In this document: positions 1 to 64,000 of the stretch, in pieces
Layout of the letters: the number at the start of each line of letters is the position of its first letter
Numbering within the stretch: the first letter of the stretch is position 1
From: Polyangiaceae bacterium
GTDB lineage: Bacteria; Myxococcota_A; Polyangia; Polyangiales; Polyangiaceae
Length of the DNA stretch: 64,000 nt
Direction of reading: 5' to 3'
Assembly (NCBI GenBank): GCA_033763455.1
Contig: JANRKO010000039.1
Span: forward strand, 161,499-225,498
Program-made: the position numbers and the translations under genes
The notes under the pieces: model-generated
Databases searched by the model: none
What the model was told of the DNA's origin: nothing
The model's input: only the letters and a program-made list of their open reading frames with translations

Positions 1-1115
1 TCCCCAGCGCTCAACTGCACCTTCCCGCGAGCTTGCTTGGGCGGATGCACGCCGTCGTTGTCGATAACAACTTGGGAGCCGTCAATGATGAGCTTCGCAC
101 CGTCATCGCTTGAAAGGCGGAACTCATACTCCCCACCTTCTGCAATTTGGAAGGTGCCCACATAGCGGATCGCGAACCACTCAAAGCGATCAGCAATCCC
201 GGGAAAACCTCGGTCCCAGGCGCGCGGCGCGATGTCCCACTCGCACGCGTAGACAACGCTCACAGGCGTGAGGGATTCCCAATTCTTCGGGAGCTTCTTA
301 GTTTTCGCAGCAAGCGGGAACACCTGCCCCTCAAAGCAGCCGCGTACGGGCTTCTCGTAGCCGAAAACATTGGGCGGCGGCTCTGCTGGCGGCTCTATTG
401 GGTTTTCGAGTTCGGCGACGGTGGGCGGCGCTGCGGGAACGGGTGGCGGGGGCGGCGGTGGTGTTGCAGTGGCGGTAGCCGTGGGCGCGGGAGATGGCGC
501 TGCGGTTGCAGTGGGTGCAGGTGACGGCGGCACGGTGGCGGTTGGTGCGGGCGGTGGTGCTGCGGTTGCCGTTGGCGCGGGCGCTGGCGCGGGCGCTTTG
601 CTTGCCTGTGGCTTCGTGGGCAGCTTCCCCTGACCCCGACTTAGCACCGTGCCTTCAGAAGTAGCAGGCTTGCTGGCTACTTCTTCCCGCACCGGTGTGG
701 GCGGCACGGTGGGGGGAACCGGAGTGCGAGGCGGCGCACACTCAGTAGCGGCGCTCTGCCCGCCCGAAACTTTGCCAGACGCATCAGCAGCCCCCTTTGC
801 GCTTGCCCCATCTGGGCCGATCTTAGCAGTTCCCGCTAAGTGAGCGATGCCGACGAACTTGGTGGGAACCTGCGTTCGACACAGCCGCCCGCTCCGGCCT
901 TGCCAATCGATCTTAACGCTAGCCTTCACCGACTTGTGAAAACTTCCCGACCACTTGCTTCCCTTTCCGTCCGAGGCCCCTTCGTTAACAGGCGTGGGCG
1001 GTGGCGATTGACCCCCTTGACCCGTGGCCGAGGAGTTCGTGTCCGTGCTGGCGCGGAATTGGGCAGCACAGCCAGCGACGAGGAGCAAGGATAAAGCAGC
1101 AAGGGGACGACTCAT
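1..1115 (-). CDS. Lipoprotein with Pro/Ala/Thr linker and C-terminal PA14 domain (runs off the window edge; absent from the ORF track)
   Basis: Manual minus-strand translation from ATG 1115 gives MSRPLAALSLLLVAGC (lipobox), a Pro/Ala/Thr-rich linker at ~420-720, then GFPGIADRFEWFAIRYVGTF...EYEFRLSSDDGAKLIIDGSQVVIDNDGVHPP (PA14 signature). The frame is open to position 1. Confidence 0.85.
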   Translation of the reverse strand, partial: MSRPLAALSLLLVAGCAAQFRASTDTNSSATGQGGQSPPPTPVNEGASDGKGSKWSGSFHKSVKASVKIDWQGRSGRLCRTQVPTKFVGIAHLAGTAKIGPDGASAKGAADASGKVSGGQSAATECAPPRTPVPPTVPPTPVREEVASKPATSEGTVLSRGQGKLPTKPQASKAPAPAPAPTATAAPPPAPTATVPPSPAPTATAAPSPAPTATATATPPPPPPPVPAAPPTVAELENPIEPPAEPPPNVFGYEKPVRGCFEGQVFPLAAKTKKLPKNWESLTPVSVVYACEWDIAPRAWDRGFPGIADRFEWFAIRYVGTFQIAEGGEYEFRLSSDDGAKLIIDGSQVVIDNDGVHPPKQARGKVQLSAG

Positions 1116-1338
1116 TTAGCGGATATTCGCAGCTCGGCATGGGCGCGTCAAATGCGGCATCGGCACCTGGATTTCCTCGCATTGTCAAGCCGCTTCGTTC
1201 GGTGCTGGGGATTCCAATTCCGAAGATCGACTAGAAGCGTTAGCCAGAAACCCACAACGAATGGCCCTAAGTGGTGCTCCCGTGCGGGGGCGCTCACCGC
1301 TTCAGCGCGTTGCACCGCGCTCTTCGCCAATAAGCGGA

Positions 1339-1998
1339 TCAGCGTTGGCGTATCTTGCCGAGGTTTGACACTAAGTTGCAGTTTGCTACAGCACTGGCTA
1401 GACGCTGCTTTGCAAGCTCAAAGTTGTCGATAAGCTCGACGTTCCCCTGTTTGATGTGCAGCGTACCCACGTATTCGCAGCGGGCTTTTGCTTTGGGGAA
1501 CTCTAGGTTGACCGCGATGGTGCCCATCTCTCGCTTTCCGTGGAACTCAGGGTCTTTCCGGCCCTCCTCTTCGAAGAACGGGTACGAACGAATGAATGCT
1601 TCAAATGTGCGTTCTTGGACAGCACCGCCCAAGTTTAGTCCGCGCTTGGGGGAGGACCTCAGTCCTATGGAGGCCAGGTAGAAGGGCTCCCGTTCAGCCC
1701 TAACGCTAAAAATCCCACCATGTTCGAGAGCCTCTTGGGTCAGCCCACGAAGGGGTGACGCATCCTCCGGGTTACCGAAGGCCTCGCTGTCCTGAAAGTA
1801 CAAGAAACCGAGCGTAGTGGATTTATCATCTACGATGAGTTCTCCGATAACGACTCGCTCATCAGCGCCCACCCAATCAACGTCTTTGGCTCGAAGGTAG
1901 CCTTTCTGGCAGCCCGCGAGGCTACAGATCACGCCAAGGACCCCTGCGATTCGACTGCCGTTACGCGGTGCCACCCACATCGGAGGGCAGCCTAGCAA
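1339..1998 (-). CDS. Hypothetical lipoprotein
   Basis: 219-aa ORF with a hydrophobic stretch ending LAGC; start uncertain. Confidence 0.6.
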   Translation of the reverse strand: MLGCPPMWVAPRNGSRIAGVLGVICSLAGCQKGYLRAKDVDWVGADERVVIGELIVDDKSTTLGFLYFQDSEAFGNPEDASPLRGLTQEALEHGGIFSVRAEREPFYLASIGLRSSPKRGLNLGGAVQERTFEAFIRSYPFFEEEGRKDPEFHGKREMGTIAVNLEFPKAKARCEYVGTLHIKQGNVELIDNFELAKQRLASAVANCNLVSNLGKIRQR

Positions 1999-2025
1999 GA
2001 CCCGCTCACCGTGCCAATCGGCGCC

Positions 2026-2454
2026 TTACCCTGTTGGCTGGGCTAGGAGCTCACACTTAAAATCGACGACAGCTTGAACCACAAGAAAATCGCGATCCAT
2101 GGTCAGAACTGTCGCTCCGAGGACGCGTGCTGATAGGGCGACCAAGACGTCATTGACCAGTGACGCGCGGTGAACCTGATGCCCACGGTCGTGCAGCCTC
2201 TGAAGGACCTCCCCGGCCTGCGCCAGAGTGTCCGGCTGCAACCCGATGCATCGCCCTCCCGCTCGATAAGCGCGTGCTAGCTGGCCCAACGCTCGCCTCG
2301 CCGGAAGTGTACGAGCACCAACTGCAAGCTCCATGAGGACAACCCCAGAGAGGTACCGCGTTAGGCCACGCCCGAGCATTATGTCTTCGTGCAGACCACG
2401 ATTCAGCCAGTTGATGTAGACGTTGGTATCGATAATTACCTTACGCAGGCTCAT
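2026..2454 (-). CDS. vapC: PIN-domain (VapC-family) toxin
   Basis: IIDTNVYI, LMEL, NDVLVA, TMDRDF acidic residues; ATGA overlap with the upstream small gene. Confidence 0.85.
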   Translation of the reverse strand: MSLRKVIIDTNVYINWLNRGLHEDIMLGRGLTRYLSGVVLMELAVGARTLPARRALGQLARAYRAGGRCIGLQPDTLAQAGEVLQRLHDRGHQVHRASLVNDVLVALSARVLGATVLTMDRDFLVVQAVVDFKCELLAQPTG

Positions 2455-2642
2455 CGAACGACGGGCTCGAAGCCACCTATCGACCGAACGCGTCGATGCG
2501 CTTTCAGGATTGGCTCCTCACCCAACACAAGGTCCAGCGCCTGCTCCACCGTCTCCTGCTCCGTCTTTGCGCCCAAGAGCTTCTTCGCGCGATCAATCTT
2601 AGACTGATCAAGCTTCATGTGTTTGTGCTTCTGCATGTACAC
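2451..2642 (-). CDS. vapB: VapB-type antitoxin
   Basis: 63 aa, LDQSKIDRAKKLLGAKTEQETVEQAL pattern, directly upstream of the PIN gene. Confidence 0.8.
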   Translation of the reverse strand: MYMQKHKHMKLDQSKIDRAKKLLGAKTEQETVEQALDLVLGEEPILKAHRRVRSIGGFEPVVR

Positions 2643-2663
2643 AGATCATTCTAGCGTGTACAT
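2635..2663. promoter_or_regulatory. Putative vapBC operator (inverted repeat)
   Basis: ATGTACAC-N13-GTGTACAT overlapping the antitoxin start. Confidence 0.55.
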
Positions 2664-2778
2664 CGTCGATCGACCAGCAGAACTACCATCAAGCACCTTT
2701 CGCGGCTTCCTGGAAGTCTCTCGATCGGCCTCTATGGGCCTGCGTAGCCCGCCCGCTTAAGGTAAGTCGCCGCACTCC

Positions 2779-2794
2779 GACACACCCCGGAAAC
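2779..2794 (+). promoter_or_regulatory. Putative nitrogen-regulon box upstream of ureD (1 mismatch)
   Basis: GACAC-accccg-GAAAC. Confidence 0.35.
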
Positions 2795-2806
2795 CAAACC
2801 TCAGCC

Positions 2807-3679
2807 ATGCTACCGGGCTGGGCCATGCTTTCCCCCGAACCTCAGCCTAGCCAACCAAAAAGCCACGGGCCCTGGAACGCCCGGCTCTCGCTCGGGTTCT
2901 CCGAACGCCACAGAAGAACGATTCTAACCGCTGAGCAGCACCTGGGCCCGCTCGTGATCCAGAGGCCTTTTTATCCGGAAGATACCGGTGGTTGCCACGT
3001 GTATATCCTGCATCCACCAGGCGGTGTCGCCGGTGGTGATCGGTTGACTTTCGAAGCTCGGCTTGGCGCTGGTGCACAGGTTTTATTCACAACGCCAGGC
3101 GCCACAAAATATTATCGCACGGGCGATCTGCCTGCGAGCCAACATCAAGCCTTGAGTGTGGGCTCTGGTGGATTTCTGGAGTGGCTCCCACAGGAAACTA
3201 TCGTTTTTAGCGGCGCGGACGTAACTCTCGGCACGAGCGTTGAGCTTGGGGAAAACGCTGGGTTTGTGGGTTGGGAGATCTTGTGCTTGGGGCGGCGCGC
3301 GGGAGGCCACAGCTTTGACTTGGGGAGCGTGCGGCAACGCTTTGAAGTTCGTACTCAAGAAGGGCCACAGGTTCTCGATCGCGCACTCTACGAAGCGAAG
3401 AGCAGCCTCCTTCGGGCGGCCTATGGCCTAAATGGCGCGTCGGTGGTGGGGGTACTGCTGATAGCTCAGGGCACCCCAGCGTTAGTGGAGAGCATTCGCG
3501 CGGGCTGGGCGGGCCGCGCCGCACTGGTTTCGGCCACACTCGTCAACGGCATCGCTATCTGTCGCTATCTTGGGGAGAGTGCCGCGGAGGCCAAGGCGCT
3601 CTTTACCGATGCCTGGATCATTGCCAAAACGGCTCTTACCGGGGCTCGGCCTGCTCTGCCTAGGATCTGGGCCACCTGA
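2807..3679 (+). CDS. ureD: Urease accessory protein UreD
   Basis: HLGPLVIQRPFYPE, HPPGGVAGGD, TTPGATKYY, LEWLPQETI, PRIWAT. Confidence 0.95.
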   Translation: MLPGWAMLSPEPQPSQPKSHGPWNARLSLGFSERHRRTILTAEQHLGPLVIQRPFYPEDTGGCHVYILHPPGGVAGGDRLTFEARLGAGAQVLFTTPGATKYYRTGDLPASQHQALSVGSGGFLEWLPQETIVFSGADVTLGTSVELGENAGFVGWEILCLGRRAGGHSFDLGSVRQRFEVRTQEGPQVLDRALYEAKSSLLRAAYGLNGASVVGVLLIAQGTPALVESIRAGWAGRAALVSATLVNGIAICRYLGESAAEAKALFTDAWIIAKTALTGARPALPRIWAT

Positions 3680-3697
3680 AGAAGCGAAAGATACGCC

Positions 3698-4000
3698 ATG
3701 GAACTATTACCGCGAGAGAAAGATAAGCTGCTGTTGTTTACGGCAGGGCTCCTTGCCGAACGCCGGCGGGCCCGGGGGCTAAAGCTCAACTACCCGGAGG
3801 CCGTCGCTTTCATATCCGCAGCAATTCTTGAAGGCGCCCGGGATGGCAGAACGGTAGCTGAGCTCATGAGCTTCGGTAAAACGTTGCTGCGCCGTGATGA
3901 AGTGATGGAGGGCGTGCCGGAGATGATCCCCGAAGTGCAGGTGGAGGCCACCTTTCCAGATGGCACGAAGCTAGTGACCGTCCACAACCCGATCGTTTGA
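3698..4000 (+). CDS. ureA: Urease gamma subunit
   Basis: [11 protein letters not shown]...LNYPEA...[17 protein letters not shown]. Confidence 0.98.
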
Positions 4001-4008
4001 GGCACGCT

Positions 4009-4317
4009 ATGTTACCCGGAGAAATCATTACCTTAGACGGCAACATCGAGCTCAATGTTGGCCGCCCAACGCTCAGTATTACCGTGGCAAACTCTGGAGA
4101 TCGACCGATTCAGGTGGGCTCCCACTATCACTTCTACGAAACCAATGCGGCGCTCTTGTTCGACCGCGAACCAACTCGCGGTTTCCATTTGAACATCGCC
4201 GCGGGTACGGCCGTTCGTTTTGAGCCAGGGCAAACACGCAGCGTCGAGCTCGTGGCTTATGCCGGTAAACGCGAGATATTTGGCTTCAATGCCAAGGTAA
4301 TGGGGGCGCTCGAATAA
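4009..4317 (+). CDS. ureB: Urease beta subunit
   Basis: MLPGEI...[13 protein letters not shown]...GTAVRFEPG. Confidence 0.98.
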
Positions 4318-6020
4318 TGGTTAGCATCAGCCGGCGGGCATACGCTGAAATGTACGGGCCCACCGTGGGCGATCGGGTTCGCCTGGGGGACACTGAGCTT
4401 TGGATCTGCGTGGAGGAAGATCGCACTGTATATGGCGATGAAGTGAAGTTTGGCGGCGGGAAAGTGATCCGAGATGGCATGGGCCAAAGCCAGCTCACCA
4501 ATCGCGACGCAGTAGATACGGTGATTACCAACGCTCTCATCTTGGACCATTGGGGCATCGTGAAGGCCGACATTGGGATCCGCGCCGGGCGCATTTCTGG
4601 CATTGGCAAAGCGGGCAACCCAGACACACAAGCTAACGTCACTATCGTGATTGGCCCTGGTACAGAAGTGATCGCAGGCGAAGGGCTCATTGCAACGCCG
4701 GGCGGTATTGATTCGCACATTCACTTCATTTGCCCTCAACAAATCGACGACGCTTTGATGAGCGGCGTCACCACCATGATAGGTGGGGGCACGGGGCCAG
4801 CTGCGGGCACCAGCGCCACCACATGCACGCCTGGGCCTTGGAACATCCACCGCATGCTCCAGGCAGCAGATGCGCTGCCGATGAATCTAGGCTTTTTGGG
4901 CAAGGGGAATGCCAGCCTGCCGGCGGCACTCGATGAACAAGTGGAAGCGGGAGTGATGGGCCTGAAGCTTCACGAAGATTGGGGCACCACACCCGCGGCT
5001 ATCGACAATTGCCTGAGCGTTGCCGAGCGCTTTGACATCCAGGTGGCCATCCATACGGACACCTTGAATGAATCTGGGTTTGTAGAGGACACCTTCCGAG
5101 CTTTCAAGAACCGCTCCATTCATGCCTACCACACGGAGGGAGCCGGTGGCGGCCATGCTCCGGATATCATCAAAGCTTGTGGGCTGGATTGTGTGTTGCC
5201 CTCCTCCACGAATCCCACGCGCCCGTACACCATCAACACCATCGATGAACATCTAGACATGCTCATGGTGTGCCACCACCTAGATCCTGCCATCGCAGAA
5301 GATGTGGCGTTCGCCGAATCTCGCATCCGCAGAGAAACGATTGCCGCCGAAGACATCCTGCACGATCTTGGCGCTTTCAGTATGATCTCATCGGATTCCC
5401 AAGCTATGGGGCGCGTGGGCGAAGTGGCCATTCGCACGTGGCAAACGGCGCACAAGATGAAAGTGCAACGCGGCAGCTTGGCGCAAGATCCTGCCGAGCA
5501 CGATAATTTCCGAGCGAAACGCTACATCGCCAAATACACCATTAACCCCGCCATTACGCATGGCATTGCGCATGAAGTGGGCTCGATTGAGGTCGGAAAG
5601 CTCGCGGATATTGTGCTCTTCAAGCCCGCCTTTTTCGCCGCCAAGCCAGCCCTCATCATCAAAGGTGGGCTCATTATTGCCGCGCCCATGGGCGATCCGA
5701 ACGCCTCCATCCCAACGCCACAGCCCGTGCACTACCGCCCCATGTTCGGAGCGCTTGCGGGTGCACGGCACGCCACGTGTCTGACGTTCATCTCCCAGGC
5801 GGCAGAGGCGCTCGGCATCCCTCAAACGCTGCAGCTCAAAAAACGCTCCGTTGCCGTGAAGGATACGCGCTCGGTGAGAAAATCAAGTCTCATTCACAAC
5901 AGCTATCTACCTCACATGGAAGTGGATCCGCAAACGTATGAAGTGCGTGCCGACGGCGAAAAGTTGGTGTGTGAGCCTGCCGCCTCTCTGCCGCTTGCTC
6001 AACGCTACTTCTTGTTTTGA
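4317..6020 (+). CDS. ureC: Urease alpha subunit
   Basis: [41 protein letters not shown]. Confidence 0.99.
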
Positions 6021-6026
6021 GGCACC

Positions 6027-6734
6027 ATGCTGAAAGTTACCGAAAGACTCACCGTTCTGCAGCCGAAGAGCGATTGCGTTCTCTCTCTCCCTTTTGAGCT
6101 CCGTCAACGCAGCCGCCTGCGCTGTGTAGATACGAACGGGCGCGAGCTTGGGCTATTCCTCGCGCGTGGCGGAGTGCTACGCCATGGAGACCAATTGCGC
6201 GCCGAAAATGGCGAAATCATCACCGTTGAAGCCGCTCTTGAAACGGTATCGATCGTCACGAGCGACAATCCTTTTGAGCTAAGCCGAGCTGCGTATCACC
6301 TCGGGAACCGGCACATTCCGCTCGAAATCAAGCCAGGGCGCTTAGCTTACCACCACGACCATGTGCTCGACGACATGGTGCGAACCTTGGGCTTCGAAAT
6401 CCAGGTCAAAGATGCGCGCTTCGAGCCCGAGCCCGGCGCGTACGGTGGCCACACACATACGCACGGAAGCAGCGATCATCATCACGATCACACGCAGCGT
6501 GACCATCATCACGATCACACGCAGCATGACCATCATCACGATCACATCCAGGGTGACGATCACCACACCGACCATCACCACATCGACCATCACCACACCG
6601 AGCACGATCGCCGGCACACCGGGCACGATCACCACACCGGGCACGATCGCCACACCGGACACGATCACCACGTAGACCACTCAGATCACGCAGACGATCC
6701 CAACACTCACACAGCGCCCGACCCTCATCATTGA
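6027..6734 (+). CDS. ureE: Urease nickel chaperone UreE with very long His-rich tail
   Basis: AAYHLGNRH, FEPEPGAY, followed by ~95 aa with about 39 His. Confidence 0.95.
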   Translation: MLKVTERLTVLQPKSDCVLSLPFELRQRSRLRCVDTNGRELGLFLARGGVLRHGDQLRAENGEIITVEAALETVSIVTSDNPFELSRAAYHLGNRHIPLEIKPGRLAYHHDHVLDDMVRTLGFEIQVKDARFEPEPGAYGGHTHTHGSSDHHHDHTQRDHHHDHTQHDHHHDHIQGDDHHTDHHHIDHHHTEHDRRHTGHDHHTGHDRHTGHDHHVDHSDHADDPNTHTAPDPHH

Positions 6735-7456
6735 TGAACGCTTTGGCTCACCCCTCGCTGCCCCCTGAGGCTCGCTCTACACCAACAGAACTTGAGTCGT
6801 TGGCTTTGCTGCGGCTTATCCAGCTAGCATCTCCCACGTTGCCGATCGGTGCGTACGCCTACTCGCAGGGACTTGAGGCCGCCGTCGAGCAAGGCTCGGT
6901 GAGCTCGGAAGCCGACGCTGTGAAGTGGATAGGTGGTGTCTTGGAGCATGGCCTGCGTGCGCTCGATCTGCCCGTTTTGGCCCGTCTTTATGCCGCTTGG
7001 CAGGCAGAGGACGAAAATCTAGTGCAGCGATGGAGTCAATTTCTTTGCGCGAGCCGCGAATCGCGTGAGCTCTTGCTCGAAGAAGAGCAGCTCGGTGAAA
7101 GCCTCCGGAAGTTGTTGTGTGAGTTGGGCGCCAGCCTGGCCGAGGCGCGCCGCGTACGAGCTACCTACCTCGGCTACTTTGCTCTAGGCGCTGTGCACTT
7201 TCGAGTCCCACTCACGCCTGCCCTCTCAGGTTACTGCTTCGCCTGGGCGGAGCATCAGGTGAGCGCCGCAAGCCGCTTGATCCCGCTGGGCCCCATGGCT
7301 AGCCAACGCCTGCTCTCGCAGATCCTAAGCCTAGTGCCTCGCACCATTGAACGCGCACTCACGCTCGCGGATGAAGGCATCGGTGTCACCCTTCCCCGAC
7401 AAGCGATCGGCAGTGCACTCCACGAAACCCAATACACCCGAATCTTTCGCTCCTAG
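6734..7456 (+). CDS. ureF: Urease accessory protein UreF
   Basis: LASPTLPIGAYAYSQGLE, HETQYTRIFRS. Confidence 0.95.
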   Translation: MNALAHPSLPPEARSTPTELESLALLRLIQLASPTLPIGAYAYSQGLEAAVEQGSVSSEADAVKWIGGVLEHGLRALDLPVLARLYAAWQAEDENLVQRWSQFLCASRESRELLLEEEQLGESLRKLLCELGASLAEARRVRATYLGYFALGAVHFRVPLTPALSGYCFAWAEHQVSAASRLIPLGPMASQRLLSQILSLVPRTIERALTLADEGIGVTLPRQAIGSALHETQYTRIFRS

Positions 7457-7707
7457 GCACCACATGGCTCACTCTCATCTTCCGCTCCCGGGTGCATACT
7501 TCACACCAGGCACTTCGCTGACGGCGAATGGATACCAGGGCACTTTACCCTCTCGCCTTGAAAGGCTCGCCACTCCCCCTAACCTTGCGCGCCTTCGTTC
7601 CAAACCCGCATGGCCCGCCACGCCCGCTAACCTTGCGCGCCTTGGTGCCAAGCGGCGGCCCCCAAATCCTGAACCTCGTATTTTTTTTCACCACTTAGGA
7701 GGACCCA

Positions 7708-8343
7708 ATGAAACCAGAACATACACTCAGAATGGGAGTTGGCGGCCCCGTAGGCTCGGGGAAAACCGCGCTGGTAGATGCGCTGTGCAAGAAGCTCCGC
7801 ACCCGCTACCAAATCGCCGTCGTTACTAACGACATTTACACCAAGGAAGACGCCAACTTCCTGATCCGAAGCGGCGCTCTCACCGAAGATCGCATCGTCG
7901 GCGTGGAAACCGGAGGCTGCCCCCACACCGCCATCCGCGAAGACGCCTCCATCAATCTGGCCGCTGTCGACCAAATGATGGAGCGCTTCACTGATCTTGA
8001 CATGATCATCATTGAAAGCGGCGGCGATAATCTGAGCGCTACATTCAGCCCCGAGCTTTCCGACCTCACGCTGTACGTTATCGATGTCGCCGCAGGCGAC
8101 AAGATCCCTCGCAAAGGCGGCCCCGGAATCACAAAAAGCGATCTTCTGATTATCAACAAGATCGATCTAGCACCACACGTCGGCGCGTCTTTGGAAGTAA
8201 TGCGGCGTGACGCCCTCACCATGCGGGGAGAGCGCCCCTTTATCTTCACGAACATGAAAACGGGCGAGGGGCTGGCTCAGGTCATCGAATTCATCGAAAA
8301 GCGCGGCATGCTGCGCGCCCGCACCGAGGGAGACAGCGCATAA
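7708..8343 (+). CDS. ureG: Urease GTPase UreG
   Basis: [28 protein letters not shown]. Confidence 0.98.
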
Positions 8344-8352
8344 CTACCAGGC

Positions 8353-8400
8353 CACTTTCGCACACGCCCACACTTTCGCACACGCCCACAGTTTCGCTCA
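8353..8400. repeat. 18-bp tandem repeat (about 2.6 copies)
   Basis: cactttcgcacacgccca twice, then cagtttcgctca. Confidence 0.8.
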
Positions 8401-8406
8401 CGTGCG

Positions 8407-8591
8407 GAGCACCCCTTCAGACTGTTAACAAGTACTTGTCATGACAACTACTTCAGCGCTCCGCTACACCCCTCTTCCGGCGCCGCTCCAGGATTGGCGA
8501 AACGAGCGCTGGCGAGCACCCCTTCAGACAGTTAACAAGTACTTGTCATGACAACTACTTCAGCGCTCCGCTACACCCCTCTCCCGGCGCC
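8407..8591. repeat. 78-bp direct repeat x2 (8407-8484, 8514-8591) with a palindromic core
   Basis: Copies differ at 2 positions; core contains GTTAAC, ACAAGTACTTGT and TTGTCATGACAA palindromes; 29-bp spacer. Confidence 0.9.
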
Positions 8592-8614
8592 AGCTTGGCC
8601 ACGGAGCCTCACCC

Positions 8615-9307
8615 TCATACCACTAAGTAGCGCTGTATTAGGGCGTCATCGAGTTCCTCGATCTTCCCACTCGCTACCGAGCGCCCGCGATCCAAGATCG
8701 AGAACTGTGAAGCTACGCGACGAGCAAACTTGAGCTTCTGCTCCACGAGCAATACGGTGAGCCCCTCGGCCTGAAGCTTGAGCAACACGTCTCCAATTTG
8801 CTGCACAATGTTTGGCTGGATCCCTTCGGTGGGTTCGTCCAAGATCAAGAGCTTCGGGTCAAGTGCGAGAGCACGCCCGATCGCTAGCTGCTGCTGTTGG
8901 CCGCCCGAAAGATCGCCACCGCGGCGCTTCAGCATCGTCTTTAAGATCGGAAAAAGCTCCATGATCTTCTCTGGGAGCTTCTTTTTGCCATCGCGCCTTG
9001 CGGAGAGCCCTATCCGTAGGTTCTCTTCAACGGTGAGCTGCGAGAATATCTCGCGGCCTTGTGGCACAAACCCGATTCCGCGGCGCGCCCGTTCTTCAGG
9101 CGGCGATTTGCTCAAATCTTTCCCCTCGAATTCTACCGTGCCAGAGGCCACGCGCAGGCCCCCCATGATGCTCTTGAGGAGTGTCGTTTTCCCCACGCCG
9201 TTGCGCCCCATCAAACACGTGCACTGCCCCACCGGAACGTCGAGCCCCACGTCCCAAAGGGTATGGCTCTCACCGTAGAATTGATTGAGTGCTTGGATCT
9301 TCAACAC
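8615..9307 (-). CDS. urtE: Urea ABC transporter ATPase UrtE
   Basis: LNQFYGESH, GRNGVGKT, LSGGQQQQL, DEPTEGIQP. Confidence 0.95.
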   Translation of the reverse strand: MLKIQALNQFYGESHTLWDVGLDVPVGQCTCLMGRNGVGKTTLLKSIMGGLRVASGTVEFEGKDLSKSPPEERARRGIGFVPQGREIFSQLTVEENLRIGLSARRDGKKKLPEKIMELFPILKTMLKRRGGDLSGGQQQQLAIGRALALDPKLLILDEPTEGIQPNIVQQIGDVLLKLQAEGLTVLLVEQKLKFARRVASQFSILDRGRSVASGKIEELDDALIQRYLVV

Positions 9308-9310
9308 GGC

Positions 9311-10243
9311 TCATTCCCCTAAGTAAACTTCGATCACCTTTGGGTCGCTTTGCACCTGACTCATGGAGCCTTCCGCTAATACACGCCCTTCGTGAAGCAC
9401 AGTGACGGTATCGCCCGCGATGCTCCGCACAAAGTCCATGTCGTGCTCAACGACCACCACGGTGTGCTTTCCAGCCAGAGATTTAAGCAACTCCGCAGTG
9501 CGTTCTACCTCTTGGTGGCTCATCCCAGCGATGGGCTCATCCACCAACAACAAGCGTGGATCGAGCACCAGGAGCATCCCAATTTCTAACCACTGCTTCT
9601 GACCATGGGAGAGAAGCCCGGCCAAAACGTCTCGCTCAGCAGACAACCCTACGAGCTGCAACACCTCATCCAGCTTGTCTTGCCAAGGCCCACGGCGAGG
9701 GGCAAATAAGGTCTGAAAGACGCCCTTTTTGGCCTTGAGCGCGATCTCTAGGTTTTCAACCACGGAGTGCTGCCCAAAGACGGTAGGACGCTGAAACTTG
9801 CGACCAATCCCTCTGTGAACGATCTCGTGCTCGGCAAGCGTGGTCAGATCTGTCGCCTCGCCAACAAAGAAGACGCTCCCCTCATCTGGTCTCGTCTTGC
9901 CTGTGATGACGTCCATTAGCGTGCTCTTCCCAGCGCCGTTGGGCCCGATGATACACCGGAGCTCCCCATCGTCGAAGATGAGCGTCAAGTCGGTGAGTGC
10001 GCGAAAGCCATCAAAGCTTACGCTCACGTTGTCCACACAGAGCAACGCATTGGCGCGGTGCTGCCGTACGGCTGCTTGGCGCTCGGTGCTTACGGTATTC
10101 GCATTTCTGAGCGGCCAGAGCGACTGCCTTTCCTTTTTAACTGGTAACGACGGAGCCTGCGAGGGCAACTTTCGTTCCGCTTCCGCCGACTGGACTGATA
10201 GCTCGGACGACTCAAACAGTGCTTTTTTCTCCACTGCACTCAT
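9311..10243 (-). CDS. urtD: Urea ABC transporter ATPase UrtD
   Basis: VSFDGFRAL, GPNGAGKST, LSHGQKQWLEIGM; start placed at ATG 10243 overlapping the urtC stop. Confidence 0.93.
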   Translation of the reverse strand: MSAVEKKALFESSELSVQSAEAERKLPSQAPSLPVKKERQSLWPLRNANTVSTERQAAVRQHRANALLCVDNVSVSFDGFRALTDLTLIFDDGELRCIIGPNGAGKSTLMDVITGKTRPDEGSVFFVGEATDLTTLAEHEIVHRGIGRKFQRPTVFGQHSVVENLEIALKAKKGVFQTLFAPRRGPWQDKLDEVLQLVGLSAERDVLAGLLSHGQKQWLEIGMLLVLDPRLLLVDEPIAGMSHQEVERTAELLKSLAGKHTVVVVEHDMDFVRSIAGDTVTVLHEGRVLAEGSMSQVQSDPKVIEVYLGE

Positions 10244-11352
10244 GCCGCTGCCACCTTCTTCTTGCGCCGAGCCATGACCCCACCGAGGAGCCCTTTGGGC
10301 AAGAACAGCGTGACCAAGATGAACAACATACCGAGGAAATACAGCCAAATCTCCGGGAAAGAGCCCGTGAGCCAACTCTTGGCACCATTGACAACTGCCG
10401 CACCGAGCGCCGCCCCCACCAGCGTAGAGCGCCCACCCACGGCGACCCAAATGGCCATCTCAATCGAATTGGCCGGTTGCATCTCGCCTGGGTTGATGAT
10501 GCCAACTTGGGGCACGTACAAGGCTCCTGCCAAGCCGCACACCACCGCTGAAAGCGTCCAGGCAAAGAGCTTGTAGGTCAGTGGGTTGTAGCCCGAAAGC
10601 GCCACCTTAGATTCATCGTCTCGCACGGCCCTCAACACCATCCCAGCCTTGCTGGTGACGATATATCGGAAGATCAGATACATCACCAACAGCGCCACCA
10701 CTGAGATCACGTAGAGCGCTACCTTCGTGCTCTCTGCTGCGAGCGGCCAACCGTAGATACGCTTAAAATCGGTAAGCCCGTTGTTGCCACCGAACCCCGT
10801 TTCGTTGCGAAAGAAGAGCAGCATGAACGCAAACGTCATGGCCTGCGTAATAATCGAGAAATAGACCCCCCGAATGCGAGACCTGAATGCAAAATACCCG
10901 AACACGAATGCCAAAACGCCAGGCACCAGGAGCGCCATCGCTATCGCAAAGAAGAAGTTGTCAAAACCTAGCCAAAACCAAGGCAATTCCTTCCAATCAA
11001 GGAACACCATGAAATCTGGCAAGCGGCTGCGGTACACACCTTGGCCTGCTATCTCCAGCATCAGGTGCATGCCCATTGCGTAGCCTCCGAGCGCAAAGAA
11101 CACGCCGTGCCCAAGGCTGAGAATTCCCGTAAACCCCCAAATGAGATCCATGGCCAATGCAACAAGTGCGTAGCAGGCAAACTTCCCAAGGATAGTTACG
11201 ATGTACGTAGGTATGTGAAGCGGCGAGGCTTCCGAGAGCTCTAGATTCAGCACGGGTACTAACACTGCTAGAAGGAGCAGCACTCCGAGCCAGATCGAGA
11301 GCCCACGGCGTGAATGAATGCGGTTGAGCACGCTCAGCATTTTCTGCGTCAC
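10240..11352 (-). CDS. urtC: Urea ABC transporter permease UrtC
   Basis: DLIWGFTGILSLGHG, LPDFMVFLDW, GFGGNNGLTDF. Confidence 0.95.
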   Translation of the reverse strand: MTQKMLSVLNRIHSRRGLSIWLGVLLLLAVLVPVLNLELSEASPLHIPTYIVTILGKFACYALVALAMDLIWGFTGILSLGHGVFFALGGYAMGMHLMLEIAGQGVYRSRLPDFMVFLDWKELPWFWLGFDNFFFAIAMALLVPGVLAFVFGYFAFRSRIRGVYFSIITQAMTFAFMLLFFRNETGFGGNNGLTDFKRIYGWPLAAESTKVALYVISVVALLVMYLIFRYIVTSKAGMVLRAVRDDESKVALSGYNPLTYKLFAWTLSAVVCGLAGALYVPQVGIINPGEMQPANSIEMAIWVAVGGRSTLVGAALGAAVVNGAKSWLTGSFPEIWLYFLGMLFILVTLFLPKGLLGGVMARRKKKVAAA

Positions 11353-12956
11353 GCCTCCGCGGCGCGCCCCTTGAGAGCAAATATTCCTTGGGGGCGCTTC
11401 TGAATGAATAGGATCAATAGCACTAAGAGCAATATCTTACCCAAGACCGCCCCAGCCACGGGTTCGAGAAACTTGGATGTAAGGCCGAGCCCCAACGCGC
11501 CACAAACCGTGCCCAACACACTGCCCACACCACCCACCACCACCACCATGAAAGAATCCACGATGAAGCTTTGGCCGAGCTCGGGCCCCACATTACCAAG
11601 CTGAGAAAGCGCCACACCCCCGAGCCCCGCGACCCCAGAACCAAGCCCAAATGTCCACATATCCACCCGGCGCGTGGAGATCCCAAGCGCTGCCGCCATA
11701 GCTCGATTTTGAGTAACAGCGCGCACCTTGAGCCCAAGGCTTGTTCGCTGGAGCAACAGATATACAAAGGTTACCACCACCAACACAAAGGCAATCACCA
11801 GTAGCCGACTGTAGGGTAACACCACAGTGGGTAGAAGCTCGAAGCCTCCACTCAACCATTCTGGGTTTGCCACCGTTACGTTTTGCGCACCAAAGATGAG
11901 CCTCACCGTTTGAATAAGAAGTAAGCTAAGGCCAAAGGTTGCAAGTAAGGTCTCTAGCGGGCGCCCGTAGAGAAAACGAATCACGGTGCGCTCCAATATT
12001 ATGCCAACAAGCGTGCACACGGCGAAGGCCACGGGCACCGCGAGGATCAGGTAATACTCCTTGAGCCCCGGCGCGGATTTTGCGAGCACGTTTTGCACAA
12101 CAAACGTAGAGTAGGCTCCTATCATCAGCATTTCGCCGTGCGCCATGTTGATCACTCGCATCAGCCCAAAAGTTATCGCCAACCCGAGAGCGGCGAGCAA
12201 TAGCACGCTTCCTAGACTCAAGCCATAAAAGAGGTTGCCTACCAAATTGGTGAAGAATAGCTTCGTTTCGATGCGGCTGAGTGCTTCCTTGGCTGCCGCA
12301 CGCACGGACGCGTCCGACTCGTTAAATACTCCACCCCCTCCTTTGAGTGTTAACGCTTCAAACGTGGAACGCATTCGCACATCTCCTCCGAGCACCTTCA
12401 CGGCATTGAGCCGTTTCTTCGCGTCGGAGCTCACCAGGTTGAGCTTGGCGAGGCCCTGCAAAACCAGCGCGCGAATTTCTGCATCTTGCTCCGCGCGGCT
12501 CGCCTGTTCGAGAACGGGCTCCATTCCACTGGGTGGATCTTTAGCAATCTCCTGCGCGGCGTCGTACCGCACCGAACGATCCGGCGAGAGCAACCGGAGC
12601 CGAGCGAGTGCGGTAGAAAGTGCTCGCCTGGCCCTATTGTTAAGAACTGGAGCCCGCGTAAAGCTCGGGGGTTGCGCGGCTTCGAACGTTCTGGCGTCCA
12701 GCCACCGATGGTTGATTCGCACATAAACTCTCCCCTCTCCCACTTTGAGCTCTTCCCGTTCAAGCGCCAAAAGTAACTGAAAAGCCTTAGGATCGGCGGA
12801 CACTCCTAGCTCGGTAACCACCGCCGCAACGTCGGGATCTGCACCCGCCAACTGTTCCACCACCTGCGGCAAATCAGCCCCGAAGGCGCTGTGCGTGAAG
12901 CAACATTGCGCGACGAGCAGTTGCACCAAGATCGCCAGGAGTCGTAGAAAATGCAT
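11349..12956 (-). CDS. urtB: Urea ABC transporter permease UrtB with periplasmic N-terminal domain
   Basis: GLAITFGLMRVINMAHGE, LYGRPLETLLAT; start ATG 12956 preceded by GGAGG. Confidence 0.95.
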   Translation of the reverse strand: MHFLRLLAILVQLLVAQCCFTHSAFGADLPQVVEQLAGADPDVAAVVTELGVSADPKAFQLLLALEREELKVGEGRVYVRINHRWLDARTFEAAQPPSFTRAPVLNNRARRALSTALARLRLLSPDRSVRYDAAQEIAKDPPSGMEPVLEQASRAEQDAEIRALVLQGLAKLNLVSSDAKKRLNAVKVLGGDVRMRSTFEALTLKGGGGVFNESDASVRAAAKEALSRIETKLFFTNLVGNLFYGLSLGSVLLLAALGLAITFGLMRVINMAHGEMLMIGAYSTFVVQNVLAKSAPGLKEYYLILAVPVAFAVCTLVGIILERTVIRFLYGRPLETLLATFGLSLLLIQTVRLIFGAQNVTVANPEWLSGGFELLPTVVLPYSRLLVIAFVLVVVTFVYLLLQRTSLGLKVRAVTQNRAMAAALGISTRRVDMWTFGLGSGVAGLGGVALSQLGNVGPELGQSFIVDSFMVVVVGGVGSVLGTVCGALGLGLTSKFLEPVAGAVLGKILLLVLLILFIQKRPQGIFALKGRAAEA

Positions 12957-13071
12957 ATTCCTCCAAAGTGCACAGGGTTCCACCCGTTCACCCGTGGGTG
13001 CGCTCGATGTTCGCGCGCACGCCACGGATGGGGCCTCTCAATGGGCGAGGCGAGAAGCGTCGTGGGGACGC

Positions 13072-14448
13072 TTACATGGGCTTGTATTTCGCGCTCGTGC
13101 AGTTGCCGCAAACCCAAGGGAACGACCAATCTGCGACTTTGTCTTTACTGTCAGGCACGTATTTGCTCCAAGGCTCCGCACGAATCGGCCCTTCCGTCTT
13201 CCAGACGATTTCAAACTGGCCGTCCGCACGGACCTCTGCGATATAAACAGGCTTGATCAGATGGTGGTTCTTACCATCCATCACCGCATCGAACCCTGAA
13301 GGCGCCTTCACGGTTTGCCCGCCTACAGCCTGTCGAACGGCGTTCACATCCGTAGTGCCAGCCTGCGCCACAGCCTGCGCCCACATCTTGATACCGATGT
13401 ATGTGGCCTCCATAGGATCATTGGTAACCCGCTTGTCTCCATCCGGAAGGTTCTTAGCCTTCACGTAATCCTTCCAAGACTGGATGAACGCCTTATTTTC
13501 AGGGTTATCAATCGACATGAAGTAATTCCACGCTGCCAGGTGGCCCACGAGCGGCTTGGTATCGATACCGCGCAACTCCTCTTCACCGACTGAGAAGGCA
13601 ACCACGGGAATGTCTTCAGCCTTGAGGCCCTGATTAGCGAGCTCCTTGTAGAAGGGAACGTTGGAGTCGCCGTTGATAGTGGAGATAACTGCTGTGCGTT
13701 TGCCCGCCGCGAACTTTTTGATGTCCGCCACGATTGTTTGGTAGTCGCTGTGACCAAACGGTGTGTACTTCTCCATGATGTCTTCATCCGCAATCTTCTG
13801 GTCTTTCAGGAAGTAGCGGAGGATCTTGTTGGTGGTGCGCGGGTACACATAATCTGTGCCCAGAAGTACAAAGCGCTTCGCACCGCCACCTTTGGCACTC
13901 ATGAGGTATTCGAGAGCCGGGATCGCCTGTTGATTCGGCGCCGCTCCGGTGTAAAAAACGTTGAACGAGGATTCTTCTCCTTCGTACTGAACCGGATAGA
14001 ACAGAAGACCGTTCAACTCTTCAAACACGGGGAGCACGCTCTTTCGGGACACACTCGTCCAGCAGCCAAACACCACCGCCACTTTCTTGTTGAGCAACTC
14101 CCGAGCTTTCTCGGCAAATAGCGGCCAATTCGAAGCGGGATCGACCACCACTGGCTCAAGCTGCCGGCCGAGCACACCACCTTTGGCGTTGATCTGTTCG
14201 ATGGTCATCAACGCCACATCCTTAAGGGATGTTTCGCTAATCGCCATCGTGCCGGATAGGGAGTGCAAGATGCCAACTTTGATGGGCCCCTTGTCGTCGG
14301 CCACGGGGGCGGGAGCCGGGGCAGCTTCAGCCGGTGCCGCCGAGGCGCTTGCAGCGGCCTGAGTGGGGGTAGAGTCGGCAGCGGGCCCTTTACAGCCCAG
14401 ACTCATCATCCCCGAAAACGCTAGTGTTAAGAGCAGCCTTCTTTTCAT
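13072..14448 (-). CDS. urtA: Urea ABC transporter substrate-binding lipoprotein UrtA
   Basis: HSLSGTMAISE, FGCWTSVSRK, YPVQYEG, DYVYPR; lipobox SLGC. Confidence 0.96.
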   Translation of the reverse strand: MKRRLLLTLAFSGMMSLGCKGPAADSTPTQAAASASAAPAEAAPAPAPVADDKGPIKVGILHSLSGTMAISETSLKDVALMTIEQINAKGGVLGRQLEPVVVDPASNWPLFAEKARELLNKKVAVVFGCWTSVSRKSVLPVFEELNGLLFYPVQYEGEESSFNVFYTGAAPNQQAIPALEYLMSAKGGGAKRFVLLGTDYVYPRTTNKILRYFLKDQKIADEDIMEKYTPFGHSDYQTIVADIKKFAAGKRTAVISTINGDSNVPFYKELANQGLKAEDIPVVAFSVGEEELRGIDTKPLVGHLAAWNYFMSIDNPENKAFIQSWKDYVKAKNLPDGDKRVTNDPMEATYIGIKMWAQAVAQAGTTDVNAVRQAVGGQTVKAPSGFDAVMDGKNHHLIKPVYIAEVRADGQFEIVWKTEGPIRAEPWSKYVPDSKDKVADWSFPWVCGNCTSAKYKPM

Positions 14449-14477
14449 AACGATCCTCGCTTTCGCTGCCGACAAGG

Positions 14478-14534
14478 TCAGCAGCCAGCTCCTTTTGTTG
14501 AAGCCCCAATGCTCCCCAGAATCTGGATTTTCAT
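14478..14534 (-). other. Possible 18-aa upstream ORF (MKIQILGSIGASTKGAGC)
   Basis: GGAGGAG Shine-Dalgarno just before ATG 14534; ends about 30 nt before the urtA ATG. Confidence 0.35.
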
Positions 14535-14626
14535 AAGCTCTCCTCCGTTGCTCAAAGCGTTCGTTTCAAGTTGGTGAGTCGACAGCCATCAAGCTGCCGA
14601 CATGTGCGCACCATTCTCGACCTGCA

Positions 14627-14650
14627 GTTTCTCAATCGTTTCGAAACGAT
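14627..14650 (-). promoter_or_regulatory. Putative nitrogen-regulon box upstream of urtA, overlapping a 16-bp palindrome
   Basis: Minus strand GAAAC-gattga-GAAAC (14627-14642); ATCGTTTCGAAACGAT at 14635-14650. Confidence 0.55.
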
Positions 14651-14695
14651 GTAGCTGGCGATTTGTTGGGGCGCCGACTGGCCACGCTTGAGCAA

Positions 14696-16426
14696 CTATT
14701 CCGGCCGGCCAGCTCTAAATGCACGCCAGCCGCCAAATTCACTGATATTGCGTGCGCCTTCCAGCGCGTAGCTTTCGCAGTTGAAACCCTTCACCTGGGT
14801 ACCGTCCGATAGTGTGGTAACGCCGATCGTCATAGGCTCCGGCACCTGTGCCACGAAGGACCCAAAAGCCTCTGCGCTGAGCTCCCACACTTCGACTTCG
14901 ATGGCGTGCCCCGCCTTCCCTGGTGTGCGCACCAGCCCCGGCTTAGGCGGCGTGGTTGCCAAGGCAAAAAGCTGATAATCTGAACTTGTTTTGCAAGTTT
15001 GTATGCGGCGTGCTCCCCGCGACGTGAGCTCGTGATTCAACGGTTGCCCGCTCAGGTGCGCCCCCGCAACGGCCAACCACACCGCGCCAGTGCTCCGCTC
15101 TCGCTTAGAGCCTTCGCCCAAGAAACGCTCGCCCAATTCGAGGAGCCGAGGCTCAGCAAATGCAGGGCCCATGAGCGTTACCCCGAACGGCAGACCGTTC
15201 TTTCGAAACCCAGCTGGGATGGCGAGCGCTGACAGATCCAGCAAATTCACGAAGTTGGTATAAGTACCAAGGCGCGCGTTCAGGGTTATCGGATCTGAAA
15301 GGACCTCCGCCACCCGATAGTGCGTGGGCGCCGTAGGCAACAAGAGAGCATCAAAATGGGCCAAAATGGGCGCAATCTGCAGCTTCAATTCGCTCAGGCG
15401 GTGTTGAGCCCGAAAGGTGTCCACCGCCGTATGGCGATGCCCGCCGAGCAATATTTCGTGCACCACAGAGTCCATACCGGCCGGCGCACTTTTTAAGAAC
15501 GATTCCAACGGAGCTAACCGCTCGGCCACCCATGGCCCAGAATACAGGAGACGAGCCGCTTCAAGAAAAGGCTCTAAACTGAAGCTCTCAATCTTCCAAC
15601 CGAGGCCCTGCGCTTGCTTAACCGCAGCAGCAAACAGCTCCGCGCTTTCCGAGTCTCCGAAAAATTCCAAATCCTCGGTTCGTGGCACGGCAAGGCGCGC
15701 TAGCCCATCCCCCAGGCCCACACAAAAAGAAGCCGGGCGGGCAAATGGATCTAGCGGAACGACACCACTTACGAGGTTAAGTAGGAGCTTTGCATCCGCC
15801 ACGGAGTGTGCGAACAAAGAAACACAATCCAGCGAGCGGCAGGCTGGCACCACACCGCGCGTGCTCACCAAACCTCGCGTCGGCTTTAGCCCCACCAAGT
15901 TATTGAAGGATGCAGGCACTCGCCCGGACCCAGCTGTGTCCGTACCTAGCGAAAATGTGGACAAACCTAGCGCCACGCTCACCGCGGAGCCCGAACTTGA
16001 ACCCCCGGAAATGTAGTCCGAATTGAACACCGAGCGACACTCGCCGTAAGGGCTGCGCGTGCCGACAAGGCCAGTAGCGAACTGATCCATATTGGTTTTC
16101 CCGACCACGATGGCACCTGCCTGGCAAAGGCGTTCAACCACGGGGGCATTTTCGGTCGGGAAGTATTTGAAGCTTGGGCAAGCAGCCGTAGTTGGCAGGC
16201 CACGCACATCAATGTTGTCTTTGACGGAAAACGGGACGCCATAAAGGGGCAGCGATGGGTCCCTTTGGGTGAGCGCCTCCAACATAGACTCCAGCGAGAA
16301 GCTGGAGATGAACGCGTTTTGAGCAGAAGCGGCCGCAACACCTTCGGCAACCTCTTCAAGGGCCTCGCGAGGACTTTTGTTCCCGGAGCGGTACGACCCA
16401 ACTAGCTCCGATATCTTGGTTTTCAT
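14696..16426 (-). CDS. atzF: Allophanate hydrolase
   Basis: KDNIDV, GKTNMDQFATGLVGTRSPYG, GGSSSGS, GTDTAGSGRVP; C-terminal GAHLSGQPLN domain. Confidence 0.95.
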   Translation of the reverse strand: MKTKISELVGSYRSGNKSPREALEEVAEGVAAASAQNAFISSFSLESMLEALTQRDPSLPLYGVPFSVKDNIDVRGLPTTAACPSFKYFPTENAPVVERLCQAGAIVVGKTNMDQFATGLVGTRSPYGECRSVFNSDYISGGSSSGSAVSVALGLSTFSLGTDTAGSGRVPASFNNLVGLKPTRGLVSTRGVVPACRSLDCVSLFAHSVADAKLLLNLVSGVVPLDPFARPASFCVGLGDGLARLAVPRTEDLEFFGDSESAELFAAAVKQAQGLGWKIESFSLEPFLEAARLLYSGPWVAERLAPLESFLKSAPAGMDSVVHEILLGGHRHTAVDTFRAQHRLSELKLQIAPILAHFDALLLPTAPTHYRVAEVLSDPITLNARLGTYTNFVNLLDLSALAIPAGFRKNGLPFGVTLMGPAFAEPRLLELGERFLGEGSKRERSTGAVWLAVAGAHLSGQPLNHELTSRGARRIQTCKTSSDYQLFALATTPPKPGLVRTPGKAGHAIEVEVWELSAEAFGSFVAQVPEPMTIGVTTLSDGTQVKGFNCESYALEGARNISEFGGWRAFRAGRPE

Positions 16427-16509
16427 GGACGTTTCTTCTTGGGGAGTTCTAGCAGAGCGGCGTCACCATCAAAATCGTAATCGTGCTTTCGAGAACAGTT
16501 TATCGCCAG

Positions 16510-16525
16510 GAAAACGCCCGGAAAC
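16510..16525 (+). promoter_or_regulatory. Putative nitrogen-regulon box upstream of trtA (1 mismatch)
   Basis: GAAAA-cgcccg-GAAAC in the divergent atzF/trtA gap. Confidence 0.4.
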
Positions 16526-16569
16526 GATCAGAGAGAGAACCTCTTGCCAAGCCAAGACTCCGCACTCTC

Positions 16570-17238
16570 ATGCCCACCACCCTGATCCAAGCAGAGCCGG
16601 AACCCATCGCGGTTAATTGGGCGCGTACCGCGCTTGTCATCATCGACATGCAGCGGGATTTCTTGGAGAAGGGCGGCTTTGGCGAGTCACTCGGCAACGA
16701 TGTATCGCTCCTTGGTCGCGCTATTTTGCCGTGCAAAGCACTGCTGACGGCAGCACGCCAGCACGAGGTTTTTGTCATTCATACTCGCGAAGGCCACCGC
16801 CCAGACCTCTCCGACGCTCCGCGCGCCAAAGTGGAGCGCGGTGCACCTAGCCTACGCATCGGGGCACCTGGCCCTATGGGGCGCATTCTTGTGCGCGGTG
16901 AGCCGGGGCACGACATCATTGCCGAGCTTGCTCCCGTGCCGGGCGAACCGGTGATCGACAAACCGGGGAAAGGCGCTTTTTACGCGACGGACCTGGCCGC
17001 CATCCTCTCCAACCGTGGCATTGATTCTTTGATCGTTTGTGGAGTTACTACCGAAGTGTGTGTGCACACCACCGTACGCGAGGCCAATGATCGCGGATTT
17101 CGTTGCATCGTCCCGAGCGACTGCTGCGGCTCATACTTTCCAGAATTTCATGAAGTGGCCTTGCGGATGATCAAGGCACAGGGCGGTATTTTTGGTTGGG
17201 TGACGGATTCGAAAAGCGTACTCGCGGCCCTCAAGTGA
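16570..17238 (+). CDS. trtA: Isochorismatase-like cysteine hydrolase, triuret hydrolase type
   Basis: IDMQRDFLEKGGFGESLGND, DKPGKGAFYAT, GVTTEVCV, SYFPEFH, AQGGIFGW. These resemble TrtA more than BiuH (from recall); the D-K-C triad is intact. Confidence 0.8.
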   Translation: MPTTLIQAEPEPIAVNWARTALVIIDMQRDFLEKGGFGESLGNDVSLLGRAILPCKALLTAARQHEVFVIHTREGHRPDLSDAPRAKVERGAPSLRIGAPGPMGRILVRGEPGHDIIAELAPVPGEPVIDKPGKGAFYATDLAAILSNRGIDSLIVCGVTTEVCVHTTVREANDRGFRCIVPSDCCGSYFPEFHEVALRMIKAQGGIFGWVTDSKSVLAALK

Positions 17239-17269
17239 CACCGAGGCACTGAAGGCGATTCCCACTTCA

Positions 17270-17635
17270 CTATTCGTCCGCCAGGAACTTCACGGATCGC
17301 TCCCAAACAATGAGCACCAAGCAACCCTCCTCACTCCAAACCGAATGCGAGCTCCCAGGCGCGTTCACTACGAACGTTCCTGCATCATATCGACCACTTT
17401 CATCTTCTTGAGCGCCTTCCAACACCCAGATGTGCTCGTAGCCCGGATGCCGGTGCGCCGGAATTCTAGCTCCCGGTGCGTAACGCAAGAGTGCCGAAGA
17501 GCTACCCGTTTGGGCATCCTCGTAGATCACTGACATCTCAACGCCATCTCGGAAAGGATGGAACCCACCACGAGCCAGAATGGACGCCTGATCACAACGG
17601 AGCGTTAGCGGCCTACCGCGAGAAGAATCGCTCAA
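17270..17635 (-). CDS. ChrR-like cupin
   Basis: LLRYAPGARIPAHRHPGYEHIWVLEG...NAPGSSH; 4-nt overlap with the biuH stop. Confidence 0.85.
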   Translation of the reverse strand: MSDSSRGRPLTLRCDQASILARGGFHPFRDGVEMSVIYEDAQTGSSSALLRYAPGARIPAHRHPGYEHIWVLEGAQEDESGRYDAGTFVVNAPGSSHSVWSEEGCLVLIVWERSVKFLADE

Positions 17636-18327
17636 AGCAGCACCGAAAGCAGGCTTTCGGAGCTGGAAACGGCTCCAAAAACCCCATTTTGCATGGTTAC
17701 CATCTTAAGAGCGGCGTGATGATTGCCAACATCGGTAGCTGCGCAACAGTCAGAAAGGATCAGGCACTCGTAGCCTCGATCATTGGCTTCACGCATGGTG
17801 GTGTGCACGCACACATCCGTGGTGATACCGGTCAAGACGAGATTCCGAATGCCTTTTTGGCGCAGCAGCATGTCGAGATCTGTTGCGCAGAAAGATCCTT
17901 TGCCCGGCTTATCGATGATGGGCTCCCCCGCTAACGGCTTGAGCTCGGGGATAATATCCCAACCGGGCTCGCCTCGCACCAACACCCTCCCGCATGGCCC
18001 GAGGTCTCCAATGCCGGTTTGGCCCGGGCCGCCGTCCTGCAAACGGCGGGACCTCCAGCGCTTGTTCGCGGGCAAATCTGACAGATCCGCTCGGTGCCCT
18101 TCGCGCGTGTGGAGCACGAGAAACCCTCCGGCTCGAAACGCCTCCAACACCCGAGCGATGGGTGCAATGCACGCTCGTGTGAGCGAAATATCGTAGCCGA
18201 GAAGATCGATGTAGCCGCCTTTGCCGCAGAAGTCGGTCTGCATATCGATCACGATAAGAGCCGTATTTTCGGGTCTAAGGTCTCCGTCAAACGGCCAAGC
18301 GTACGGATCTGCGGGAACATATCGCAT
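17632..18327 (-). CDS. biuH: Biuret amidohydrolase
   Basis: ADPYAWP, IDMQTDFCGKGGY, DLPANKRWRS, KPGKGSFCAT, GITTDVCV; very close to characterised BiuH (from recall). Confidence 0.88.
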   Translation of the reverse strand: MRYVPADPYAWPFDGDLRPENTALIVIDMQTDFCGKGGYIDLLGYDISLTRACIAPIARVLEAFRAGGFLVLHTREGHRADLSDLPANKRWRSRRLQDGGPGQTGIGDLGPCGRVLVRGEPGWDIIPELKPLAGEPIIDKPGKGSFCATDLDMLLRQKGIRNLVLTGITTDVCVHTTMREANDRGYECLILSDCCAATDVGNHHAALKMVTMQNGVFGAVSSSESLLSVLL

Positions 18328-18384
18328 CGAATACCTCACGTATTAAGGGGGGCCATCTTATCGAGCTTATCTCAGCGCTTGACC

Positions 18385-18400
18385 GTTTCGCTTTTGTTTC
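18385..18400 (-). promoter_or_regulatory. Putative nitrogen-regulon box between biuH and the porin gene
   Basis: Minus strand GAAAC-aaaagc-GAAAC. Confidence 0.55.
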
Positions 18401-18566
18401 GTGACCGCGTCGCAGCTGATCTCGCAAAAATCGAACGCACAGCGATCACTCGATTCGTTTTGTGCGCCACGAATCGCGCACGACACACCGAGTTAACATT
18501 GCTTGGGTGATGGTCCGCGGCGTTGGTCCGTCTTTAACCCGACAACGCAAAATGCAGGTGTCACTT

Positions 18567-19934
18567 ATGCAAAATTCGAATTCTTCGACATGTTTGGGCT
18601 TACTTCGATACGTGCTGGCAGGTGCGGCACTGCTCTATCCGGGGGTTGCTTGGTCCCAGGAGCAAGCGCCCGCCGCCACGGCAACCGCCACCGCTGAACA
18701 GCCACCGGCCGAGCCACCCACGCCACCCGCCGCCACTGAAACGCCCGCAACCACAGAGCCCCCCCCGAAAGCTGCGGAACCTCCCCCAGAAGCTCCGGCA
18801 GCCGCCACCCCGGAAGCAACACCGCCACCTCCCGCTGAGGTTAAGCCTCCAGAAGAGGAGAAATTCCCTATCACCACTGGTTTTGGCTTCAGAGCGGGCG
18901 CGCGCGCGCAGGATCTTAAGGAGCCGGACAGCGTCAACGGGTTTTCGTTCGATGCCTTGAACGTAGAGGCTCGCTTTGGAGGCAAGGTCACTCCCATCGT
19001 AGGGTGGACCGCGAACTTTACCGTTGAAGGGCGCACGGCTACAACGCTCGCCAACAGTCCGCCCGCGCCCCCCGCCGGACCCCCAGTGGTTTTCGAAGCG
19101 CGAGCCATGGATCTGATCGGTCAGCTGGATTTCAAGGACGAATTCCACGTTTGGATCGGCCGCATGCTCACGCCTTCTGATCGCAGTAACTTCAGTGGGC
19201 CATGGTTTATCGGGCCTTGGGAGTACCCCGGTGTTTACAGCATTCCAGGGAAAGGCTTCGCCTACATCGGACCGCGCGGAACCGAGGAGATCGGACGTGA
19301 AGTTGGTACGGTGGTGTGGGGTGATATCAACAAGGGCAAATTCAAATACTACGCGGGCGCCATGGATTTGGACGACGCACCCGCCAATTCACCCCTTTGG
19401 ACGGGCCGCGTACAGTACGCGATTGTGGGTTCCGAACCCGGATTTTACGGCAGCAGCACGTATTACGGTTCGCAGAACATCGTGGCTATCGGCGCCGCTG
19501 CTCAATATCAGAAGCGCCTGAGCACGGCCGCCGTTGATGCCATGGGGATGCCCACTGTTGCCAAGGACGATGTTACGGAGATCAACGCGGACATCTTGGC
19601 TGAGTACAACGTGGGAGGCACCGTAAGTTTTGAAGGCGCCTACTACCACATGGATACCGAATCCTCACTCATGCCGGCGGATGACGCCTTTTTCGTCGTC
19701 GGCAGTTACCTTCTGCCGAACAAGATCGGAATTGGTAAACCGCAAGTGGGCGTCCGATATCAAGCCACGATGGGGCCTGACATGTCGATGATGGAAGGCT
19801 TCCTTGCCTACGTAATTAAGGACTACTTCGCCAAGATGATGCTCACGTTCGAGCACACCGACATGGGCAAGGGCTCTGACGGGGCAGCCCGCAAGGGCAA
19901 CGCCGTTCGTCTCGGCTTCCAAATCCAACAGTAA
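18567..19934 (+). CDS. Outer-membrane porin, short-chain amide/urea (FmdC-like)
   Basis: Signal peptide, Pro/Ala/Glu linker, amphipathic beta strands, GRMLTPSDRSNFSGPW, terminal strand VRLGFQIQQ; nitrogen-cluster context. Confidence 0.7.
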   Translation: MQNSNSSTCLGLLRYVLAGAALLYPGVAWSQEQAPAATATATAEQPPAEPPTPPAATETPATTEPPPKAAEPPPEAPAAATPEATPPPPAEVKPPEEEKFPITTGFGFRAGARAQDLKEPDSVNGFSFDALNVEARFGGKVTPIVGWTANFTVEGRTATTLANSPPAPPAGPPVVFEARAMDLIGQLDFKDEFHVWIGRMLTPSDRSNFSGPWFIGPWEYPGVYSIPGKGFAYIGPRGTEEIGREVGTVVWGDINKGKFKYYAGAMDLDDAPANSPLWTGRVQYAIVGSEPGFYGSSTYYGSQNIVAIGAAAQYQKRLSTAAVDAMGMPTVAKDDVTEINADILAEYNVGGTVSFEGAYYHMDTESSLMPADDAFFVVGSYLLPNKIGIGKPQVGVRYQATMGPDMSMMEGFLAYVIKDYFAKMMLTFEHTDMGKGSDGAARKGNAVRLGFQIQQ

Positions 19935-19946
19935 GCGATGTGGGGT

Positions 19947-19993
19947 GTCTCCCTCCGGGTCCGAACGTCACGCACGTTGCCCCGGAGGGAGAT
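19947..19993 (+). terminator. GC-rich hairpin after the porin gene
   Basis: tctccctccggg / cccggagggaga arms with inner aacgt/acgtt; no U-tract. Confidence 0.5.
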
Positions 19994-20034
19994 GGGGCGT
20001 CTCAATGCGCCACCGGTTGAGCTAGGCTCCACAC

Positions 20035-20238
20035 ATGACCGACGACCCTCGCTTCATCTTTCTAGAGACGAAGTTTGCCTATCAAGACAAGCTGCTGGCC
20101 GAGCTGAACGAGGCCTTGATCTCCCAACAGAAGCAGCTCGATACCGTTCTGGCGCGAGTCCACGCTCTAGAGTCCCAGTGGAAAAACAACAGCTCGGCCG
20201 GTGAACTGCCCCCGAACGAGGCGCCGCCGCACTATTAG
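20035..20238 (+). CDS. slyX: SlyX family protein
   Basis: LETKFAYQD...ELNEAL...EAPPHY. Confidence 0.92.
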   Translation: MTDDPRFIFLETKFAYQDKLLAELNEALISQQKQLDTVLARVHALESQWKNNSSAGELPPNEAPPHY

Positions 20239-20405
20239 GGTGGCGCGGCAGAAGGCCGAGCAAGGCGCGTGAAACGGCCCCGGAATGCACTATCCAGAGC
20301 TAATACACCTTTGGCATTGGACTCTGGCCAAAGGTGTGGCTAATAGCGCCCCACAGAACGCACCCCCAACTGGCATTTTGGGCCCCTTTCCGAGAACGCA
20401 AAGTC

Positions 20406-22496
20406 ATGACGGACCTCTCTACCTACCGCAACATTGGCATCTTCGCACACGTCGACGCAGGCAAAACCACGACGACTGAGCGCATCCTCAAGCTCACCGG
20501 CAAGATCCACAAAATGGGCGAGGTGCATGACGGCGCCGCCACCACAGACTTCATGGTGCAGGAGCAAGAGCGCGGCATCACGATTCAGTCGGCCGCCACC
20601 ACCTGCTTTTGGGCGGGGCACCGCTTCAACATCATCGACACCCCTGGGCACGTAGATTTCACGATCGAAGTTTACCGCTCCCTCAAGGTGCTCGATGGCG
20701 GCATTGGCGTGTTCTGCGGGTCCGGCGGTGTGGAGCCCCAATCGGAAACGAACTGGCGTTACGCCAACGATGCCAAAGTGGCGCGTGTTATTTACGTGAA
20801 CAAGCTCGATCGCTTGGGTGCGGACTTCTACCGTGTGGTCAAGCAGATCCGTGACGTGCTGGGAGCCAAGCCCATTGTGATGGTTCTGCCCATTGGCATC
20901 GAGTCCGGGTTTACGGGCATCGTCGATTTGCTCGAGCGCAAGGCCTACGTTTGGGACGACAGCGGTCTGCCAGAAAACTACAAGGTTACGGACGTGCCCG
21001 AGAACATGAAGGCCGACGTCGAAAAGTGGCGCGCCGAGCTCGTTGAAACGGCCGTCGAGCAAGACGACGCTGCGATGGAAAAGTACCTCGCGGGCGAAGA
21101 AGTGGACATTGCGACGCTCAAGAAGTGCATCCGCAAGGGCACCATCAGCTTGGCGTTTTTCCCCACGTATTGCGGCTCTTCCTTCAAGAACAAGGGTGTG
21201 CAGCACGTGCTCAATGCTGTGGTGGATTACCTGCCCAACCCCACCGAAGTGCCTCCGCAACCGGAGGTAGATCTCGAAGGCAACCCAACGGGGAGTTACG
21301 CCATCGTAACGCCTGATGCTCCGTTCCGGGGCCTGGCGTTCAAGATCATGGACGATCGCTTCGGCAGCCTCACCTTTACTCGCATCTACTCCGGCACGCT
21401 CTCCAAAGGTGACACCGTGCTCAACACGTTCACCGGCAAAGAAGAGCGCATTGGCCGCATGGTGGAAATGCACGCTAACGATCGCACCATGATCGACACA
21501 GCTCAGGCTGGCGACATCGTGGCGCTCGTGGGCCTCAAGAACGTGCGCACCGGCCACACGCTGTGCGATCCGAACAAGCCCGCAACGCTTGAGCCGATGG
21601 TATTCCCCGATCCAGTTATCTCAGTTGCCATCGCCCCCAAAGACAAGGCGAATGCAGAAAAGCTGAGCAACGCGCTTGGCAAGATGGTCGCCGAAGATCC
21701 TTCCTTCCACGTCGAAGTGAATCAGGAATCTGGCGAAACAATCCTCAAGGGCATGGGCGAGCTTCACCTCGACATCAAGGTGGATATCTTGCGCCGCACA
21801 CACGGCGTGGAAGCTACCGTTGGTGAGCCTCAAGTGGCGTACCGTGAAACCATCACGCAGACGGTGGAAGATAGTTACACCCACAAGAAGCAGACGGGCG
21901 GCTCCGGCCAGTACGCGAAGATCGACTACCGCATTGAACCCGGGGAGCCCGGAAGTGGGTTCGTGTTCGAGTCTGAAGTCACCGGCGGTAACGTGCCTAA
22001 GGAATTCATTCCTGCCGTTGAAAAGGGCTTCAAGAGCCTAGTGGAGAAGGGCCCTCTCGTCGGCTTCCCCGTGCTGGACTTCAAAGTCACACTCACGGAT
22101 GGCGCGTATCACGCGGTGGATTCTTCGCAGATAGCGTTCGAGGCCGCTGCCAAGGCCGCTTATCGGCAGACCATGCCCAAGGCCAAGCCCGAGCTCTTGG
22201 AACCCATCATGAAGGTGGACGTGTTCGTCCCAGATGAAAACGTGGGTGACGTTATCGGCGACATCAATCGTCGCCGCGGCATCATGAAGAGCCAGGAAGC
22301 CACGCCCATCAACGTGCGCATCAAAGCGGACGTACCGCTGAGCGAAATGTTCGGCTACATCGGCGACCTGCGTTCAACCACTTCCGGCCGCGGCCAGTTC
22401 TCGATGGAGTTCAGCCACTACGCTCAGTGCCCGCGCAACATCCTCGAAAAGGTTAAAGAGGAAGTGAAAGCGCGCGAAGCAGAAAAGAAGAAGTAA
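20406..22496 (+). CDS. fusA: Elongation factor G (stand-alone copy)
   Basis: [46 protein letters not shown]; no rpsL, rpsG or tuf neighbours. Confidence 0.97.
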
Positions 22497-22514
22497 GCCT
22501 TCGCTCCAGCAGCA

Positions 22515-22546
22515 GGAGAGCCCGCACCTCGATTCGCGGGTTCTCC
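22515..22546 (+). terminator. Hairpin after fusA
   Basis: GGAGAGCCCGC-N10-GCGGGTTCTCC. Confidence 0.5.
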
Positions 22547-22572
22547 CAAGCGCCGTTTAGAACCTCACCAAC

Positions 22573-23757
22573 ATGTGGCTGATCGCATTCACGTGGTTTG
22601 TGCTGTTGGTGGGTACGGGGTTCGTTTTCCCGTATTTTGGCCTGTATCTCACACAAACAGCCAAGCTTACCGGCACCGAAGCAGGCATTGTGCTCGCCAC
22701 GATCCCCATCGTGTCGGTGTTCGTTCAGCCGCTTCTTGCCGCACTCTCCGATAGAAGCGGTGCGCGCACTCGAGTGTTATCGGGCTTGGCCTTCGCCTCG
22801 GCCTGTGCCCTTCTATTAATCTATAGAGCGAGCGGGTTCTGGCCGCTGGTGTTGGCTACAGCCTTATATGCCGCGTGTTCGGTAACGCTGGCTCCGGGGC
22901 TCTGGGCGGTATCGTTCGCACTTATCTCCGCTATCAGCCCACGAGCCATGGGCTACGCGCGGGGCGCCGGCACGCTCGGTTTCGGTGTGGCAGTGGTGAG
23001 CTTCCCGTGGCTGTCTTCATGGCTTTCCACAAGTGGCATCATTCCAAGTTCGCACTCGGCACTCTCCTCCATCTTCCCACTGGCAGCACTGGCCACGTTG
23101 ATCGCCGCGTTCGCTTTCAGCCGCTTGCCACGCACCGCGGAAGCCACTCGGCGGGCGAGCATGAAGGAGCTCGCCACCATTGCCAAGAACGGCCCTTTTC
23201 TGCGGCTGCTGCTCTTGATGTTCCTCGCGTTCTTCTGTTTTCACGGGCCCACGATCTTTTTCCCCGTGCTCATTCAAGCGCATGGCGGAGGTGTGGGCGC
23301 GATAAGCCACATGTGGCTCCTCATGTTGGTGCTCGAAGTTCCGCTCGTTTTGAGCTTCGGCTGGAGTGTCTCAAAGCTTGGTGTGCGATGGGTCGTGTTT
23401 ATTGGCCTTCTCGCGGGTGCCCTGCGCTGGCTCCTCACCGGATGGCTCACGGATATGACCTGGATTTCCTTCGTCCAAGTCCTGCATGGCGTTACTGTGT
23501 GGGGCACGGTTTTGGGTGGCACTACCTACGCTGATCGCCAAGTACAAGCGAACCAGCGCTCCACGGCGCAGTCGCTGGTTTCCGTGGTGAGCGCGGGCCT
23601 CGGCGGAATGTGCTCAAGCTTCGCGAGCGGCTGGCTCGTGGACCATCTAGGCCCGCAAGCCCCGGCCCTTTTTGGCGGCGGACTCGGGCTCCTCATCGCT
23701 CTTAGCGTATGGTGGCTTCTGCCGGAACAACGGGTGGCTGAGAGCACGCAAGGGTAA
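22573..23757 (+). CDS. MFS transporter
   Basis: About 12 hydrophobic segments, LSDRSGAR motif A, VLEVP, QVLHG. Confidence 0.9.
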   Translation: MWLIAFTWFVLLVGTGFVFPYFGLYLTQTAKLTGTEAGIVLATIPIVSVFVQPLLAALSDRSGARTRVLSGLAFASACALLLIYRASGFWPLVLATALYAACSVTLAPGLWAVSFALISAISPRAMGYARGAGTLGFGVAVVSFPWLSSWLSTSGIIPSSHSALSSIFPLAALATLIAAFAFSRLPRTAEATRRASMKELATIAKNGPFLRLLLLMFLAFFCFHGPTIFFPVLIQAHGGGVGAISHMWLLMLVLEVPLVLSFGWSVSKLGVRWVVFIGLLAGALRWLLTGWLTDMTWISFVQVLHGVTVWGTVLGGTTYADRQVQANQRSTAQSLVSVVSAGLGGMCSSFASGWLVDHLGPQAPALFGGGLGLLIALSVWWLLPEQRVAESTQG

Positions 23758-23804
23758 TACGCCGTCCGCCTCAAAACCGCCCGCGCAGACAGCCAACAGC
23801 GTCT

Positions 23805-24074
23805 TCAGGCAACAGACGACTGGCTAACGAGCGCACCTGACGCAAGCAGCCGGCGATGAATCGACGCGGGGCTGAGCTCGAGCCCGTTGGGCCAGCACAA
23901 CGCGCCCATGTCAATAAAGAAGCGTCCGAATTGCTCCGGCTCACGAATTCCCTCGGTGAGCGGAGTGTTGCGGGCTAACAGCGGAGCTACGTCGAGGTTC
24001 CCGGAGGTCCCGTCGGAAAAATCAAGACGAATCACGTACCCTGTCTGGTGCTTGGCTCGCAGGATCTTAATCAT
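23805..24074 (-). CDS. DUF2442-family protein (antitoxin-like, orphan)
   Basis: RLDFSDG...GALCWPNGLELSP. Confidence 0.85.
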   Translation of the reverse strand: MIKILRAKHQTGYVIRLDFSDGTSGNLDVAPLLARNTPLTEGIREPEQFGRFFIDMGALCWPNGLELSPASIHRRLLASGALVSQSSVA

Positions 24075-24095
24075 TATCGGCTCCAGGGATCCTCA

Positions 24096-25037
24096 TCACT
24101 CCGAACACTCCCGCGCAAACGGCAGCACATCATCCACCAAGCACTTCATGTATTCCACGCCCACAACCCAGCGTGGCCCGAGCTTGTCTCCAATTGGCAA
24201 CCAAACGCCCTTGAGGGCTAAATTGTGGACGATTTCGACGTGAAGCTCGGCGCCTACGCGCGCTGCCCAAGCCGGATCGCCCAACAGGCCGTAACTTGCT
24301 GCGCCGCCGCCGAAACGCGTGAAAAGGGTGCTGTCTTGGATCATGGAAAGGCCGAGGTCCCCACCGAATGCATTGCTAGAAGCGAAACCTCCAGCTGATA
24401 GGTACCAGGTGGGCACATTCAGGTGCACACGCTGGCCTTGCGCACCGCGTACAATGGTGGAGCTGCCGAGGCCCAGATCTAAACGGCCGCCGGCAGCCAC
24501 TTCCCATTCGAGGCCACCATAGCCAGTATTGCCCGAAGATAGCCACGGTGAGGCCAGAAGGTGAAAGCGCTTTGGCCAAATCGAATTGCCCTGCAGCGGG
24601 ATCTGCATGGGCAGCCCATTGCAACGGCCTGGATGCTTTTGGTCGAGCCCGTTGGGGCAATGTTCGGGCTTGGTGGGAACACCGCACTGCCCTGCCTCGG
24701 GCACGCTTGGCAAAGCGCCCGGCAAACACCCGAGAACGCTGCAGGTTCCGTCCACTGGGAGATACTCAAGCTGGCCATCGTCCCCCTCGTGGCTTGCGCG
24801 CGCACAGGCCTTTTTGCCGTAAATTTCAAGCAATTGGGCATCGCTGAGCGAAGCTGGGTCCAACTTCTTGCCGGCTTCTTGCGCCAGAAGGCTCGACATT
24901 TGGATGAAGCTGCCGAGCACCAAAGCCAAAGTAGCAACGCTCGCGTGTTTAAGGAAAGCGAGACTGCGCTTCTCGTGAGTCGTTTCGCACTTCATTTGAG
25001 CTGACGCGTGATTCCGATCAACGCCATGTCGCTTCAT
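24096..25037 (-). CDS. Hypothetical exported protein (Cys-rich middle, beta-rich C-terminus)
   Basis: 313 aa, signal-like stretch, ATGA overlap with the upstream hydrolase. Confidence 0.65.
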   Translation of the reverse strand: MKRHGVDRNHASAQMKCETTHEKRSLAFLKHASVATLALVLGSFIQMSSLLAQEAGKKLDPASLSDAQLLEIYGKKACARASHEGDDGQLEYLPVDGTCSVLGCLPGALPSVPEAGQCGVPTKPEHCPNGLDQKHPGRCNGLPMQIPLQGNSIWPKRFHLLASPWLSSGNTGYGGLEWEVAAGGRLDLGLGSSTIVRGAQGQRVHLNVPTWYLSAGGFASSNAFGGDLGLSMIQDSTLFTRFGGGAASYGLLGDPAWAARVGAELHVEIVHNLALKGVWLPIGDKLGPRWVVGVEYMKCLVDDVLPFARECSE

Positions 25038-26065
25038 GCTAGTAACCGCCGAGTGAGTTCGCCCACGTAGGTGTCGCTCAGTAAGAAGGCGTGTTCGGCG
25101 ATAACCTCGTGCGGACCAATTTGGTCCACCAGCTGGCGTTCGACCGGTGTTAGGCGATTCATCGTGGGCACGCTGGGAACGAGCGAATCCCCAGAAGCTG
25201 CACGGTTTGGAAACTCGATGCTGCGATCAACCTTGAGCACCGCGTGATCCCACGTGGCACGGTTGGTAGCAAGAACGATGGACACTTGCACCTGTGCCAT
25301 CTTCTCCAATGGACGGCGGAGGTAACGTTGCTTGGTCTCAAGTGCACGAGCAAGAAGCTCGGCTGATACATCCGAATACCCACTCCAAGCCGCGGCGTCC
25401 AGGAAGCCACTCGGCGCAGGCCTACCATCTGGTAAGCGAAGCGCGCCGCGGAAATCAGGCAACATTTGATACAAAGCTGGCCAGGTGCGGGCTATTTTCT
25501 GAAAGGCTGGGCTCACCGCCTCCCCAAGCTGTTCGCCACGCACCAACGCGTGTGCGGCGTTGAGCGTCCCGTACAGGGGCACCCCCACCAACACCAACCT
25601 ACGAACTAAATCTGAAAATGCCGTTGCGTCGCCTCCGTGGCGTGCAGCCAGTAACTTGCTGGCGGCAACAGCCACCAACCCTCCTTGAGAATGTGCAACC
25701 AGCCGCCACTTTCCACCCGCTGGCTTCCGCTCCTCCAAAAACTCCACCAAACGCTGCGCGCTGTACACAATATCGCCCCGCCAGTCATAGCGGAACGGCA
25801 GAACACCAGGCACTTCACGATAGGCCAACGAAAGCACAGGCCCCGCTGATACCTCCACTCCAGCGAGCAACGACGTCTTCACGGGTGCGCGCTGACCTAT
25901 GCGGTGCTGCATGCTCAAGAGCGGCTCGATTTCCCCTAGGCCGGAGCCAGCCTGGCTCAGCAAGAACGCCTCCCCCTGAAGCTGCACCGGATACCCAAGG
26001 TCCGCCCCGTTTCGAAGGAGCTTTAGGCCTCCGGTGCCGGGAATAAGCAATGTTGTATCTGCCAC
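25034..26065 (-). CDS. Alpha/beta hydrolase (lipase/LCAT-like)
   Basis: LIPGTGG, FRYDWR, VAHSQGG nucleophile elbow, GDSLVP, terminal His (EHAFL). Confidence 0.85.
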   Translation of the reverse strand: MADTTLLIPGTGGLKLLRNGADLGYPVQLQGEAFLLSQAGSGLGEIEPLLSMQHRIGQRAPVKTSLLAGVEVSAGPVLSLAYREVPGVLPFRYDWRGDIVYSAQRLVEFLEERKPAGGKWRLVAHSQGGLVAVAASKLLAARHGGDATAFSDLVRRLVLVGVPLYGTLNAAHALVRGEQLGEAVSPAFQKIARTWPALYQMLPDFRGALRLPDGRPAPSGFLDAAAWSGYSDVSAELLARALETKQRYLRRPLEKMAQVQVSIVLATNRATWDHAVLKVDRSIEFPNRAASGDSLVPSVPTMNRLTPVERQLVDQIGPHEVIAEHAFLLSDTYVGELTRRLLA

Positions 26066-26093
26066 ATCGACCTCCCTGGTGCTGAGGATACTG

Positions 26094-27116
26094 CTATTTT
26101 GCGGGCTCAGAGGGCATTTCCATACCAGGCGGCAGCTTAACTCCGGGAGGCAGCTTGAATCCGGGCGGCAACTTAAGCGTGGTGGGCATTCCCGCGGGCA
26201 TTCCGGGAGGCATCTTCATCCCCGGTGGGAGGCCGGCTCCTGCTGGCATTCCCATGGCGGCTCCTGCTGGCATTCCCGCGCGCCCCATGGCTCCTGCCAT
26301 GAAACCCTGTATCGCTTCTTCGAGGCTCAACACCGCATAACCAGCTGGCGCCTCAAAGAGCGCCGCATCCATCTTCTTTTGCTCCAGCCGGGTGAGCTCC
26401 ATGCGGAGCTTTTCCTTGCCGTCTTTAAACACCACTGCGCGCAGAGGCAAGCTCTTGCCGTCGGCAAGCTGAGCCATCCAAGCATATTCGGCAGGCAAAG
26501 TTGCTGTAAATGGCAACCTCAACCAGGAGGTGCCTTCATCTGACACACACACTACCAGCTTATCCGCGTTTTTAGAACTCGTGATTTCCCACTCTTCGCA
26601 CTCACGACCAATCACGCGATCTTTTCGGCCTGTCTTCACGATCTTTGGCAGCTCTGGCTTCTCTTCGGCAGCTTCCTTGCCCCGCGAAAATCGGGATTTG
26701 AGCGCCTTGGCTTGCTCGCCGAGAGTATTGATATCCAGCTGCACCACTTGCTTTTTGCCGTCTAATACCGCCAGCAGCTTCTTGTCGGGAACGTTCGCAA
26801 TCACGTAAGCTTTTCCGCCCAGCTGAGCCGTCTGCTCGGCATCCAGCGGCAAATCAACCCGCAGCTTCCCAGCTTTAACCTGCAGCGTGAACGGCGGAAT
26901 CGGCTTCTCTTTAGGATCCGCGGACTTTACGGCTATCCCGAGCTCGCCTTCGAACTCGGACAATGCTCCTACCTTTTCAGGCGTTGCGGCGAGCGCCGCG
27001 GAGGAGCCAGATGCCGCAGGACTCGCATCTTTTTTAGATGAGAACCTATCGCAACCAAAAGCGCCCAGAGCACCCAGAACAACCCACAGACCAACAGTGG
27101 CAGATCCAATCTTCAT
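26094..27116 (-). CDS. DUF4412-like lipoprotein with GMP/KLPPG low-complexity tail
   Basis: Lipobox AFGC, KTGRKDRVIGRECEEW, LFEAPAGY. Confidence 0.75.
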   Translation of the reverse strand: MKIGSATVGLWVVLGALGAFGCDRFSSKKDASPAASGSSAALAATPEKVGALSEFEGELGIAVKSADPKEKPIPPFTLQVKAGKLRVDLPLDAEQTAQLGGKAYVIANVPDKKLLAVLDGKKQVVQLDINTLGEQAKALKSRFSRGKEAAEEKPELPKIVKTGRKDRVIGRECEEWEITSSKNADKLVVCVSDEGTSWLRLPFTATLPAEYAWMAQLADGKSLPLRAVVFKDGKEKLRMELTRLEQKKMDAALFEAPAGYAVLSLEEAIQGFMAGAMGRAGMPAGAAMGMPAGAGLPPGMKMPPGMPAGMPTTLKLPPGFKLPPGVKLPPGMEMPSEPAK

Positions 27117-27528
27117 GGGCGCGGAGTCTACAGGAAGAGAGATAGCTGCCGAAAGTGAGGCCTGGCGCCCACGTAGAGGCTCGGATGCTCAAAACAATAC
27201 TCGATAGCGAAAAACCTCCGTTTGGGAGGCAAGAATTCGGCAACGGCCGCCGGACCGCATGCTGCTCGGGATTCATGTGTAGTCGCGTGACGTCAGGTGG
27301 ACATTCTCGTTGTGGCCGCGCCTAATAACGAAGACCAGTTGGTTGTGGCCGCGCCTCACCGCGACTTCCAGAGGAGGCACGGTGTGAATTCTTGCGCTCA
27401 GGAATTTCCGAAAGGATCCATGAGGGGAGTGCTCGTGGCGACGGATGGATATTCTTCGCGCTGCTACTTGTTCTGGCTCTGCCGGATTCGGCTCGACCGG
27501 CCGCTAGCCGGGCCGTACACTCGTGCTT

Positions 27529-27873
27529 ATGGCTGAGGATCCCCCGCTTCATAGCCTGGCAGAAGAACGCAGCCTCGCACTTCATAGAGCTGTAGCTCAG
27601 TGCCTACTCGTCGAACCAAGTGTGCTCGAAAAGGCCCGAGCACGTTTGCAAGATTGGCGACAGGAAGCGAACCGGCATCCATATCTAGAGGCTTGGGAGC
27701 GTATACTCTCGGGCACACCCGAAGACGTCGCGCGCGCGCTCGTAGAGAGAACGCCCGAAGCCTGTACGCTAAGGCAAGCGTCACCCTTCGCCGGAGCCCT
27801 CGACCCAAAAACACGCTGGTCCATCCTGCGCCGCCCCGAGCTGAGAGACCGTCATGCGGCGTCGCGACCTTGA
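27529..27873 (+). CDS. Small helical protein, putative antitoxin partner of the NTase
   Basis: RSLALHRAVA...LRQASPFAG; overlaps the downstream NTase gene. Confidence 0.7.
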   Translation: MAEDPPLHSLAEERSLALHRAVAQCLLVEPSVLEKARARLQDWRQEANRHPYLEAWERILSGTPEDVARALVERTPEACTLRQASPFAGALDPKTRWSILRRPELRDRHAASRP

Positions 27874-28384
27874 ACACATCATCCGAGCGGCTTCGACAAT
27901 CTCCGATGACGAGGAAATAGTAGTACTTGGCAGCCAGGCGGTTCTTGCGCAGTACCCCGAGGCGCCTGAAGAGATGCGGGTGTCAGACGAGGCCGATGTT
28001 TACCCCCGAAACAAGCCCGAACGCTGGGAACTCATCGATGGTGCCATCGGCGAGTTATCACCCTTTCATGAAACTTTCGGCTATTACGCGCAGGGAGTGC
28101 AGGAAGGAGTCGCAACCCTGCCCATGGGCTGGCAAGAACGACTGGTAAAGCTACAAACACCAGGAACAATGGGAGCGATCGGATGGTGTCTGGAGCTGCA
28201 TGATTTGGTGCTCTCGAAATACGTCGCTAATCGAGGAACGGACAAACGTTACAATGAAGCGGCCGCCAGGGCGGGCCTAGTGAATCGTGAAGAACTCATC
28301 TCCCGGCTAGGGGCCATGGATCTAGACGAATCAGTGCGACGGAACGTACTCCTCCTCATCGAGAAGGATTTTTCGACCGCCTGA
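27854..28384 (+). CDS. DUF6036-like nucleotidyltransferase
   Basis: VVLGSQA, SDEADV, IDGAIGELSPFHETFGYY. Confidence 0.8.
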   Translation: MRRRDLEHIIRAASTISDDEEIVVLGSQAVLAQYPEAPEEMRVSDEADVYPRNKPERWELIDGAIGELSPFHETFGYYAQGVQEGVATLPMGWQERLVKLQTPGTMGAIGWCLELHDLVLSKYVANRGTDKRYNEAAARAGLVNREELISRLGAMDLDESVRRNVLLLIEKDFSTA

Positions 28385-28438
28385 ACCTACGGATCCACTA
28401 CGGCGCCAACCCCCGCTCCAAGAATCCGGCAAGTGCGT

Positions 28439-30754
28439 TCAGCGCAAACGCGCTACTGGCCGCACCAGCAGCGACTTCCCGCACGAAACAGGAACCTTCA
28501 GTACCTCCCCGCCAACCACACGCGACGTTTCCGCCCCGCAGATCAGCAGCCACTCCCCCGCGGGAAGCTTCAGGCTGAGATCCTCACGCACGTGCGCGAC
28601 AATTAAAGCTTCGCTGAGGCTCCCAGATCGCCACTCCATATTCACTTCAAACCCGCCCCACGTCCTTAATCCGCGAATGTTGCCCGTTGACCAGGCGCTC
28701 GGTAAGCATGGCAAGAGCTCAATGTACCCGTCGTGAAACTGGACCAAGAGCTCAGCGATGGCCGCCACTGCGCCAAAATTTCCATCAATTTGAAATACAT
28801 CGCCCTGAGGCATCGGGTGCGTATCGAGCAAGCTCTTGGTGTTGTAATCCGTGAGCAGGTGCGAAAGGTGCACGTACGCTTGCTCGGCTTCGCCAAAGCG
28901 TGCCCACAAGCAGCAGATGGCCGCTCGACTCCAACCCGTGTGGCCACCGCCTGCTTCCATGCGTCGCTTCAAAGACACGCGCGCAGCTTCAAAGAATTCC
29001 GGCAACCGATTGGGAGTCATCAGGTTGGCGGGATGCACGCCATAGAGATGGGAAACGTGGCGATGCCCGGGCTCTTGTTCTTCATAGTCCTCTTGCCACT
29101 CTTGAAGCTGGCCGTGCTTACCGATCTGAAACGGCGGAATTCGCTCTAAGATCGACGCCCACCGTACGCGCGCCTCCGAGTCCACATCCAAGATCTGGCT
29201 GGCTTCGATCGCGTTGCCCAGAACTTCGCGAATCAACAAGTAGTCCATCGTAGCCCCGATGCAGAGGCTCACCGGCTTGGCGCCACCTATGAACTTATTC
29301 TCGGGTGATTGTGAAGGGATAGTGACCAAGTGGCCCTGGCCATCTTCCACCAGAAAATCTTCGTAAAATTCAGCCACTTCACGCACAAACGGGTAAGCGT
29401 GCTCCCGCAGAAATTCAATATCTTGGCTGTATTGCCAACGCCAGAAAAAGTGTTGCGCGAACCAAGCCGCCCCACCTGTCCATACGTCCCAACCTTGAGC
29501 GGACATCCAATTCATCTTCCAGATATCGCCACTCTGATAGAAGAGGCCTCGGCAATTGAAGTAGCGCCTTGCCGCTAAACGCGACGTTTCCTTGTGGCGC
29601 TCCAGAAAAGCCAACAACACATCGCTGCATTCTGGCAATCCACAGATCTCGGCGGGCCAGTAGTTCATCTGGAGGTTGATATCGGCGTGGTAATCTGAGT
29701 CCCAGCAGGGCCGCAGGTGCTCATTCCAGAGGCCTTGGAGGTTGGCTGGCTGTTCACATTTCCTGGAAGAGGCAAGCAGGAGATAGCGCCCGTAATTGAA
29801 GTAGAGAGCAAAGAGCGCTGGATCCTGAGCGCCAGATTGCAAGTGCTGCACGCGTTGATCGGTCGCCAGCTCACCCGAGGTCCCCTCCAACTCAAATGCC
29901 ACACGCCCGTACAGGGTTTGGTACTCAGCGAGATGGGCTCGGAGCAGAGCATTCACCTCACGCGGCGCCTGCTCCAACACCTGCCGACACGAAGCCGAAG
30001 GCGATTCCCCTCGGTAGTCAGTTGCTAACGCCAGCCGCACTACCACTCGCCGGACCCCATCAAAAGCCAAGGACCCAGCTCGAACAGAGTGCAGCTCTCC
30101 CTCATCAACCTGCACATGAGCACGCGCGCCAAATCGAATGCCCTCGGCAAATTCCGCATCAAACCCAAAAGAATCTCGCTCACGCCAAGGGCTTACGACG
30201 GCATCTGGATCGGGAATGCGAGAGAGCGCCAGTGTTCCGGACATAACCTCCGAGCTTACAACCTCCAACACCAGCACTTGATCCACGGCGCTGACAAATA
30301 CACGGCGCACGATACGGCAGGTGCCGCTCGCAAACGAAGTAGTCACAACAGCCGTTTCTAGATCGAGCTCATGTTGATAATCGGAAATGGCACCGTCGAG
30401 CTCAAGCGTGAGCTCCAAATCACCCAATGGCTGAAATGGCTGGATGTGCGTGAGCCCAGCTTCTTCATATTTTGGCCCACCGAGCGCTGCGTTCGCCTGT
30501 GCCGTTCCTCGGAGAATATCGCCCGCCAAGAAGGCCGCCCGGATCTCCGGGAGCTGCCGATGTGCTTCAGGAATTTCCGGATATTTGAGCGTACCTCGCC
30601 ACAGGTTCTCATGATTCAGCGCCAGCCGCTCGTGCGCCGTGCCACCAAAAACCATGGCCCCCAAGCGGCCATTTCCGACAGGATAAGCATCTAACCAGCG
30701 CTCTGGCGGGGAATCTAAGCGCAGACGAGAACAAGCGTGCGACATCCGTGACAA
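28439..30754 (-). CDS. GH95 alpha-L-fucosidase-like glycoside hydrolase
   Basis: PVGNGRLGAMVFG, YGRYLLLASSR, INLQMNYW, HRHVSHLYG, FQIDGNFG. Confidence 0.93.
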   Translation of the reverse strand: MSRMSHACSRLRLDSPPERWLDAYPVGNGRLGAMVFGGTAHERLALNHENLWRGTLKYPEIPEAHRQLPEIRAAFLAGDILRGTAQANAALGGPKYEEAGLTHIQPFQPLGDLELTLELDGAISDYQHELDLETAVVTTSFASGTCRIVRRVFVSAVDQVLVLEVVSSEVMSGTLALSRIPDPDAVVSPWRERDSFGFDAEFAEGIRFGARAHVQVDEGELHSVRAGSLAFDGVRRVVVRLALATDYRGESPSASCRQVLEQAPREVNALLRAHLAEYQTLYGRVAFELEGTSGELATDQRVQHLQSGAQDPALFALYFNYGRYLLLASSRKCEQPANLQGLWNEHLRPCWDSDYHADINLQMNYWPAEICGLPECSDVLLAFLERHKETSRLAARRYFNCRGLFYQSGDIWKMNWMSAQGWDVWTGGAAWFAQHFFWRWQYSQDIEFLREHAYPFVREVAEFYEDFLVEDGQGHLVTIPSQSPENKFIGGAKPVSLCIGATMDYLLIREVLGNAIEASQILDVDSEARVRWASILERIPPFQIGKHGQLQEWQEDYEEQEPGHRHVSHLYGVHPANLMTPNRLPEFFEAARVSLKRRMEAGGGHTGWSRAAICCLWARFGEAEQAYVHLSHLLTDYNTKSLLDTHPMPQGDVFQIDGNFGAVAAIAELLVQFHDGYIELLPCLPSAWSTGNIRGLRTWGGFEVNMEWRSGSLSEALIVAHVREDLSLKLPAGEWLLICGAETSRVVGGEVLKVPVSCGKSLLVRPVARLR

Positions 30755-30923
30755 GCGCTTAGCTTTCGGCCCTGGTCCGCTTCAATATCCAAATGCAACT
30801 CGATGTATCTGAATGGCGCAGCCAGAAACTCGCACACCCCATCAAAATTGCGCAAAAAGCGGGTTGCCCTTCACACAATTGCCTCTCCCGCCTGGGCCTT
30901 TCTAGTTTAGCCTGCGCACCAGA

Positions 30924-32201
30924 ATGGCGACGACTACCAGGATACGAAGTTGGCTCTCGCGGGCTCCGCCTCCTGTATTCGGCACCTATGCTCTCTTCGC
31001 GGCCTTTTCGACGTACTTCTGCATGTACGCCTACAGAAAACCGTTTGCCGTAGGGAAATACGAAGGCGCGATCTCGCTGTTTGGTTTGGTGATAGAGGCC
31101 AAGATCGCGTTCATCATTGCGCAAGTGCTCGGTTACACGGCTTCGAAATTTCTCGGCATCAAAGTAGTTTCAGAAATGACGGCGGGCCGGCGAGCCAAAG
31201 CAATTGCTGGTGCCATCTTGCTGGCAGAAGCGTCGCTCTGCTTGTTTGCCGTGTTGCCCAATCCCTTGAAGGCGCTGTGTTTATTTGCAAATGGCCTGGC
31301 GCTTGGGATGGTGTGGGGGCTCGTCTTCGCGTTCATTGAAGGGCGCGAGCTTTCAGATATTCTGGGGGCGGGCTTGGCTTCGAGCTTCATCGTTTCCAGC
31401 GGCTTCGTGAAGAGCGCCGGTAAGCTGGTCTTGGGCTGGGGTGTGAGTGACGCGTGGATGCCAGCCGCAACGGGTGCCCTCTTCTTGTTGCCTATAGCTT
31501 TCTTCATAGCACTTTTGGCGCAGGTGCCGCCTCCGAGCCCCAGCGATGAACGAGCACGATTGCGCCGTATGCCGATGGATCGCGCGGCGCGCCGCAGCTT
31601 CTTCTTATCGCTGGCACCAGGCTTGATCTTACTGAGTTTCGCTTATGTACTGCTCACCGCATTCCGCGATTTTCGCGATAACTTTGCCGGCGAAATTTGG
31701 AGTGCACTCGGTTATGGCAAGGTTCCGGAAATCCTGACAACAGCGGAGCTCCCCGTAGCGTTCGGAGCACTCATAGCCGTCGGCGCCGTAATGTTAGTGA
31801 AGAATAGTGCGCGAGCGATTTTGGTGATCCACGGCCTCTTGGTCGTCGGAGCACTTCTGATTGGAATAAGCACACTCCTCTTTCAAGCGAGCATCATCGG
31901 CCCGGCAACGTGGATGATCCTGATAGGGCTCGGCCTCTACATGGGGTACGTACCTTACAATTGCGTGCTGTTCGATCGCTTGCTTCCCGCTGTGGGTTCC
32001 GTAGGCACGGCTGGCTTCATGATCTACCTCACGGACTCACTGGGCTATTTTGGCAGTACGGCTCTGCTTCTATTCAAGAACTTCGCCCAGCCCCAATTGC
32101 CCTGGCTAGATTTCATGCTCGGCTTAAGTTGGGCTACAGCGATTGTTTGCGCCGTGCTCTTCCTGGCATCTGGAGCGTATTTTAGGGCGCGGATGAGGTA
32201 G
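30924..32201 (+). CDS. DUF5690-family membrane transporter
   Basis: AFSTYFCMYAYRKPF, SKFLGIKVVSE, RDFRDNF. Confidence 0.85.
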   Translation: MATTTRIRSWLSRAPPPVFGTYALFAAFSTYFCMYAYRKPFAVGKYEGAISLFGLVIEAKIAFIIAQVLGYTASKFLGIKVVSEMTAGRRAKAIAGAILLAEASLCLFAVLPNPLKALCLFANGLALGMVWGLVFAFIEGRELSDILGAGLASSFIVSSGFVKSAGKLVLGWGVSDAWMPAATGALFLLPIAFFIALLAQVPPPSPSDERARLRRMPMDRAARRSFFLSLAPGLILLSFAYVLLTAFRDFRDNFAGEIWSALGYGKVPEILTTAELPVAFGALIAVGAVMLVKNSARAILVIHGLLVVGALLIGISTLLFQASIIGPATWMILIGLGLYMGYVPYNCVLFDRLLPAVGSVGTAGFMIYLTDSLGYFGSTALLLFKNFAQPQLPWLDFMLGLSWATAIVCAVLFLASGAYFRARMR

Positions 32202-32298
32202 GCCGGGCTATGGCTCTGGGATTGCTCCGCACGGACTGGTAACCTGAGGCGCGAATGTCTTACGCTCAAATGCTTGGTAACGGCGGGGAGAGGCTGCG

Positions 32299-33156
32299 GT
32301 GGCTTTGATGGTTCGATCTACGGATTGGTTCGCGTCGTTCCGATGGCGCGCCCTTCTGCTTCTGATCACCTTCGGGACCTGTGAAGCTTGTGGTTTGGGT
32401 GTAGGGTACCGACCCAGTGCGTCGACGCCTTCGGGTGGACACCAGTTCGACGATGACCCGCGCCCGATGTCGATGCCGATGCCGCTGCCGATGCCCCGCT
32501 CTCAGTTAGCCGCGCCGGCTCTTGCCGCCGGCCCCGTGGCGAGGCCAACGCTGGCGCCCTCCGACAACCCGAGCCCCGAGCCGAAGACTCCCGAGCCACC
32601 CTCCAACACAGAGAGCAAGCGAAAGCCTCTGCTCATTTACGAGGCCACGCTCGATCTGGCGGTTTTCGAAGCCAAGAAGGGGCTCGACGCGGTCGAGAAG
32701 CTGGCGTTGGAAGTTGGTGGTTACCTGGTGAACCGAACCGATAGCAGCATCTTGGTGAGGGTTCCCGCTGCACGCTTTGAAGAGACGCTCAAAAAGTCAT
32801 CAGCTTTTGGCGACGAGCTCCACCGCAACGTGAAGGTACGCGATGTCACTCTTGAATTCACAGATCTTTCGGTGCGCCTCGATAACCTCCTTCAGATGCG
32901 AAAGCGGGTGACGGAGCTTTTGGCCCAAACCAAGAACGTAGACGAAGCACTCCGCGTCGAACAGGAACTCACGCGGATCACATCCGAAATCGAGAGCCTC
33001 AAGGGTAAGCTCGCGCTTCTGGGAGAGCTCATCCAGTACTCAACCTTAGAGGTGCGCTTCCAGCCCCGGCCCGTGGAGCGTTTGAATCGAACCGTTCAGT
33101 TGCCCTTTCCATGGCTCCGCAATCTGGGCCTGACCAATCTTCTGAGGCTTGAGTAA
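32299..33156 (+). CDS. DUF4349-domain protein
   Basis: RVPAARFE, RDVTLEFTDL, coiled-coil segment. Confidence 0.85.
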   Translation: MALMVRSTDWFASFRWRALLLLITFGTCEACGLGVGYRPSASTPSGGHQFDDDPRPMSMPMPLPMPRSQLAAPALAAGPVARPTLAPSDNPSPEPKTPEPPSNTESKRKPLLIYEATLDLAVFEAKKGLDAVEKLALEVGGYLVNRTDSSILVRVPAARFEETLKKSSAFGDELHRNVKVRDVTLEFTDLSVRLDNLLQMRKRVTELLAQTKNVDEALRVEQELTRITSEIESLKGKLALLGELIQYSTLEVRFQPRPVERLNRTVQLPFPWLRNLGLTNLLRLE

Positions 33157-33668
33157 TGGCAAACGCTGCAACCTTCTTCCGCTTCGGTGGCGTTGTCGGC
33201 ACCACTCTCATTGCTCTTGCGAGCTGCACTCGTCATTTTGAGCCCATCACTCCGGCGGGCTTCGTCGAACTGAACAATCAGAAGGAGTACGCGTACCGTG
33301 CTACGAATCCCGATGGTGTGGTGATAGCGGTACGCGAGATCAAGCACGACCCAAAAGGAGCGCTCGCATTTTGGGAGCGTGCCGTCGAAAACGAGCTCCG
33401 TGAGGGGCGAGGCTACGCGTTGCTCGGCAAGGAGGCGGCTCGCACGCGGTCTGGCCTCGTGGGCACTACACTGCGCTTTGGCCACGACGAAGGTCGCAAC
33501 ACGCACCTTTACTCAATCACGGTGTTCGTCACCGGAGATCACGTTTTTCTGATCGAAGTCGGGGGCCCCAAAAACGTCGTGGAAGGCAAAGCGGGAGCGA
33601 TCCGGGCAGCGATTGCGAGCTTCGAGCCCGAAGAAGGGATAATACATTCTCTGTTCGGGTGGTTGTGA
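33156..33668 (+). CDS. Hypothetical lipoprotein
   Basis: Lipobox LASC; TAATG overlap with the DUF4349 gene. Confidence 0.75.
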   Translation: MANAATFFRFGGVVGTTLIALASCTRHFEPITPAGFVELNNQKEYAYRATNPDGVVIAVREIKHDPKGALAFWERAVENELREGRGYALLGKEAARTRSGLVGTTLRFGHDEGRNTHLYSITVFVTGDHVFLIEVGGPKNVVEGKAGAIRAAIASFEPEEGIIHSLFGWL

Positions 33669-34176
33669 GTTGAGCTGTGAAAGCATCAAACCAGCAGAGG
33701 CCAAATTACGCTCGCGAAGTAACCGTCGAAAGCCACGACGCTTTCGCCGTTCGCCTGAACTCCGGTCATTTCATTTAGCCGAGCAAGGGCCGACTCGAGA
33801 TGCCAAGCATCCGTGACGAGCATCCTCCCCCAGCGGATGCTGAGCTTGAGCATGCTCTACTCCTCAACTTCCTGCAGCGCGATACGCCGCATGCGGATAA
33901 GAATGTGCGGGGCTGTGGCGAACCCGAACCAAGGCGTTCGGCGCTGGCCAGAAGACCGCTTGGGGCGGCAACGCTACAGGCGTATTTGCAGCCGTAGCGA
34001 GCCATCCCCACGCCTCAGAACATTGTCAGCGCTGGCTGAGCAACGTCGGAAACGTGCTAATCCCGCTCCGTGCTCTGTGCCTTCACCCGCGTGCAGGTTT
34101 TCTTCCCTAGTCGGTGCCGACAAGTCCCATTTTGATTTCTTGTATTCTCTAACCTCCACCTGAATACTCCGCCACC

Positions 34177-36732
34177 ATGTCGATCTACTCTCTCGCTGGG
34201 CGTTGGCAATTTCGCGCATACAAGAAGATTGGAGACAAAGCCTTAAAGGCGCTTCAACTGGAGCGTTGGATGCCAGCTCACATGCCGGGTACCCTTCACT
34301 ACGCCCTGGAGAAGCTCGGAAAAATCCCCGACGCAATGCACGAACGCAACGAGCTCAGTGTGCAGTGGGTGGACGAGCAGGATTGGGAGTTGGTTCGGAA
34401 TGTGCGGGCAACCGTGGCAGACTGCCGAAAGCTTCGCCAAGAACTCGTATTTAATGGGCTCGATACAATTGTCACGATTTACCTCAACGGGAAGAAGGTG
34501 GGCCGTTCGGTGAACATGTTTCGGCAAGTCGTGTGTGATGTCGCCGGGGTGCTCGTGCCCGGGGAAAACGAGCTCAAGTTGGTGTTCGAAAGCCCTACAG
34601 CATACGCGGCGGCGGAATACAAAAAGTACGGTGCCGGCAAGGGCATATTGCATGGCTTCGTGTGGCAAACGGGCGAGCGGCGCCAAAGTGCGCGCAAGTG
34701 GATCCGAAAGGCCCAGTGCCAATTTGGTTGGGATTGGGGCCTCTATCTCGCCACGTCTGGCATGTGGCAGCCAGCCTTCTTGGAATGTTCGAATGCGCCT
34801 CGCGTAGCTTCGGTTCAGACCCAACAGACACACCATGGCCGAGTCGGTCGGCCGCACACTGTCGAGCTGAGTATCAGCACACGTTTGGCTTCCCCCTCCG
34901 TTCAAAGCGGCGAGCTAATGCTGAGCTGCGGTGGGCAGAGTGTTAAAGTGCGCGCACACCTGCGACCAGGCGAAACTACCGTGAAAGCTAACTTGACTCT
35001 AACATCACCCGAACTTTGGTGGCCGGCTGGCGAGGGACCGCAGAAGCTCTACGAACTTTGCATTGAATGGCACGGCGACAACGGCGATACCACTCAACAC
35101 CAACGGCGCCTTGGCCTGCGCACCATTGAGCTCGTTACCGAAAACGATTCTGCCAAAGGGGAACCCCGAGCTCAGTCTTTCTTTTTTCGAGTGAACGGGC
35201 GCGCCATCTTCGCGCGCGGCGCAGATTGGATCCCTGTAGATCCTTACATTGACCGAGCGAAGCCTGGCGTTTACCGCCACCTCTTGAGCAGCATGGTGGA
35301 GGCCAACATGAACATGGTGCGAGTGTGGGGAGGCGGCTATTACGAGCAGGACATTTTCTACGATCTTTGCGACGAAAAGGGTTTGCTCATTTGGCAAGAT
35401 TTCATGATGGCCTGCGCCCTCTACCCGGATCGCAAAGAGTTCATCGCCGAGCTTGTGGCTGAAGCCAAGTACCAGGTACGGCGGCTGCATGATCGACCAT
35501 CTTTGGCGCTCTGGTGCGGCGATAACGAGAACGCCGCGGAGCTGTGGCACAACTGGCTGAATCAGCCTATCAAGGATCCCGTCGGCATCTACAAGCGTAC
35601 TCTTTCTGCTTTGAAGAAGGTTTGCGAAGCCGAGGATACAACTCGGCGCTTCTGGCTATCGAGCCCCTCCAACAACGATTTCGAAAAAGATCCGGCCGAT
35701 CCGAGGCGAGGCAATGTGCACTCCTGGAACGTGTGGCACGGGCGTAAGCCTTTCAAGGATTACCTGAACGTAAAACCGCGGTTCGTCTCCGAATTCGGAT
35801 TTCAATCCTTCCCTGAGCCCCGCACCATTCGCAGCGTGGTTGCAAAGGAGCACTGCAACCCCACTAGTCGAGTGATGGAGCACCATCAGCGAGCTGGTGA
35901 CGGCAACATGCTCATCACCAATGCCATAGCGCGAGAGTTGCCTATTCCCAAGGATTTCGACTCTTTTTGTTGGGCTTCTCAGATCAACCAAGCTCAAGCG
36001 ATCCGAACCGCTGTGGAGCACTGGCGGAGGCTCAAGCCTTATTGCGGCGGCGCCCTGTTTTGGCAGCTCAACGACTTGTGGCCCGTCGCCTCTTGGAGCT
36101 CTATCGACTATTATGGACGCTGGAAGGCGCTACAGCACGAAGCCGTGCGCTTCTTTTCGCCACTGCTCACGTCACTGGTGCACGAAGGAGATAGCTTGCA
36201 GGTGTGGGTCACTTCCGATTTGCCGAATGCGCTCTCGCTAGCCGGCGAGCTGGAGGTGCTCACGTGGTCAGGTCAGCGCATCACCCGCATTGCGTTAAAA
36301 GCACGGGTGGCTCCTCAAGCAAGTCGAAAGATCGCCACGCTATCCCTCGCTCAGCTCCTCGGTGGAAAGGCCGAGGCTCATGAAGTTTGTTGCTTTGTGC
36401 GCCTCAAGGGGTCTGGCACGGTTGCCGAAAATTGCGCCCCACTGGTGCCCTGGAAGTGGGTGAGCCTGGAAAAGCCGCGGACACAAGCAAAGCTGCGCGA
36501 GCGCGCCGGCCGATTGGAGTTGGTTGTTGAAAATACCGCAATAGCGCCCTTCTTTCACGCTGAGCTCAAGGGAACAGAAGGTCACTTTCAAGGCGATTGG
36601 CAGGTCTTGCCGCCCGGCACGCACGTTCTTCCCTACGTCTATCACGAGGAACGTGGGCAACGCCGGCTAACACTAGAAGAGGCTCAGAAAAAGCTCCGTA
36701 CGTTCAGCCTCTATGATTTGGTGGAACACTGA
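34177..36732 (+). CDS. GH2 beta-mannosidase
   Basis: RKAQCQFGWDWG, NMVRVWGGG, WCGDNE, RFVSEFGFQS, WQLNDLWP. Confidence 0.93.
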   Translation: MSIYSLAGRWQFRAYKKIGDKALKALQLERWMPAHMPGTLHYALEKLGKIPDAMHERNELSVQWVDEQDWELVRNVRATVADCRKLRQELVFNGLDTIVTIYLNGKKVGRSVNMFRQVVCDVAGVLVPGENELKLVFESPTAYAAAEYKKYGAGKGILHGFVWQTGERRQSARKWIRKAQCQFGWDWGLYLATSGMWQPAFLECSNAPRVASVQTQQTHHGRVGRPHTVELSISTRLASPSVQSGELMLSCGGQSVKVRAHLRPGETTVKANLTLTSPELWWPAGEGPQKLYELCIEWHGDNGDTTQHQRRLGLRTIELVTENDSAKGEPRAQSFFFRVNGRAIFARGADWIPVDPYIDRAKPGVYRHLLSSMVEANMNMVRVWGGGYYEQDIFYDLCDEKGLLIWQDFMMACALYPDRKEFIAELVAEAKYQVRRLHDRPSLALWCGDNENAAELWHNWLNQPIKDPVGIYKRTLSALKKVCEAEDTTRRFWLSSPSNNDFEKDPADPRRGNVHSWNVWHGRKPFKDYLNVKPRFVSEFGFQSFPEPRTIRSVVAKEHCNPTSRVMEHHQRAGDGNMLITNAIARELPIPKDFDSFCWASQINQAQAIRTAVEHWRRLKPYCGGALFWQLNDLWPVASWSSIDYYGRWKALQHEAVRFFSPLLTSLVHEGDSLQVWVTSDLPNALSLAGELEVLTWSGQRITRIALKARVAPQASRKIATLSLAQLLGGKAEAHEVCCFVRLKGSGTVAENCAPLVPWKWVSLEKPRTQAKLRERAGRLELVVENTAIAPFFHAELKGTEGHFQGDWQVLPPGTHVLPYVYHEERGQRRLTLEEAQKKLRTFSLYDLVEH

Positions 36733-36767
36733 GCTTCACCGAATCTAACCCAATCGGCGAGGCCTCC

Positions 36768-38753
36768 TCAAAGTGACGAACGACAATACCGAGTGAGCGA
36801 GCCGTCCGCGTGCCCCGCAAAGATATCACCGCTTGGAGTAAACACAGAAGCTGTGGCGAACGCGTTGAAGCTTCGAACCTCACGCGTTTTGGTATGAAAC
36901 AGTTCCCCGTCAGCCAAAACCCAATCACCCTCCTTCGAGAGCCGCGGGCGGTGGCCAGCCAACGGCAAATCCAACAACACACTCCCATCGGCAGCCGAGT
37001 ACAGCCGACTCAAGCAAGGGGCTGCATCGCGCTCCGAACAACCAGAAACCAACAAGACATCACCCTTGTCGGAAAGCTCTGCCCACCGGCTAGGCCAAAG
37101 CTCAGGATCGATCCCATTGGCGGAACCCCAAGCGAGAGTGCCATCCGTGCGGAACTTCTCTGGGGTGCTGGTATATACCCACTCGCTGTCAGGAGAAAAC
37201 ACAGCTGCGGGGAACTTATCCTGCGTCTTCAACAGCGCCACCTGCTGCAGACTAGGAACGGAGCGCACGGACGCCCCCAAGCCATATTCTGCCCCTGCAA
37301 CTAGGCGACCGTTCGGCGAAAAACGCATTTGATTGAGGACCGCGTTACCAAAACCAGAAACGCTCGCCACGATCGACGCAGTTTGAACGTTGAGGCCAGT
37401 ACGCATGTCGATCAAGGCACCACCGTCACCCGCGATCGCTGCCAGCGACCCATCAGCAGACACGTCCGGCACTGTGGTCAGACCACCGCCAGCCATCCAA
37501 ATTAACACGGGTTCGGCGCGCTCAGAGGCCAAGGACCACGCTAGGTTCTCGGCACCCCCGCTTACCAAAGCCGTACCTTTAGCGTCCATCGCGAGCGCTG
37601 TGATGCTACCAGCGGGCACTCCGAGCAGGCGGGATGCTCCAACCCCAGCAAGCGGAACCAGCCGAACAACACTGTCCGCACGCCCGAGAAACTCCTCAAG
37701 CACCAGAGCGAATTGTTCGTTATCGGAAACTTCGACCTGCCCGCGCGCTTCTACAGGAAGCGTCTTGACCAAACTCCCGTCCTCTACCGCATAGACTTCA
37801 TTGGAAATGACCATGTGAGTAGAGTTCTGCGCAAAGGCGAACGGCTGCTCATTGTTGAGCGCCTTCACCCATAAAACAGAGCCCACATCGACCTGAGCTA
37901 GGTGCAGCCAGAATGTCTTTTCCTGAGTGTTAGGGTCCACCGACGTCTGCACAAAGGCCACATATCGGCCATCTGGAGACGAAATCGCCTTTTCTATGGG
38001 GCCAACGTTCAGCTGAGGCGCGGGAAGGGTCCCCAGTGCGTCGGGTGAGGTGGCTCTGATACCCATGCTCCCCGCCAGAAGCAAGACTTCATCATTCATC
38101 GCGAAGCCAAAAGCCCCTGAATCAGGCAGAGGGACCACGGCACCACTCTGCGCATTCACAACGCAGGGAACTGCTCCGTCTAGAAGTAGGTACTTCCCGC
38201 TAGGAGAAAACCTCGCGGGCCCACGTGGAACGCACACTTCAGACACGCTGACGTTCTTCGAAATCTCCAGGCTCGCACTCTCCCGAAAAAGAACGCTTGC
38301 AACACCAACATCCGCTACGAGCTTTCCATTCGTCGAGAGTGCCAAGCTTCGCCTGGTATCGCGAAGGCCATCCCTGCCGAGCGGCGCGGATACCGCTCTT
38401 AGTTCACGCCCGCTCACCGTATCGTAATGCGCAATGCCGCCGCCTCCATGAGCTACATACAGGGTGGCCCCAGCGTCACCGAAAACGGCACTCGACACGC
38501 TCTTTTGCGTAGATCCACAGGCGGACCAGGACCACTTCTCCGACCCGCTGGAGCTCGGCTGTGTCTCAGGCGGGATAACGTTGGGCGGCATCATCTCGGA
38601 CGAAGTACTCCCTGACCCCATCACCGAGACGGATGACCCCGTCGGCGCCGCAGGTGTCTCCTCCAAGTCTGAACTCGTGACTCGCCCGCAACCCCAAGCG
38701 CCAGCAAGTCCTGATAGCACTGCGACGAAAACTGAGCGTTGGAACGTCAACAT
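36768..38753 (-). CDS. WD40-like beta-propeller lipoprotein
   Basis: Lipobox AWGC; recurrent FSPSG, SSPDG, FSPNG, FTPSG turns. Confidence 0.75.
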   Translation of the reverse strand: MLTFQRSVFVAVLSGLAGAWGCGRVTSSDLEETPAAPTGSSVSVMGSGSTSSEMMPPNVIPPETQPSSSGSEKWSWSACGSTQKSVSSAVFGDAGATLYVAHGGGGIAHYDTVSGRELRAVSAPLGRDGLRDTRRSLALSTNGKLVADVGVASVLFRESASLEISKNVSVSEVCVPRGPARFSPSGKYLLLDGAVPCVVNAQSGAVVPLPDSGAFGFAMNDEVLLLAGSMGIRATSPDALGTLPAPQLNVGPIEKAISSPDGRYVAFVQTSVDPNTQEKTFWLHLAQVDVGSVLWVKALNNEQPFAFAQNSTHMVISNEVYAVEDGSLVKTLPVEARGQVEVSDNEQFALVLEEFLGRADSVVRLVPLAGVGASRLLGVPAGSITALAMDAKGTALVSGGAENLAWSLASERAEPVLIWMAGGGLTTVPDVSADGSLAAIAGDGGALIDMRTGLNVQTASIVASVSGFGNAVLNQMRFSPNGRLVAGAEYGLGASVRSVPSLQQVALLKTQDKFPAAVFSPDSEWVYTSTPEKFRTDGTLAWGSANGIDPELWPSRWAELSDKGDVLLVSGCSERDAAPCLSRLYSAADGSVLLDLPLAGHRPRLSKEGDWVLADGELFHTKTREVRSFNAFATASVFTPSGDIFAGHADGSLTRYCRSSL

Positions 38754-38902
38754 ACGAGCAGCCTATGTGGCAGTGAACGGCGCAACAACCCTCGCGTTGC
38801 CCTCGGTACATGGCGAGGGGAATTGCAAGGCTCCGACGCAAACCAAACGCAAACCCTCCCAACTGTGGCTGAAGGATGGGCGGTTGCTCGGGCGGTTTGC
38901 TC

Positions 38903-38923
38903 TGTACGTCACATTACCGTACA
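38903..38923. promoter_or_regulatory. Putative operator of the DUF1778/GNAT TA locus
   Basis: TGTACG-N9-CGTACA, about 24 nt before ATG 38947. Confidence 0.6.
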
Positions 38924-38946
38924 CTGTTGAAATCTCGGCGATCACC

Positions 38947-39237
38947 ATGGCACGATCAAACACTGCAGAGCCTCGTAGCCACCGCCTTGAGGCGCGCATT
39001 GCCCCAAAGGCGCTCGCTCTCATTAGGCGCCCTGCTGAGGCCAAAGGAAGCAGCCTGAGCGATTTCGCTGTGGCTGCTGCCCGCGAAGCTGCTGCCCGCG
39101 AACTTGAAGAGCAGCACATCATTCGGTTATCGGCCCAGGAACAACGCCAATTTGTCGCCCTTCTGCTCGATCCCCCCAAGCCGAACAAGGGCCTAAAGCG
39201 CGCTGTCGCCGCCCACACGAAGCTCATCAAGCGTTGA
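38947..39237 (+). CDS. DUF1778 (TacA/AtaR-type) antitoxin
   Basis: RLEARI...SLSDFAVAAA...IRLS...FVALLLDPPKPNKGLKRA. Confidence 0.9.
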   Translation: MARSNTAEPRSHRLEARIAPKALALIRRPAEAKGSSLSDFAVAAAREAAARELEEQHIIRLSAQEQRQFVALLLDPPKPNKGLKRAVAAHTKLIKR

Positions 39238-39238
39238 C

Positions 39239-39372
39239 GTGTCACCTCCGTTTACAATCGAGCTCCTAGGTTCGCAGCATAAGAGGGAAGCTTTTGCTTG
39301 CGGCGCCGAAGCGCTCGACCGGTATTCTCAGGAGCAAGTTGGCCAAGACGTTCGTAGACGTGCAACCGCCTT
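39239..39372 (+). pseudogene. Truncated GNAT (TacT/AtaT-type) toxin
   Basis: HKREAFACGAEALDRYSQEQVGQDVRRRATA is a GNAT-toxin N-terminus; similarity stops after ~44 codons and no acetyl-CoA motif follows. Confidence 0.8.
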
Positions 39373-39415
39373 ACTTGGGAAGCTGGTCGAGTTTACCCGA
39401 TTGCAAACGGAAGCG

Positions 39416-40330
39416 TTATCTCCACGGTCCGCCCGCTCGCCACAGAGTCAGAAGCAAGGCTCCGCTGGTTGCAGCGTACAACGGACTTTCGACGAATGCG
39501 GCAACCGCCTCGACGGTCGAGACAAGGCTCTGCGCGTCGCGAACACCTGCCTTGCGCACGAAGCCCGACCACTGGGTCTTCTTCGTCGGATCCTCCGTGA
39601 ACGCGTCAGTGAGCGCGATAGGAGTGCTTGTTGGAAGAGGCGTTTTTCGACGTTCGAACGTCGCGCGGATAGCGCGGGTCAGAAGCTTCCCATCGAAGTC
39701 GAAATCGCGCGCTAGGACAGCCACGTCGTAAAAGTCCTTCATGCGGCTGTTCGCCATCCCAAGCTGCACCATCGCGTCGAGCTTCTCTGCAACCACTGTT
39801 TCACGCGGGTATGCTCGCAGGAGTGGCGGGGGGAAGTTCAGTAGCGGCGGGAACTCGACAACGCTTGCTTCCGGCGTGATGACATCTCCGAATCCGACAT
39901 CAACCTGGAGCCGCACTTGTGCCGTCGTCACACGAGCGACGACCTCAACGCGAACGCCTCCGTATTGCTGCTCCTCGCGGATTAGGCCAACCGCAAGCGT
40001 TTCGAGGTCAAAGCGGACGCCATCGTCGGGAACGTCGAGCGCAAGCACTTCGGCGAAGATGGAACGCACCCGGCTCTCGCCTGGATCTCCAAACCCGAGC
40101 AGGTCAAGGTCGCGAGTGGCGCGATGCGGCTTGCCCGTCCACAGAGTAAAGAGAGCCGCGCCCTTGAGAACAAACCTCTCGCCGTGCTTGGACGTTGCGA
40201 GCCGGAAGAGTAGGCGCTCGTTCGCATACCTCGTAAGCACGAGTTGGAAATCCTCGCCCTCAGTCCTTGCGAGGTGAAGGAGGCGAGCACGCACGGAGGC
40301 ACCGACGTCCTTCACGGTTGTCTTCGTCAC
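39416..40330 (-). CDS. abiEii: AbiEii nucleotidyltransferase toxin (type IV TA)
   Basis: FVLKGA, RATRDLD, AEKLDA, NSRMKDFYD. Confidence 0.92.
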   Translation of the reverse strand: MTKTTVKDVGASVRARLLHLARTEGEDFQLVLTRYANERLLFRLATSKHGERFVLKGAALFTLWTGKPHRATRDLDLLGFGDPGESRVRSIFAEVLALDVPDDGVRFDLETLAVGLIREEQQYGGVRVEVVARVTTAQVRLQVDVGFGDVITPEASVVEFPPLLNFPPPLLRAYPRETVVAEKLDAMVQLGMANSRMKDFYDVAVLARDFDFDGKLLTRAIRATFERRKTPLPTSTPIALTDAFTEDPTKKTQWSGFVRKAGVRDAQSLVSTVEAVAAFVESPLYAATSGALLLTLWRAGGPWR

Positions 40331-40935
40331 GCGAGCGCCTCCACGTAGGGCCGCATAAATGCGTAGATACGATCAGCGCGGGCAGCAGCGACAAGCGCAT
40401 CGATGCTACCTTTGCGTTTCTTGAGGTAGTCCTTGAGTGCAGCGATGGCAACTTCAAGCCCAACGTGTTGGCGAAACCGGAAGCAGTCAGCCACAGTCTT
40501 CGCCGGCGTGGTCAGGTGAACCTTGACACCTTCGAGGCGGCGCGTTTCGACGCCATGCTCACGGGCGGCACCGCTAGCCCGGACAATCTCAAGCTTGGGA
40601 GACGCGAGCTTCGGCAGCCGTGCATGCCGATCAATGAGCATCCAAACCGCGTGCGGTGCCTCCGTCGTCATGCCGTGGAACTGCAGCGCGCTTAGCAGGC
40701 AGACAACCCCATGCGGTACCCGCTTGCTCACCTCGACGAGAGAGCTGAGCTCGGTCACAGGGGCGTCGACGAGCCGATAGAGCCCGCGGTCCACCTGCTC
40801 TAGGAGGCCCCGCTCGCAGAGACGCTTGAGGTACGCTCTCGGGATGCCAACAGTTTCCAGGTCGCGCGCCCGTACGGGGCCTTTTTTGGCAAGGCGGAGG
40901 AGCCCGGCGGTTTTTGTGGTGGCGCGGGGAGGCAT
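40327..40935 (-). CDS. abiEi: AbiEi antitoxin / transcriptional regulator
   Basis: RGLYRL, CLLSALQFHGMTT, KTVADCFRFR. Confidence 0.92.
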   Translation of the reverse strand: MPPRATTKTAGLLRLAKKGPVRARDLETVGIPRAYLKRLCERGLLEQVDRGLYRLVDAPVTELSSLVEVSKRVPHGVVCLLSALQFHGMTTEAPHAVWMLIDRHARLPKLASPKLEIVRASGAAREHGVETRRLEGVKVHLTTPAKTVADCFRFRQHVGLEVAIAALKDYLKKRKGSIDALVAAARADRIYAFMRPYVEALA

Positions 40936-40947
40936 GTTACGAAACGA

Positions 40948-40968
40948 TGTCCCTAAAAATTGTGGACA
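40948..40968. promoter_or_regulatory. Possible AbiEi operator
   Basis: TGTCC-N11-GGACA immediately upstream of the abiEi ATG. Confidence 0.4.
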
Positions 40969-41086
40969 GACGATACGTATCATTCATCCGTCTGCTATTC
41001 AAGGCCAGCGCAGCCAACTCCAACCAACTCCCTGCCTCACGACGCTACCTGTTTAGCTTGTGTGCTTGGGCCACCGAGAAGACGGA

Positions 41087-41180
41087 AACGAGGCGAAAAC
41101 AGTCTACGACACCTGTTGGCGCGCCATTTCGGACCATTTTGTTGACCTCAACAAAATGGTCGGTGCGGGGGGTTCGCGCT
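41087..41180 (+). pseudogene. dinD-like fragment containing a perfect hairpin
   Basis: Translates AKT...AISDHFVDLNKMVGAGG (DinD motif); DNA GACCATTTTGTTGA-CC-TCAACAAAATGGTC at 41132-41161. Confidence 0.6.
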
Positions 41181-41193
41181 CTCGTGTGCCGGG

Positions 41194-41532
41194 CTACCGT
41201 GTCTGTTGGTTCCACCCTGCAAGGACGGCTGCAGCTGCTCGTCGGACACCCGCGTGTGCGTCTCCCTTAGCGATCGTCTCGATAACCACTCGAACGTCCT
41301 CAAAGCCCAATTCAGCCAGCCCATAGAGCGCCCCCTCCCGTACGAGAGCGCTCTTGTGCTTCAACAAAGGCACCAACGTCTGCCGCACCAGCGCGACATC
41401 CTCGACTCGTCCAATGGCTTCTGCAGCAAGGGAAAGCTCCGTATCATTTAGAAGCCCTTCGGTAGTGAGCAAGCTCGCGAGGCTCCTCGGCGAACTCGCG
41501 GCTAGCGCAACAAACTGTTCCTCGCAGGTCAT
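41194..41532 (-). CDS. Small HEAT-repeat protein
   Basis: LVPLLKHKSALVREGALYGLAEL, DAHAGVRRAAAAVL; ATG 2 nt after the parE stop. Confidence 0.75.
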   Translation of the reverse strand: MTCEEQFVALAASSPRSLASLLTTEGLLNDTELSLAAEAIGRVEDVALVRQTLVPLLKHKSALVREGALYGLAELGFEDVRVVIETIAKGDAHAGVRRAAAAVLAGWNQQTR

Positions 41533-41534
41533 GG

Positions 41535-41747
41535 TCACCGCGCTCGTCCAATCCAATACAACGGCCGGCGCCGGACGTGCACGACGGCCAAAACGGCCAG
41601 TACCCCGGCAAACGCCTGGTAGGCAAGAGCGTAGGGAAATCGCGGCAACAAGAAACGCCGGATGGGCGGAATGCGGGCTGGAGCTCCATACCAGGTAGCC
41701 GCGTCCTCGAGCTCGGATTCAGCCTCAGCGAGTAGTACGAGCCTCAC
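41535..41747 (-). pseudogene. RelE/ParE-family toxin with in-frame internal deletion
   Basis: EAESELEDAATWY is joined directly to GAPARIPPIRRFLLPRFPY...AVVHVRRRPLYW; the usual ~30-aa second helix is absent (70 aa total). Confidence 0.75.
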
Positions 41748-41976
41748 GACGAGCTTTCAGTCGGTCGGTGATGCGCTTCTCGGCGTCGTCCCAGGTTACC
41801 AGCGTTGCCGTGCCGTTGGCGACCGCTTGCGCCCGACGATCGATCTCCTCGATCCAAGCCTGTTCAGCACCAGGGTCGGGGTCGCCATCAAGGCTGAGCA
41901 AGAGATCCTTGGCAAGCGCGGCGCGCTCGTCGACCGGCAACGCCAGGGCTTCTCGTCGGAGGTGGTCAGCGCTCAT
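41725..41976 (-). CDS. Addiction-module antitoxin (TIGR02574-like)
   Basis: ALALPVDERAALA...LLSLD...AWIEEIDRR...WDD. Confidence 0.88.
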   Translation of the reverse strand: MSADHLRREALALPVDERAALAKDLLLSLDGDPDPGAEQAWIEEIDRRAQAVANGTATLVTWDDAEKRITDRLKARREARTTR

Positions 41977-42024
41977 GAGCCAAGGATAGCACCATTCGGT
42001 GCCCGAGGCCGAGTGTCCCGGTAA

Positions 42025-42154
42025 GATGCCCCCTCTCGTCCGCCCTCCGGCGCGCGGAAGAATGTTGAGTGGCGAACGGCAACTCGCGCGCCTGCGGGCG
42101 GCCGGTCTCGCCCCTTATCCGTGCGAGGTTAGCTCGCACGGATGGGGGAGACGG
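42025..42154. repeat. ~130-bp structured island repeat, copy 1
   Basis: gatgccccctctcgtcc...ggcgcgcggaagaatgttg...cgcgcgcctgcgggcggccggtctcgccccttatccgtgcgag-loop-ctcgcacggatggggg. Confidence 0.95.
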
Positions 42155-42162
42155 TTACGCAC

Positions 42163-42927
42163 TCAACGACCGACTTGAGGCAACTGTATCGCTGGCGCCC
42201 TCGGAATCCGCGCTGACGCAACACGCGGCATTTCGTCCCAGGTTCGATCATCCAACATGCGCCCATTCTTCGATTTCATCACGCCGCCCCATTGCTTGAA
42301 AAAGAAGGGCACTCGTGATGCCAGGCATTGTTCTCGAATATCTCGAACCCACGCCGCATCCATGGGTCGCGCTCCGTGCCCACTCTCGCCGCCCACAATT
42401 ACCCAGTGGATCCCCTCGAGTTTTAGCGTTCCCACGGGCCCAAGCAGTGGCTCGATGCTCAGAAATCGTACTTTCGCTGGCACGCGCCGTAAATGGTCTA
42501 TGCGCGACGTGTACTTGGCATTTTCGACGCTCACGCCGAGCCATACGTTAGGCGTTGGGTGGAGCCGACCGGCGAGTTCAGCCAGGCGCTCAGGACGTTT
42601 GGTCAGCACCTGAAAGCGATGTTGCGGGCAGTCCCGCATTACCGCGAAGACGAGTTCGATGTACTCGGTGGGCACGTCCTCGTGAAAGAGATCTGACATG
42701 CTGTTCACAAACACGAGGCGCCCCCGTCGCCAACGCTTGGGCAGCTCGAGTGCAGAAGGCACTAGCTTGAGATCGAAGCCTTGTTCAAACGGATGACCAG
42801 GAACCCCTCGAAAGCGTTCGGCTAACGTTTCGGCGTAGCAATGCTTGCAGCCGGGTGAGACCTTGGTGCAGCCACGCACTGGGTTCCAAGTGGCGTCGGT
42901 CCATTCGATGGGGCTGCGGTCACTCAT
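42163..42927 (-). CDS. Phage Gp37/Gp68 (DUF5131) family protein
   Basis: IEWTDATWNPVRGCTKVSPGCKHCYAE, FVNSMSDLFH, WVIVGGESG, FFFKQWGG. Confidence 0.92.
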   Translation of the reverse strand: MSDRSPIEWTDATWNPVRGCTKVSPGCKHCYAETLAERFRGVPGHPFEQGFDLKLVPSALELPKRWRRGRLVFVNSMSDLFHEDVPTEYIELVFAVMRDCPQHRFQVLTKRPERLAELAGRLHPTPNVWLGVSVENAKYTSRIDHLRRVPAKVRFLSIEPLLGPVGTLKLEGIHWVIVGGESGHGARPMDAAWVRDIREQCLASRVPFFFKQWGGVMKSKNGRMLDDRTWDEMPRVASARIPRAPAIQLPQVGR

Positions 42928-43074
42928 GGGGGCTCGTTGCTTGCGGCATGTACGGATGCGCAGTATAGCTGAGCTCGGGCGCATGGGTCGGCGAGTGTTC
43001 TTGGAAATTCCAAGTGAGTACGTGGGAAGCGAGCCACGCTATCTGAAGCACCAGCTCGACGTGGAGGCGGAGGC

Positions 43075-44226
43075 ATGACGCGCGTGCACGTCAAGCCGGA
43101 GCTTCTGCGCTGGGCCTGCGAACGGTCGCGGATCGACGAGGTCGTGCTGAGCGTGCGCTTCCCGCACGTCGAGGCGTGGGAGCGAGGACACAAACAGCCG
43201 ACGCTCAAACAGCTCGAGGCGTTCGCCAAGGCCACGCACACGCCGCTTGGCTACTTCTTCCTCCCTGAGCACCCCGTCGAGCGCCTGCCAATTCAGGACT
43301 TCCGCACTGTTCGCAGCAAGGTTGCTCAGCCGAGCGCCGACCTACTCGACACGATCTACGCCATGCAGCGGCGGCAGGACTTTATGAGCGAGGAGCGGCG
43401 CGACGGTGAGGGCGAGCCCCTCGATTTCGTTGGCAGTGCGCGCCTCGCTGATAACCCGGAGGCGGTGGGGCGCGAGATGCGTCGCGTCGTCGGGCTCGAC
43501 GACGGCTGGGCGGCGGAGGTCAAGACCTGGACGGAAGCTGTGGGTGAGCTGCGGCGGCGCGCAGAGAAGCTCGGCGTGATCGCGGTGATCAACGGCGTCG
43601 TGGGGAACAACACGTCCCGCAAGCTCGACGTTGACGAGTTCCGTGGCTTTGCACTGACGGACTCGTACGCCCCGCTCATTTTCGTGAATGGCGCTGATGC
43701 GAAGTCGGCTCAGATGTTCACGTTAGCGCACGAGCTAGCGCACCTTTGGCTCGGACGCGACGGCGAAGGGGTTTCGGGTTTCGAGGGCATCTTCCCGGGT
43801 GGCGAGCGCGTCGAACAGTTCTGCGACCGCGCGGCAGCCGAGTTTCTCGTGGCGGGCGACGAGCTGAAGAAGCAGTGGCCGACGGTGAAACAAGCAGGCG
43901 ACCGGTTCGAGCGGCTCGCGCGTCATTTCAAGGTCAGCCCCATCGTCGCAGCACGGCGTGCAATGGATCTGCGCCTCGTGGGTCGCGATGCGTTCTTCAA
44001 GTTCTACAATGACTACACGCAGCGCGAACGCGATCAGGTGAAGGCCGCGAGCGGTGGTGACTTCTACAACACGCAGAACACCCGCCTCGGCCAGAGCTTC
44101 GCGCTCGCCGTCATGCGGGCCGCCCTCGAGGGGCGGTTGAGCTTCAAAGAGGCGTACGACCTCACCGGTCTGCGCGGCGGCGCGTTTCAGGAGTACGGGC
44201 GTCGACTGGGAGTGCCGCTGCCGTGA
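43075..44226 (+). CDS. HTH + ImmA/IrrE Zn-metallopeptidase
   Basis: WERGHKQPTLKQLEAFA (HTH), DFR, FRGFAL, FTLAHELAHLW. Confidence 0.92.
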   Translation: MTRVHVKPELLRWACERSRIDEVVLSVRFPHVEAWERGHKQPTLKQLEAFAKATHTPLGYFFLPEHPVERLPIQDFRTVRSKVAQPSADLLDTIYAMQRRQDFMSEERRDGEGEPLDFVGSARLADNPEAVGREMRRVVGLDDGWAAEVKTWTEAVGELRRRAEKLGVIAVINGVVGNNTSRKLDVDEFRGFALTDSYAPLIFVNGADAKSAQMFTLAHELAHLWLGRDGEGVSGFEGIFPGGERVEQFCDRAAAEFLVAGDELKKQWPTVKQAGDRFERLARHFKVSPIVAARRAMDLRLVGRDAFFKFYNDYTQRERDQVKAASGGDFYNTQNTRLGQSFALAVMRAALEGRLSFKEAYDLTGLRGGAFQEYGRRLGVPLP

Positions 44227-44348
44227 ACAAAGGCGCCGTCTACATCCTGGACTCCGACGTCTTCATCGCAGCGAAGAACACCTACTACGCCTTCGACATC
44301 TGTCCCGGTTTCTGGGAGTCGATCGTCCAAGCCCACCGCCACGCGTAG
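44223..44348 (+). pseudogene. Truncated DUF4411 (PIN-fold) partner of the ImmA gene
   Basis: Manual translation: MNKGAVYILDSDVFIAAKNTYYAFDICPGFWESIVQAHRHA-stop; GTGA overlap with the ImmA gene. Confidence 0.85.
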
Positions 44349-44472
44349 CGCCTCGCATACTTGCCGACCTCAGCTTTGCTGAAGTCGTACTCTTCGAGGA
44401 GATCCGGATCATTGGTAATGGGCTTGCTCATGTGCGTCGTCGCTCGCTTGGGGTAGCAATTCTAGCGCTCGC
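44341..44472 (-). pseudogene. BrnT 3' remnant plus BrnA-like 5' remnant
   Basis: Minus strand SARIATPSERRR-stop overlaps ATG 44431: MSKPITNDPDLLEEYDFSKAEVGKYARRYA, after which similarity is lost. Confidence 0.65.
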
Positions 44473-44910
44473 TCAGCGAGGCTTCGTCGTGCCTGGCACG
44501 AGTTCGAAGCCGAAAGTCCAGAAATCAGAGTCAAAGGAAAAAATACGAAACATGTCGTAGCGCAACATCACGGCTGCACACAAAGCATCATGGTAGCTCA
44601 AACTCTTGTCGGCATACTTCTGGACGAGTTCAATTGCCTTGTGCTCGTCCTCTTCACCGAATGCGATCGTCCGAACTCTTGACGCGCGGAGCATGCCGAA
44701 CCCCTTCAGAGCGAGATCTAGGGAACCATCATATCGAAGACGTGTGAACGATTCGTGTGCGGTTACATCGACAGCACAGAACAACACATCCGTCTGCATC
44801 TTGGCGAAGCATTCACTCGCAATGCTGTGATAAGCGTCATCCACATCCGCAAGCGCCACGGTCGCAGATGTGTCGATGAGAACGGCATTTGCGTAAGCGA
44901 CCCCAATCAC
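44473..44910 (-). CDS. PIN-domain ribonuclease
   Basis: LIDTSA, AHESF, SYHDAL, FSFDSDF: all four acidic positions present. Confidence 0.88.
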   Translation of the reverse strand: MIGVAYANAVLIDTSATVALADVDDAYHSIASECFAKMQTDVLFCAVDVTAHESFTRLRYDGSLDLALKGFGMLRASRVRTIAFGEEDEHKAIELVQKYADKSLSYHDALCAAVMLRYDMFRIFSFDSDFWTFGFELVPGTTKPR

Positions 44911-45137
44911 TTGAGAGGCGCTAGATTCGGCTCCCCGGAGACCTTATGCCACCCCTCAGCAAGCGCCGGTGGAACCCCTTCAACGACGCGTCGCAGCGCA
45001 CCGTCGATTACACGGTACGTTCCTGGAGGAAGGAACGACTGGGCGTGTGGCGCCGATTCCGGAAGTGACCTTGTAAAGTAGTTCACCGCATGCTCAGCAG
45101 TGGAGAGGGAGAATTGTTCGGAAACAAACTTCGTCAT
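44907..45137 (-). CDS. 76-aa hypothetical protein
   Basis: 4-nt start/stop overlaps with both neighbours. Confidence 0.75.
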   Translation of the reverse strand: MTKFVSEQFSLSTAEHAVNYFTRSLPESAPHAQSFLPPGTYRVIDGALRRVVEGVPPALAEGWHKVSGEPNLAPLK

Positions 45138-46240
45138 TTGTCGAACCCTTGTTGCGCTTTGTTGTGTGCCCAGCCGCGAGACAGTACCTCAACATGGAAC
45201 GACCGGGGAAGCCCTCTAATAAGTGGCATCGGTTGACCTGGCGGAAGCTGGATCTGGACTTCTGGCGGGAGGGCCGAACTTTGTCCTAGCACGGCCTGGG
45301 TCTCGTGCAGGTAGCCCCAAGCAGTAGACTCCAAGACGCCCCCAATAAATCGCACTTTTTTGGACGTCTCATCCCCCATAAACGCCGAGAGGAAGAATGG
45401 ACGCCGAAGCTCGAAGGTATCCTCGTACGAGCGCAAGAGGACATCAAGCGCGCCAGCTAGCTCGTCGGAAGCGAAGTCAACATGCTCGGCCCCAAGGATG
45501 TCTCTTGCTTCGTAGCGGTTAACCATGTGCAGATGAGACCAAAACCGCGTCGTCAGCGCTTCAATGATCTGATCCTCACGCCGATTGGGAATGGGGTGGA
45601 GCAGAAGCAGCTTCTTGGCAAGCTGCTGAATTTGCTGGTGCACGCGGTAGACGTTTCCTAGCGCAAGGGGGTGTACCTCGTGTGCCAATCGCCCAAGATA
45701 AGGACCCACGTTCTGCCGCAGCGCCTCTAGTTCGTTGGCAGGGTCGATCTGGAACTGGTCAAGGATAAAACTGCGAAAGGCTCGTACATCTTCCACGCTA
45801 ATTGCAAGCCTCGAAGTCGACCTTGCGGGATCCAAGGGATTGAACTGATTCCCAGTACTTGGATCAATTGGGCTGAGCTCAGCCATAGCCGTCAGCACAA
45901 TCTTCTTTGCACCTAACGCAAGGAGGCTACCTGCACTGTGGCAACGAAACGGCACGAGCACTTCGAAGTCTGGATCAAACTCACGCACTATGCTGACCAA
46001 CGGCCACACGCCGTTTACATCACCGCCTCGCGTGTAGAGACAGATGTCGATCTTAGATGAGCCGGTTTCCTTCAACACCCGAAATAGTGCAGCTTTTGTG
46101 TCGGCATTAAATGCCGTGTCCAGCCCCAGTGGCACTGCCGGTTCGCTCAATCTGTCGAAGTTGAAGAAACAGATCATCTTTCGTCCAGGCCTGAGCGCCT
46201 CGACCTGCTCGATCAAACCCTTACGTGTCTCGTAGTCCAT
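45134..46240 (-). CDS. ClpP/crotonase-fold serine protease (SDH_sah-like)
   Basis: IDICLYTRGGD, VLVPFRCHSAGSLLALGA, ELSPIDP, FWSHLH. Confidence 0.85.
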   Translation of the reverse strand: MDYETRKGLIEQVEALRPGRKMICFFNFDRLSEPAVPLGLDTAFNADTKAALFRVLKETGSSKIDICLYTRGGDVNGVWPLVSIVREFDPDFEVLVPFRCHSAGSLLALGAKKIVLTAMAELSPIDPSTGNQFNPLDPARSTSRLAISVEDVRAFRSFILDQFQIDPANELEALRQNVGPYLGRLAHEVHPLALGNVYRVHQQIQQLAKKLLLLHPIPNRREDQIIEALTTRFWSHLHMVNRYEARDILGAEHVDFASDELAGALDVLLRSYEDTFELRRPFFLSAFMGDETSKKVRFIGGVLESTAWGYLHETQAVLGQSSALPPEVQIQLPPGQPMPLIRGLPRSFHVEVLSRGWAHNKAQQGFDK

Positions 46241-46383
46241 AGGTCACCTGACGCGTGTTCAACTCGGCTTCTCTCCCGCTCGTGGCCGCAACCAAACGCG
46301 AGCGTAGGATTATGCCGGGCTGCCTCCCATGGCAAGATTTGGTGCGCAATGGGTTTCATCCCCCTGGGTTCTGTGATGCATGC

Positions 46384-46514
46384 GATGCCCCCTCTCGTCC
46401 GGCCTCCGGCGCGCGGAAGAATGTTGGCTCGGGAGCGGTAGCTCGCGCGCCCTGCGGGCGGCCGGTCTCTCCCCTTAGCCGTGCGAGGTTGAATCGCACG
46501 GATGGGGGAAACGG
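46384..46514. repeat. ~130-bp structured island repeat, copy 2
   Basis: Aligns end to end with copy 1; differences fall mostly in the loops. Confidence 0.95.
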
Positions 46515-46571
46515 CTAGAGATCGCCCCTTCGCTACGGCGCCCATTCTGCTAGAATCCACGAGGAGTAACC

Positions 46572-46829
46572 GTGAACGCGATTAAAGTTCAAACGACGGT
46601 AGACGAAGCGACCGCCGCAGCGATCCCCGCGTTTCGGCCCTTGCTTGGGAAGCGAGTCGAGCTTACCGCATCGCAAACGAAAGCAGAGCCCGCCGAACCT
46701 GCAGAGCGGAAGCTGACACTCGACGAGCTGCTTACGCGGCGCATCGACGCACCAGCTGGTGCGCCGCCGCTAACGGACGACGATATTCAGCGAGCAATCG
46801 TCGCGGGCGCGCTCAGCGCAAACCTTTGA
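46572..46829 (+). CDS. Putative antitoxin (VapB-like position)
   Basis: GAGGAG RBS, 85 aa, overlaps a PIN N-terminal remnant. Confidence 0.65.
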   Translation: MNAIKVQTTVDEATAAAIPAFRPLLGKRVELTASQTKAEPAEPAERKLTLDELLTRRIDAPAGAPPLTDDDIQRAIVAGALSANL

Positions 46830-46878
46830 CACGAACGTCGTCCTTCGCGTCGTCTATCGGGACAATCCGGACCAAGCG
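46819..46878 (+). pseudogene. PIN/VapC N-terminal remnant
   Basis: QTFDTNVVLRVVYRDNPDQA, then unrelated sequence. Confidence 0.65.
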
Positions 46879-46902
46879 ATGAGAAAGCAGCCGAAGGCCC
46901 TC

Positions 46903-47259
46903 GGGGAAAGCTCCCGCCCGACGTTATTCAGAAGATCGTACGCGACTCTTACGGCCAATTCCGCCGGTGCTACGAAGCGGGCTTTAGCCCGCAATCCGAA
47001 ATTGCAGGGTCGCATCACCGTAAGGTTCGTAGTCAACCGCGACGGGTGCGTTCCCTCAGCCGTGCTTGCCCACGTTGAAACGCCCACGCCAGCAGAGCCT
47101 GCACAGGAGACCCTAGAATCAGCACCTTCCTCCGAACCTTATCTTCCAGATGCTCAGGTCGTGAAGTGCATTCTCAACGAATACCGGAAACTTGTGTTTC
47201 CCAAACCCGATGGGGAAAGCATCACGGTTGTCTATCCTATTCAATTCGCGCCCGGGTAG
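46903..47259 (+). pseudogene. AgmX/PglI C-terminal-domain fragment, frameshifted
   Basis: GKLPPDVIQKIVRDSYGQFRRCYEAG, frame change near 46983, then LARNPKLQGRITVRFVVNRDG...FPKPDGESITVVYPIQFAPG. Confidence 0.75.
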
Positions 47260-47284
47260 CTGCAGGGCTGCAGGCAATAGCCGC

Positions 47285-47840
47285 TCAGTTCTTGCGTCTC
47301 AATTGCTCAGCGTAGGCTCTCGCTTCAGTAGAGCCCCAAACATCCCGCAAAGCTCCAAAGCTTGAGGCAAAATCCGTGGTGAGGCTTTTCGCGGTCTTGG
47401 AAGGCCTAATGGCTACGGCAGCTACCTCGTTCGACCTGCGCCGTTCCGCAAAGGCGCGCAGGCCAACTTCCAGCTTGGAAAGGTTTACCCATTCGCTCCA
47501 GCCGCAGGGCTCTTGCTTTGCGAATTCGAGCTTACTTCCAGCCTCGTGAGCGATCCGGGCCGCTCCAGCGAAAACATCGGCGCCATTGGCCGAGAACTCG
47601 ACCGATGGGCTCCCCTTGGCAGCCGAGCAAAGCGTCTATCCCAGGCTCGGCTGTGCCGATTGCGAACTCAAGCGCGTCCCGCACCAACTCCTTGGGTTGA
47701 CCCGTGGCATCCGCAATTCGAGGAGCTGCGTGGTGGCACACTTTGTAAAGGCCCTCGATGATCAAGTCGATAACCTGAACGTAAGCTCGCGCCGGAACCC
47801 AGTGTCCGTGGTTTGGAGGGAGGAATCGGAGCGCGTGCAT
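47285..47840 (-). pseudogene. Possible frameshifted hypothetical gene
   Basis: ATG 47840 MHALRFLPP...; a second frame stays open from ~47625 to a stop at 47285; no family recognised. Confidence 0.3.
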
Positions 47841-47934
47841 GGGTCGAGAGATTTTGTAAGGGTAGCTTATTCGAGAGCGAACGGGGGAGTTACTGGCGGA
47901 ATCGCGCGTGAAACCTGAGAGCTGACGGACCTGC

Positions 47935-48063
47935 GATGCCCCCGCTCGTCCGGCCTCCGGCGCGCGGAAGAATGTTGAGTGGCGAACGGCACCTCGCGCA
48001 CCTGCGGGCGGCCGGTCTCGCCCCTTATCCGTGCGAGGTTGGACTCGCTCGGATGGGGGAGAC
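47935..48063. repeat. ~130-bp structured island repeat, copy 3
   Basis: Aligns end to end with copy 1. Confidence 0.95.
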
Positions 48064-48124
48064 TGAGGGAGCGACAAGTCCGAGAACGCAGGCGCCGTAC
48101 GAATACTTGAGGGCACGCGTGCGC

Positions 48125-49075
48125 TCAGTAAGAACGCCTCACCGTTACCTGCGCTAGCGGGTAGTATTTTGAATACGCCGCCAGTGCCGCCTCTGCTGCG
48201 TCGGCCGACCCTTGCCTGCCGGCTACGAAGACCCCGCTCATCCCGTGGCTCGCCAGATTGAGGAGCCCGCCGTTGCCATGCTTAGCAGAGGAATTTTCAA
48301 GTTCAAAGGCGACCACAGGAATCGCTGTTGCTTCTTCCGGCGTGATACCTGGTACTGCCGCCTTCGGCGACATCGTCCCCACCGCCTCGACGAAAGACGC
48401 GAGACCCTTCGGCATTGGGAGAAACCAGACCTGATCGATCTTGCTCTGAGTGGGAGCACGCGAAATTGGGAACAAGCCCCGCGCGTCATCGTGCACAACA
48501 AACCCGGCTCGCTCACCTATCTCCCTTAGGTTTGCCCTCGTGCGGCGCGCCCAATCAGCTTCGCCCCCGCTACCCTTTGGAAGTTGCTGTTTCAACTCAG
48601 TAAGAGCCACTGATAGCTCGATTCGAGCAAGCTCTGGCGCCCAGCGGGCATCGAGAACCATGATCCGAGTCGCTCCAAAGTAGGCTTCCTGAGACTGGTG
48701 CAATCTGAGCCCGCGCTCGTAAAGATTGTCAACGCTTCCGCCTCGGGGAGCGAGCACGCCGAACCAAGCCCCGGAGACTCGTAGGTTCGCCAGATCCGCT
48801 TGCATTCCCTTCGTCGAAGCGTCGGAACCTTCGACTTCGAATGCCATGACGGGCAACGTTTCGCCATAAAGGCGAGGAGTAGCTCCCACCTCGTTGAGAG
48901 CTGCTAGCTGCGACGCCGTCAGCCTCATTGTCCAAAGGATATCAAGGCGAGGCGCGTAGATACGCGCGGGTTGCACGCCTTTCGTGGAAACGACCACCTC
49001 GCGGAGTGCGGAAAAGCCCATTCCCTGGGCCATTTTCAGGAAAAGATCATGAACTTCGTCGGTGGATCCTTTCAC
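48125..49075 (-). CDS. Protein with two tandem PD-(D/E)XK-like (restriction-endonuclease fold) domains
   Basis: Internal duplication: GMGF..RLDILW..PVMAFEVEGS..K..LANL versus RAGF..KIDQVW..PVVAFELENS..K..LLNL. Confidence 0.6.
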   Translation of the reverse strand: MKGSTDEVHDLFLKMAQGMGFSALREVVVSTKGVQPARIYAPRLDILWTMRLTASQLAALNEVGATPRLYGETLPVMAFEVEGSDASTKGMQADLANLRVSGAWFGVLAPRGGSVDNLYERGLRLHQSQEAYFGATRIMVLDARWAPELARIELSVALTELKQQLPKGSGGEADWARRTRANLREIGERAGFVVHDDARGLFPISRAPTQSKIDQVWFLPMPKGLASFVEAVGTMSPKAAVPGITPEEATAIPVVAFELENSSAKHGNGGLLNLASHGMSGVFVAGRQGSADAAEAALAAYSKYYPLAQVTVRRSY

Positions 49076-49083
49076 GTTCAGTT

Positions 49084-50277
49084 CTACCGATCACCATCAA
49101 TGTAAATATCCCGCGTTTTCTTCTCGCCACGCTGAGTTCTTGCGAGCACACTCTCCAATGGGCGGCGAGGTTCGCCGTTCCGGCCATAGTACGCGATTCC
49201 TGAAGCGGCCGAAGTCACGTCAGGGAGATCCTTCATGATGCCTGACCAGCCGAGTGCCCAGATGTTGGCTGAATCGGTTTGGTGGGGGTGCTGGAGCACG
49301 ACTGTCGGTCTGAATTGTCGCGCGAGCTTGCGCATCAAGTCACAACGTTGGCGACGCTCGCCTCCCGGTTTTTGTCGAGAGTGACTCCTGGGGCTCCACA
49401 TGTTGAGATCGTGACAGCCGAGAACGAGGACCCGTTCACCACCTATCTCGAGCAGGTGGCTTCGCACGTCCGCGACGTGGAGCAACGTGTCTTCTTGGTC
49501 CGAAATAGGGTAAGATTTTCCCGTCCAGCGGAGCAGCCTGCCTGTAGACACATCGAAGACAGCGACAAGCTCGGCGTGATGATCGTCTAAACGGCCGTCC
49601 TCACCGAGATCCAAGCCAAGAGTGATAAACTGAACGCGGCCGCGTGCAGTACTCAGCACCCGCGAGGAAACGACCTCCTTTGCGTGTTCAGTTGCTACCC
49701 CCAACACCTTTGCGAGATCCTTCTCCGTGGAGTTCCAGCCCAATTGACCCCGAAAATTCCTCGGGAAAGGCTGCTGCGCAAATCCTCCCGGCGTAAGAAG
49801 GAACTTGGCTCCAAGATTAGCAGGCAATTTCTTCACGGCATCCAAGAGCAGGCGTTCCGCGTTCTTAAGGCTGGCCGGCGGACACCCGTTCACCACGGCG
49901 CGAACAATTACTGGTGCATCGCTCCGCGACGCATCAGGTTTTGATGGCCGTGGCACGGACGCGCGCTTCTGCGTCTGCGGGAGCACGCTGCTTTCTCGCG
50001 CCTGAGATTTTCCTGGTCCCGCGATTTCAAATCCCAGGCGTCGTAACGGCTCATTTGTCTGCGCACCGCCGTAAAACTCTGAGGTGCTAAAGGCCCTGCC
50101 AGTTGCACATTCGACGGCAAGCGAAAGGAGGTACTTCGGTGGATACGTTCTCCCTGCATGGACCACCGAGTACTTGGTCGAGCTATGAGTTTCGGGAAAG
50201 CCTTCTCGCTGGATTCGCTGGATCGCCTCCAGAACATTCTGTCGGGTCACGAGCTGAATTGGGTTTGTTTGCGTCAT
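49084..50277 (-). CDS. McrA/McrB-type N-terminal head domain fused to a divergent carbon-nitrogen hydrolase (nitrilase-like) domain
   Basis: N-terminus VTRQNVLEAI..STKY..GRTYPPKY..FYGG..N..LRRLGFEI; C-terminus FLLTPGGF, TGKSYP, VLVLGCHDL. Confidence 0.6.
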   Translation of the reverse strand: MTQTNPIQLVTRQNVLEAIQRIQREGFPETHSSTKYSVVHAGRTYPPKYLLSLAVECATGRAFSTSEFYGGAQTNEPLRRLGFEIAGPGKSQARESSVLPQTQKRASVPRPSKPDASRSDAPVIVRAVVNGCPPASLKNAERLLLDAVKKLPANLGAKFLLTPGGFAQQPFPRNFRGQLGWNSTEKDLAKVLGVATEHAKEVVSSRVLSTARGRVQFITLGLDLGEDGRLDDHHAELVAVFDVSTGRLLRWTGKSYPISDQEDTLLHVADVRSHLLEIGGERVLVLGCHDLNMWSPRSHSRQKPGGERRQRCDLMRKLARQFRPTVVLQHPHQTDSANIWALGWSGIMKDLPDVTSAASGIAYYGRNGEPRRPLESVLARTQRGEKKTRDIYIDGDR

Positions 50278-51581
50278 AGCTTTCCCTTGTCCTTTTCGGA
50301 CCGTCCCACTTCGCGCAAGAACATCTGAAATTGAACTAGCTGCGCCCTTTGAGCCTCAGATGGAGAGTCTGCGTCGAAGTGCATCAGGTCGTTGCGGGTC
50401 TGCCGGGCAATGTGAAATCGCTTCATGAACTCAGCTCGATCAACGTGAAGGTCCAGACGGCCCCAGTTCTGCGGATTCTCTAACAGCCGCCCTAACTCCC
50501 CCAGGTTGAGATCAGCGACGTTCTTGACTTCCCTCGGATCGTGCTCGAGCTTGAATGCCTCAAGTTCACGCCGAGTGAAGTTGCCGCGCTCTGTGAGCAT
50601 GCGGAGTTGCCTCTCAATTTCTCCGAGAACGATAAACGGGCCCGCATGGTCATGCAGGAACTGCCCAAGAACCGCTCGCGTTATGATGCCCGTAATGAGG
50701 TTTTCCCCATCCTTCACAACGACATATCCCGATGAAACCACCTCAGGAATAATGTCAAAAAAGGAATCGTTGGTGCTTACCGTGGGCGCATTCCGTTGCA
50801 TCACGTCTCTCACTCGAGAATCCAGAGTGCCCTTTTCCAGCGCTAAATACTTCGCAATGTCGGACCAGCGCAGAACTCCATCAAGCGAGCGAGGGTTTCT
50901 GAACACCAGAAGGTGCGAGATCTGACTGGCCATCATCCGCGTCACGGCGACGCGAAGGAGGTCGTCAGGGGCCGCGCTCACAAGATCTTTGATGCGGGCC
51001 TCCGGAAGTGACCCCACTCTGGGCGTTGCATCCCCTGGAGAATCCATCTTTGCGGGAGGCTCTTCGCTTTGCTCCGAGCTACCAGGGGCGGAAGCGGTTT
51101 CCGGTTGGGTATCAGGCGTACGGGGGACCCGCCCCAACGTCACAGCTGCGTCCATGGACACTGCCATGAAGTCCGGTGTCGTTTCGAGATCAAAGCCTGT
51201 GAGGGCGCCACGGATCCTTTCCACCGTCGCCTCTGTTCTGCGCTCAACACCGAACCAGCGAAGGAGTTGACGCACCGCAACCTCAACAGGGGTCCCGTCC
51301 CGATCAATGGCCGCGCTGGCCTCCTTAAGCTTGGCAACGTGGAGCGGCGTATCTGTATCCGCTACGAAATGAAGCTCCTCGTCGACATCAGCATTCTCAA
51401 AGTCAGGCAACGTACGAAGGCCGTGTTTGGCCAGCCTTGATCGCATGTTCTCAACGATATTCGCGCCGCGCCTTCGAGATCCGAATCGTTCCAGGAGGTC
51501 GCGCGCACTCATGCGTTCAGGTTTCCCCTGCCTCACCCTGGCCGCTACCATCTCTAACCAGCTATCAACCGCCCTTGGCAT
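50274..51581 (-). CDS. Duplicated N-terminal domain + CBS pair + HEPN (Swt1-like) protein
   Basis: Two copies of R.LL..FG..RR....V..(M/I)R..L....L.T.PDF; CBS pair (AVTRMMASQISHLLV, GIITRA); HEPN EIERQLR, LGEL and RNDLMH (RxxxxH). Confidence 0.75.
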   Translation of the reverse strand: MPRAVDSWLEMVAARVRQGKPERMSARDLLERFGSRRRGANIVENMRSRLAKHGLRTLPDFENADVDEELHFVADTDTPLHVAKLKEASAAIDRDGTPVEVAVRQLLRWFGVERRTEATVERIRGALTGFDLETTPDFMAVSMDAAVTLGRVPRTPDTQPETASAPGSSEQSEEPPAKMDSPGDATPRVGSLPEARIKDLVSAAPDDLLRVAVTRMMASQISHLLVFRNPRSLDGVLRWSDIAKYLALEKGTLDSRVRDVMQRNAPTVSTNDSFFDIIPEVVSSGYVVVKDGENLITGIITRAVLGQFLHDHAGPFIVLGEIERQLRMLTERGNFTRRELEAFKLEHDPREVKNVADLNLGELGRLLENPQNWGRLDLHVDRAEFMKRFHIARQTRNDLMHFDADSPSEAQRAQLVQFQMFLREVGRSEKDKGKL

Positions 51582-51803
51582 CCTTGATCCGCCTCTCGCC
51601 TGACCGTTCCGATGTTAGCCCGGTCGCAAGTCCCGAATAGTGCTACCGAAACTTGGGGCTAGTCAAGCCGCTAAGAGCCTTCTGCCCGTGGATCTAGCGC
51701 GAGAGCTGATTATCAATTCCCAGGGGGTGGTGAGGTGCGCCGACGATGAGCCGGGCCTAGAGTCGGGGTTGCCGGACTGAAGCGCAGTGGGGCGATGCCA
51801 TTT

Positions 51804-51928
51804 GGTGCCCCCTCTCCTCCGGCCTCCGGCGCGCTGAAAAATGTTGAGCGGGGAACGGCACCTCGCGCGCCTGCGGGCGGCCGGTCTCGCCCCTTTTCCG
51901 TGCGAGTTTGGCTCGGACGGATGGGGGG
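51804..51928. repeat. ~130-bp structured island repeat, copy 4 (most diverged)
   Basis: ggtgccccctctcctccggcctccggcgcgctgaaaaatgttg...cctgcgggcggccggtctcgccccttttccgtgcgagtttggctcggacggatggggg. Confidence 0.92.
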
Positions 51929-52168
51929 GATGATTACCTCAAACTCTAGCGCCCGCCTCGCTGCTAGTGCGGCGGTGTGATCAAACTTTCCTGAGCCGCG
52001 AGGTTTCTTTCGGCCTTAAATCTGACTAGGTGTCGAGCGTCCAAGCGTCCAAGCACGGCGTATCGATGGCCTTTGCCAGAAGTGCAAGGAACCGGAAAGG
52101 GTGCCGGGCGCTTCGCTTCGATTCTACGCCCAACCTGTCGAAGTACCGACCTCAAGGACCTGACGAAG

Positions 52169-52651
52169 CTATCGCCGTTCCAAGAGTGTGGGCCTAGACG
52201 AGCCGCGCTCAACACACCACACGCAGAGCGACTGCGTACCCAGGATGACGAACAGCAGGAAAGATTGCTCATAGCGAGCTTTGCGCGCGACACGACGCCA
52301 GTCATCGATGTCTTGCCGCGAGGGCGACGGATGGGGCTCAGGATGAGAGTGCCACTCTCCGAGATAGATTCGAGTTCCTTGACTATCGATCCACGCTTGA
52401 TGCACACGCGCCTGCGCGCCCGTGCGGCTTCTTAAGAATCGGTATCTACTTCGAAGGTCATTGCTGCATGGCGTTGTTACTTGATCAATGACGACGTCGC
52501 CGGTCGCGAGGATGATCCTCCCGAGCAGCACTCCGCCAGCTTCGAACGCACCTGTATCCAACTGCCGATACCCGAGCAAGGTGTCGACGCTCTCCTCACC
52601 GAAGGCGACGAGACGATCGCCACCAAGCCTAAAGACTTCAGGCGCGCTCAT
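52169..52651 (-). CDS. cap3: CBASS Cap3 JAB/MPN isopeptidase
   Basis: EAGGVLLG, YLGEWHSHPE..PS..D. Confidence 0.92.
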   Translation of the reverse strand: MSAPEVFRLGGDRLVAFGEESVDTLLGYRQLDTGAFEAGGVLLGRIILATGDVVIDQVTTPCSNDLRSRYRFLRSRTGAQARVHQAWIDSQGTRIYLGEWHSHPEPHPSPSRQDIDDWRRVARKARYEQSFLLFVILGTQSLCVWCVERGSSRPTLLERR

Positions 52652-54344
52652 CTTTGCATCCCGGACACCCAGGGCGCGCGAAACGAGTTGTGGATTGTCT
52701 TTCGCCGGGCTTGAAGCCGCTGGCGCGCGCGCTCACCTTGAACCCGCGGCCGAGGAAGTCCTCCAGGTCCTCCATCCAGCTTGTAAGCGTGTTCGAGCTG
52801 TTACCCGCAAGTACTCGAAGAGCGGCGCGTTGCGCCTCGCAAGCAGCGCGAGTCGCGTCCGCCGCGCCGTACGGGGTGAAAGTACCTGCGCAGCCCGCCA
52901 ATGACTTATCGAACACTTGCCGGTCCGCCGCAAAGAGCGCCTCGTTCGTGAACACGTCATCATGGCTTCGACCAAAAAGACAATAGTAGCAACCGTGAGC
53001 CTTTGGAGCTGGAACCTCCAAAACATGGCCACCCAGTCCGTACGCCTCGAGCCACACATGTACTCGCGGCAAGTCCCGGGGCAGCGCCTTCGTCAGGTCG
53101 AGTTCTAGCGTTTCGTCCCCTACGGCGATGATGATTAGGTCTGAGCCAGTGATTGCTTCTGGGGTTCTTTCCAGTACGCTTTCGATGGGCTCCCGGATGG
53201 GTTCGACAATCGCGTGGGGGAAGTGTTCCCCGAGCATGAGCTGCAGCGCTTCGACCTTTGACCTGCCAACGAACCGGATCCCAGCTGCGTGCCGGTGGAC
53301 GTTTGCCTCTTCAAGCAGCTCTGGATCGATCAACCGAACGCGGCCAACCCCAGACGCTAGCAATTGGAATGCACACGCACTACCCACAGCACCGCACCCA
53401 ACAAGAGTAACCGTTTTTTTGGCAAGGTCGGTAGGCAAGCCAACGCGCGCCAATAGAAAGTCCGCGTCCAGTCGCCTAACCGCGAACCCGCGTGCAGGTC
53501 CGTGCCCTTGCAGAACTCTAGCAATCAGCTGCGATGGACGCCTCCGCATCGCGGGAATGGGACGGAGTGGGAACTCGAGGCCGACGACAATACGTGACTC
53601 ACCGGATGTGTCGGGCATAGACAGTAGCACATTCAAACTCTTTGCCTGAGCCTTGACCAAGTAGGAATTGAACACGCTTGCATCAGGTGCACGACATCGA
53701 ATCTTACGGATGAATTCCCCCACGCGCATCGGATCATCGAACTCCGGCGCTGGCAGGGCCTGCTCAAGTCGAACAAAGAGCGCCCGTTCGCAGTGCACTC
53801 CCCTGACGCCGACACGACCAGCCCACTCGCGAAACTGGCGAGGGTCGTCGGCGACGACCGCTTCAAGAGTTCCGAATCGCGCACGCGACTCCAAGGTGCG
53901 CCAAATCACTTCACGGCTTGGGCCTGCAGCGTTGCAGATGCTGCCCACATCCCCTCCCTGGCGCGGCCAATAGGCCTGGAACTCCCGCTGCAGCTCGACG
54001 TCGGCACTATCAGTGAGACCATCAGCGAGTACGCGCTTCGACCGCTCCACCGCGGCTCGGACGATCTCGCCCGGGCGTTCAATGTCGAGTCGTACACCGC
54101 TCGGAGCCAAGCAGATTTTTCCGTCGCGTCCCACATGTGGAACACGACGGGGAAGCGCGTCGCGCGTCACGCGTACGATCGGCAGCGCGGCCGGAAAACG
54201 CTTCGGCAACTCGAGCGTTGCGGGTACTATCGTACCGCCCAGTGGAAAGCTGCCTGTCCAACTCCGCTCGCCCGTGCGCGTAAACCCAAATTCCGCGCAG
54301 GCTTGTGCTGCCTCGTCCAGGGCTTGCGCAACTAGCAGCGTCAC
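52638..54344 (-). CDS. cap2: CBASS Cap2 E2-E1 (ThiF) fusion
   Basis: E2: FP..LP, PHVGRDGKICL; E1: VGCGAVGS, LIDPELL..NVHRH, GCYYC, GCAGTFTPY. Confidence 0.9.
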   Translation of the reverse strand: MTLLVAQALDEAAQACAEFGFTRTGERSWTGSFPLGGTIVPATLELPKRFPAALPIVRVTRDALPRRVPHVGRDGKICLAPSGVRLDIERPGEIVRAAVERSKRVLADGLTDSADVELQREFQAYWPRQGGDVGSICNAAGPSREVIWRTLESRARFGTLEAVVADDPRQFREWAGRVGVRGVHCERALFVRLEQALPAPEFDDPMRVGEFIRKIRCRAPDASVFNSYLVKAQAKSLNVLLSMPDTSGESRIVVGLEFPLRPIPAMRRRPSQLIARVLQGHGPARGFAVRRLDADFLLARVGLPTDLAKKTVTLVGCGAVGSACAFQLLASGVGRVRLIDPELLEEANVHRHAAGIRFVGRSKVEALQLMLGEHFPHAIVEPIREPIESVLERTPEAITGSDLIIIAVGDETLELDLTKALPRDLPRVHVWLEAYGLGGHVLEVPAPKAHGCYYCLFGRSHDDVFTNEALFAADRQVFDKSLAGCAGTFTPYGAADATRAACEAQRAALRVLAGNSSNTLTSWMEDLEDFLGRGFKVSARASGFKPGERQSTTRFARPGCPGCKDERA

Positions 54345-55330
54345 GCAGACGAACTCGACGTGACAATCGCGGGCGCGCGAGTCTTGCTTGCCGTGTCCTT
54401 GGGGTCAGGCACTGTGAAGGTGTCACCCAACTGTCGCTGGATAACGCTGCACGCCTTGACGGGATCGGGCTCGTTCGCGGCCGACGATAAAGCGTCGGCA
54501 AGCAGCGCGAACCGTCGTTTTAGCGCGTTCATTTCGTCATCGCTCAGCTTGGCAAACATATCTTCGAATTCTGGAGTCGGCTTCTTGGCGACGAGGCGTC
54601 CGATCGCATTCGCGGCGGCCGTCGCGACCTGTCGCAACGCTTCAAGATCGTCGGACGTGTGGTGCCAGCTCTTCACCGGCGCGGTGAGAGAATCAATGGT
54701 GAGCAAGGTGTACGCGAGACCTGAAGGCTTTGCGCTGCCGTCAGTCGGCATCCACACGTCGTCCCACCGCTTGAGATATCGAATAACTCGGCGGAGTTGG
54801 TCGATGCCAATGGCGTCCTCAGTGCCTTTGAAGCGATCCTTCGCCTCGCCAACGTACGCCATAAGCTTCTTCACATCTGCGGCAACCCAGCGGTCCTCGT
54901 TGTGAGCCAGGCGTGAATGCTCACGACCATTCTCGTCCGCCCAGGTCGCATAGATCACTAGGTCGAGATGGTAGCCCTTCGCGTAAGAAACGCGGATGCA
55001 CGGCCCCTTGCTCACAACATTAGCGGTATGCGATTTAATCGCGTCCCAAACCCAGCGCCTTACCTCGGCGGCGGTGAACTCGCTCTCGCTAAACCTGAAA
55101 TGCAGTCCGACATCCATATCGTAGACCTGCTCGCCAGTGGGTTTTACACCGGTCTTCATAGCGTACGATCCCTGGAGCTTCGCGTCGAACCCAGGGCGAC
55201 TGTCTTGTTTCAGTTTTTCGCGAATCTTCTCGAGGATGATTTCTCGCTTCTCACGAAGCTCCTGCTCGAGCTCGTAGTCAAACCGGATGTCAGCGTGAAA
55301 CTTTTCAAAGTATCGTTGAATGTCAGCCAT
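54341..55330 (-). CDS. CBASS cGAS/DncV-like nucleotidyltransferase (CD-NTase)
   Basis: LQGSYAMKT, YDMD, HLDLVIY, IRYLKRW; disordered tail ending SSSSA. Confidence 0.92.
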   Translation of the reverse strand: MADIQRYFEKFHADIRFDYELEQELREKREIILEKIREKLKQDSRPGFDAKLQGSYAMKTGVKPTGEQVYDMDVGLHFRFSESEFTAAEVRRWVWDAIKSHTANVVSKGPCIRVSYAKGYHLDLVIYATWADENGREHSRLAHNEDRWVAADVKKLMAYVGEAKDRFKGTEDAIGIDQLRRVIRYLKRWDDVWMPTDGSAKPSGLAYTLLTIDSLTAPVKSWHHTSDDLEALRQVATAAANAIGRLVAKKPTPEFEDMFAKLSDDEMNALKRRFALLADALSSAANEPDPVKACSVIQRQLGDTFTVPDPKDTASKTRAPAIVTSSSSA

Positions 55331-56351
55331 TGTTTACTCCTATCTCGAGAAGCGCGGCCACCTGGCCACGCGTGGAATTGTCCGTGCCTGCCGCTGTTCC
55401 GATTTGCTTCAACGTGGCCGTCGCCGATTGGTTTACGATGTCGAGCCCAAGGCCGGCGCGACCCGGGAGTTCGACGCGAAGGTAATGTTTCCGTCTGTCT
55501 GCGCTGGAGAACAAGCACTGCAGGGCGCAGTGGTGCAGGCCGACGCCGGAGGCGACAAAGAGATCCGAAAGCGGCAGCGCCCACCCGAAAGCACCGCGAC
55601 GCGATCGCCACCCTGTTTTCAGCGCGGACTTGGGGACATTCTCCGTCCTCAGAACACGCGGTGGTGATATCGAGAAAATGCGCAGATTGGTGGGGTCGAC
55701 GTCCAGGTATTCGAGCGCCTCGGTGTAAGCAAGCAGTGCGGGATTATTTGCGCACACACCGCCGTCGACAAACGTCTCAATCGCGCCCGTTGTCGGATTC
55801 TCTAGCGAAACAGTGGGGAAGAAGATAGGCGCGGAAGCTGTCGCCAGCGCGACGTCCCGGACGAAGTAATCGCCATGTGCGGTGAGCTTGGAAGGATGGT
55901 GATCCGTCTTGAAGAGTCGCGGCTTCCCGGTTGTGAGGCAAAGGGCAGGAACAACAACGGCGCGCCCGCGAGAAGAGATGTCTTTCAAACGTAAATCGCG
56001 GAACGCTTCCGCGAGAGCAACCTTGAGTGGCCCGTTACTCCATTTTGCGGTGAAGAGCGAGCGGATGGTCCGCGAGGTTCTCGACAGCCAACCGAGCGGC
56101 TGCGGAAACACTGACGCGCCCAGTTTTTCATACAGCTCAACGACTTCGGCCGCTGTCATGCCGCTCGCGAGCGCAAGGGCAATTATCCCTCCTGTGCTCG
56201 TCCCGCAGAAAAGGTGGAACTGATCGCTGGCCTTGAAACCCAGGTGGCGCTCGAGCTCGGCCAGGAAGGTTGCTGCCCCCAAACCCAGATACCCGCCCCC
56301 GTCAAGGCAGAGCGCTCGGGTAGTGTGGCACTCATGCTGAACGGATAGCAT
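55323..56351 (-). CDS. capV: CBASS patatin-like phospholipase effector
   Basis: LDGGG, GTSTGG, SAPIFF, VDGGVCANNP. Confidence 0.92.
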   Translation of the reverse strand: MLSVQHECHTTRALCLDGGGYLGLGAATFLAELERHLGFKASDQFHLFCGTSTGGIIALALASGMTAAEVVELYEKLGASVFPQPLGWLSRTSRTIRSLFTAKWSNGPLKVALAEAFRDLRLKDISSRGRAVVVPALCLTTGKPRLFKTDHHPSKLTAHGDYFVRDVALATASAPIFFPTVSLENPTTGAIETFVDGGVCANNPALLAYTEALEYLDVDPTNLRIFSISPPRVLRTENVPKSALKTGWRSRRGAFGWALPLSDLFVASGVGLHHCALQCLFSSADRRKHYLRVELPGRAGLGLDIVNQSATATLKQIGTAAGTDNSTRGQVAALLEIGVNNG

Positions 56352-56587
56352 CCGTGTACTATTGCCCCGCCTGAGCGTCCGTCAAGTGATCGCTGAAGAA
56401 TGTTTTGTAAGTGACAGAAATAATTAAGTATTATCCCCAGCCACATTCGTGGACACTTGAGCACGGGTAAACGGACGATCAGCTCGCAGCTGCCAAACTC
56501 TACGCCTGCCCATGAGGGCGTGTCGATCATCGCTGACAGTGCTACTCGTGAACACGAATGCCTGTAGCCCGCTGTTGCTCACACGTT

Positions 56588-58099
56588 TTAAGCACTAGGA
56601 CGCTTGCGGCTTGCTTCTCGCCTCGACTTTAGGGAGCTGGTCGAGCCTCCACTCGGAGCTTGCAGTTGCGCTAATATCTCCTTAGCGGGCTCGTCATTCG
56701 GGTCCTGCGGGACGAGTTCGCCGCGGAAAGCTTTGGCCAGCTGAGCGCGCTCCAGCGTCAGAAGTTGTTCATCCACCGAAGCATGGCTCGCTGCCGCGGA
56801 GGTCACCCTAGCCATCGCCCGCTCGACGCGTTCGACAAGAAGAACCATTTCCTCGTGCGTGGGGACGGGAACCGCAACCTCCCCCAAGACCTCGAGGTTT
56901 ATATTAGCCTGCGCCGTTGCTGGCGCGAACCGTTTGAGGTCCACACGCGCCGTGCGAATAAACAGTTCGACGTAGGACGCGACGATCGGGCCCCCGTCCG
57001 CAACGAACCCCACAACGCTATCGGGGAAACAAGCATCAAAATCAAGGATTCCTGTGTCCGCGATGTTGGCAGCAATCGTGATGCAAACCGTCCCCCGCGG
57101 GAAGATTCGGCTCTGCGCGACGCCAAATGGCGAGTACATGGTTGAGTGGGAGGTAATTCGTCCCTCTGCCCTAGCGACCTCACCTGTCTGAATGAAAGGA
57201 ATGGCGTTGCCGAACAGAGCGGGGTCGTTGCGCGGACGGTGCTTCGACTTGCCCCGCGCGAGTTCTCCCAGCGTTGGAAGCGGCGCCCAACACCACCCCT
57301 CCGGCAGCTCCGGCAACCCCGTTGCATCCACAGGCTCCGGCTCCTTGTACTTCGCCTTCCATTTATCGTCCGTCGGCGCCTTGCCCTTGGCCTTCATTTT
57401 GGCGAGCTCGGATTCTTCCCATTTTCTGCGGCGCTCCGTGCGGATGCGCTTGAGGAGCTCGCTCGCGGGCTCCACGTTCTTGTGCTTCGCGCGCCAATCC
57501 TTCGTGAGGTCGCCGCGAAAGGCTGCGGCGAGAATCGATTGGCGGAGCTTCTCGAGCAGGGGCGGCACGGCGTCGAGTGCCCCGCGCGCGCGACGGCTTC
57601 GGGCTTGGAGGGCTTCGAGCTTGGCGACGATGCGGCGTTGTTCGTTGAGGGGTGGGAGGGCCAACTCGGTAGCCTCAAACTTCGGTTTCGTGACGTGCGC
57701 CAGACCAGCCCCCCCGTGAGCTAGGTCGATTAGCTCGCTAAGCCGGTCGTTGATGGCATAGCGCAGGAACGACTTGTCGAAGAGCTCTTCGTAGTCGAGC
57801 ACCCTGAAGATGTGCTGATTTAGTATCGCTTGTCCGCGCTGCCAGATATGCGCTCCAAATGAGGTCCCCGGCGTTCCTGACCAAGCAAAGAGAAGCTCTC
57901 CATCCTCGACGAGGAACTTTCGTTCAACGACGCCCGCATAGCGGTTGAAGGCCGCCTTATGATTATTGAGGTTTTGGATGCGAATAATCGGCAGCCCTTC
58001 ATCCGTCCAGTCCGTGGGCTTGAAAGCTCGACCGTTAACGAGACGGCATGAACGCCCCACAGATACCTTCGACCATCCCCGTGGTAGCCGCTCGTTCAA
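56588..58099 (-). CDS. hsdS: Type I RM specificity subunit
   Basis: LPRGW, PPLNEQRRIV, LRQSILAAAFRGDL, AFRGELVPQDPNDEPA; two TRDs. Confidence 0.95.
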   Translation of the reverse strand: MNERLPRGWSKVSVGRSCRLVNGRAFKPTDWTDEGLPIIRIQNLNNHKAAFNRYAGVVERKFLVEDGELLFAWSGTPGTSFGAHIWQRGQAILNQHIFRVLDYEELFDKSFLRYAINDRLSELIDLAHGGAGLAHVTKPKFEATELALPPLNEQRRIVAKLEALQARSRRARGALDAVPPLLEKLRQSILAAAFRGDLTKDWRAKHKNVEPASELLKRIRTERRRKWEESELAKMKAKGKAPTDDKWKAKYKEPEPVDATGLPELPEGWCWAPLPTLGELARGKSKHRPRNDPALFGNAIPFIQTGEVARAEGRITSHSTMYSPFGVAQSRIFPRGTVCITIAANIADTGILDFDACFPDSVVGFVADGGPIVASYVELFIRTARVDLKRFAPATAQANINLEVLGEVAVPVPTHEEMVLLVERVERAMARVTSAAASHASVDEQLLTLERAQLAKAFRGELVPQDPNDEPAKEILAQLQAPSGGSTSSLKSRREASRKRPSA

Positions 58100-59520
58100 G
58101 CGCCGCCTCCCAATTCCTCTTGCAACGCCATCATCTCCTCCAACGCAATCTGCAACTGCGCCACAATCTCCGCCGCAATAACCTCCGGCTCCGGCAAATC
58201 AGCGTGGTCCGTCACGCTGTCATCCTTGAGCCAAGAGATATCCAGATTGTCCCCTCTTTTCGCAATCTCCTCCCGCGTAAACTTACGAAACCGCCCAGTT
58301 TCTCCCTGATCCTTGCGTTTGCTCTTGCCGTGCGAATCCGCGCCGTACGCTTTCTCAAACTCAGCAAAATGCGCCCGAGTAAAAGGCGTGCGCTTGCCGA
58401 AGGAGGGCATGTTGGTGCGCATGTCAAAGAACCACACGGCTTTCGTATTCCCTTTGTCCTTCTCGCCGCGTGTGAAGAAGAGAACGTTCGTCTTCACCCC
58501 CTGCGCGTAGAAGATGCCCGTGGGCAAGCGAAGGATGGTGTGGAGATCACACTTTTCCATCAAATCCCCACGCACCTTTTGCCCCACGCCTTCTTCGAAG
58601 AGCACGTTATCCGGCAGCACCACAGCTGCACGCCCGCCCGGCTTCAGGCCTCGGTAAATGTGCTGGAGGAAAACGAGCTGCTTGTTGCTCGTGGGGTAAG
58701 TGATGTCGTCGCGAGTTGGGCCGCCACCGCCCTTTTTTGTGCCGAAGGGTGGGTTCGTGAGAATAACATCAGCTTTTGGTAGCTGGGAGCCAGTGGGGCC
58801 GAGCGTATCGCCGAGTACGATGTCCCCCTCGATGTCGTGGAGCATCGCGTTCATGAGCGCCAGGCGCTGCACATCCGGCACCAACTCAACGCCGTAGAAG
58901 GCTTCCCGGCGCTGGAAGTTTTGCTTGGCTACGGAGAGGTCGTGGTAGTCGTCCGTGAGAGACTTTACGTAGCGATCGGCGTTGATGAGGAAGCCACCGG
59001 TGCCGACTGCGGGATCTTGAATGCGCTCACCCGGCTGCGGCTTGATGAGCTCCACCATGCACTCAATCAGCGGGCGCGGTGTGAAATATTGGCCGGCGCC
59101 ACTCTTGGTTTCTTCCGCGTTCTTTTCTAGCAACCCCTCGTAGAGGTCGCCGAGCCCTTCCGATTTGGCGCTATACCAGTCGAGATCGCTGATGGCCTGC
59201 ACAACAGTTTGCAGGTGGCGGGGCTGACGAAAGGAGGTGGAAGCGTTGGCGAAAATAGCCTGCACTCGCCCCGAACCGTTACCGCCCAGATCGATGAGCA
59301 GCTTCTTGTAGAAATTGAGCAGCTCCACGCCATCTTTCTTCGCGACGTCGTCCCAGCGGTAGCCTTTGGGGATCTGCTCTTCGGCCCCCGTTTCTTTCAT
59401 CATCTTGAGGAACAAGAGGTACGTGAGCTCCGTCACGTATTCGTGGTACGTGATGCCGTCGTCGCGCAGGATGTTGCAGAGGTTCCAGAGCTTCTGAACG
59501 ATGTCTTGAGTGTTGGGCAT
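58096..59520 (-). CDS. hsdM: Type I RM N6-adenine methyltransferase
   Basis: GAGQYFTPR, DPAVGTGGF, NPPFG, LRLPTGIFY. Confidence 0.97.
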   Translation of the reverse strand: MPNTQDIVQKLWNLCNILRDDGITYHEYVTELTYLLFLKMMKETGAEEQIPKGYRWDDVAKKDGVELLNFYKKLLIDLGGNGSGRVQAIFANASTSFRQPRHLQTVVQAISDLDWYSAKSEGLGDLYEGLLEKNAEETKSGAGQYFTPRPLIECMVELIKPQPGERIQDPAVGTGGFLINADRYVKSLTDDYHDLSVAKQNFQRREAFYGVELVPDVQRLALMNAMLHDIEGDIVLGDTLGPTGSQLPKADVILTNPPFGTKKGGGGPTRDDITYPTSNKQLVFLQHIYRGLKPGGRAAVVLPDNVLFEEGVGQKVRGDLMEKCDLHTILRLPTGIFYAQGVKTNVLFFTRGEKDKGNTKAVWFFDMRTNMPSFGKRTPFTRAHFAEFEKAYGADSHGKSKRKDQGETGRFRKFTREEIAKRGDNLDISWLKDDSVTDHADLPEPEVIAAEIVAQLQIALEEMMALQEELGGGA

Positions 59521-59539
59521 GGGCTACTTCGCGAAACCT

Positions 59540-62500
59540 TTATCCTGCATCCTTCCAAACTTCATCCGCGAGCTCGCCGAGCAGTGAGTCGAGCTGGCCC
59601 TCGAATACCTTGTTCAGGCGCGCGAAGCCACCGTCGGTCTTGAATTGCCCGGTGTCGAGTGAGGCGCGGTCTACGACCGTTTCGAGCTTGACTTGCTTGG
59701 CGATGCGGTCGAGCCACTTCACCTGCGGGTCGGTGAACTTGTGTGCTTTGCGCAGGCGCCGGAGAGCGCCGTCCACGCGTTCGGTGTAGGGCATCAGGGG
59801 CGAACCGAGCGCGAGCTGCCGGATGTAGCCGACGATGGTGGCGGCGATGTCTTCGTTCTTTTGGTCTCGCCAAGCGGACTGCACGGCCTTTTCGCCAAAG
59901 CCCTCTTGATCCAACATGAGCTTCAGCTGCCGCAGATCTTCACGCGTGAGGTCCCGCGGGCGCTGCGTCACCACGAGGAGTGCGGGCAGCTTGTTCATGT
60001 TTTCCGCCACGAAGGCGCGGAACGCTTCCAGATAATCTCCGGGAGGGCGGCTGCCGTGTTTGCCGTAGCCTCGCCGGACTTCGAGCAGCTCGTCGGCCTT
60101 TTCGGAAACTAACAGCTGATTGGCCCCGCTACCAAGGGTTCGGTCCAAAAATGCGGCCAGCGCAAAGTGTTGCCGCAGGTAGTCAGCCGCTTCGCCGACG
60201 CTAGCCTTCTTCAAGAACTGGGTGAGGGCTTTAACATCCATGCCCGCGGCGCTCTGGAAGGATTCCTCGTGCGCGCCCGTGAGCCAGCGCTTCTTCCGTT
60301 GGAGCTTGGCGAGAAACTCCTCCAGTGAGGTACGGCGAAACTCCTCTTCTTTGCCTTCAACTACTTCTTTCCGCAGTTGCTCAAAGCTCACGAAGGGGTT
60401 TACCACCACCGGCTTCATGTCGGTCACGTCTTTGAGGGCGGAATAAAGATCCACGGCGTCAAAGATGCGAAAGCGCTCTTTGCCAATATCGGGGCAGAGG
60501 CGCGTAGCGCGACCTATCATCTGCTCGTAGAGGATGCGGCTTCGAACACGGCGCAGGAAAACGAGGTTGGCGATCTTGGGTACGTCGATGCCCGTGGTGA
60601 GCAGATCTACCGTGACGGCGATGTTGGGGTGGCGTTCGTTGCGGTAGCGACGCAGGGCTTCAAGCGGGCGATCGGTGGCGCCCGTGATCTTGGCGACGGC
60701 ATCATCATCCACCGAGCCATATTTGGCTCTAAGCGCGTCTTTTAGCAGCAGCACCACCATGTCGGCGTGTTCATCGGTGGCGCAGAAAATGAGGGTCTTC
60801 TCGTCTTGCTCGGGGTCAATGTGGTTGACGAGTTCGGCGAGCACAGCCCGGTTGTAGTGCTCGGTGATCACGCGTTTGTTGAAGGCATCGACCTCAAACT
60901 GGATTTCGTCGGCGAGCTCTTCTTTCTTGAGAGTTTGGGTCGAGCGATCCAGCATCAGCACTTCTTCGTGCGCGTTGTAGTGGATGCCGTCGTGCGCGAG
61001 CTTGGTCACGATGTGAATGGGGGGCTCGTGGTCAACGAGGAAGCCATCAACCACGGCTTCGCGGTACGAATATGAAAATATGGGCGCGCCAAAGATTTCC
61101 TTGGTGTGAAGTGCAGGCGTTGCTGTGAGGCCAATCTTGGCAGCGTCGAAGTGGTCGAGCACGCGGCGGTACTTGGAAATGTAATCCTCTTCGTCGCGGA
61201 AGAGGAACTCGCGGTCCGAAAGCTCGCGATCCAGGAGGTACCCGCGATGGCACTCGTCCACCACGACGCAATCGTATTGATCGACCGGCGGAATGTCAGT
61301 CTCGCCCCCGTCACTGAAAGGGCCGAGTACGCGTTTCACCATCGCTTGGATGGTGGCAATGTGGAGCTTGGTTTCGCGCTGGGGCCTGATATCAGCGAGC
61401 TCTTTGACGTCGAAGATATCGGTGAACGTCTGTAGGTTCTCCAAGCGGAGATCCTTGAGCGCATCGGCGGTTTGCCTGCCCAGGGCATTGCGGTCCACCA
61501 GGAAGAGAACGCGGCGAAAACGCTTGGTTTTGAGCAGGCGGTAGCAGAGGCCAATGCACGTTCGAGTCTTGCCAGTGCCAGTTGCCATGGCGACGAGCAG
61601 CTCCCGTTTTCCCGCTTCGAGGCCGTGCTCTACAGCCAGGATGGCGTTTCGTTGATACTCGCGGTCGATGTAAGGCATCGGTTCGACGTGGAGCCGCGCG
61701 TGCGCTTCATCAATGTTTTGTCTTAAGAGATCGACGAGCCCCTCGGGCGTGTACCAGCCTTCGAGCGCCACCGGGTGATTCTGGGGGCGTCGCGCGTCGA
61801 GAAACCAAACGCCACTCTTTGTTCGGAGTTGGCGCAAGAACGGACGACCGTTGGTGGCGAAAAGGAAGGGTACCTGGTAGGCGCCCCACGGGCTTCCCTC
61901 GGGTAGGAACTCATCGCCCTTCACCAGGTAACCCACCGAATAGCGTTTTGCTTGTGGAATAACGCCCATCACGTCTTTGTGTTTGCGCTTCGCTTCGACC
62001 ACCGCAACCACCTGAAGGCCGGCGAACAGCACGTAATCCGCCCAACCCTCATTCCCATCGGCGCGCGTGGGCCATTCGGCAATCGCAAGGTTCTTCCCCT
62101 TCGTGGGTCGAACGCCCTGCTTGAACGTGAGCCGCTCAGAATCCACTTCCCAGCCGGCGTCACTCAACTGTCGGTCGATGAGCTTTCTTGTGGCGGCTTC
62201 ATCGAGTTCGATGGCTTCGCTTGCCTCTGAAGCTTGCTGGATAGCGCCCGCAAGCTCCTTCGGGGGCATGGCCTGCGCTGCGGCTTGAAGGGCCGCCAAC
62301 TCAGCGCGGAGTTTCTCGTTTTGTTCGGTAAGGGCGCCACTTTTGTGGGCTTCAGCCTTGGCCGTTTCGCGGTGCGCTTCTATCTGTTCCTCAGCCAGAG
62401 CCTCCCAGATGGCGGCGTCTTCTTTGGCCTTGGCTGCGCGCTCCAGGGCGGTGAGCTTCTCGGCCGCTTCCGCCTCGGCGGCTTTCTTCGCTTCTTCAAT

Positions 62501-63022
62501 GGCGCGCTGTGCAGCCTCCAGTTCTTGGCGGCGCGCCTCTACTTCATCACGCAGGCGTTGGAGCTCGTCGTGCAGGGTAGACTCTGATTTTGAAGGCTCC
62601 GCAGGCGGAACGAACGGGCCGGCCTCGAACTTCTTGTTGTTACCAAAGCTCCGCTGAAACCAAACGGCCAACTCACGCGCCATCCGGAGTTGGTGCAGCG
62701 CCTCGCTGTGGCCGCCTTTGCCATCGTGCACCGCAGCGTTCCCGACGCGACGCAGATTATGGAAGAGCATGCGCTGAGTCGCACCGATAACATTGCGCTC
62801 CCAAAGCCGATCAATGAGCTGCTGCTGGGGCTCCTCGGTGCTTGCATAGAGGCCGACCTTGGCAGCCGCCCTTTGTGCCAACGCCTCGCCAAACTGACGG
62901 AGCTTGAACAGGGTTACGACAGGATCGCTTCCGAAGTGCTCTTCAGCCTGTGTAGCAAGCGCAACCAGGCGCGCGTCGTGGTACGCGAGGAAGGCAAAGT
63001 TCGGAGAAGGGTTCGTGTTCAA
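59540..63022 (-). CDS. hsdR: Type I RM restriction subunit (EcoKI-like)
   Basis: ADY..VEAK nuclease, MATGTGKT, VDECHRGY, LTATP, QMIGRATR; start most plausibly TTG 63022. Confidence 0.96.
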   Translation of the reverse strand: MNTNPSPNFAFLAYHDARLVALATQAEEHFGSDPVVTLFKLRQFGEALAQRAAAKVGLYASTEEPQQQLIDRLWERNVIGATQRMLFHNLRRVGNAAVHDGKGGHSEALHQLRMARELAVWFQRSFGNNKKFEAGPFVPPAEPSKSESTLHDELQRLRDEVEARRQELEAAQRAIEEAKKAAEAEAAEKLTALERAAKAKEDAAIWEALAEEQIEAHRETAKAEAHKSGALTEQNEKLRAELAALQAAAQAMPPKELAGAIQQASEASEAIELDEAATRKLIDRQLSDAGWEVDSERLTFKQGVRPTKGKNLAIAEWPTRADGNEGWADYVLFAGLQVVAVVEAKRKHKDVMGVIPQAKRYSVGYLVKGDEFLPEGSPWGAYQVPFLFATNGRPFLRQLRTKSGVWFLDARRPQNHPVALEGWYTPEGLVDLLRQNIDEAHARLHVEPMPYIDREYQRNAILAVEHGLEAGKRELLVAMATGTGKTRTCIGLCYRLLKTKRFRRVLFLVDRNALGRQTADALKDLRLENLQTFTDIFDVKELADIRPQRETKLHIATIQAMVKRVLGPFSDGGETDIPPVDQYDCVVVDECHRGYLLDRELSDREFLFRDEEDYISKYRRVLDHFDAAKIGLTATPALHTKEIFGAPIFSYSYREAVVDGFLVDHEPPIHIVTKLAHDGIHYNAHEEVLMLDRSTQTLKKEELADEIQFEVDAFNKRVITEHYNRAVLAELVNHIDPEQDEKTLIFCATDEHADMVVLLLKDALRAKYGSVDDDAVAKITGATDRPLEALRRYRNERHPNIAVTVDLLTTGIDVPKIANLVFLRRVRSRILYEQMIGRATRLCPDIGKERFRIFDAVDLYSALKDVTDMKPVVVNPFVSFEQLRKEVVEGKEEEFRRTSLEEFLAKLQRKKRWLTGAHEESFQSAAGMDVKALTQFLKKASVGEAADYLRQHFALAAFLDRTLGSGANQLLVSEKADELLEVRRGYGKHGSRPPGDYLEAFRAFVAENMNKLPALLVVTQRPRDLTREDLRQLKLMLDQEGFGEKAVQSAWRDQKNEDIAATIVGYIRQLALGSPLMPYTERVDGALRRLRKAHKFTDPQVKWLDRIAKQVKLETVVDRASLDTGQFKTDGGFARLNKVFEGQLDSLLGELADEVWKDAG

Positions 63023-63152
63023 GGCCGCTACTCTGAGAGGGCCTACGGTCCCCCTATAGAATCCGAAACTATCGGCCGACCACGACCGGGGGTCAAGCGC
63101 CCCAAGCGTGGCGTATACGCAACTGTCGGAGCAGTGTTGCCGATAGGGCCCC

Positions 63153-63587
63153 ATGCTTAAATCAGGAACGCTTGGCCGGCGCAAAACGCTCGACCCGAAG
63201 CTTGATATAGTGTTTTGGATGTCAGCCGCAGGCGACGAGGACTTGGAGAAGTTAGCCATGGAACACCCGGTGCTCAAGCAAGCCAAAGACGCCCTGGATC
63301 GCCTGAGCGCGGATGAACTCGCACAAATCCAAGCCGAGCACCGCGAGATGGCCCTGTTAACCTACGAAGCTGGCATCTCGGCCGCACGACACGAGGCTGA
63401 AGAGAAAGGCCGGCAAGAAGGCCGGCAAGAAGGCGAGGCCGAAATGTTACTTCGCCTGCTGACGATCAAGTTCGGCCCTCAACCAGCAGAAGTCGCTCAG
63501 CGATTGGCGAGCGCAAGTCAGGCCGATGTTCTGCGTTGGTCGGAACGCATGTTTTCCGCCGATTCGATCGACGCCATCTTCGCTTAG
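63153..63587 (+). pseudogene. Rpn-family (PD-(D/E)XK 'transposase') gene lacking its nuclease core; DUF4351-like C-terminus intact
   Basis: LDPKLDIVFWM is joined in frame to SAAGDEDLEKLAMEHPVLKQAK...KGRQEGRQEG...LLRLLTIKFG...W. Confidence 0.75.
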
Positions 63588-64000
63588 CTGACGGGCAGCG
63601 CTCCCCCCGTTCATCGGGGACATGGGTGTGGCCGTTTCAACTCACGTGCGCCACAAGCCTGAGGCGGAGCGCCGGTCACGGTTTTGCAATGCACGCGTGA
63701 GTGCCTGGGCGGCCGGCACGGTGCGGGCTTCTCCCGCAAAATTCAGGACACGCTCGATATCTTCGCGTGTGAGGCTGTGAATGTTCTGGAGGGCGCACTC
63801 ACAGGCTTCGGCGGCGCCGTGGAGGCGTGCTTTGAGCTCGATCTGCAGCTGAATCGCTGGGAGATGTCATGGGGTGGCTCGCGACCTGAAAAGTAGTGGT
63901 CACCTTTCGGCTATAGAAAGCCCAAGGGTATTCGGCCCGATTGACGCATCCGCAGCGCCGGTGAGGGCCGTTTGGACCCGTGCTGCTCGAAACTTCGGAA

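Follow-up and report, generated by a model that had tools for sequence, protein, structure and literature searches.

Integron attC arrays are built of direct repeats of a site that folds as a single strand and that separates defence and toxin-antitoxin cargo, and one-ended mobile elements, among them IS91/ISCR and RAYT-REP, combine passenger DNA with one structured end that is fixed and a far end that varies. BoxC/PIT/TM(ECO) repeats, which are intergenic and dispersed, are ordered as pyrimidine tract, purine tract and mirror third strand, with a G/C-rich stem, G.G-C, A.A-T and T.A-T triads, tolerance of one mismatch and raised local variability (Holder et al. 2015, excerpts of PMC4666352). 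In Ssn/NTS, a small nuclease gene goes together with a dispersed structured repeat read as single-stranded DNA (Chenal et al. 2025, excerpts of PMC11893778). The repeats described here bear a likeness to each of these systems, and we consider it reasonably probable that they are enlarged BoxC/PIT-type repeats with a predicted triplex fold, likely gene-less ends of DUF559 units that now bound the modules of a defence island.

The window, by which we mean the whole 64,000-nucleotide stretch analysed from a Polyangiaceae genome (G000; 6.56 Mb, 92 contigs), carries four direct copies of the repeat, arranged with their cargo as follows:

41194..41976, minus strand: cargo beyond copy 1 (antitoxin, toxin-like ORF, HEAT-repeat ORF)
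41535-41747, minus strand: candidate short toxin-like ORF
41725-41976, minus strand: addiction-module antitoxin (PF09720)
42027..42152, minus strand: copy 1, conserved core
42163..46240, mixed strands: copy 1-copy 2 module, DUF5131 (minus), IrrE/HTH (plus), PIN (minus), ClpP-like SDH (minus)
46386..46512, minus strand: copy 2, conserved core
46572..47259, plus strand: copy 2-copy 3 segment, 85-aa ORF and AgmX/PglI C-terminal fragment
47937..48063, minus strand: copy 3, conserved core, third strand with one mismatch
48125..51581, minus strand: copy 3-copy 4 module, DS-11, 397-aa ORF, unnamed 316-aa ORF
51806..51931, minus strand: copy 4, conserved core
52169..63286, minus strand: upstream of copy 4 on this strand, CBASS (patatin, cyclase, E1-E2, JAB) and type I restriction-modification

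As the original prediction had it, the copies share one orientation and are intergenic by hexamer coding score (the sole ORF across copy 3 scores -5.8); their cores measure 126-127 bp and are 84-94% alike, with pairwise identities from 108/128 to 120/127. Its statement that a module ORF opens soon after the copies on the minus strand was likewise borne out for copy 1 (addiction-module antitoxin, 49 nt), copy 2 (ClpP-like SDH, 144 nt) and copy 4 (DS-11, about 220-250 nt), with no credible minus-strand ORF after copy 3. The DUF5131 stop codon lies 11 nt from copy 1, DS-11 is a CBS anti-phage protein (NF053863, above cut-off), the 397-aa ORF has ScoMcrA-N/nitrilase-fold as a lead only, and the HEAT-repeat ORF matches L176 and L181 at 89%. 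The ORFs between copies 2 and 3 look like remnants, and no duplicated gene heads were found behind the window copies. Matches between the island and the remainder of the genome are limited to the repeat and a 140-bp repeat at contig ends. Searches of all 92 contigs with blastn and nhmmer returned only these four full copies of the window subtype; the claim that none lie outside the island thus holds for the subtype and fails for the wider family, since a structure-based scan placed 24 of 25 genome-wide sites outside it (0 sites in the reversed genome and 1 in each of two shuffled ones).

On the minus strand, each copy runs from pyrimidine tract through hairpin, purine tract and second hairpin to mirror tract. 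The ends of the element, TGCCCCC and GGGGGAGAC, form a mirror pair and not an inverted pair, terminal inverted repeats being absent. In copy 1 the parts are, in this order:

42144-42152, minus strand: pyrimidine tract, followed by hairpin B
42105-42114, minus strand: purine tract, one mismatch
42037-42104, minus strand: hairpin A
42027-42036, minus strand: mirror third strand, ending GGGGGCA

We interpret this design as a class II intrastrand-triplex motif of the BoxC/PIT/TM type, as defined in the excerpts of PMC4666352, with both loops enlarged into hairpins and a triplex predicted. On the minus strand, the tracts of the copies and of the wider family agree with that definition (stem 6-15 nt, at most one mismatch), with extra mismatches in copies 2-4, and the wider family is likewise dispersed, intergenic and beside genes of all kinds. 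The loops do not agree, as those of copy 1 span about 30 and 69 nt and those of the family sites in this genome 16-82 nt, compared with 1-6 nt in the finder definition and 3-6 and 3 nt in the TMECO consensus (PMC4666352, excerpts). With hairpin loops of 16-90 nt as against 3-6 nt, the repeats would therefore escape the published finder, and given this loop size we would class them as a variant of class II and not as TMECO. They differ further in a conserved GGGCA-N-C end and GNA words, in forming direct arrays instead of inverted pairs, and in a link to DUF559, where the excerpts of PMC4666352 report no mobile-element link. The purine tract of the window subtype has a mismatch, and a strict triplex scan caught only 1 of the 4 window copies.

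The mirror tract co-varied with the stem in 59 distinct elements detected without use of the four variable triad positions, where 211 of 236 variable triad cells were canonical against a shuffled mean of 159 and 0 of 10000 shuffles reached 211, although these element counts are not independent, as elements are common to kin; among 16 unique stem/third-strand pairs, 46 of 64 cells were canonical compared with 33.3 after shuffling (2/10000 shuffles as high). GNA mini-hairpin words lay on the triplex strand rather than the other at a ratio of 36 to 1 in 18 long copies and of 23 to 4 at the 25 sites of this genome, and showed no strand bias genome-wide. For the published repeats, the excerpts of PMC4666352 report that DMS footprinting in vivo found no stable triplex. 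The two hairpins put forward in the original prediction fared unequally: hairpin B is conserved and both sides have changed in 2 of its 7 inner pairs, hairpin A keeps its outer stem without covariation, and whole-copy folding is strong in copy 1 only (z -4.6/-5.4, compared with -1.4 to -2.2 in copies 2-4). That prediction had missed the triplex design.

In family-level relatives, the motif was found upstream and antisense of DUF559, a relative of PDB 3HRL, at 26 of the 63 loci that offer 600 bp or more of flank. These 26 loci represent 14 of 26 genomes, and the other 37 were without a strict upstream motif. Other positions were rare (upstream-sense, 3/63; downstream, 3 and 3 of 60), a second, inverted motif occurred downstream at 3 of 60 loci, and most units are one-ended. 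In many genera of the family, DUF559 units have the motif as a fixed upstream end, on which the third strand is outermost, and a variable far end. The loops of the motif form a continuum in relatives, with the classical size of 6-10 nt at one extreme (L218 has both ends) and more than 100 nt at the other, and congener G001 has a long copy among its DUF559 loci with an upstream motif. The window itself is without DUF559, and the four genomes of this genus (94-95% complete) yielded no DUF559 that is both intact and stand-alone: G000 has one copy with an internal stop and one fragment, the gene is split across frames in G001 and lies inside a longer ORF in G002, and G003 has none. As a main partner, Rpn/YhgA was rejected (of 13 Rpn loci, 3 have the motif upstream) and is treated as a passenger; an element-plus-Rpn unit whose outer end is sharp recurs in several different left contexts. 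Unlike Ssn, a GIY-YIG enzyme whose cutting has been shown (PMC11893778, excerpts), DUF559 belongs to another family with a putative nuclease role, and the repeat is of a triplex type. A link between DUF559 and triplexes was not found in the literature by title and abstract, and the flanking-gene tables of PMC4666352 may bear on its novelty; the enlarged hairpin-loop form and the cassette arrays were not found in the literature searched.

The proposal that the repeats act as boundaries or recombination sites gains support from comparison of related strains. A 3.1-kb module distinguishes L173, L180 and L183 from L164 and L174, with its junction 3 nt outside TGCCCCC and without duplication; the difference has no polarity and may be an insertion or an adjacent deletion, and PADLOC named none of its three ORFs. 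L176 and L181, 99.8% identical over 8.1 kb, change partners at the copy-4 site, where L181 keeps on the right flank hairpin B only, next to a different left neighbour, while in L176 this flank adjoins 39 other bases. L176 is also without DS-11, and its loss point lies 200 nt from copy 4, indicating that not all turnover occurs at the repeat. In congener copy L002a, 5 of 6 informative columns of the outer part agree with window copy 2 and 8 of 9 of the inner part with copy 1, the flanks matching accordingly, so that it looks like a crossover between the two. The outer flank of copy 2 (22-27 nt) recurs beside a congener copy in L084, L176 and L181, and a contig of run X2 retains the flanks of copy 1, with all 10 differences inside the first 60 nt of the element. 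Arrays occur in congeners as well: at ribH, three elements are each followed about 33 nt on by a ribH 3' fragment with a common start point and 92-94% identity to intact ribH, at an RHS locus three 182-bp copies lie between orphan RHS pieces, and within each array all copies point one way. Contigs of three runs (X1-X3), which drop rare forms, contained no joint at a repeat, whether from an excised circle or a deletion, and their best-supported deletion (41322 to 46720) ends away from repeats. Orthologous empty sites in congeners are mostly about 70% identical, too distant for base-level junctions.

The strongest competing explanation, though in our view an unlikely one, is an ordinary REP/MITE-like selfish repeat that inserted singly and has no capture function, module shuffling being passive through homologous recombination or replication stalling, and copies building up in the island since insertion does no damage there. 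Family members of smaller size occur across the genome next to housekeeping genes (neighbours include dnaK, ddl, metG, rplI/dnaB, rbfA, mutL, murJ, asd and xerD), so the family is not island-specific; the original prediction had regarded such scattering as the mark of a REP or MITE. A PIN, Fic, Imm26 or Uma2 neighbour was present at only 4 of 29 annotated sites, pooled from several scans with 7 of 33 matches of one scan dropped (chance by eye, or overlapping). E. coli TM sites also show raised surrounding variability by a mechanism not known (PMC4666352, excerpts), and the failure to find intact DUF559 in four genomes of the genus points the same way. Against this explanation stand the uniform copy direction within each array, the sharp outer end of the element-plus-Rpn unit in several left contexts and the ribH fragments that begin at one fixed position past the element. 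Of the known families that the original prediction allowed for, Rfam gave no match at gathering score; besides the lack of terminal inverted repeats, no target-site duplication was found at the window copies or at the L173/L174 junction. Insertion right after stop codons was not enriched (19/63 within 0-3 nt vs 15/63 at 6-9 nt). With strict filters, a covariance model run on 150 genomes of the order matched only within the organism's own family (7/23).

We hold it very unlikely that the repeat is an integron-like attachment site, or one for a tyrosine recombinase, at which an IntI/Xer-type enzyme would recombine the folded repeat as it does attC. The cassette-like direct-repeat arrays and the duplicated gene 3' ends at ribH, which look like att sites, would fit, and the genome has an integron integrase and 11 other PF00589 matches. 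However, that integrase (TIGR02249, above cut-off, contig C15) has its own attC sites, 83-90-bp single hairpins of a different design, and the attC scan that found the C15 array picked no window copy. Unlike attC, the repeats are without RYYYAAC/GTTRRRY core sites, a bulged single hairpin or a linked integrase, the modules are multi-gene, and homologous gene heads occur at ribH and RHS. An attC-like palindrome at 51552-51619 was rejected as weak, poorly folding (-5.6 kcal/mol) and unpicked by the attC scan. No recombinase was a consistent neighbour (a XerD-like one occurred at a single site of 29), nor, unlike IS91/ISCR and RAYT-REP, was an HUH/Y1/Y2 transposase beside the element in annotated loci; the tyrosine, serine or HUH enzyme originally predicted gives way to DUF559 as the linked gene in relatives.

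A structured non-coding RNA, or a terminator or leader co-transcribed with the modules, is highly improbable, and the repeat is probably not RNA: hairpin B covaries and copies are frequently near gene 3' ends, yet some lie between divergent gene pairs, Rfam is without a match, and the triads that co-vary belong to the purine motif, a type that cannot form in RNA according to the excerpts of PMC4666352, leaving this part of the original prediction without support.

Returning to repeats as ends of DUF559 units, the sequences show a triplex pattern with co-varying triads, a motif at the fixed end of the units and strain differences starting at or inside the element. Upon unwinding, during replication or uptake of single-stranded DNA, the minus strand would fold into a purine-motif triple helix with one hairpin per loop. 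DUF559, acting in trans or formerly encoded, may nick the DNA a few nucleotides beyond the third strand and so leave a fixed end prone to recombination. The element would then carry along the DNA on its hairpin-B side, which would land beside a further element or behind the head of a homologous gene, and several 84-94% identical copies in a row could let homologous recombination delete, swap and convert modules without a dedicated enzyme. Related strains gain, lose and swap neighbouring defence and toxin-antitoxin genes at the repeats, likely because these are leftover ends of a small mobile unit. More tentatively, and we regard this as doubtful, the whole may constitute an integrase-free cassette system, in which DUF559 would read the single-stranded triple helix, cut just outside it and free cargo ending in a piece of host gene (ribH, RHS), and re-entry by homology would stack triplex-closed defence and toxin-antitoxin cassettes in order, as an integron analogue on non-B DNA.

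For BoxC/PIT repeats, neither a partner nor a mechanism has come to light since the 1990s (PMC4666352, excerpts). What the present case contributes is a set of naturally co-varying sequences for a DNA triple helix whose loops are hairpin-sized, together with a candidate nuclease whose distance and orientation are fixed and strain pairs in which the junctions are exact. In combination, they allow direct tests of the cut site and of the part played in the turnover of defence islands. If the reading is true, some defence islands would grow by a route invisible to integron and transposon finders.

The four repeat copies that the original prediction placed in the window are present as described, all in one orientation, and their conserved cores are 84–94% identical to one another. 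They lie in a defence island encoding AbiE, an addiction-module antitoxin, DUF5131, IrrE, PIN, a ClpP-like protein, DS-11, CBASS and a type I R-M system. Copy 3 has no credible ORF after it.

Features of the window
42027–42152, conserved core of repeat copy 1
46386–46512, conserved core of repeat copy 2
47937–48063, conserved core of repeat copy 3
51806–51931, conserved core of repeat copy 4
within 48125–50277, same orientation as DS-11, 397-aa ORF with a ScoMcrA-N / nitrilase-fold lead
within 48125–50277, same orientation as DS-11, 316-aa ORF with no family named

In folding, copy 1 far outdoes its shuffles, and copies 2–4 outdo theirs only modestly. The window repeats have no match in Rfam, and neither blastn nor nhmmer found a further full copy of this subtype in the genome holding the window (G000; 6.56 Mb, 92 contigs). 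Elsewhere in the window, a weak attC-like palindrome (51552–51619), possibly an integron-cassette remnant, immediately precedes DS-11; in L176, a related stretch without DS-11, window position 50183 is joined to 51602, inside this palindrome. The 140 bp at 63860–64000 are identical to stretches on contigs C12, C26 and C61 and probably represent an IS end at which the assembly broke. At 4470–4752 and 8407–8591 we noted an Rfam 5_ureB_sRNA match and a 78-bp tandem pair (97% identity).

Based on its sequence, the element is predicted to be a class II purine-motif intrastrand triplex (BoxC/PIT/TM motif), as this class is defined in PMC4666352; while the loops of the motif described there span 3–6 nt, hairpins take their place here. 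On the minus strand, the order is pyrimidine tract, hairpin B, purine tract, hairpin A, mirror tract and then CA-N-C, and in short relatives of the element the left-end tract co-changes with the hairpin-B stem. When elements were picked without use of the four variable triad positions, canonical triads (G.G, A.A or T.A) occupied 211 of 236 cells in 59 distinct elements (shuffled mean 159; 0 of 10000 shuffles as high) and, on 16 unique pairs, 46 of 64 vs. 33.3 in shuffles (2 of 10000 as high). At least one non-canonical cell occurs in 11 elements, several via a one-base register shift, and the window subtype has one mismatch within the purine tract, with extra changes in copies 2–4. GNA mini-hairpins are especially stable in single-stranded DNA, and GNA words are almost confined to the triplex strand (36 vs. 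1 and 23 vs. 4 in two element sets). According to PMC4666352, RNA does not form purine-motif triplexes, so we read the fold as DNA.

A descriptor scan of G000 returned 25 sites, copy 1 and 24 elsewhere, compared with none when the genome was reversed and one in each of two shuffles; one of the 25 is probably a chance match. Neighbours among 29 pooled sites include dnaK, ddl, metG, rpiA/mutM, rplI/dnaB, rbfA, mutL, murJ, asd, yebC and a XerD-like gene, with PIN, Fic, Imm26 or Uma2 at 4 of the 29. The original prediction had set a capture site against an ordinary repeat scattered beside housekeeping genes: the wider family is so scattered, since its sites lie genome-wide in G000 with such neighbours, but the long subtype in G000 is not. 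A DNA search of 60 relatives matched all three congeners (G001–G003), with 4 weak matches elsewhere, and database sequences matching the repeat pattern were assigned to Polyangiales/Polyangiaceae. A covariance model built on 18 copies gave 23 matches of at least 70 bits on 22 contigs in the congeners, many being training sequences; within the family, 7 of 23 genomes yielded shorter matches, and 127 genomes from the order's other families yielded none. In congener copies both arms are retained around a variable middle of ~38 nt; the long ones often adjoin PIN/Phd, ParE, RelE or Rpn genes, with some of them flanked by core genes.

In the family relative G169, the motif lies ~290–360 bp upstream of DUF559 matches, in units whose outer junction is sharp, a few bases beyond TGCCC, and whose far end varies. 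Of the 69 DUF559 loci in the scan, 63 had an upstream flank of 600 bp or more, and the motif was found there on the antisense strand at 26 (in 14 of 26 genomes) and on the sense strand at 3, in a sample biased toward the link by five genomes picked for model hits and extended to further genera by an evenly drawn set; downstream it occurred at 3 and 3 of 60 loci on the two strands. Loop lengths start at 6–10 nt, a range that includes the classical two-ended DUF559 cassette L218, and extend beyond 100 nt. The sole solved relative of the DUF559 protein is 3HRL, an endonuclease-like protein. As judged by eye, 3′ ends resembling those of group II introns, and an IS-like element, are inserted in the motif or leader of DUF559 units in G169 (L107, L126, L129, L109, L113). 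An element-plus-Rpn unit is repeated in several contexts, but among 13 Rpn loci an upstream motif is present at only 3. A similar structured leader precedes Rpn/YhgA genes and the broken G000 DUF559 (upstream regions of L241, L242, L244, L105); it looks as if Rpn took DUF559's place in one kind of unit. We consider it most likely, on balance, that the window copies represent the non-autonomous ends of such a DUF559 unit; G000–G003 yielded no intact stand-alone DUF559, which counts against present activity.

Thirteen metagenome stretches allowed strain-level comparisons that bear on a possible role of the element as a module boundary. A 3.1-kb three-ORF block distinguishing L173, L180 and L183 from L164 and L174 has its junction 3 nt outside TGCCCCC, the outer end, without duplication. 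L176 and L181, 99.8% identical over 8.1 kb, part ways at the counterpart of window copy 4; a full element occupies this place in the window, hairpin B with a different neighbour in L181, and 39 other bases in L176. From the hairpin-B tip onward, ~200 bp are absent in L182, L185 and L170 vs. L101/L179. The congener copy beside DUF5131 matches window copy 2 in its outer part (5 of 6 informative columns) and copy 1 in its inner part (8 of 9), and it has the outer flank of copy 2 and the inner flank of copy 1. A crossover within the repeat would produce such a mosaic, which may alternatively be ancestral. A contig of sequencing run X2 retains the flanks of copy 1, and its 10 differences all fall within the element. 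Against a boundary role, contigs of three runs (X1–X3) showed no joint at a repeat, and their best-supported deletion, a 5.4-kb skip in X1 and X2 (joint 41322–46720) that takes out copies 1 and 2, ends away from repeats. A 46-bp two-copy repeat lies at 39369–39414 and 46639–46684, within toxin-antitoxin remnants.

Behind ribH, L176/L181/L165 carry a direct-order array of four full copies and one half copy, in which the window's HEAT, DUF5131 and copy-4-flank sequences recur in a different order. Three of these copies are followed ~33 nt further on by a ribH 3′ fragment that begins at gene position 298–301 and matches intact ribH at 92–94% identity, and G003 has one more; ribH, a protein-coding gene, may serve as an integration anchor. 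The ribH 3′ end (L181/L176/L165/L166) appears as stacked cassettes with a duplicated fragment at the head of each. In L083 (224–2885), orphan RHS C-terminal pieces are set apart by three 182-bp triplex elements, two of which are followed by a piece of the main RHS gene. No duplicated gene heads occur at the window copies, a further point against the boundary role. Each array probably descends from a single junction, and independent events are therefore few. The main rival to DUF559-unit ends, a passive repeat merely piling up in the island, seems to us distinctly less probable. An attC-type site, the analogy originally drawn, is unlikely, as the genome's true attC sites, at least eight canonical ones of 83–90 bp beside an integrase above the TIGR02249 cut-off (G000:C15:7157-13428), are of another design.

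On the DUF559 reading, a putative nick in the folded strand, immediately beyond the third strand, would leave a fixed end that takes adjacent DNA along. Direct copies that are nearly identical would then undergo homologous recombination and shuffle the modules. The available part of PMC4666352 presents the motif class without partner or mechanism; the nearest functional analogue, from what is available of PMC11893778, is Ssn/NTS, and DUF559 joined to triplex repeats was not found in the literature searched, partly by title and abstract. Added here are the hairpin-looped form, the one-ended units and the strain-level junctions in cassette arrays.

Follow-up and report, generated by a model that had tools for sequence, protein, structure and literature searches.

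The window, that is, the whole 64-kb stretch of DNA that was analysed, contains three consecutive genes that encode a putative ClpP-fold protease, a small protein and a PIN-domain protein (Table 1). The stop codon of the protease gene and the ATG of the small gene overlap by 4 nt (ATGA, 45134-45137), and the same is true of the stop codon of the small gene and the GTG start of the PIN gene (GTGA, 44907-44910). These three reading frames, with their coordinates and overlaps, had been picked out in an earlier, sequence-only reading of this DNA, and all of them were confirmed on the minus strand. The start of the operon had also been placed about 140 nt from the second copy of a repeat, and the measured distance between repeat copy 2 (46381-46517) and the protease start downstream of it is indeed 140 nt. 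The repeats are not a genome-wide element, since only four copies exist and all of them lie within the window. A promoter and terminator scan of 44200-46650 detected neither a sigma-70-like promoter nor an intrinsic terminator.

Table 1. Genes of the three-gene module and its presumed promoter region, in coordinates of the window.
Feature	Position	Strand	Description
ClpP-fold serine protease gene	45134-46240	minus	368 aa, ATG start
Small-protein gene	44907-45137	minus	76 aa, ATG start; presumed antitoxin and protease partner
PIN gene	44473-44910	minus	145 aa, GTG start; VapC-like ribonuclease toxin (predicted)
Leader, presumed promoter region of the operon	46241-46380	minus	140 nt, from repeat copy 2 to the protease start

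The window holds a mosaic of genes for defence and toxin-antitoxin systems, and some of these are broken. The earlier statement that most of the neighbouring toxins are broken holds for the DUF4411 protein, which is cut to 41 aa, and for the ORF after TacA, which has no Pfam match, but AbiEii looks whole. Adjoining the module, at 43075-44348, is a broken system of the HTH-COG2856/DUF955 protease-PIN type, in which the gene at 43075-44226 matches PF06114 (2e-15).

The protease had been labelled a member of the SDH family (PF01972). The label now looks weaker, because the protein scores below the curated thresholds of both SDH profiles: 29.2 bits for Pfam PF01972, whose gathering score is 31.3 and whose match covers only residues 53-132, and 44.5 bits for NCBIfam NF047768 (Clp_like_SDH), whose cut-off is 250. 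On the other hand, 118 of 120 homologues among the matches listed carry a precomputed PF01972 match. In total 538 homologues were found, and the 120 listed are 55-100% identical to the protease. In PHROGs, phrog_11747 matches it at 2.4e-30, and no PDB sequence matched the protease profile at E values up to 1. The AlphaFold (AF2) model (pLDDT 85.1) consists of an N-terminal ClpP-like core (residues ~1-268) and a C-terminal beta-rich part (~290-360). Foldseek matched this model to ClpP, SppA and 1510-N, and in VIA-align ClpP was the best match (Z 11.6, rmsd 4.4, 176 aligned), followed by 1510-N (Z 10.3) and SppA (Z 9.7). Judging from the model, the protein has the ClpP/crotonase fold, a feature of the SDH family. 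The protease is a member of a distinct ClpP-fold clade that is distantly related to the SDH type.

Catalytic residues of the SDH family come in the order Ser, Asp and His. Among 41 aligned homologues of the protease, S102, D126, E150, D151, H190, H236 and H238 are invariant, and these candidates for the active site include the Ser in CHSAG (S102) and both His residues of WSHLH (H236 and H238) that had been pointed out earlier. The loop that carries these two His residues is poorly modelled, with pLDDT below 50 at residues 234-237 of the AF2 model. Longer homologues of 413-574 aa are not natural fusions but N-terminal mis-calls. A tblastn search of cultured phages with the protease returned only 7 records, all of them partial and at most 26% identical.

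Neither PADLOC nor PHROGs contains a family that matches the 76-aa small protein, and Pfam and NCBIfam offer no credible match. Two motifs are conserved among its relatives, namely F-S-L-S-T-A-E near the N-terminus (residues ~8-15) and a beta-hairpin, P-G-x-Y-R-V-I-D-G-x-L-x-R-V (residues ~38-51). The remainder is variable and predicted to be disordered. The AF2 model (pLDDT 69.6, pTM 0.33) consists of a short helix, the hairpin and a second short helix, of which the hairpin is the best defined part (pLDDT ~88 at residues 41-50), and no RHH or HTH is present in it. The ESM Atlas model has a pLDDT of 0.41, and a search of that atlas with the small protein gave no usable feature match and structure matches all with TM below 0.5. 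The small protein is thus predicted from its models to be mostly disordered, as antitoxins often are. Its family comprises 386 cluster representatives, which are stand-alone proteins of roughly 70 aa; 147 of 150 representatives among those listed are 56-121 aa long. Matches of the profile to much longer proteins (1111, 3439 and 924 aa) are not fusions, since these proteins are either repeat beta-sandwiches that share only the PGxYxV hairpin motif or carry an unrelated DUF2604. A DNA-binding domain is lacking in the small protein, and with it the usual autoregulation.

The PIN protein is recognized by PF01850 with 37.1 bits against a cut-off of 23.6. As had been noted from the sequence, it retains all four acidic residues; among 38 sequences D13, E53 and D127 never vary, and conservation of D108 is 90% or higher. 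By these sequence features it is a predicted VapC-type protein. Its nearest relatives outside such triads were found at 29 loci in 400 genomes of the phylum of the window, and neither the protease gene nor the small gene is present there. Among 8 of those loci that were inspected, the upstream gene encodes an RHH_1 protein above the Pfam cut-off in 4 and a sub-threshold RHH in 3 more. Thus, the protease and the small protein occupy the place usually taken by an RHH antitoxin. The small protein belongs to its own family and is no ordinary VapB, an identity that the sequence-only reading had set down as a point against itself: a DNA-binding domain is lacking, and the nearest non-triad PINs are accompanied by RHH proteins instead.

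Linkage of the three genes was followed in a synteny census of 84 related loci, which fall into 71 protease clusters. Where at least 300 nt of downstream sequence is available (60 clusters), the small gene lies behind the protease gene in 57. Where this sequence extends to at least 780 nt (50 clusters), a toxin gene follows the small gene in 44 (PIN in 42, PemK/MazF in 2), usually at a gap of -4 to +33 nt, and no toxin is present in 6. Under the start-picking rule applied, the start of the small gene overlaps the protease stop by 4 nt at 30 of 47 loci. Distance matrices of the three proteins are correlated (protease and small protein, r 0.85; protease and PIN, r 0.93; small protein and PIN, r 0.83; Mantel p 0.001 each, n=36). 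In the reverse direction, a search of 401 genomes of another phylum with the small protein gave three matches, each with the protease upstream and the PIN downstream. Linkage of the protease to the pair in other genomes, on which the earlier proposal was staked, is therefore borne out. The three genes are real and translationally coupled, and they are inherited and diverge as one unit. Because the arrangement recurs across phyla, it is far above chance. Six loci of distant SDH-like proteases (at most 88 bits) from the phylum of the window were also inspected, and no triad was found near them.

The toxin is exchangeable behind a constant pair of protease and small protein. In the protease tree, the proteases of the two MazF-linked loci (L020 and L041) occupy separate places inside the PIN-linked clade, and their small proteins keep both motifs and carry an extra C-terminal tail. 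The L020 tail gives a weak alignment over its full length to the tail of an RHH antitoxin (E 0.002), which is the antitoxin of a PIN and not of a MazF. Some PIN-linked small proteins stop just past the hairpin (e.g., L014 and L024), and show no obvious tail specific to a toxin. Replacement of PIN by PemK/MazF fits a small protein that couples the protease to an exchangeable toxin. Both motifs are kept in the absence of a toxin in 4 of the 50 clusters (L003, L046, L060 and L077), and because of this persistence the pair may serve some function by itself. In the protease tree, the loci without a toxin occupy scattered positions, the pattern that secondary loss would give.

Among 401 genomes sampled from its own phylum the module was found in only one, and among 401 from another phylum in 3. 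Its flanking genes vary from locus to locus, with integrase, recombinase, restriction-modification or TIR genes beside some copies. The defence-island setting seen in the window recurs in only some of 34 related loci checked. On viral contigs 4 loci were found, 3 of them with the triad, and one of these is the same contig as L018. The G+C content of the module is 0.55, against 0.60-0.65 in its flanks. With its low G+C, sporadic occurrence and the mobile or defence genes that flank some copies, the module looks mobile.

How does this arrangement compare with known systems? The nearest of them are the predicted HTH/COG2856 protease-PIN three-component systems and FS_HP_SDH_sah of DefenseFinder, both described below. 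VapBC pairs with an RHH (CopG-type) VapB likewise combine a PIN toxin with four acidic residues and a small, overlapping partner gene upstream. In the triad, by contrast, the partner lacks a DNA-binding domain and, in 57 of 60 clusters, is coupled to a protease gene. The triad departs from a canonical type II VapBC pair in its presumed antitoxin, which is modelled as a short helix, a hairpin and another short helix and for which no family match is credible. Three-component systems of an Xre HTH protein, a COG2856/DUF955 (ImmA/IrrE) zinc protease and a PIN-like or RelE toxin have been predicted (Makarova et al., 2009, PMC2701414; Matelska et al., 2017, PMC5499597). The logic proposed for them, in which the protease cleaves the antitoxin, is the same as that considered here, and both are predictions only. 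The components differ: a HEXXH zinc enzyme with an HTH protein there, and a ClpP-fold serine enzyme with an HTH-less small protein of no known family here. The gene order of the triad, protease, small protein and toxin, is another difference. A PF06114 zinc metalloprotease with Xre HTH is absent from the triad, and it is present in the neighbour at 43075-44226, which is part of a different, broken pair. ClpP or S49 proteases are mentioned in neither PMC2701414 nor PMC5499597, and proteases go unmentioned in the Tai-system paper. No published account of this triad, or of a toxin-antitoxin pair joined by a ClpP-like or SDH protease, was found in the literature searched. PADLOC also gave no match for any of the three proteins.

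The reading that we prefer, and to which we give about an even chance, is a tripartite toxin-antitoxin module in which the small protein is both the antitoxin and the substrate of a dedicated protease, and in which the pair can be combined with different toxins. Toxin binding by the small protein and its cleavage by the protease, like the event that starts the cut and a role in either defence or addiction, are inferred. The PIN protein would be the RNase toxin, and the small disordered protein, by its antitoxin position, would neutralise it by binding. The two motifs of the small protein, which stay constant whatever toxin follows, may be the handle or the cleavage site for the protease encoded directly upstream; once the small protein is degraded, the toxin would be released. 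Two modes of cleavage can be considered. If cleavage is constitutive, the antitoxin would be labile in any host, and loss of the DNA or shut-off of its expression would release the toxin. Alternatively, cleavage may occur only after a trigger, for example, phage infection. Several points count against the preferred reading: a protease that is produced together with its own substrate needs some restraint, the usual autoregulation is missing, some PIN-linked small proteins have no tail that would point to a PIN-binding part, and the pair persists in loci without a toxin. To these may be added the weakness of the tail similarity, the sub-threshold family scores of the protease and the low confidence of its His-bearing loop.

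The triggered mode can be carried further. A phage cue would wake an idle protease, the motif would be cut, and whichever toxin is plugged in, mostly PIN but MazF in at least two lineages, would abort the infection. We regard this sensor-and-latch version as a doubtful one. It has precedents in CalpL-CalpT-CalpS and Craspase-Csx30, where an effector is set free once a protease dedicated to this task cleaves its inhibitor, the logic that is proposed for the triad. These systems differ from it in that their proteases are Lon-like and caspase-like, that they are activated by cyclic nucleotides or target RNA, and that their effectors are sigma factors and others, with no PIN or MazF. The sequence-only reading had arrived at a similar scheme, with infection sensed by the protease and abortive infection by the PIN. 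This interpretation is supported in part, by the linkage of the genes and by a small ORF that is not VapB, while constitutive turnover built into the module fits the data equally well as infection-triggered, protease-gated release.

The direction of proteolysis may also be reversed. In a type VI-like arrangement, the small protein would be an adaptor that feeds the toxin to the protease, so that the protease and the adaptor together form the antitoxin and the toxin accumulates on their failure. SocAB, in which an adaptor is said to deliver the toxin to ClpXP, is a precedent. The obligate linkage and co-divergence of protease and small protein, the independence of the small-protein motifs from the toxin that follows, and the lack of a toxin-specific tail in some PIN-linked small proteins all agree with such an adaptor. 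However, PIN and MazF toxins of known systems are stable and are neutralised by binding, and an adaptor would have to bind the toxin anyway. The antitoxin-like C-terminal tail of the MazF-linked versions and the classical antitoxin position of the small protein in the gene order also argue against it, and we consider this arrangement improbable.

The 4 toxin-less clusters of 50 that retain the pair raise another explanation, namely a defence module of two genes that stands by itself and consists of the protease and the small protein. The protease would be the real effector and the small protein its regulator, and PIN or MazF would be an optional add-on or a stabilising passenger. DefenseFinder does have an anti-phage system of this kind, FS_HP_SDH_sah, which pairs an SDH-type protease with a small hypothetical protein (named in PMC13532340). 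By its description, it shares with the triad an SDH-type ClpP-fold protease, a small uncharacterised protein, location on mobile DNA and an anti-phage association. The protease of the window, by contrast, scores below the PF01972 and NF047768 thresholds. FS_HP_SDH_sah reportedly originates from Fillol-Salom et al. in Cell in 2022, and to our knowledge it consists of two genes without a PIN or MazF toxin. Against a toxin that is merely optional stand its presence in 44 of 50 clusters, usually within -4 to +33 nt, the co-divergence of PIN and protease (r 0.93) and the scatter of the toxin-less loci, which is expected of secondary loss. Moreover, kinship of the protease with the canonical SDH family is remote, and nothing in cultured phages matches it at more than 26% identity. 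A self-standing pair is, in our view, quite unlikely.

Still less probable is a protease that matures or stabilises the antitoxin, either by processing a pro-antitoxin or in a chaperone role like that of the SecB-like protein of TAC. The small partner is tightly coupled and disordered, as such a role would allow, and in TAC of M. tuberculosis and in CmdTAC a third protein controls the fate of the antitoxin (PMC5105189; PMC11618068). These systems and the triad, as read here, are alike in being tripartite, in leaving the fate of a labile antitoxin to the third protein and in having an extra segment of the antitoxin reserved for it; they differ in that a SecB-like chaperone shields the antitoxin from host proteases there, and the third protein is a protease here. 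No SecB-like chaperone is encoded by the triad, whose third gene encodes the ClpP-fold protein. The invariant Ser, Asp and His of the protease argue for catalysis over mere binding, and a small protein of only 56-121 aa leaves little room for a pro-region. Finally, that the three genes are mere neighbours without joint function, in an island crowded with defence and toxin-antitoxin genes that are partly broken, has next to no chance and is already refuted by cluster synteny (the same order in 42 of 50 clusters of several phyla, with overlapping stops and starts) and correlated divergence, while the flanking genes differ between loci.

Whether the toxins of toxin-antitoxin systems are freed by proteolysis of their antitoxins has long been disputed, and the dispute is hard to settle because the proteases involved, Lon and ClpXP, act pleiotropically in the host. 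Here the protease is encoded in the module itself, beside its presumed substrate and an exchangeable toxin, so that three genes make up a compact test bed in which a single Ser-to-Ala change should part binding from degradation. It also brings in two families that are absent from the literature searched, a clade of ClpP-fold proteins of 369 aa with an extra C-terminal domain and their disordered partners of ~70 aa, and it suggests a possible purpose for the small partners of defence-associated SDH-type proteases. If the protease is activated by a trigger, the pair would be a sensor module to which evolution has already coupled two different toxins. If, in addition, a phage cue is what wakes it and the freed toxin aborts infection, the module would represent a new class of self-contained, protease-gated abortive-infection system, and it would provide a mechanism for uncharacterised defence modules of SDH protease and small protein.

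The protease, small-protein and PIN genes are real and coupled. When the ORF positions were read again, the protease stop and the small-gene start were found to share ATGA, and the small-gene stop and the PIN start to share GTGA, so that the coordinates and 4-nt overlaps given in a sequence-only reading of this DNA were correct. The distance of about 140 nt from a ~135-nt repeat was also right: the protease start lies 140 nt from the second copy. The G+C content of the triad is 0.55, against 0.60-0.65 in the DNA on either side. A 48-aa ORF without Pfam match, overlapping a truncated DUF4411 gene on the opposite strand, lies directly downstream of the PIN gene and may be a gene remnant.

Features of the window around the triad
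Feature	Position	Strand	Remarks
TacA-domain ORF with next ORF	38464-39715	+	257 aa, TacA antitoxin domain C-terminal; then 158 aa
HTH-ImmA/IrrE (Peptidase_M78) and DUF4411 PIN-like genes	43075-44348		383 aa (first gene); 4-nt overlap
48-aa ORF	44285-44431	-	
PIN ORF	44473-44910	-	145 aa, GTG start
Small-protein ORF	44907-45137	-	76 aa
Protease ORF	45134-46240	-	368 aa
~135-nt repeat, four copies	42022-42158, 46381-46517, 47932-48068, 51801-51937	common orientation	80-90% alike
Three successive ORFs	48125-51581	-	316, 397, 435 aa; between repeat copies 3 and 4
Type II CBASS operon	52169-56351	-	patatin effector, CD-NTase, E1/E2 and JAB genes
Type I R-M system	56588-63286	-	S, M, R genes; adjoins CBASS operon
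5_ureB_sRNA (RF02514)	4470-4752	-	104.7 bits

Linkage was followed in loci fetched with the protease as query (4 from reference genomes and 80 from metagenomes), in which homologues of the window's small protein and of its PIN were sought by tblastn and then with iterated profiles; proteases at least 95% identical were merged, leaving 71 clusters. The small gene is present in 57 of the 60 clusters having at least 300 nt downstream (it is absent in L004, L034 and L072) and in 48 of the 50 having at least 780 nt. Among these 50, 42 carry a PIN gene (shortened to 81 aa in L013), two carry another toxin and six carry none, four of them with the small gene (L003, L046, L060, L077) and two lacking it as well (L004, L034). 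The protease is thus linked to the pair elsewhere, as the proposal of a new system implied. Of 47 loci, 30 show a 4-nt overlap between protease stop and small-gene start under a start-picking rule that favours such overlaps, and in the others the start falls within ~15 nt of the stop. Pairwise distances over 36 loci are strongly correlated (protease-small protein r 0.85, protease-PIN 0.93, small protein-PIN 0.83; Mantel p 0.001 each), also in a closer clade of 23 loci (r 0.70-0.78), and the protease diverges slowest (mean p-distance 0.51; PIN 0.62, small protein 0.72). The three genes are inherited as one unit, and their chance adjacency is refuted by the recurrent order across clusters and the correlated divergence.

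The module is rare in the window's phylum. Out of 401 genomes (400 sampled plus that of the window), the window's own is the single one with a true protease family member (611 bits, next best 88), and none of six distant relatives inspected in this phylum belongs to a triad. The small protein is matched in 3 of 401 genomes of a second phylum, each time with the protease upstream and a PIN gene downstream, and three of four matches among viral contigs are triads.

The toxin is exchangeable behind a constant pair of protease and small protein. L019/L020 and L041 have PemK/MazF instead of a PIN, with PF02452 scores of 32.1 and 39.4 bits (cut-off 23.1). In a FastTree protease tree, rooted at the midpoint and read without branch supports, the two MazF-linked loci lie apart from each other within the PIN-linked clade and the toxin-less loci are scattered, which points to PIN as the older state and to a toxin that was replaced at least twice and lost several times. 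In the toxin-less L003 (Planctomycetaceae), which has protease and small protein, a 74-aa, strongly hydrophobic ORF lies ~245 nt downstream (5597-5821, plus strand); a membrane effector in place of the usual toxin would be one possibility, an unrelated gene another.

Where the PIN came from can be seen in its relatives. The ORF matches PF01850 (37.1 bits, cut-off 23.6), and relatives at E <=1e-8 occur in 36 of the 401 genomes of the window's phylum, the window's own scoring 189 bits against 106 for the next best. Neither protease nor small gene was found in 29 other PIN loci fetched from this phylum. Upstream of the PIN in eight of these 29 loci that were inspected, four RHH_1 proteins above the Pfam cut-off and three sub-threshold RHH proteins were found, and one had none. 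The triad PIN thus derives from a VapC lineage normally paired with RHH antitoxins, whose usual place is occupied in the triad by the protease and the small protein. Polyangiaceae-type loci hold both arrangements. An ordinary PIN gene lies just upstream of the triad in L001 (577-1211), L006 (1126-1539) and L008 (2922-3341); the latter two match PF01850, and in front of the first stands a small ORF, RHH-like by eye. A classical pair and a protease-linked triad are thus neighbours there.

The presumed catalytic residues of the protease and the PIN are under constraint. All four acidic residues that had been noted in the PIN are kept across 38 homologues (D13, E53 and D127 invariant, D108 nearly so). 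The same holds for the protease serine of CHSAG and the histidine of WSHLH, since S102, D126, E150, D151, H190, H236 and H238 (the last two both in S-H-L-H) are invariant in 41 members. The protease family is large and well conserved: among 538 matches, the 120 listed share 55-100% identity along almost their full length, with source names including Dehalococcoidia, Nitrospiraceae, Gemmatimonadetes and Terriglobia. PF01972 (ClpP-like SDH-type proteinase) is matched over residues 53-132 only, at 29.2 bits against a gathering score of 31.3; NCBIfam Clp_like_SDH, at 44.5, stays far under its cut-off of 250, and PHROG 11747 (function unknown) is matched at 2.4e-30. No solved structure related by sequence was found. 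The AlphaFold model (pLDDT 85.1, pTM 0.79) resembles ClpP best (Z 11.6, rmsd 4.4, 176 residues), followed by the 1510-N stomatin protease (Z 10.3) and SppA (Z 9.7), with crotonases lower. The loop bearing H236 has low confidence, and a three-stranded beta part beyond residue ~270 is barely covered by these matches.

The small protein had been described as lacking an obvious antitoxin pattern, and it is indeed no ordinary VapB: it has no match in PADLOC or PHROGs and no credible one in Pfam or NCBIfam, and its model is largely non-globular (pLDDT 69.6, pTM 0.33; ESM Atlas pLDDT 0.41), a beta-hairpin at residues 41-50 being the one confident element. We class this antitoxin-position protein as a previously undescribed family. 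Its profile finds 386 proteins at E <=0.001 among 1.84 billion cluster representatives, and 147 of the best 150 are 56-121 aa long; the three long ones were rejected as family fusions, being repeat beta-sandwich proteins or unrelated. The small protein thus forms a family that stands alone, without DNA-binding fusions. Two motifs, an N-terminal one (consensus Q-F-S-x-S-T-A-E, then N-Y-F-x-G) and the hairpin (L-P-P-G-x-Y-R-V-I-D-G-x-L-x-R), are kept with either type of toxin and also in loci that have none. The linker and tail are variable: some PIN-linked proteins (L014, L024) stop right behind the hairpin, and the MazF-linked ones are longer (97 and 89 aa, counted from the chosen start), with an extra tail ending like W-D...D-x-V-Y-D-x-P. 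In a single BLASTP comparison, the L020 tail aligned end to end, weakly (E 0.002), with an RHH antitoxin tail. We infer that the conserved part faces the protease and the variable part the toxin.

As a whole, the window forms an island of defence and toxin-antitoxin genes. Besides the systems in the table, it has AbiEi/AbiEii genes and a DUF5131 protein matching the PADLOC candidates PDC-M41B and PDC-M30B. The 158-aa ORF behind the TacA ORF has no Pfam match, and the expected GNAT toxin partner is unrecognisable. The block of three successive ORFs is uncharacterised: a CBS domain in the last is its sole Pfam match, and the first has no PADLOC match. The ~135-nt repeats divide the defence and toxin-antitoxin genes into blocks and have no further copies in the 6.56-Mb assembly. 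On the minus strand, their folding is a little better than that of shuffled sequence (z -2.5); no Rfam match was found and no integrase was seen nearby. They may be attC-like cassette boundaries or a small structured RNA. The 5_ureB_sRNA match is antisense to a 567-aa plus-strand ORF. Around triads elsewhere, 116 flanking ORFs of 34 loci vary between loci, and housekeeping genes are numerous among them. Matches include tyrosine integrases (L018, L040, L057), a serine recombinase (L005), TIR and an SMC-like ATPase (L002), type I R subunits (L025, L030), a ResIII helicase (L010), Dam methylase (L063) and other PINs (L006, L008). The module thus looks mobile and is sparse, with defence genes as neighbours only in some loci.

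Closest among published ideas is a predicted three-component system (Makarova 2009, PMC2701414; Matelska 2017, PMC5499597) in which an Xre HTH protein and a zinc protease of the COG2856/DUF955 type go with a toxin, either PIN-like or RelE; ClpP and S49 are mentioned in neither text. Next to the triad lies a broken copy of this system: the DUF4411 gene behind the HTH-ImmA/IrrE gene is cut to 41 aa (the profile has 159 positions), and the block ends where the lower-G+C DNA starts. Nothing relevant on a ClpP-like, SDH or S49 protease with a toxin-antitoxin pair or PIN was found in the main texts of the open-access literature searched. We provisionally class the triad as a tripartite toxin-antitoxin module with a dedicated ClpP-fold serine protease as third component.

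The proposal of a new system is partly supported overall, through the linkage and the non-VapB partner. It is about as likely as not that the small protein silences the toxin by binding it and is the substrate of the protease, and that its proteolysis would free the toxin. The further step of the sequence-only reading, a protease triggered by infection and leading to abortive infection, is doubtful. The small protein is unlikely to be an adaptor feeding the toxin to the protease. It is rather improbable that protease and small protein form a defence pair of their own and that the toxin is an optional extra, a view to which the four toxin-less clusters keeping both genes lend support, as does the parallel of FS_HP_SDH_sah (named in PMC13532340), a DefenseFinder system of a small protein with an SDH protease. 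A protease that matures or chaperones the antitoxin is very improbable. If the small protein is indeed an inhibitor cut by the protease, the data fit either a triggered protease or a constitutive, built-in lability. In the latter case, the module would need neither Lon nor Clp of the host, and could serve for addiction as well as for sensing host shut-off.

Follow-up and report, generated by a model that had tools for sequence, protein, structure and literature searches.

A tandem PD-(D/E)xK nuclease and its nitrilase-fold neighbour, an apparently undescribed pair, beside a DS-11 homologue in a Polyangiaceae bacterium

Results

Organization of the locus

Three intact, co-oriented open reading frames lie between two copies of a genus-specific interspersed repeat (Table 1) in the window, by which we mean the whole 64,000-nt stretch of DNA analysed. 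The stop of gene 1 and the start of gene 2 overlap in an ATGA, and 8 nt separate genes 2 and 3. This arrangement, the placing between repeat copies 3 and 4 and the adjoining CBASS operon, which is of type II, had all been described in the initial annotation and hold on the sequence, and the defence-island setting claimed there was right. A sigma-70-like promoter was looked for at the locus and none was found, and no reverse transcriptase family is represented among the window genes.

The repeat was considered as an integron attC site, the ends of which follow the consensus RYYYAAC...GTTRRRY and form one long hairpin; its 16 aligned copies instead have ends rich in C and in G and form two short hairpins. 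An integron integrase is present in the genome on another contig, from which the ~135-nt repeat is absent. Readings of the repeat as an Rfam RNA or a terminator were not supported.

Table 1. Genes and flanking features of the locus, in window coordinates
Feature	Position	Strand	Description	Remarks
Repeat copy 3	47932-48070		~135-nt genus-specific interspersed repeat	downstream boundary
Gene 3	48125-49075	minus	316 aa, GTG start	intact ORF
Gene 2	49084-50277	minus	397 aa, ATG start	intact ORF
Gene 1	50274-51581	minus	435 aa, ATG start	intact ORF
Repeat copy 4	51801-51940		~135-nt genus-specific interspersed repeat	upstream boundary, between CBASS and gene 1
Type II CBASS	52169-56351	minus	CapV patatin, CD-NTase, Cap2 E2-E1, Cap3 JAB	context only

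Gene 1 and the DS-11 family

The three features earlier noted in gene 1 were all recovered: the N-terminal domain is duplicated (aa 10-67 versus 87-144, 40% identity, E 1e-10), two stretches matched by Pfam PF00571 form a CBS pair, and the HEPN motif RNDLMH falls at 396-401, where R396 and H401 align with R330 and H335 of DS-11. The whole protein scores 285.2 bits against NCBIfam NF053863 (DS11_antiphage; curated cut-off 260), a match that a six-frame search had split into 252.2 and 34.6 bits, under the cut-off. Gene 1 thus shares its layout of N-domain, CBS pair and HEPN with DS-11 (DefensePredictor; WP_000257686.1), a validated one-protein CBS-HEPN anti-phage system (PMC13092281), and is 34% identical to an E. 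coli protein of 365 aa in which the DS-11 mutant positions are Y157 and R330. It differs from DS-11 in the duplication, also found in the homologue G190, and in Ile221, which replaces the adenine-contacting Tyr157, essential in E. coli DS-11. Three other homologues, all solitary, have F, V and V at this position, and the tyrosine is not family-wide, because one such non-tyrosine protein (L114) also exceeds the NF053863 cut-off. No gene 1 homologue was found in viral contigs. Judging membership by the model score and mechanism by the DS-11 paper, gene 1 is very probably a DS-11 homologue acting alone, as a predicted adenine-ligand-gated HEPN RNase.

The conserved three-gene synteny for which we searched is absent: gene 1 occurs in none of the 82 gene-2/gene-3 loci, and homologues of the three genes sit in different genomes of a 401-genome sample, meeting only in this genome. 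Nor do the four gene 1 homologue loci carry genes 2 and 3 (4/4 without) or a nitrilase of the canonical kind, called type B below (0/4). The three genes are best explained as two separate defence units within one transcription block, genes 2 and 3 being the probable module and gene 1 an independent passenger outside it.

Gene 2, a ScoMcrA head joined to a nitrilase fold

Structure comparison bore out the proposed fusion of a head domain with a CN-hydrolase-like domain in gene 2. The head (model residues 8-99) matches ScoMcrA 5zmm with Z 8.4 (PF26345, ScoMcrA_N), and the remainder (~aa 121-392, hereafter type A) is a nitrilase fold, four-layered alpha-beta-beta-alpha, with Z ~16 to formamidase and Nit2 and a Foldseek E of 7e-8; 24 nitrilase-family entries stand above a gap down to Z 8.4. 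K254 and C288 are present in 98/98 type A sequences and E236 is invariant, in an alignment that came from a whole-protein search, although the family was partly retrieved by motifs. The catalytic glutamate of canonical nitrilases lies in an FPE motif; its position is taken by Gly164 in 97/98 type A sequences, and E236 occupies what we take to be the position of the asparagine in the canonical motif. The catalytic glutamate has apparently been relocated in gene 2, with E236 compensating, to judge by motif position rather than coordinates.

With ScoMcrA (PDB 5zmm), a type IV modification-dependent endonuclease, gene 2 shares the head domain only: it has no SBD, SRA or HNH, the head continues into a nitrilase fold, and the partner nuclease is a separate PD-(D/E)xK protein. 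The suggestion that gene 2 reads modified DNA was not established. Neither the Pfam scan nor the structure comparison detected an SRA, SBD, EVE or wH modification-reader domain; for ScoMcrA itself, PMC6224610 credits the SBD with the reading of sulfur and presents the head as a domain of unknown function. The closest relative of gene 2 is 90% identical, with no equally close relative of gene 3 among the gene 3 matches (next best ~50%). One gene 2 locus was found among viral contigs, within a prophage, and none in a search of plasmids.

Gene 3, a tandem nuclease

For gene 3, the internal duplication and endonuclease fold previously claimed were confirmed. Its halves are homologous to each other (hhalign 99.6%), and both match PD-(D/E)xK folds (residues 4-153, Z 8.2; residues 159-316, Z 8.1), Z ~8 being only moderate and the top matches being mostly restriction-type nucleases; Foldseek gave no match at E <= 0.001. 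The predicted site of the first half comprises D45, E80 and E82 (each in 56/58 sequences) and K89 (54/58), and that of the second D214 (58/58), E258, E260 and K265 (each in 57/58). Each half resembles OkrAI, BglII, BstYI and BamHI (E-x-E/Q site), NucS, Can2 and AF1548 in fold (Z 5.7-8.2); gene 3 differs from these in its two catalytic domains on one chain, in the placing of the lysine in the following helix, and in having no cognate methyltransferase, CARF or SAVED sensor. By sequence and fold comparison, gene 3 is a tandem-duplicated PD-(D/E)xK nuclease of an unnamed family, in which both predicted active sites are conserved.

The initial annotation could match the operon to no named system, which stands for genes 2 and 3, neither of which has a Pfam, PADLOC or NCBIfam match in local libraries, but not for gene 1, covered by NF053863. 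The same holds for their relatives: PADLOC matched none of 30 gene 2/gene 3 homologues and partners, Pfam and NCBIfam none of the gene 3 nuclease homologues, and Pfam and PADLOC none of 26 homologues. No gene 3 was found in viral contigs and no distant gene 3 on plasmids. A second phylum sample gave gene 3 in the centre genome only (1/321), so a single cluster (L075/L076) is all that informs on the partners of the distant, Bacillota-type nucleases.

Association of nucleases with nitrilase folds

In 15/16 testable clusters of the gene 3 family (contigs of at least 4 kb; 16 of 29 non-self clusters), a nitrilase-fold gene is present on the same contig. The nitrilase is directly adjacent in four of these clusters (L001, L002, L020, G070); the other 11 co-locations are indirect, deduced from contigs of identical length, and a shared contig does not amount to adjacency. 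The partner is either type A, the gene 2 family, or type B, which has the canonical FPE/K/CHD residues (PF00795). A comparison of the two profiles gave no match, the type B profile comprising only 3 sequences, and the starred branches of the nuclease tree cannot be reconciled with fewer than two changes of partner between the types. Seen from the other side, gene 3 adjoins the gene 2 family in 6/59 non-redundant clusters, and in 2/24 clusters that have 1.2 kb or more of sequence to either side. The gene 2 family is mostly solitary, and on a weakly supported tree the type A proteins that have a gene 3 partner do not group together but lie among solitary ones. Both families are rare (each in 2/401 genomes). 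Gene 3 is convergent to the nitrilase in 4 clusters and is therefore not co-transcribed with it there.

Fusions of type A to an unrelated nuclease, the Vsr-like DUF7255, also occur (L063, L065, L070, L073, L080); in L069 and L071 the two are separate neighbouring genes. The restriction-enzyme head is fused to type A and also to type B (L102). A complex prediction for gene 3 and the gene 2 nitrilase domain scored 0.00, which is evidence neither way. Taken together, neighbourhood, partner switching and fusions make it likely that genes 2 and 3 are functionally coupled. No description of such a pair was found in the literature searched, most subscription papers lying outside its scope, and gene 3 with its nitrilase is apparently an undescribed pair.

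The operons in the window, L001, L002, L020 and G070 contain no methyltransferase, and the nuclease must therefore spare unmodified host DNA or await activation. A restriction-modification reading of the G070 pair was dropped because the nearby methyltransferase is on the opposite strand, in a convergent operon.

System-specific defence genes, including HsdS/M, type III MTase, BrxA, viperin, LmuB, DpdB and PD-T7-1, lie at most two genes away in 11/36 loci versus 0/20 control regions, on a split into specific and generic neighbours made after the results were seen; the raw PADLOC match rate near gene 2/gene 3 family genes (23/115 proteins) is little above that of controls (12/88). The 115 neighbours scanned against PADLOC include no reverse transcriptase.

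Discussion

Our best guess, to which we give a probability of about 35%, is that the nitrilase hydrolyses a group on invading DNA or its precursors, after which the nuclease cuts. The head domain would bring the nitrilase-fold enzyme to DNA, where the predicted Cys288/Lys254/Glu236 site would hydrolyse a C-N bond other than a peptide bond, in an amide, nitrile or carbamate; the substrate would be a hypermodified phage base or the nucleotide precursor of that base. The tandem nuclease may be a single-chain pseudo-dimer with two intact sites, cutting both strands of unmasked or product-bearing DNA. Such a nuclease would need the hydrolase, and the hydrolase alone could serve neighbouring RM or BREX systems.

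In its most specific form, which we consider doubtful, this proposal would make genes 2 and 3 the first ‘unmask-and-cut’ immune module, wherein a DNA-directed enzyme of nitrilase fold, its active site rebuilt, would rid phage DNA of camouflage made up of amide, nitrile or carbamoyl groups. Mom-type and 7-deazaguanine-type modifications are candidate kinds of camouflage. Stripping would both license the double-headed nuclease and make the DNA sensitive again to restriction systems nearby. A bolder variant is that the Glu-less cysteine might trap the lesion covalently.

Nitrilase folds have been tied to defence before, in DRT1/UG1, the UG5 RT-nitrilase, the Lamassu LmuA amidase and the ParA-linked toxins. 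In PMC13275509, the DRT1 nitrilase is proposed to deamidate an essential metabolite and the substrate question is open; ParA-linked C-N hydrolases appear as toxins in 10.64898/2026.10.19.760177, and the Lamassu entry LmuA_effector_Amidase names an amidase effector, which implies an action like that proposed for DRT1. Gene 2 has the fold in common with these, but the gene 2/gene 3 module includes no reverse transcriptase, SMC or ParA and has a nuclease as partner; further, neither gene 2 nor type B matches any PADLOC model, and type A lacks the canonical glutamate. Membership of DRT1 or UG5 was rejected, no reverse transcriptase being fused to or beside gene 2 among the window genes and the 115 neighbours.

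The described defence nitrilases found are all effectors or proposed toxins, and it is possible, if rather unlikely, that gene 2 works by abortive infection. Its nitrilase would then be an effector that poisons the cell by deamidating an essential metabolite (NAD, nucleotides), and the nuclease a second effector or an activating DNA sensor. That type A often stands alone and in one locus (L058) follows an LmuB-like gene would fit this; what it gives no reason for is a nuclease that is the dependent partner (15/16 versus 6/59), or the attachment to the nitrilase of nucleases from two unrelated families and of the head of a restriction enzyme.

The same asymmetry, a nuclease almost never without a nitrilase while the reverse is common, also suits a toxin-antidote arrangement in which nitrilase activity or binding restrains a tandem nuclease toxin until a phage inhibits or removes the nitrilase. 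We regard this as improbable, since an antidote is usually specific to its partner, yet here two dissimilar families of nitrilase replace each other, the convergent order in 4 clusters argues against tight stoichiometric coupling, and solitary nitrilases keep the invariant catalytic residues. Genes 2 and 3 might, with similarly low probability, not be coupled at all and be independent single-gene defence cargo accumulating in the same islands, as the mostly solitary gene 2, its patchy pairing on the tree and the variable gene order and orientation would suggest; against this, two families so rare would hardly be expected to place the nuclease with a nitrilase in nearly all testable clusters, and with nitrilases of two families. 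Least probable is the single coupled system of the initial annotation, with a CBS-HEPN RNase sensing a nucleotide that genes 2 and 3 produce or process: the ATGA overlap joins genes 1 and 2, the DS-11 ligand is left open in PMC13092281, and the gene 1 ligand could differ because Ile replaces the essential tyrosine, but neither unit occurs at the loci of the other, DS-11 works alone, and the tyrosine is likewise replaced in solitary homologues. The three-gene system first proposed is a chance neighbourhood and would for that reason be of no importance.

In conclusion, a nitrilase fold that is linked time and again with nucleases and with the head of a restriction enzyme provides a two-gene setting for the substrate question of defence nitrilases, and genes 2 and 3 allow that question to be put without a reverse transcriptase or SMC partner. 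The pair also offers a case in which to study the unexplained head of ScoMcrA and a natural family of nitrilases without the canonical glutamate. If the nitrilase does remove phage base modifications, it would counter hypermodification in a new way and might serve as a tool to edit or map modified bases.

Results

The three minus-strand ORFs, their ATGA overlap, 8-nt gap and named motifs, and their placement, bounded by the third and fourth copies of a ~135-nt repeat, were all found as initially annotated when the sequence was checked. The neighbouring CBASS was likewise confirmed, as a type II system upstream of the ORFs within a defence island of the 6.56 Mb host genome. Genes 2 and 3 have close relatives in named taxa, among them Polyangiaceae and Sorangium.

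Coordinates of features in the window, in the host genome (G000) and at homologue loci (L numbers)
Feature	Location	Remark
Gene 1	window 50274-51581	minus strand, 435 aa
Gene 2	window 49084-50277	minus strand, 397 aa
Gene 3	window 48125-49075	minus strand, 316 aa
~135-nt repeat, four copies	window 42022-42160, 46381-46520, 47932-48070, 51801-51940	
Type II CBASS (CapV, CD-NTase, Cap2, Cap3)	window 52169-56351	complete
Type I RM-like genes	window 56588-63286	beyond CBASS; by motif
DUF5131 gene	window 42163-42924	
HTH-IrrE peptidase, PIN and ClpP-like SDH protease genes	window 43075-46240	between repeat copies 1 and 2
UreE with long His-rich repeat tail	window 6027-6734	in urease operon
78-nt direct repeat pair	window 8407-8591	between ureG and urea transporter genes
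Integron integrase	G000:C15:7157-8092	above TIGR02249 cut-off; elsewhere in genome
Second gene-3-family copy	G000:C48:15252-15776	degenerate and truncated
Head + DUF7255 (Vsr-like) + type A fusions	L063:1604-3328; L065:9980-11710; L070:9185-10765; L080:344-2083	
Head + type B fusion	L102:1453-3162 (genome G370)	directly upstream of BREX cluster
Type A nitrilase flanked by prokaryotic viperin and UDG-fold gene	L032:8793-12397	
Type A nitrilase between prophage portal and terminase genes	L003:7798-12618; L089	opposite strand

The two halves of gene 3 (predicted structure, pLDDT 88.2) are homologous (hhalign 99.6%) and each shows a PD-(D/E)xK fold at moderate Z, in agreement with the tandem endonuclease fold initially annotated; Foldseek returned nothing significant. 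Each residue of the two catalytic sites is kept in 54 or more of 58 diverse sequences. The family comprises 156 representatives at 50% identity, and 26 members had no match in Pfam or PADLOC. The second copy in the host genome lies at the border of another island, with an OLD/UvrD pair and a SAVED, CD-NTase, HORMA and AAA cluster (by motif).

In two GTDB loci and in genome G070, the gene directly after gene 3, its start overlapping the gene 3 stop, encodes a type B nitrilase, from a distinct family with a canonical FPE/K/CHD site (PF00795). Sixteen of the 29 non-self gene-3 clusters have contigs 4 kb or longer. A nitrilase adjoins gene 3 in the DNA in four of these 16 (three type B, one type A); in 11 more, the longest contig has the same exact size as that of a type B cluster, a criterion that was correct in both checkable cases (4443 and 20854 nt) and indicates a shared contig, not adjacency. 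The remaining cluster (P0129) was assigned no nitrilase partner. In a quick tree of 48 nucleases, with partners not assigned in 29 rows, the window's gene 3 and its type A-partnered sister are nested among type B-partnered nucleases, a second type A-partnered group is in convergent orientation, and the starred branches cannot be reconciled with fewer than two partner changes.

Gene 2 has a confident predicted structure (pLDDT 91.5), in which the suggested fusion of a McrA-type head to a CN-hydrolase is recovered: residues 8-99 resemble the ScoMcrA head (PF26345, ScoMcrA_N; Z 8.4) and residues 121-392 a nitrilase fold (Z about 16), here called type A. PMC6224610 describes the ScoMcrA head as a small domain on a flexible attachment whose function is unknown. 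Type A is a broad unnamed domain family with members in bacteria and methanogenic archaea. Across 98 aligned gene-2 homologues K254, C288, D290 and E236 are invariant, and 97 have Gly at the position of the canonical FPE glutamate of nitrilases. Since E236 lies at the position taken by Asn in the YN motif of canonical enzymes, we propose that the catalytic carboxylate may have been relocated to E236.

In L063, L065, L070, L073 and L080, type A is part of a single fusion protein, set between the head and a Vsr-like DUF7255 domain, and in L069 and L071 it adjoins a DUF7255 gene in a split form; HIT and DUF6884-like genes precede the fusion in L065, L070 and L073. Gene 3 was not found in G370, the genome with the head-type B fusion. 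One further protein (P0104) joins type A to a different N-terminal domain, which had no Pfam match and is helix-hairpin-helix glycosylase-like by eye, and, besides L032, the loci L014 and L058 have UDG-like motifs on visual inspection. The portal-terminase interval, occupied by type A at two loci, is a typical site of phage-borne defence genes.

Beside these genes, the raw PADLOC rate (E <= 1e-8) was only weakly raised, at 23/115 neighbours versus 12/88 control genes drawn from 20 arbitrarily chosen stretches of the host genome, whereas system-specific genes occurred at 11 of 36 loci, the split between specific and generic matches being a post hoc judgement. These were HsdS, HsdM, type II and III MTases, DrmD, LmuB, BrxA, viperin, DpdB, PD-T7-1, PD-Lambda-1 and PDC-S06; all control matches were generic (kinases, ABC ATPases, SAM methylases, helicase and similar). 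The remaining loci were prophage-like or unremarkable.

By genome-wide search, all four host copies of the ~135-nt repeat lie in this one island, where they separate cassette-like gene blocks; the HTH-IrrE/PIN/protease block is possibly further defence or toxin-antitoxin cargo. The repeat has two hairpins and C-rich and G-rich ends, and is frequently found beside toxin-antitoxin or Rpn-like genes. Three same-genus genomes have 3 to 9 matches each, with core and ends conserved; beyond the genus, matches were marginal (E about 1e-4 to 1e-3; 4 of 57 other genomes). It has neither an Rfam match nor an attC core, and resembles a REP- or MITE-like element marking insertion points rather than attC. 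The repeat is absent at all homologue loci of genes 1-3, and is thus not part of the nuclease-nitrilase module.

Discussion

The functions proposed here for the module are read from its folds, conserved sites, neighbourhoods and fusions, and would have the nuclease, which has no methyltransferase, rely on the activity of a nitrilase belonging to one of two families. The nitrilase bears a restriction-enzyme head and is often solitary beside restriction systems. In the simplest reading, to which we assign a probability of roughly 35%, the nitrilase would modify invading DNA or its modified precursors, and the altered DNA could then be cut by nucleases. Several phage base modifications bear amide, nitrile or carbamate groups, the type hydrolysed by nitrilase-family enzymes.

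By analogy, the module might instead act in abortive infection through metabolite deamidation, as proposed for DRT1 (PMC13275509) and for ParA-linked C-N hydrolase toxins (10.64898/2026.10.19.760177); we consider this alternative rather doubtful. Besides DRT1, nitrilases with a part in defence have been described for UG5 (PMC13436386) and for Lamassu, as an amidase effector. That the two genes form a toxin-antidote pair is unlikely. Seen from the type A side the link is loose, since gene 3 is the neighbour of type A in 6 of the 59 non-redundant clusters and in 2 of the 24 whose flanks are adequate, with one further, truncated copy, and the gene-3-partnered type A proteins are dispersed over their tree with weak support; a complete lack of coupling between genes 2 and 3 nonetheless seems improbable to us. 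We found no description of a nitrilase-nuclease pair in the mostly open-access literature searched, which included part of the DefensePredictor tables and of the ParA preprint, and a term search of the BREX survey PMC12839542 gave no mention of nitrilase or McrA.

The proposal of the initial annotation that all three genes form one system is very unlikely, as gene 1 was absent from 82 of 82 loci retrieved via gene 2 or gene 3 (the gene-2 share being the best 80 of 262 metagenome matches), and gene 2, gene 3 and type B nitrilase were absent from all four gene-1 homologue loci. In the 401-genome phylum sample, gene 1 occurs in the host, G190 and G305, gene 3 in the host and G070, and full gene 2 in at least the host and G265, a floor set by stricter criteria in that search. 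Because the genes do not travel together, we regard the ATGA overlap as a product of local assembly.

Gene 1, moreover, does have a named match, NCBIfam NF053863 (DS11_antiphage; 285.2 bits, cut-off 260); in a six-frame search the score was divided and lay below the cut-off. PMC13092281 describes DS-11 as a validated CBS-HEPN system made up of one protein, whose defence is abolished by Y157A and by HEPN mutations. A 365-aa E. coli homologue has Y157 and R330 at exactly the DS-11 mutant positions. Like DS-11, gene 1 retains the HEPN arginine and histidine (R396, H401), but it has Ile at the Tyr157 position and a duplicated N-terminal domain, the latter likewise in the G190 homologue.

In conclusion, the earlier observation was confirmed and its interpretation supported in part: the locus comprises one known gene, gene 1, and a credible, previously undescribed two-gene candidate formed by genes 2 and 3.
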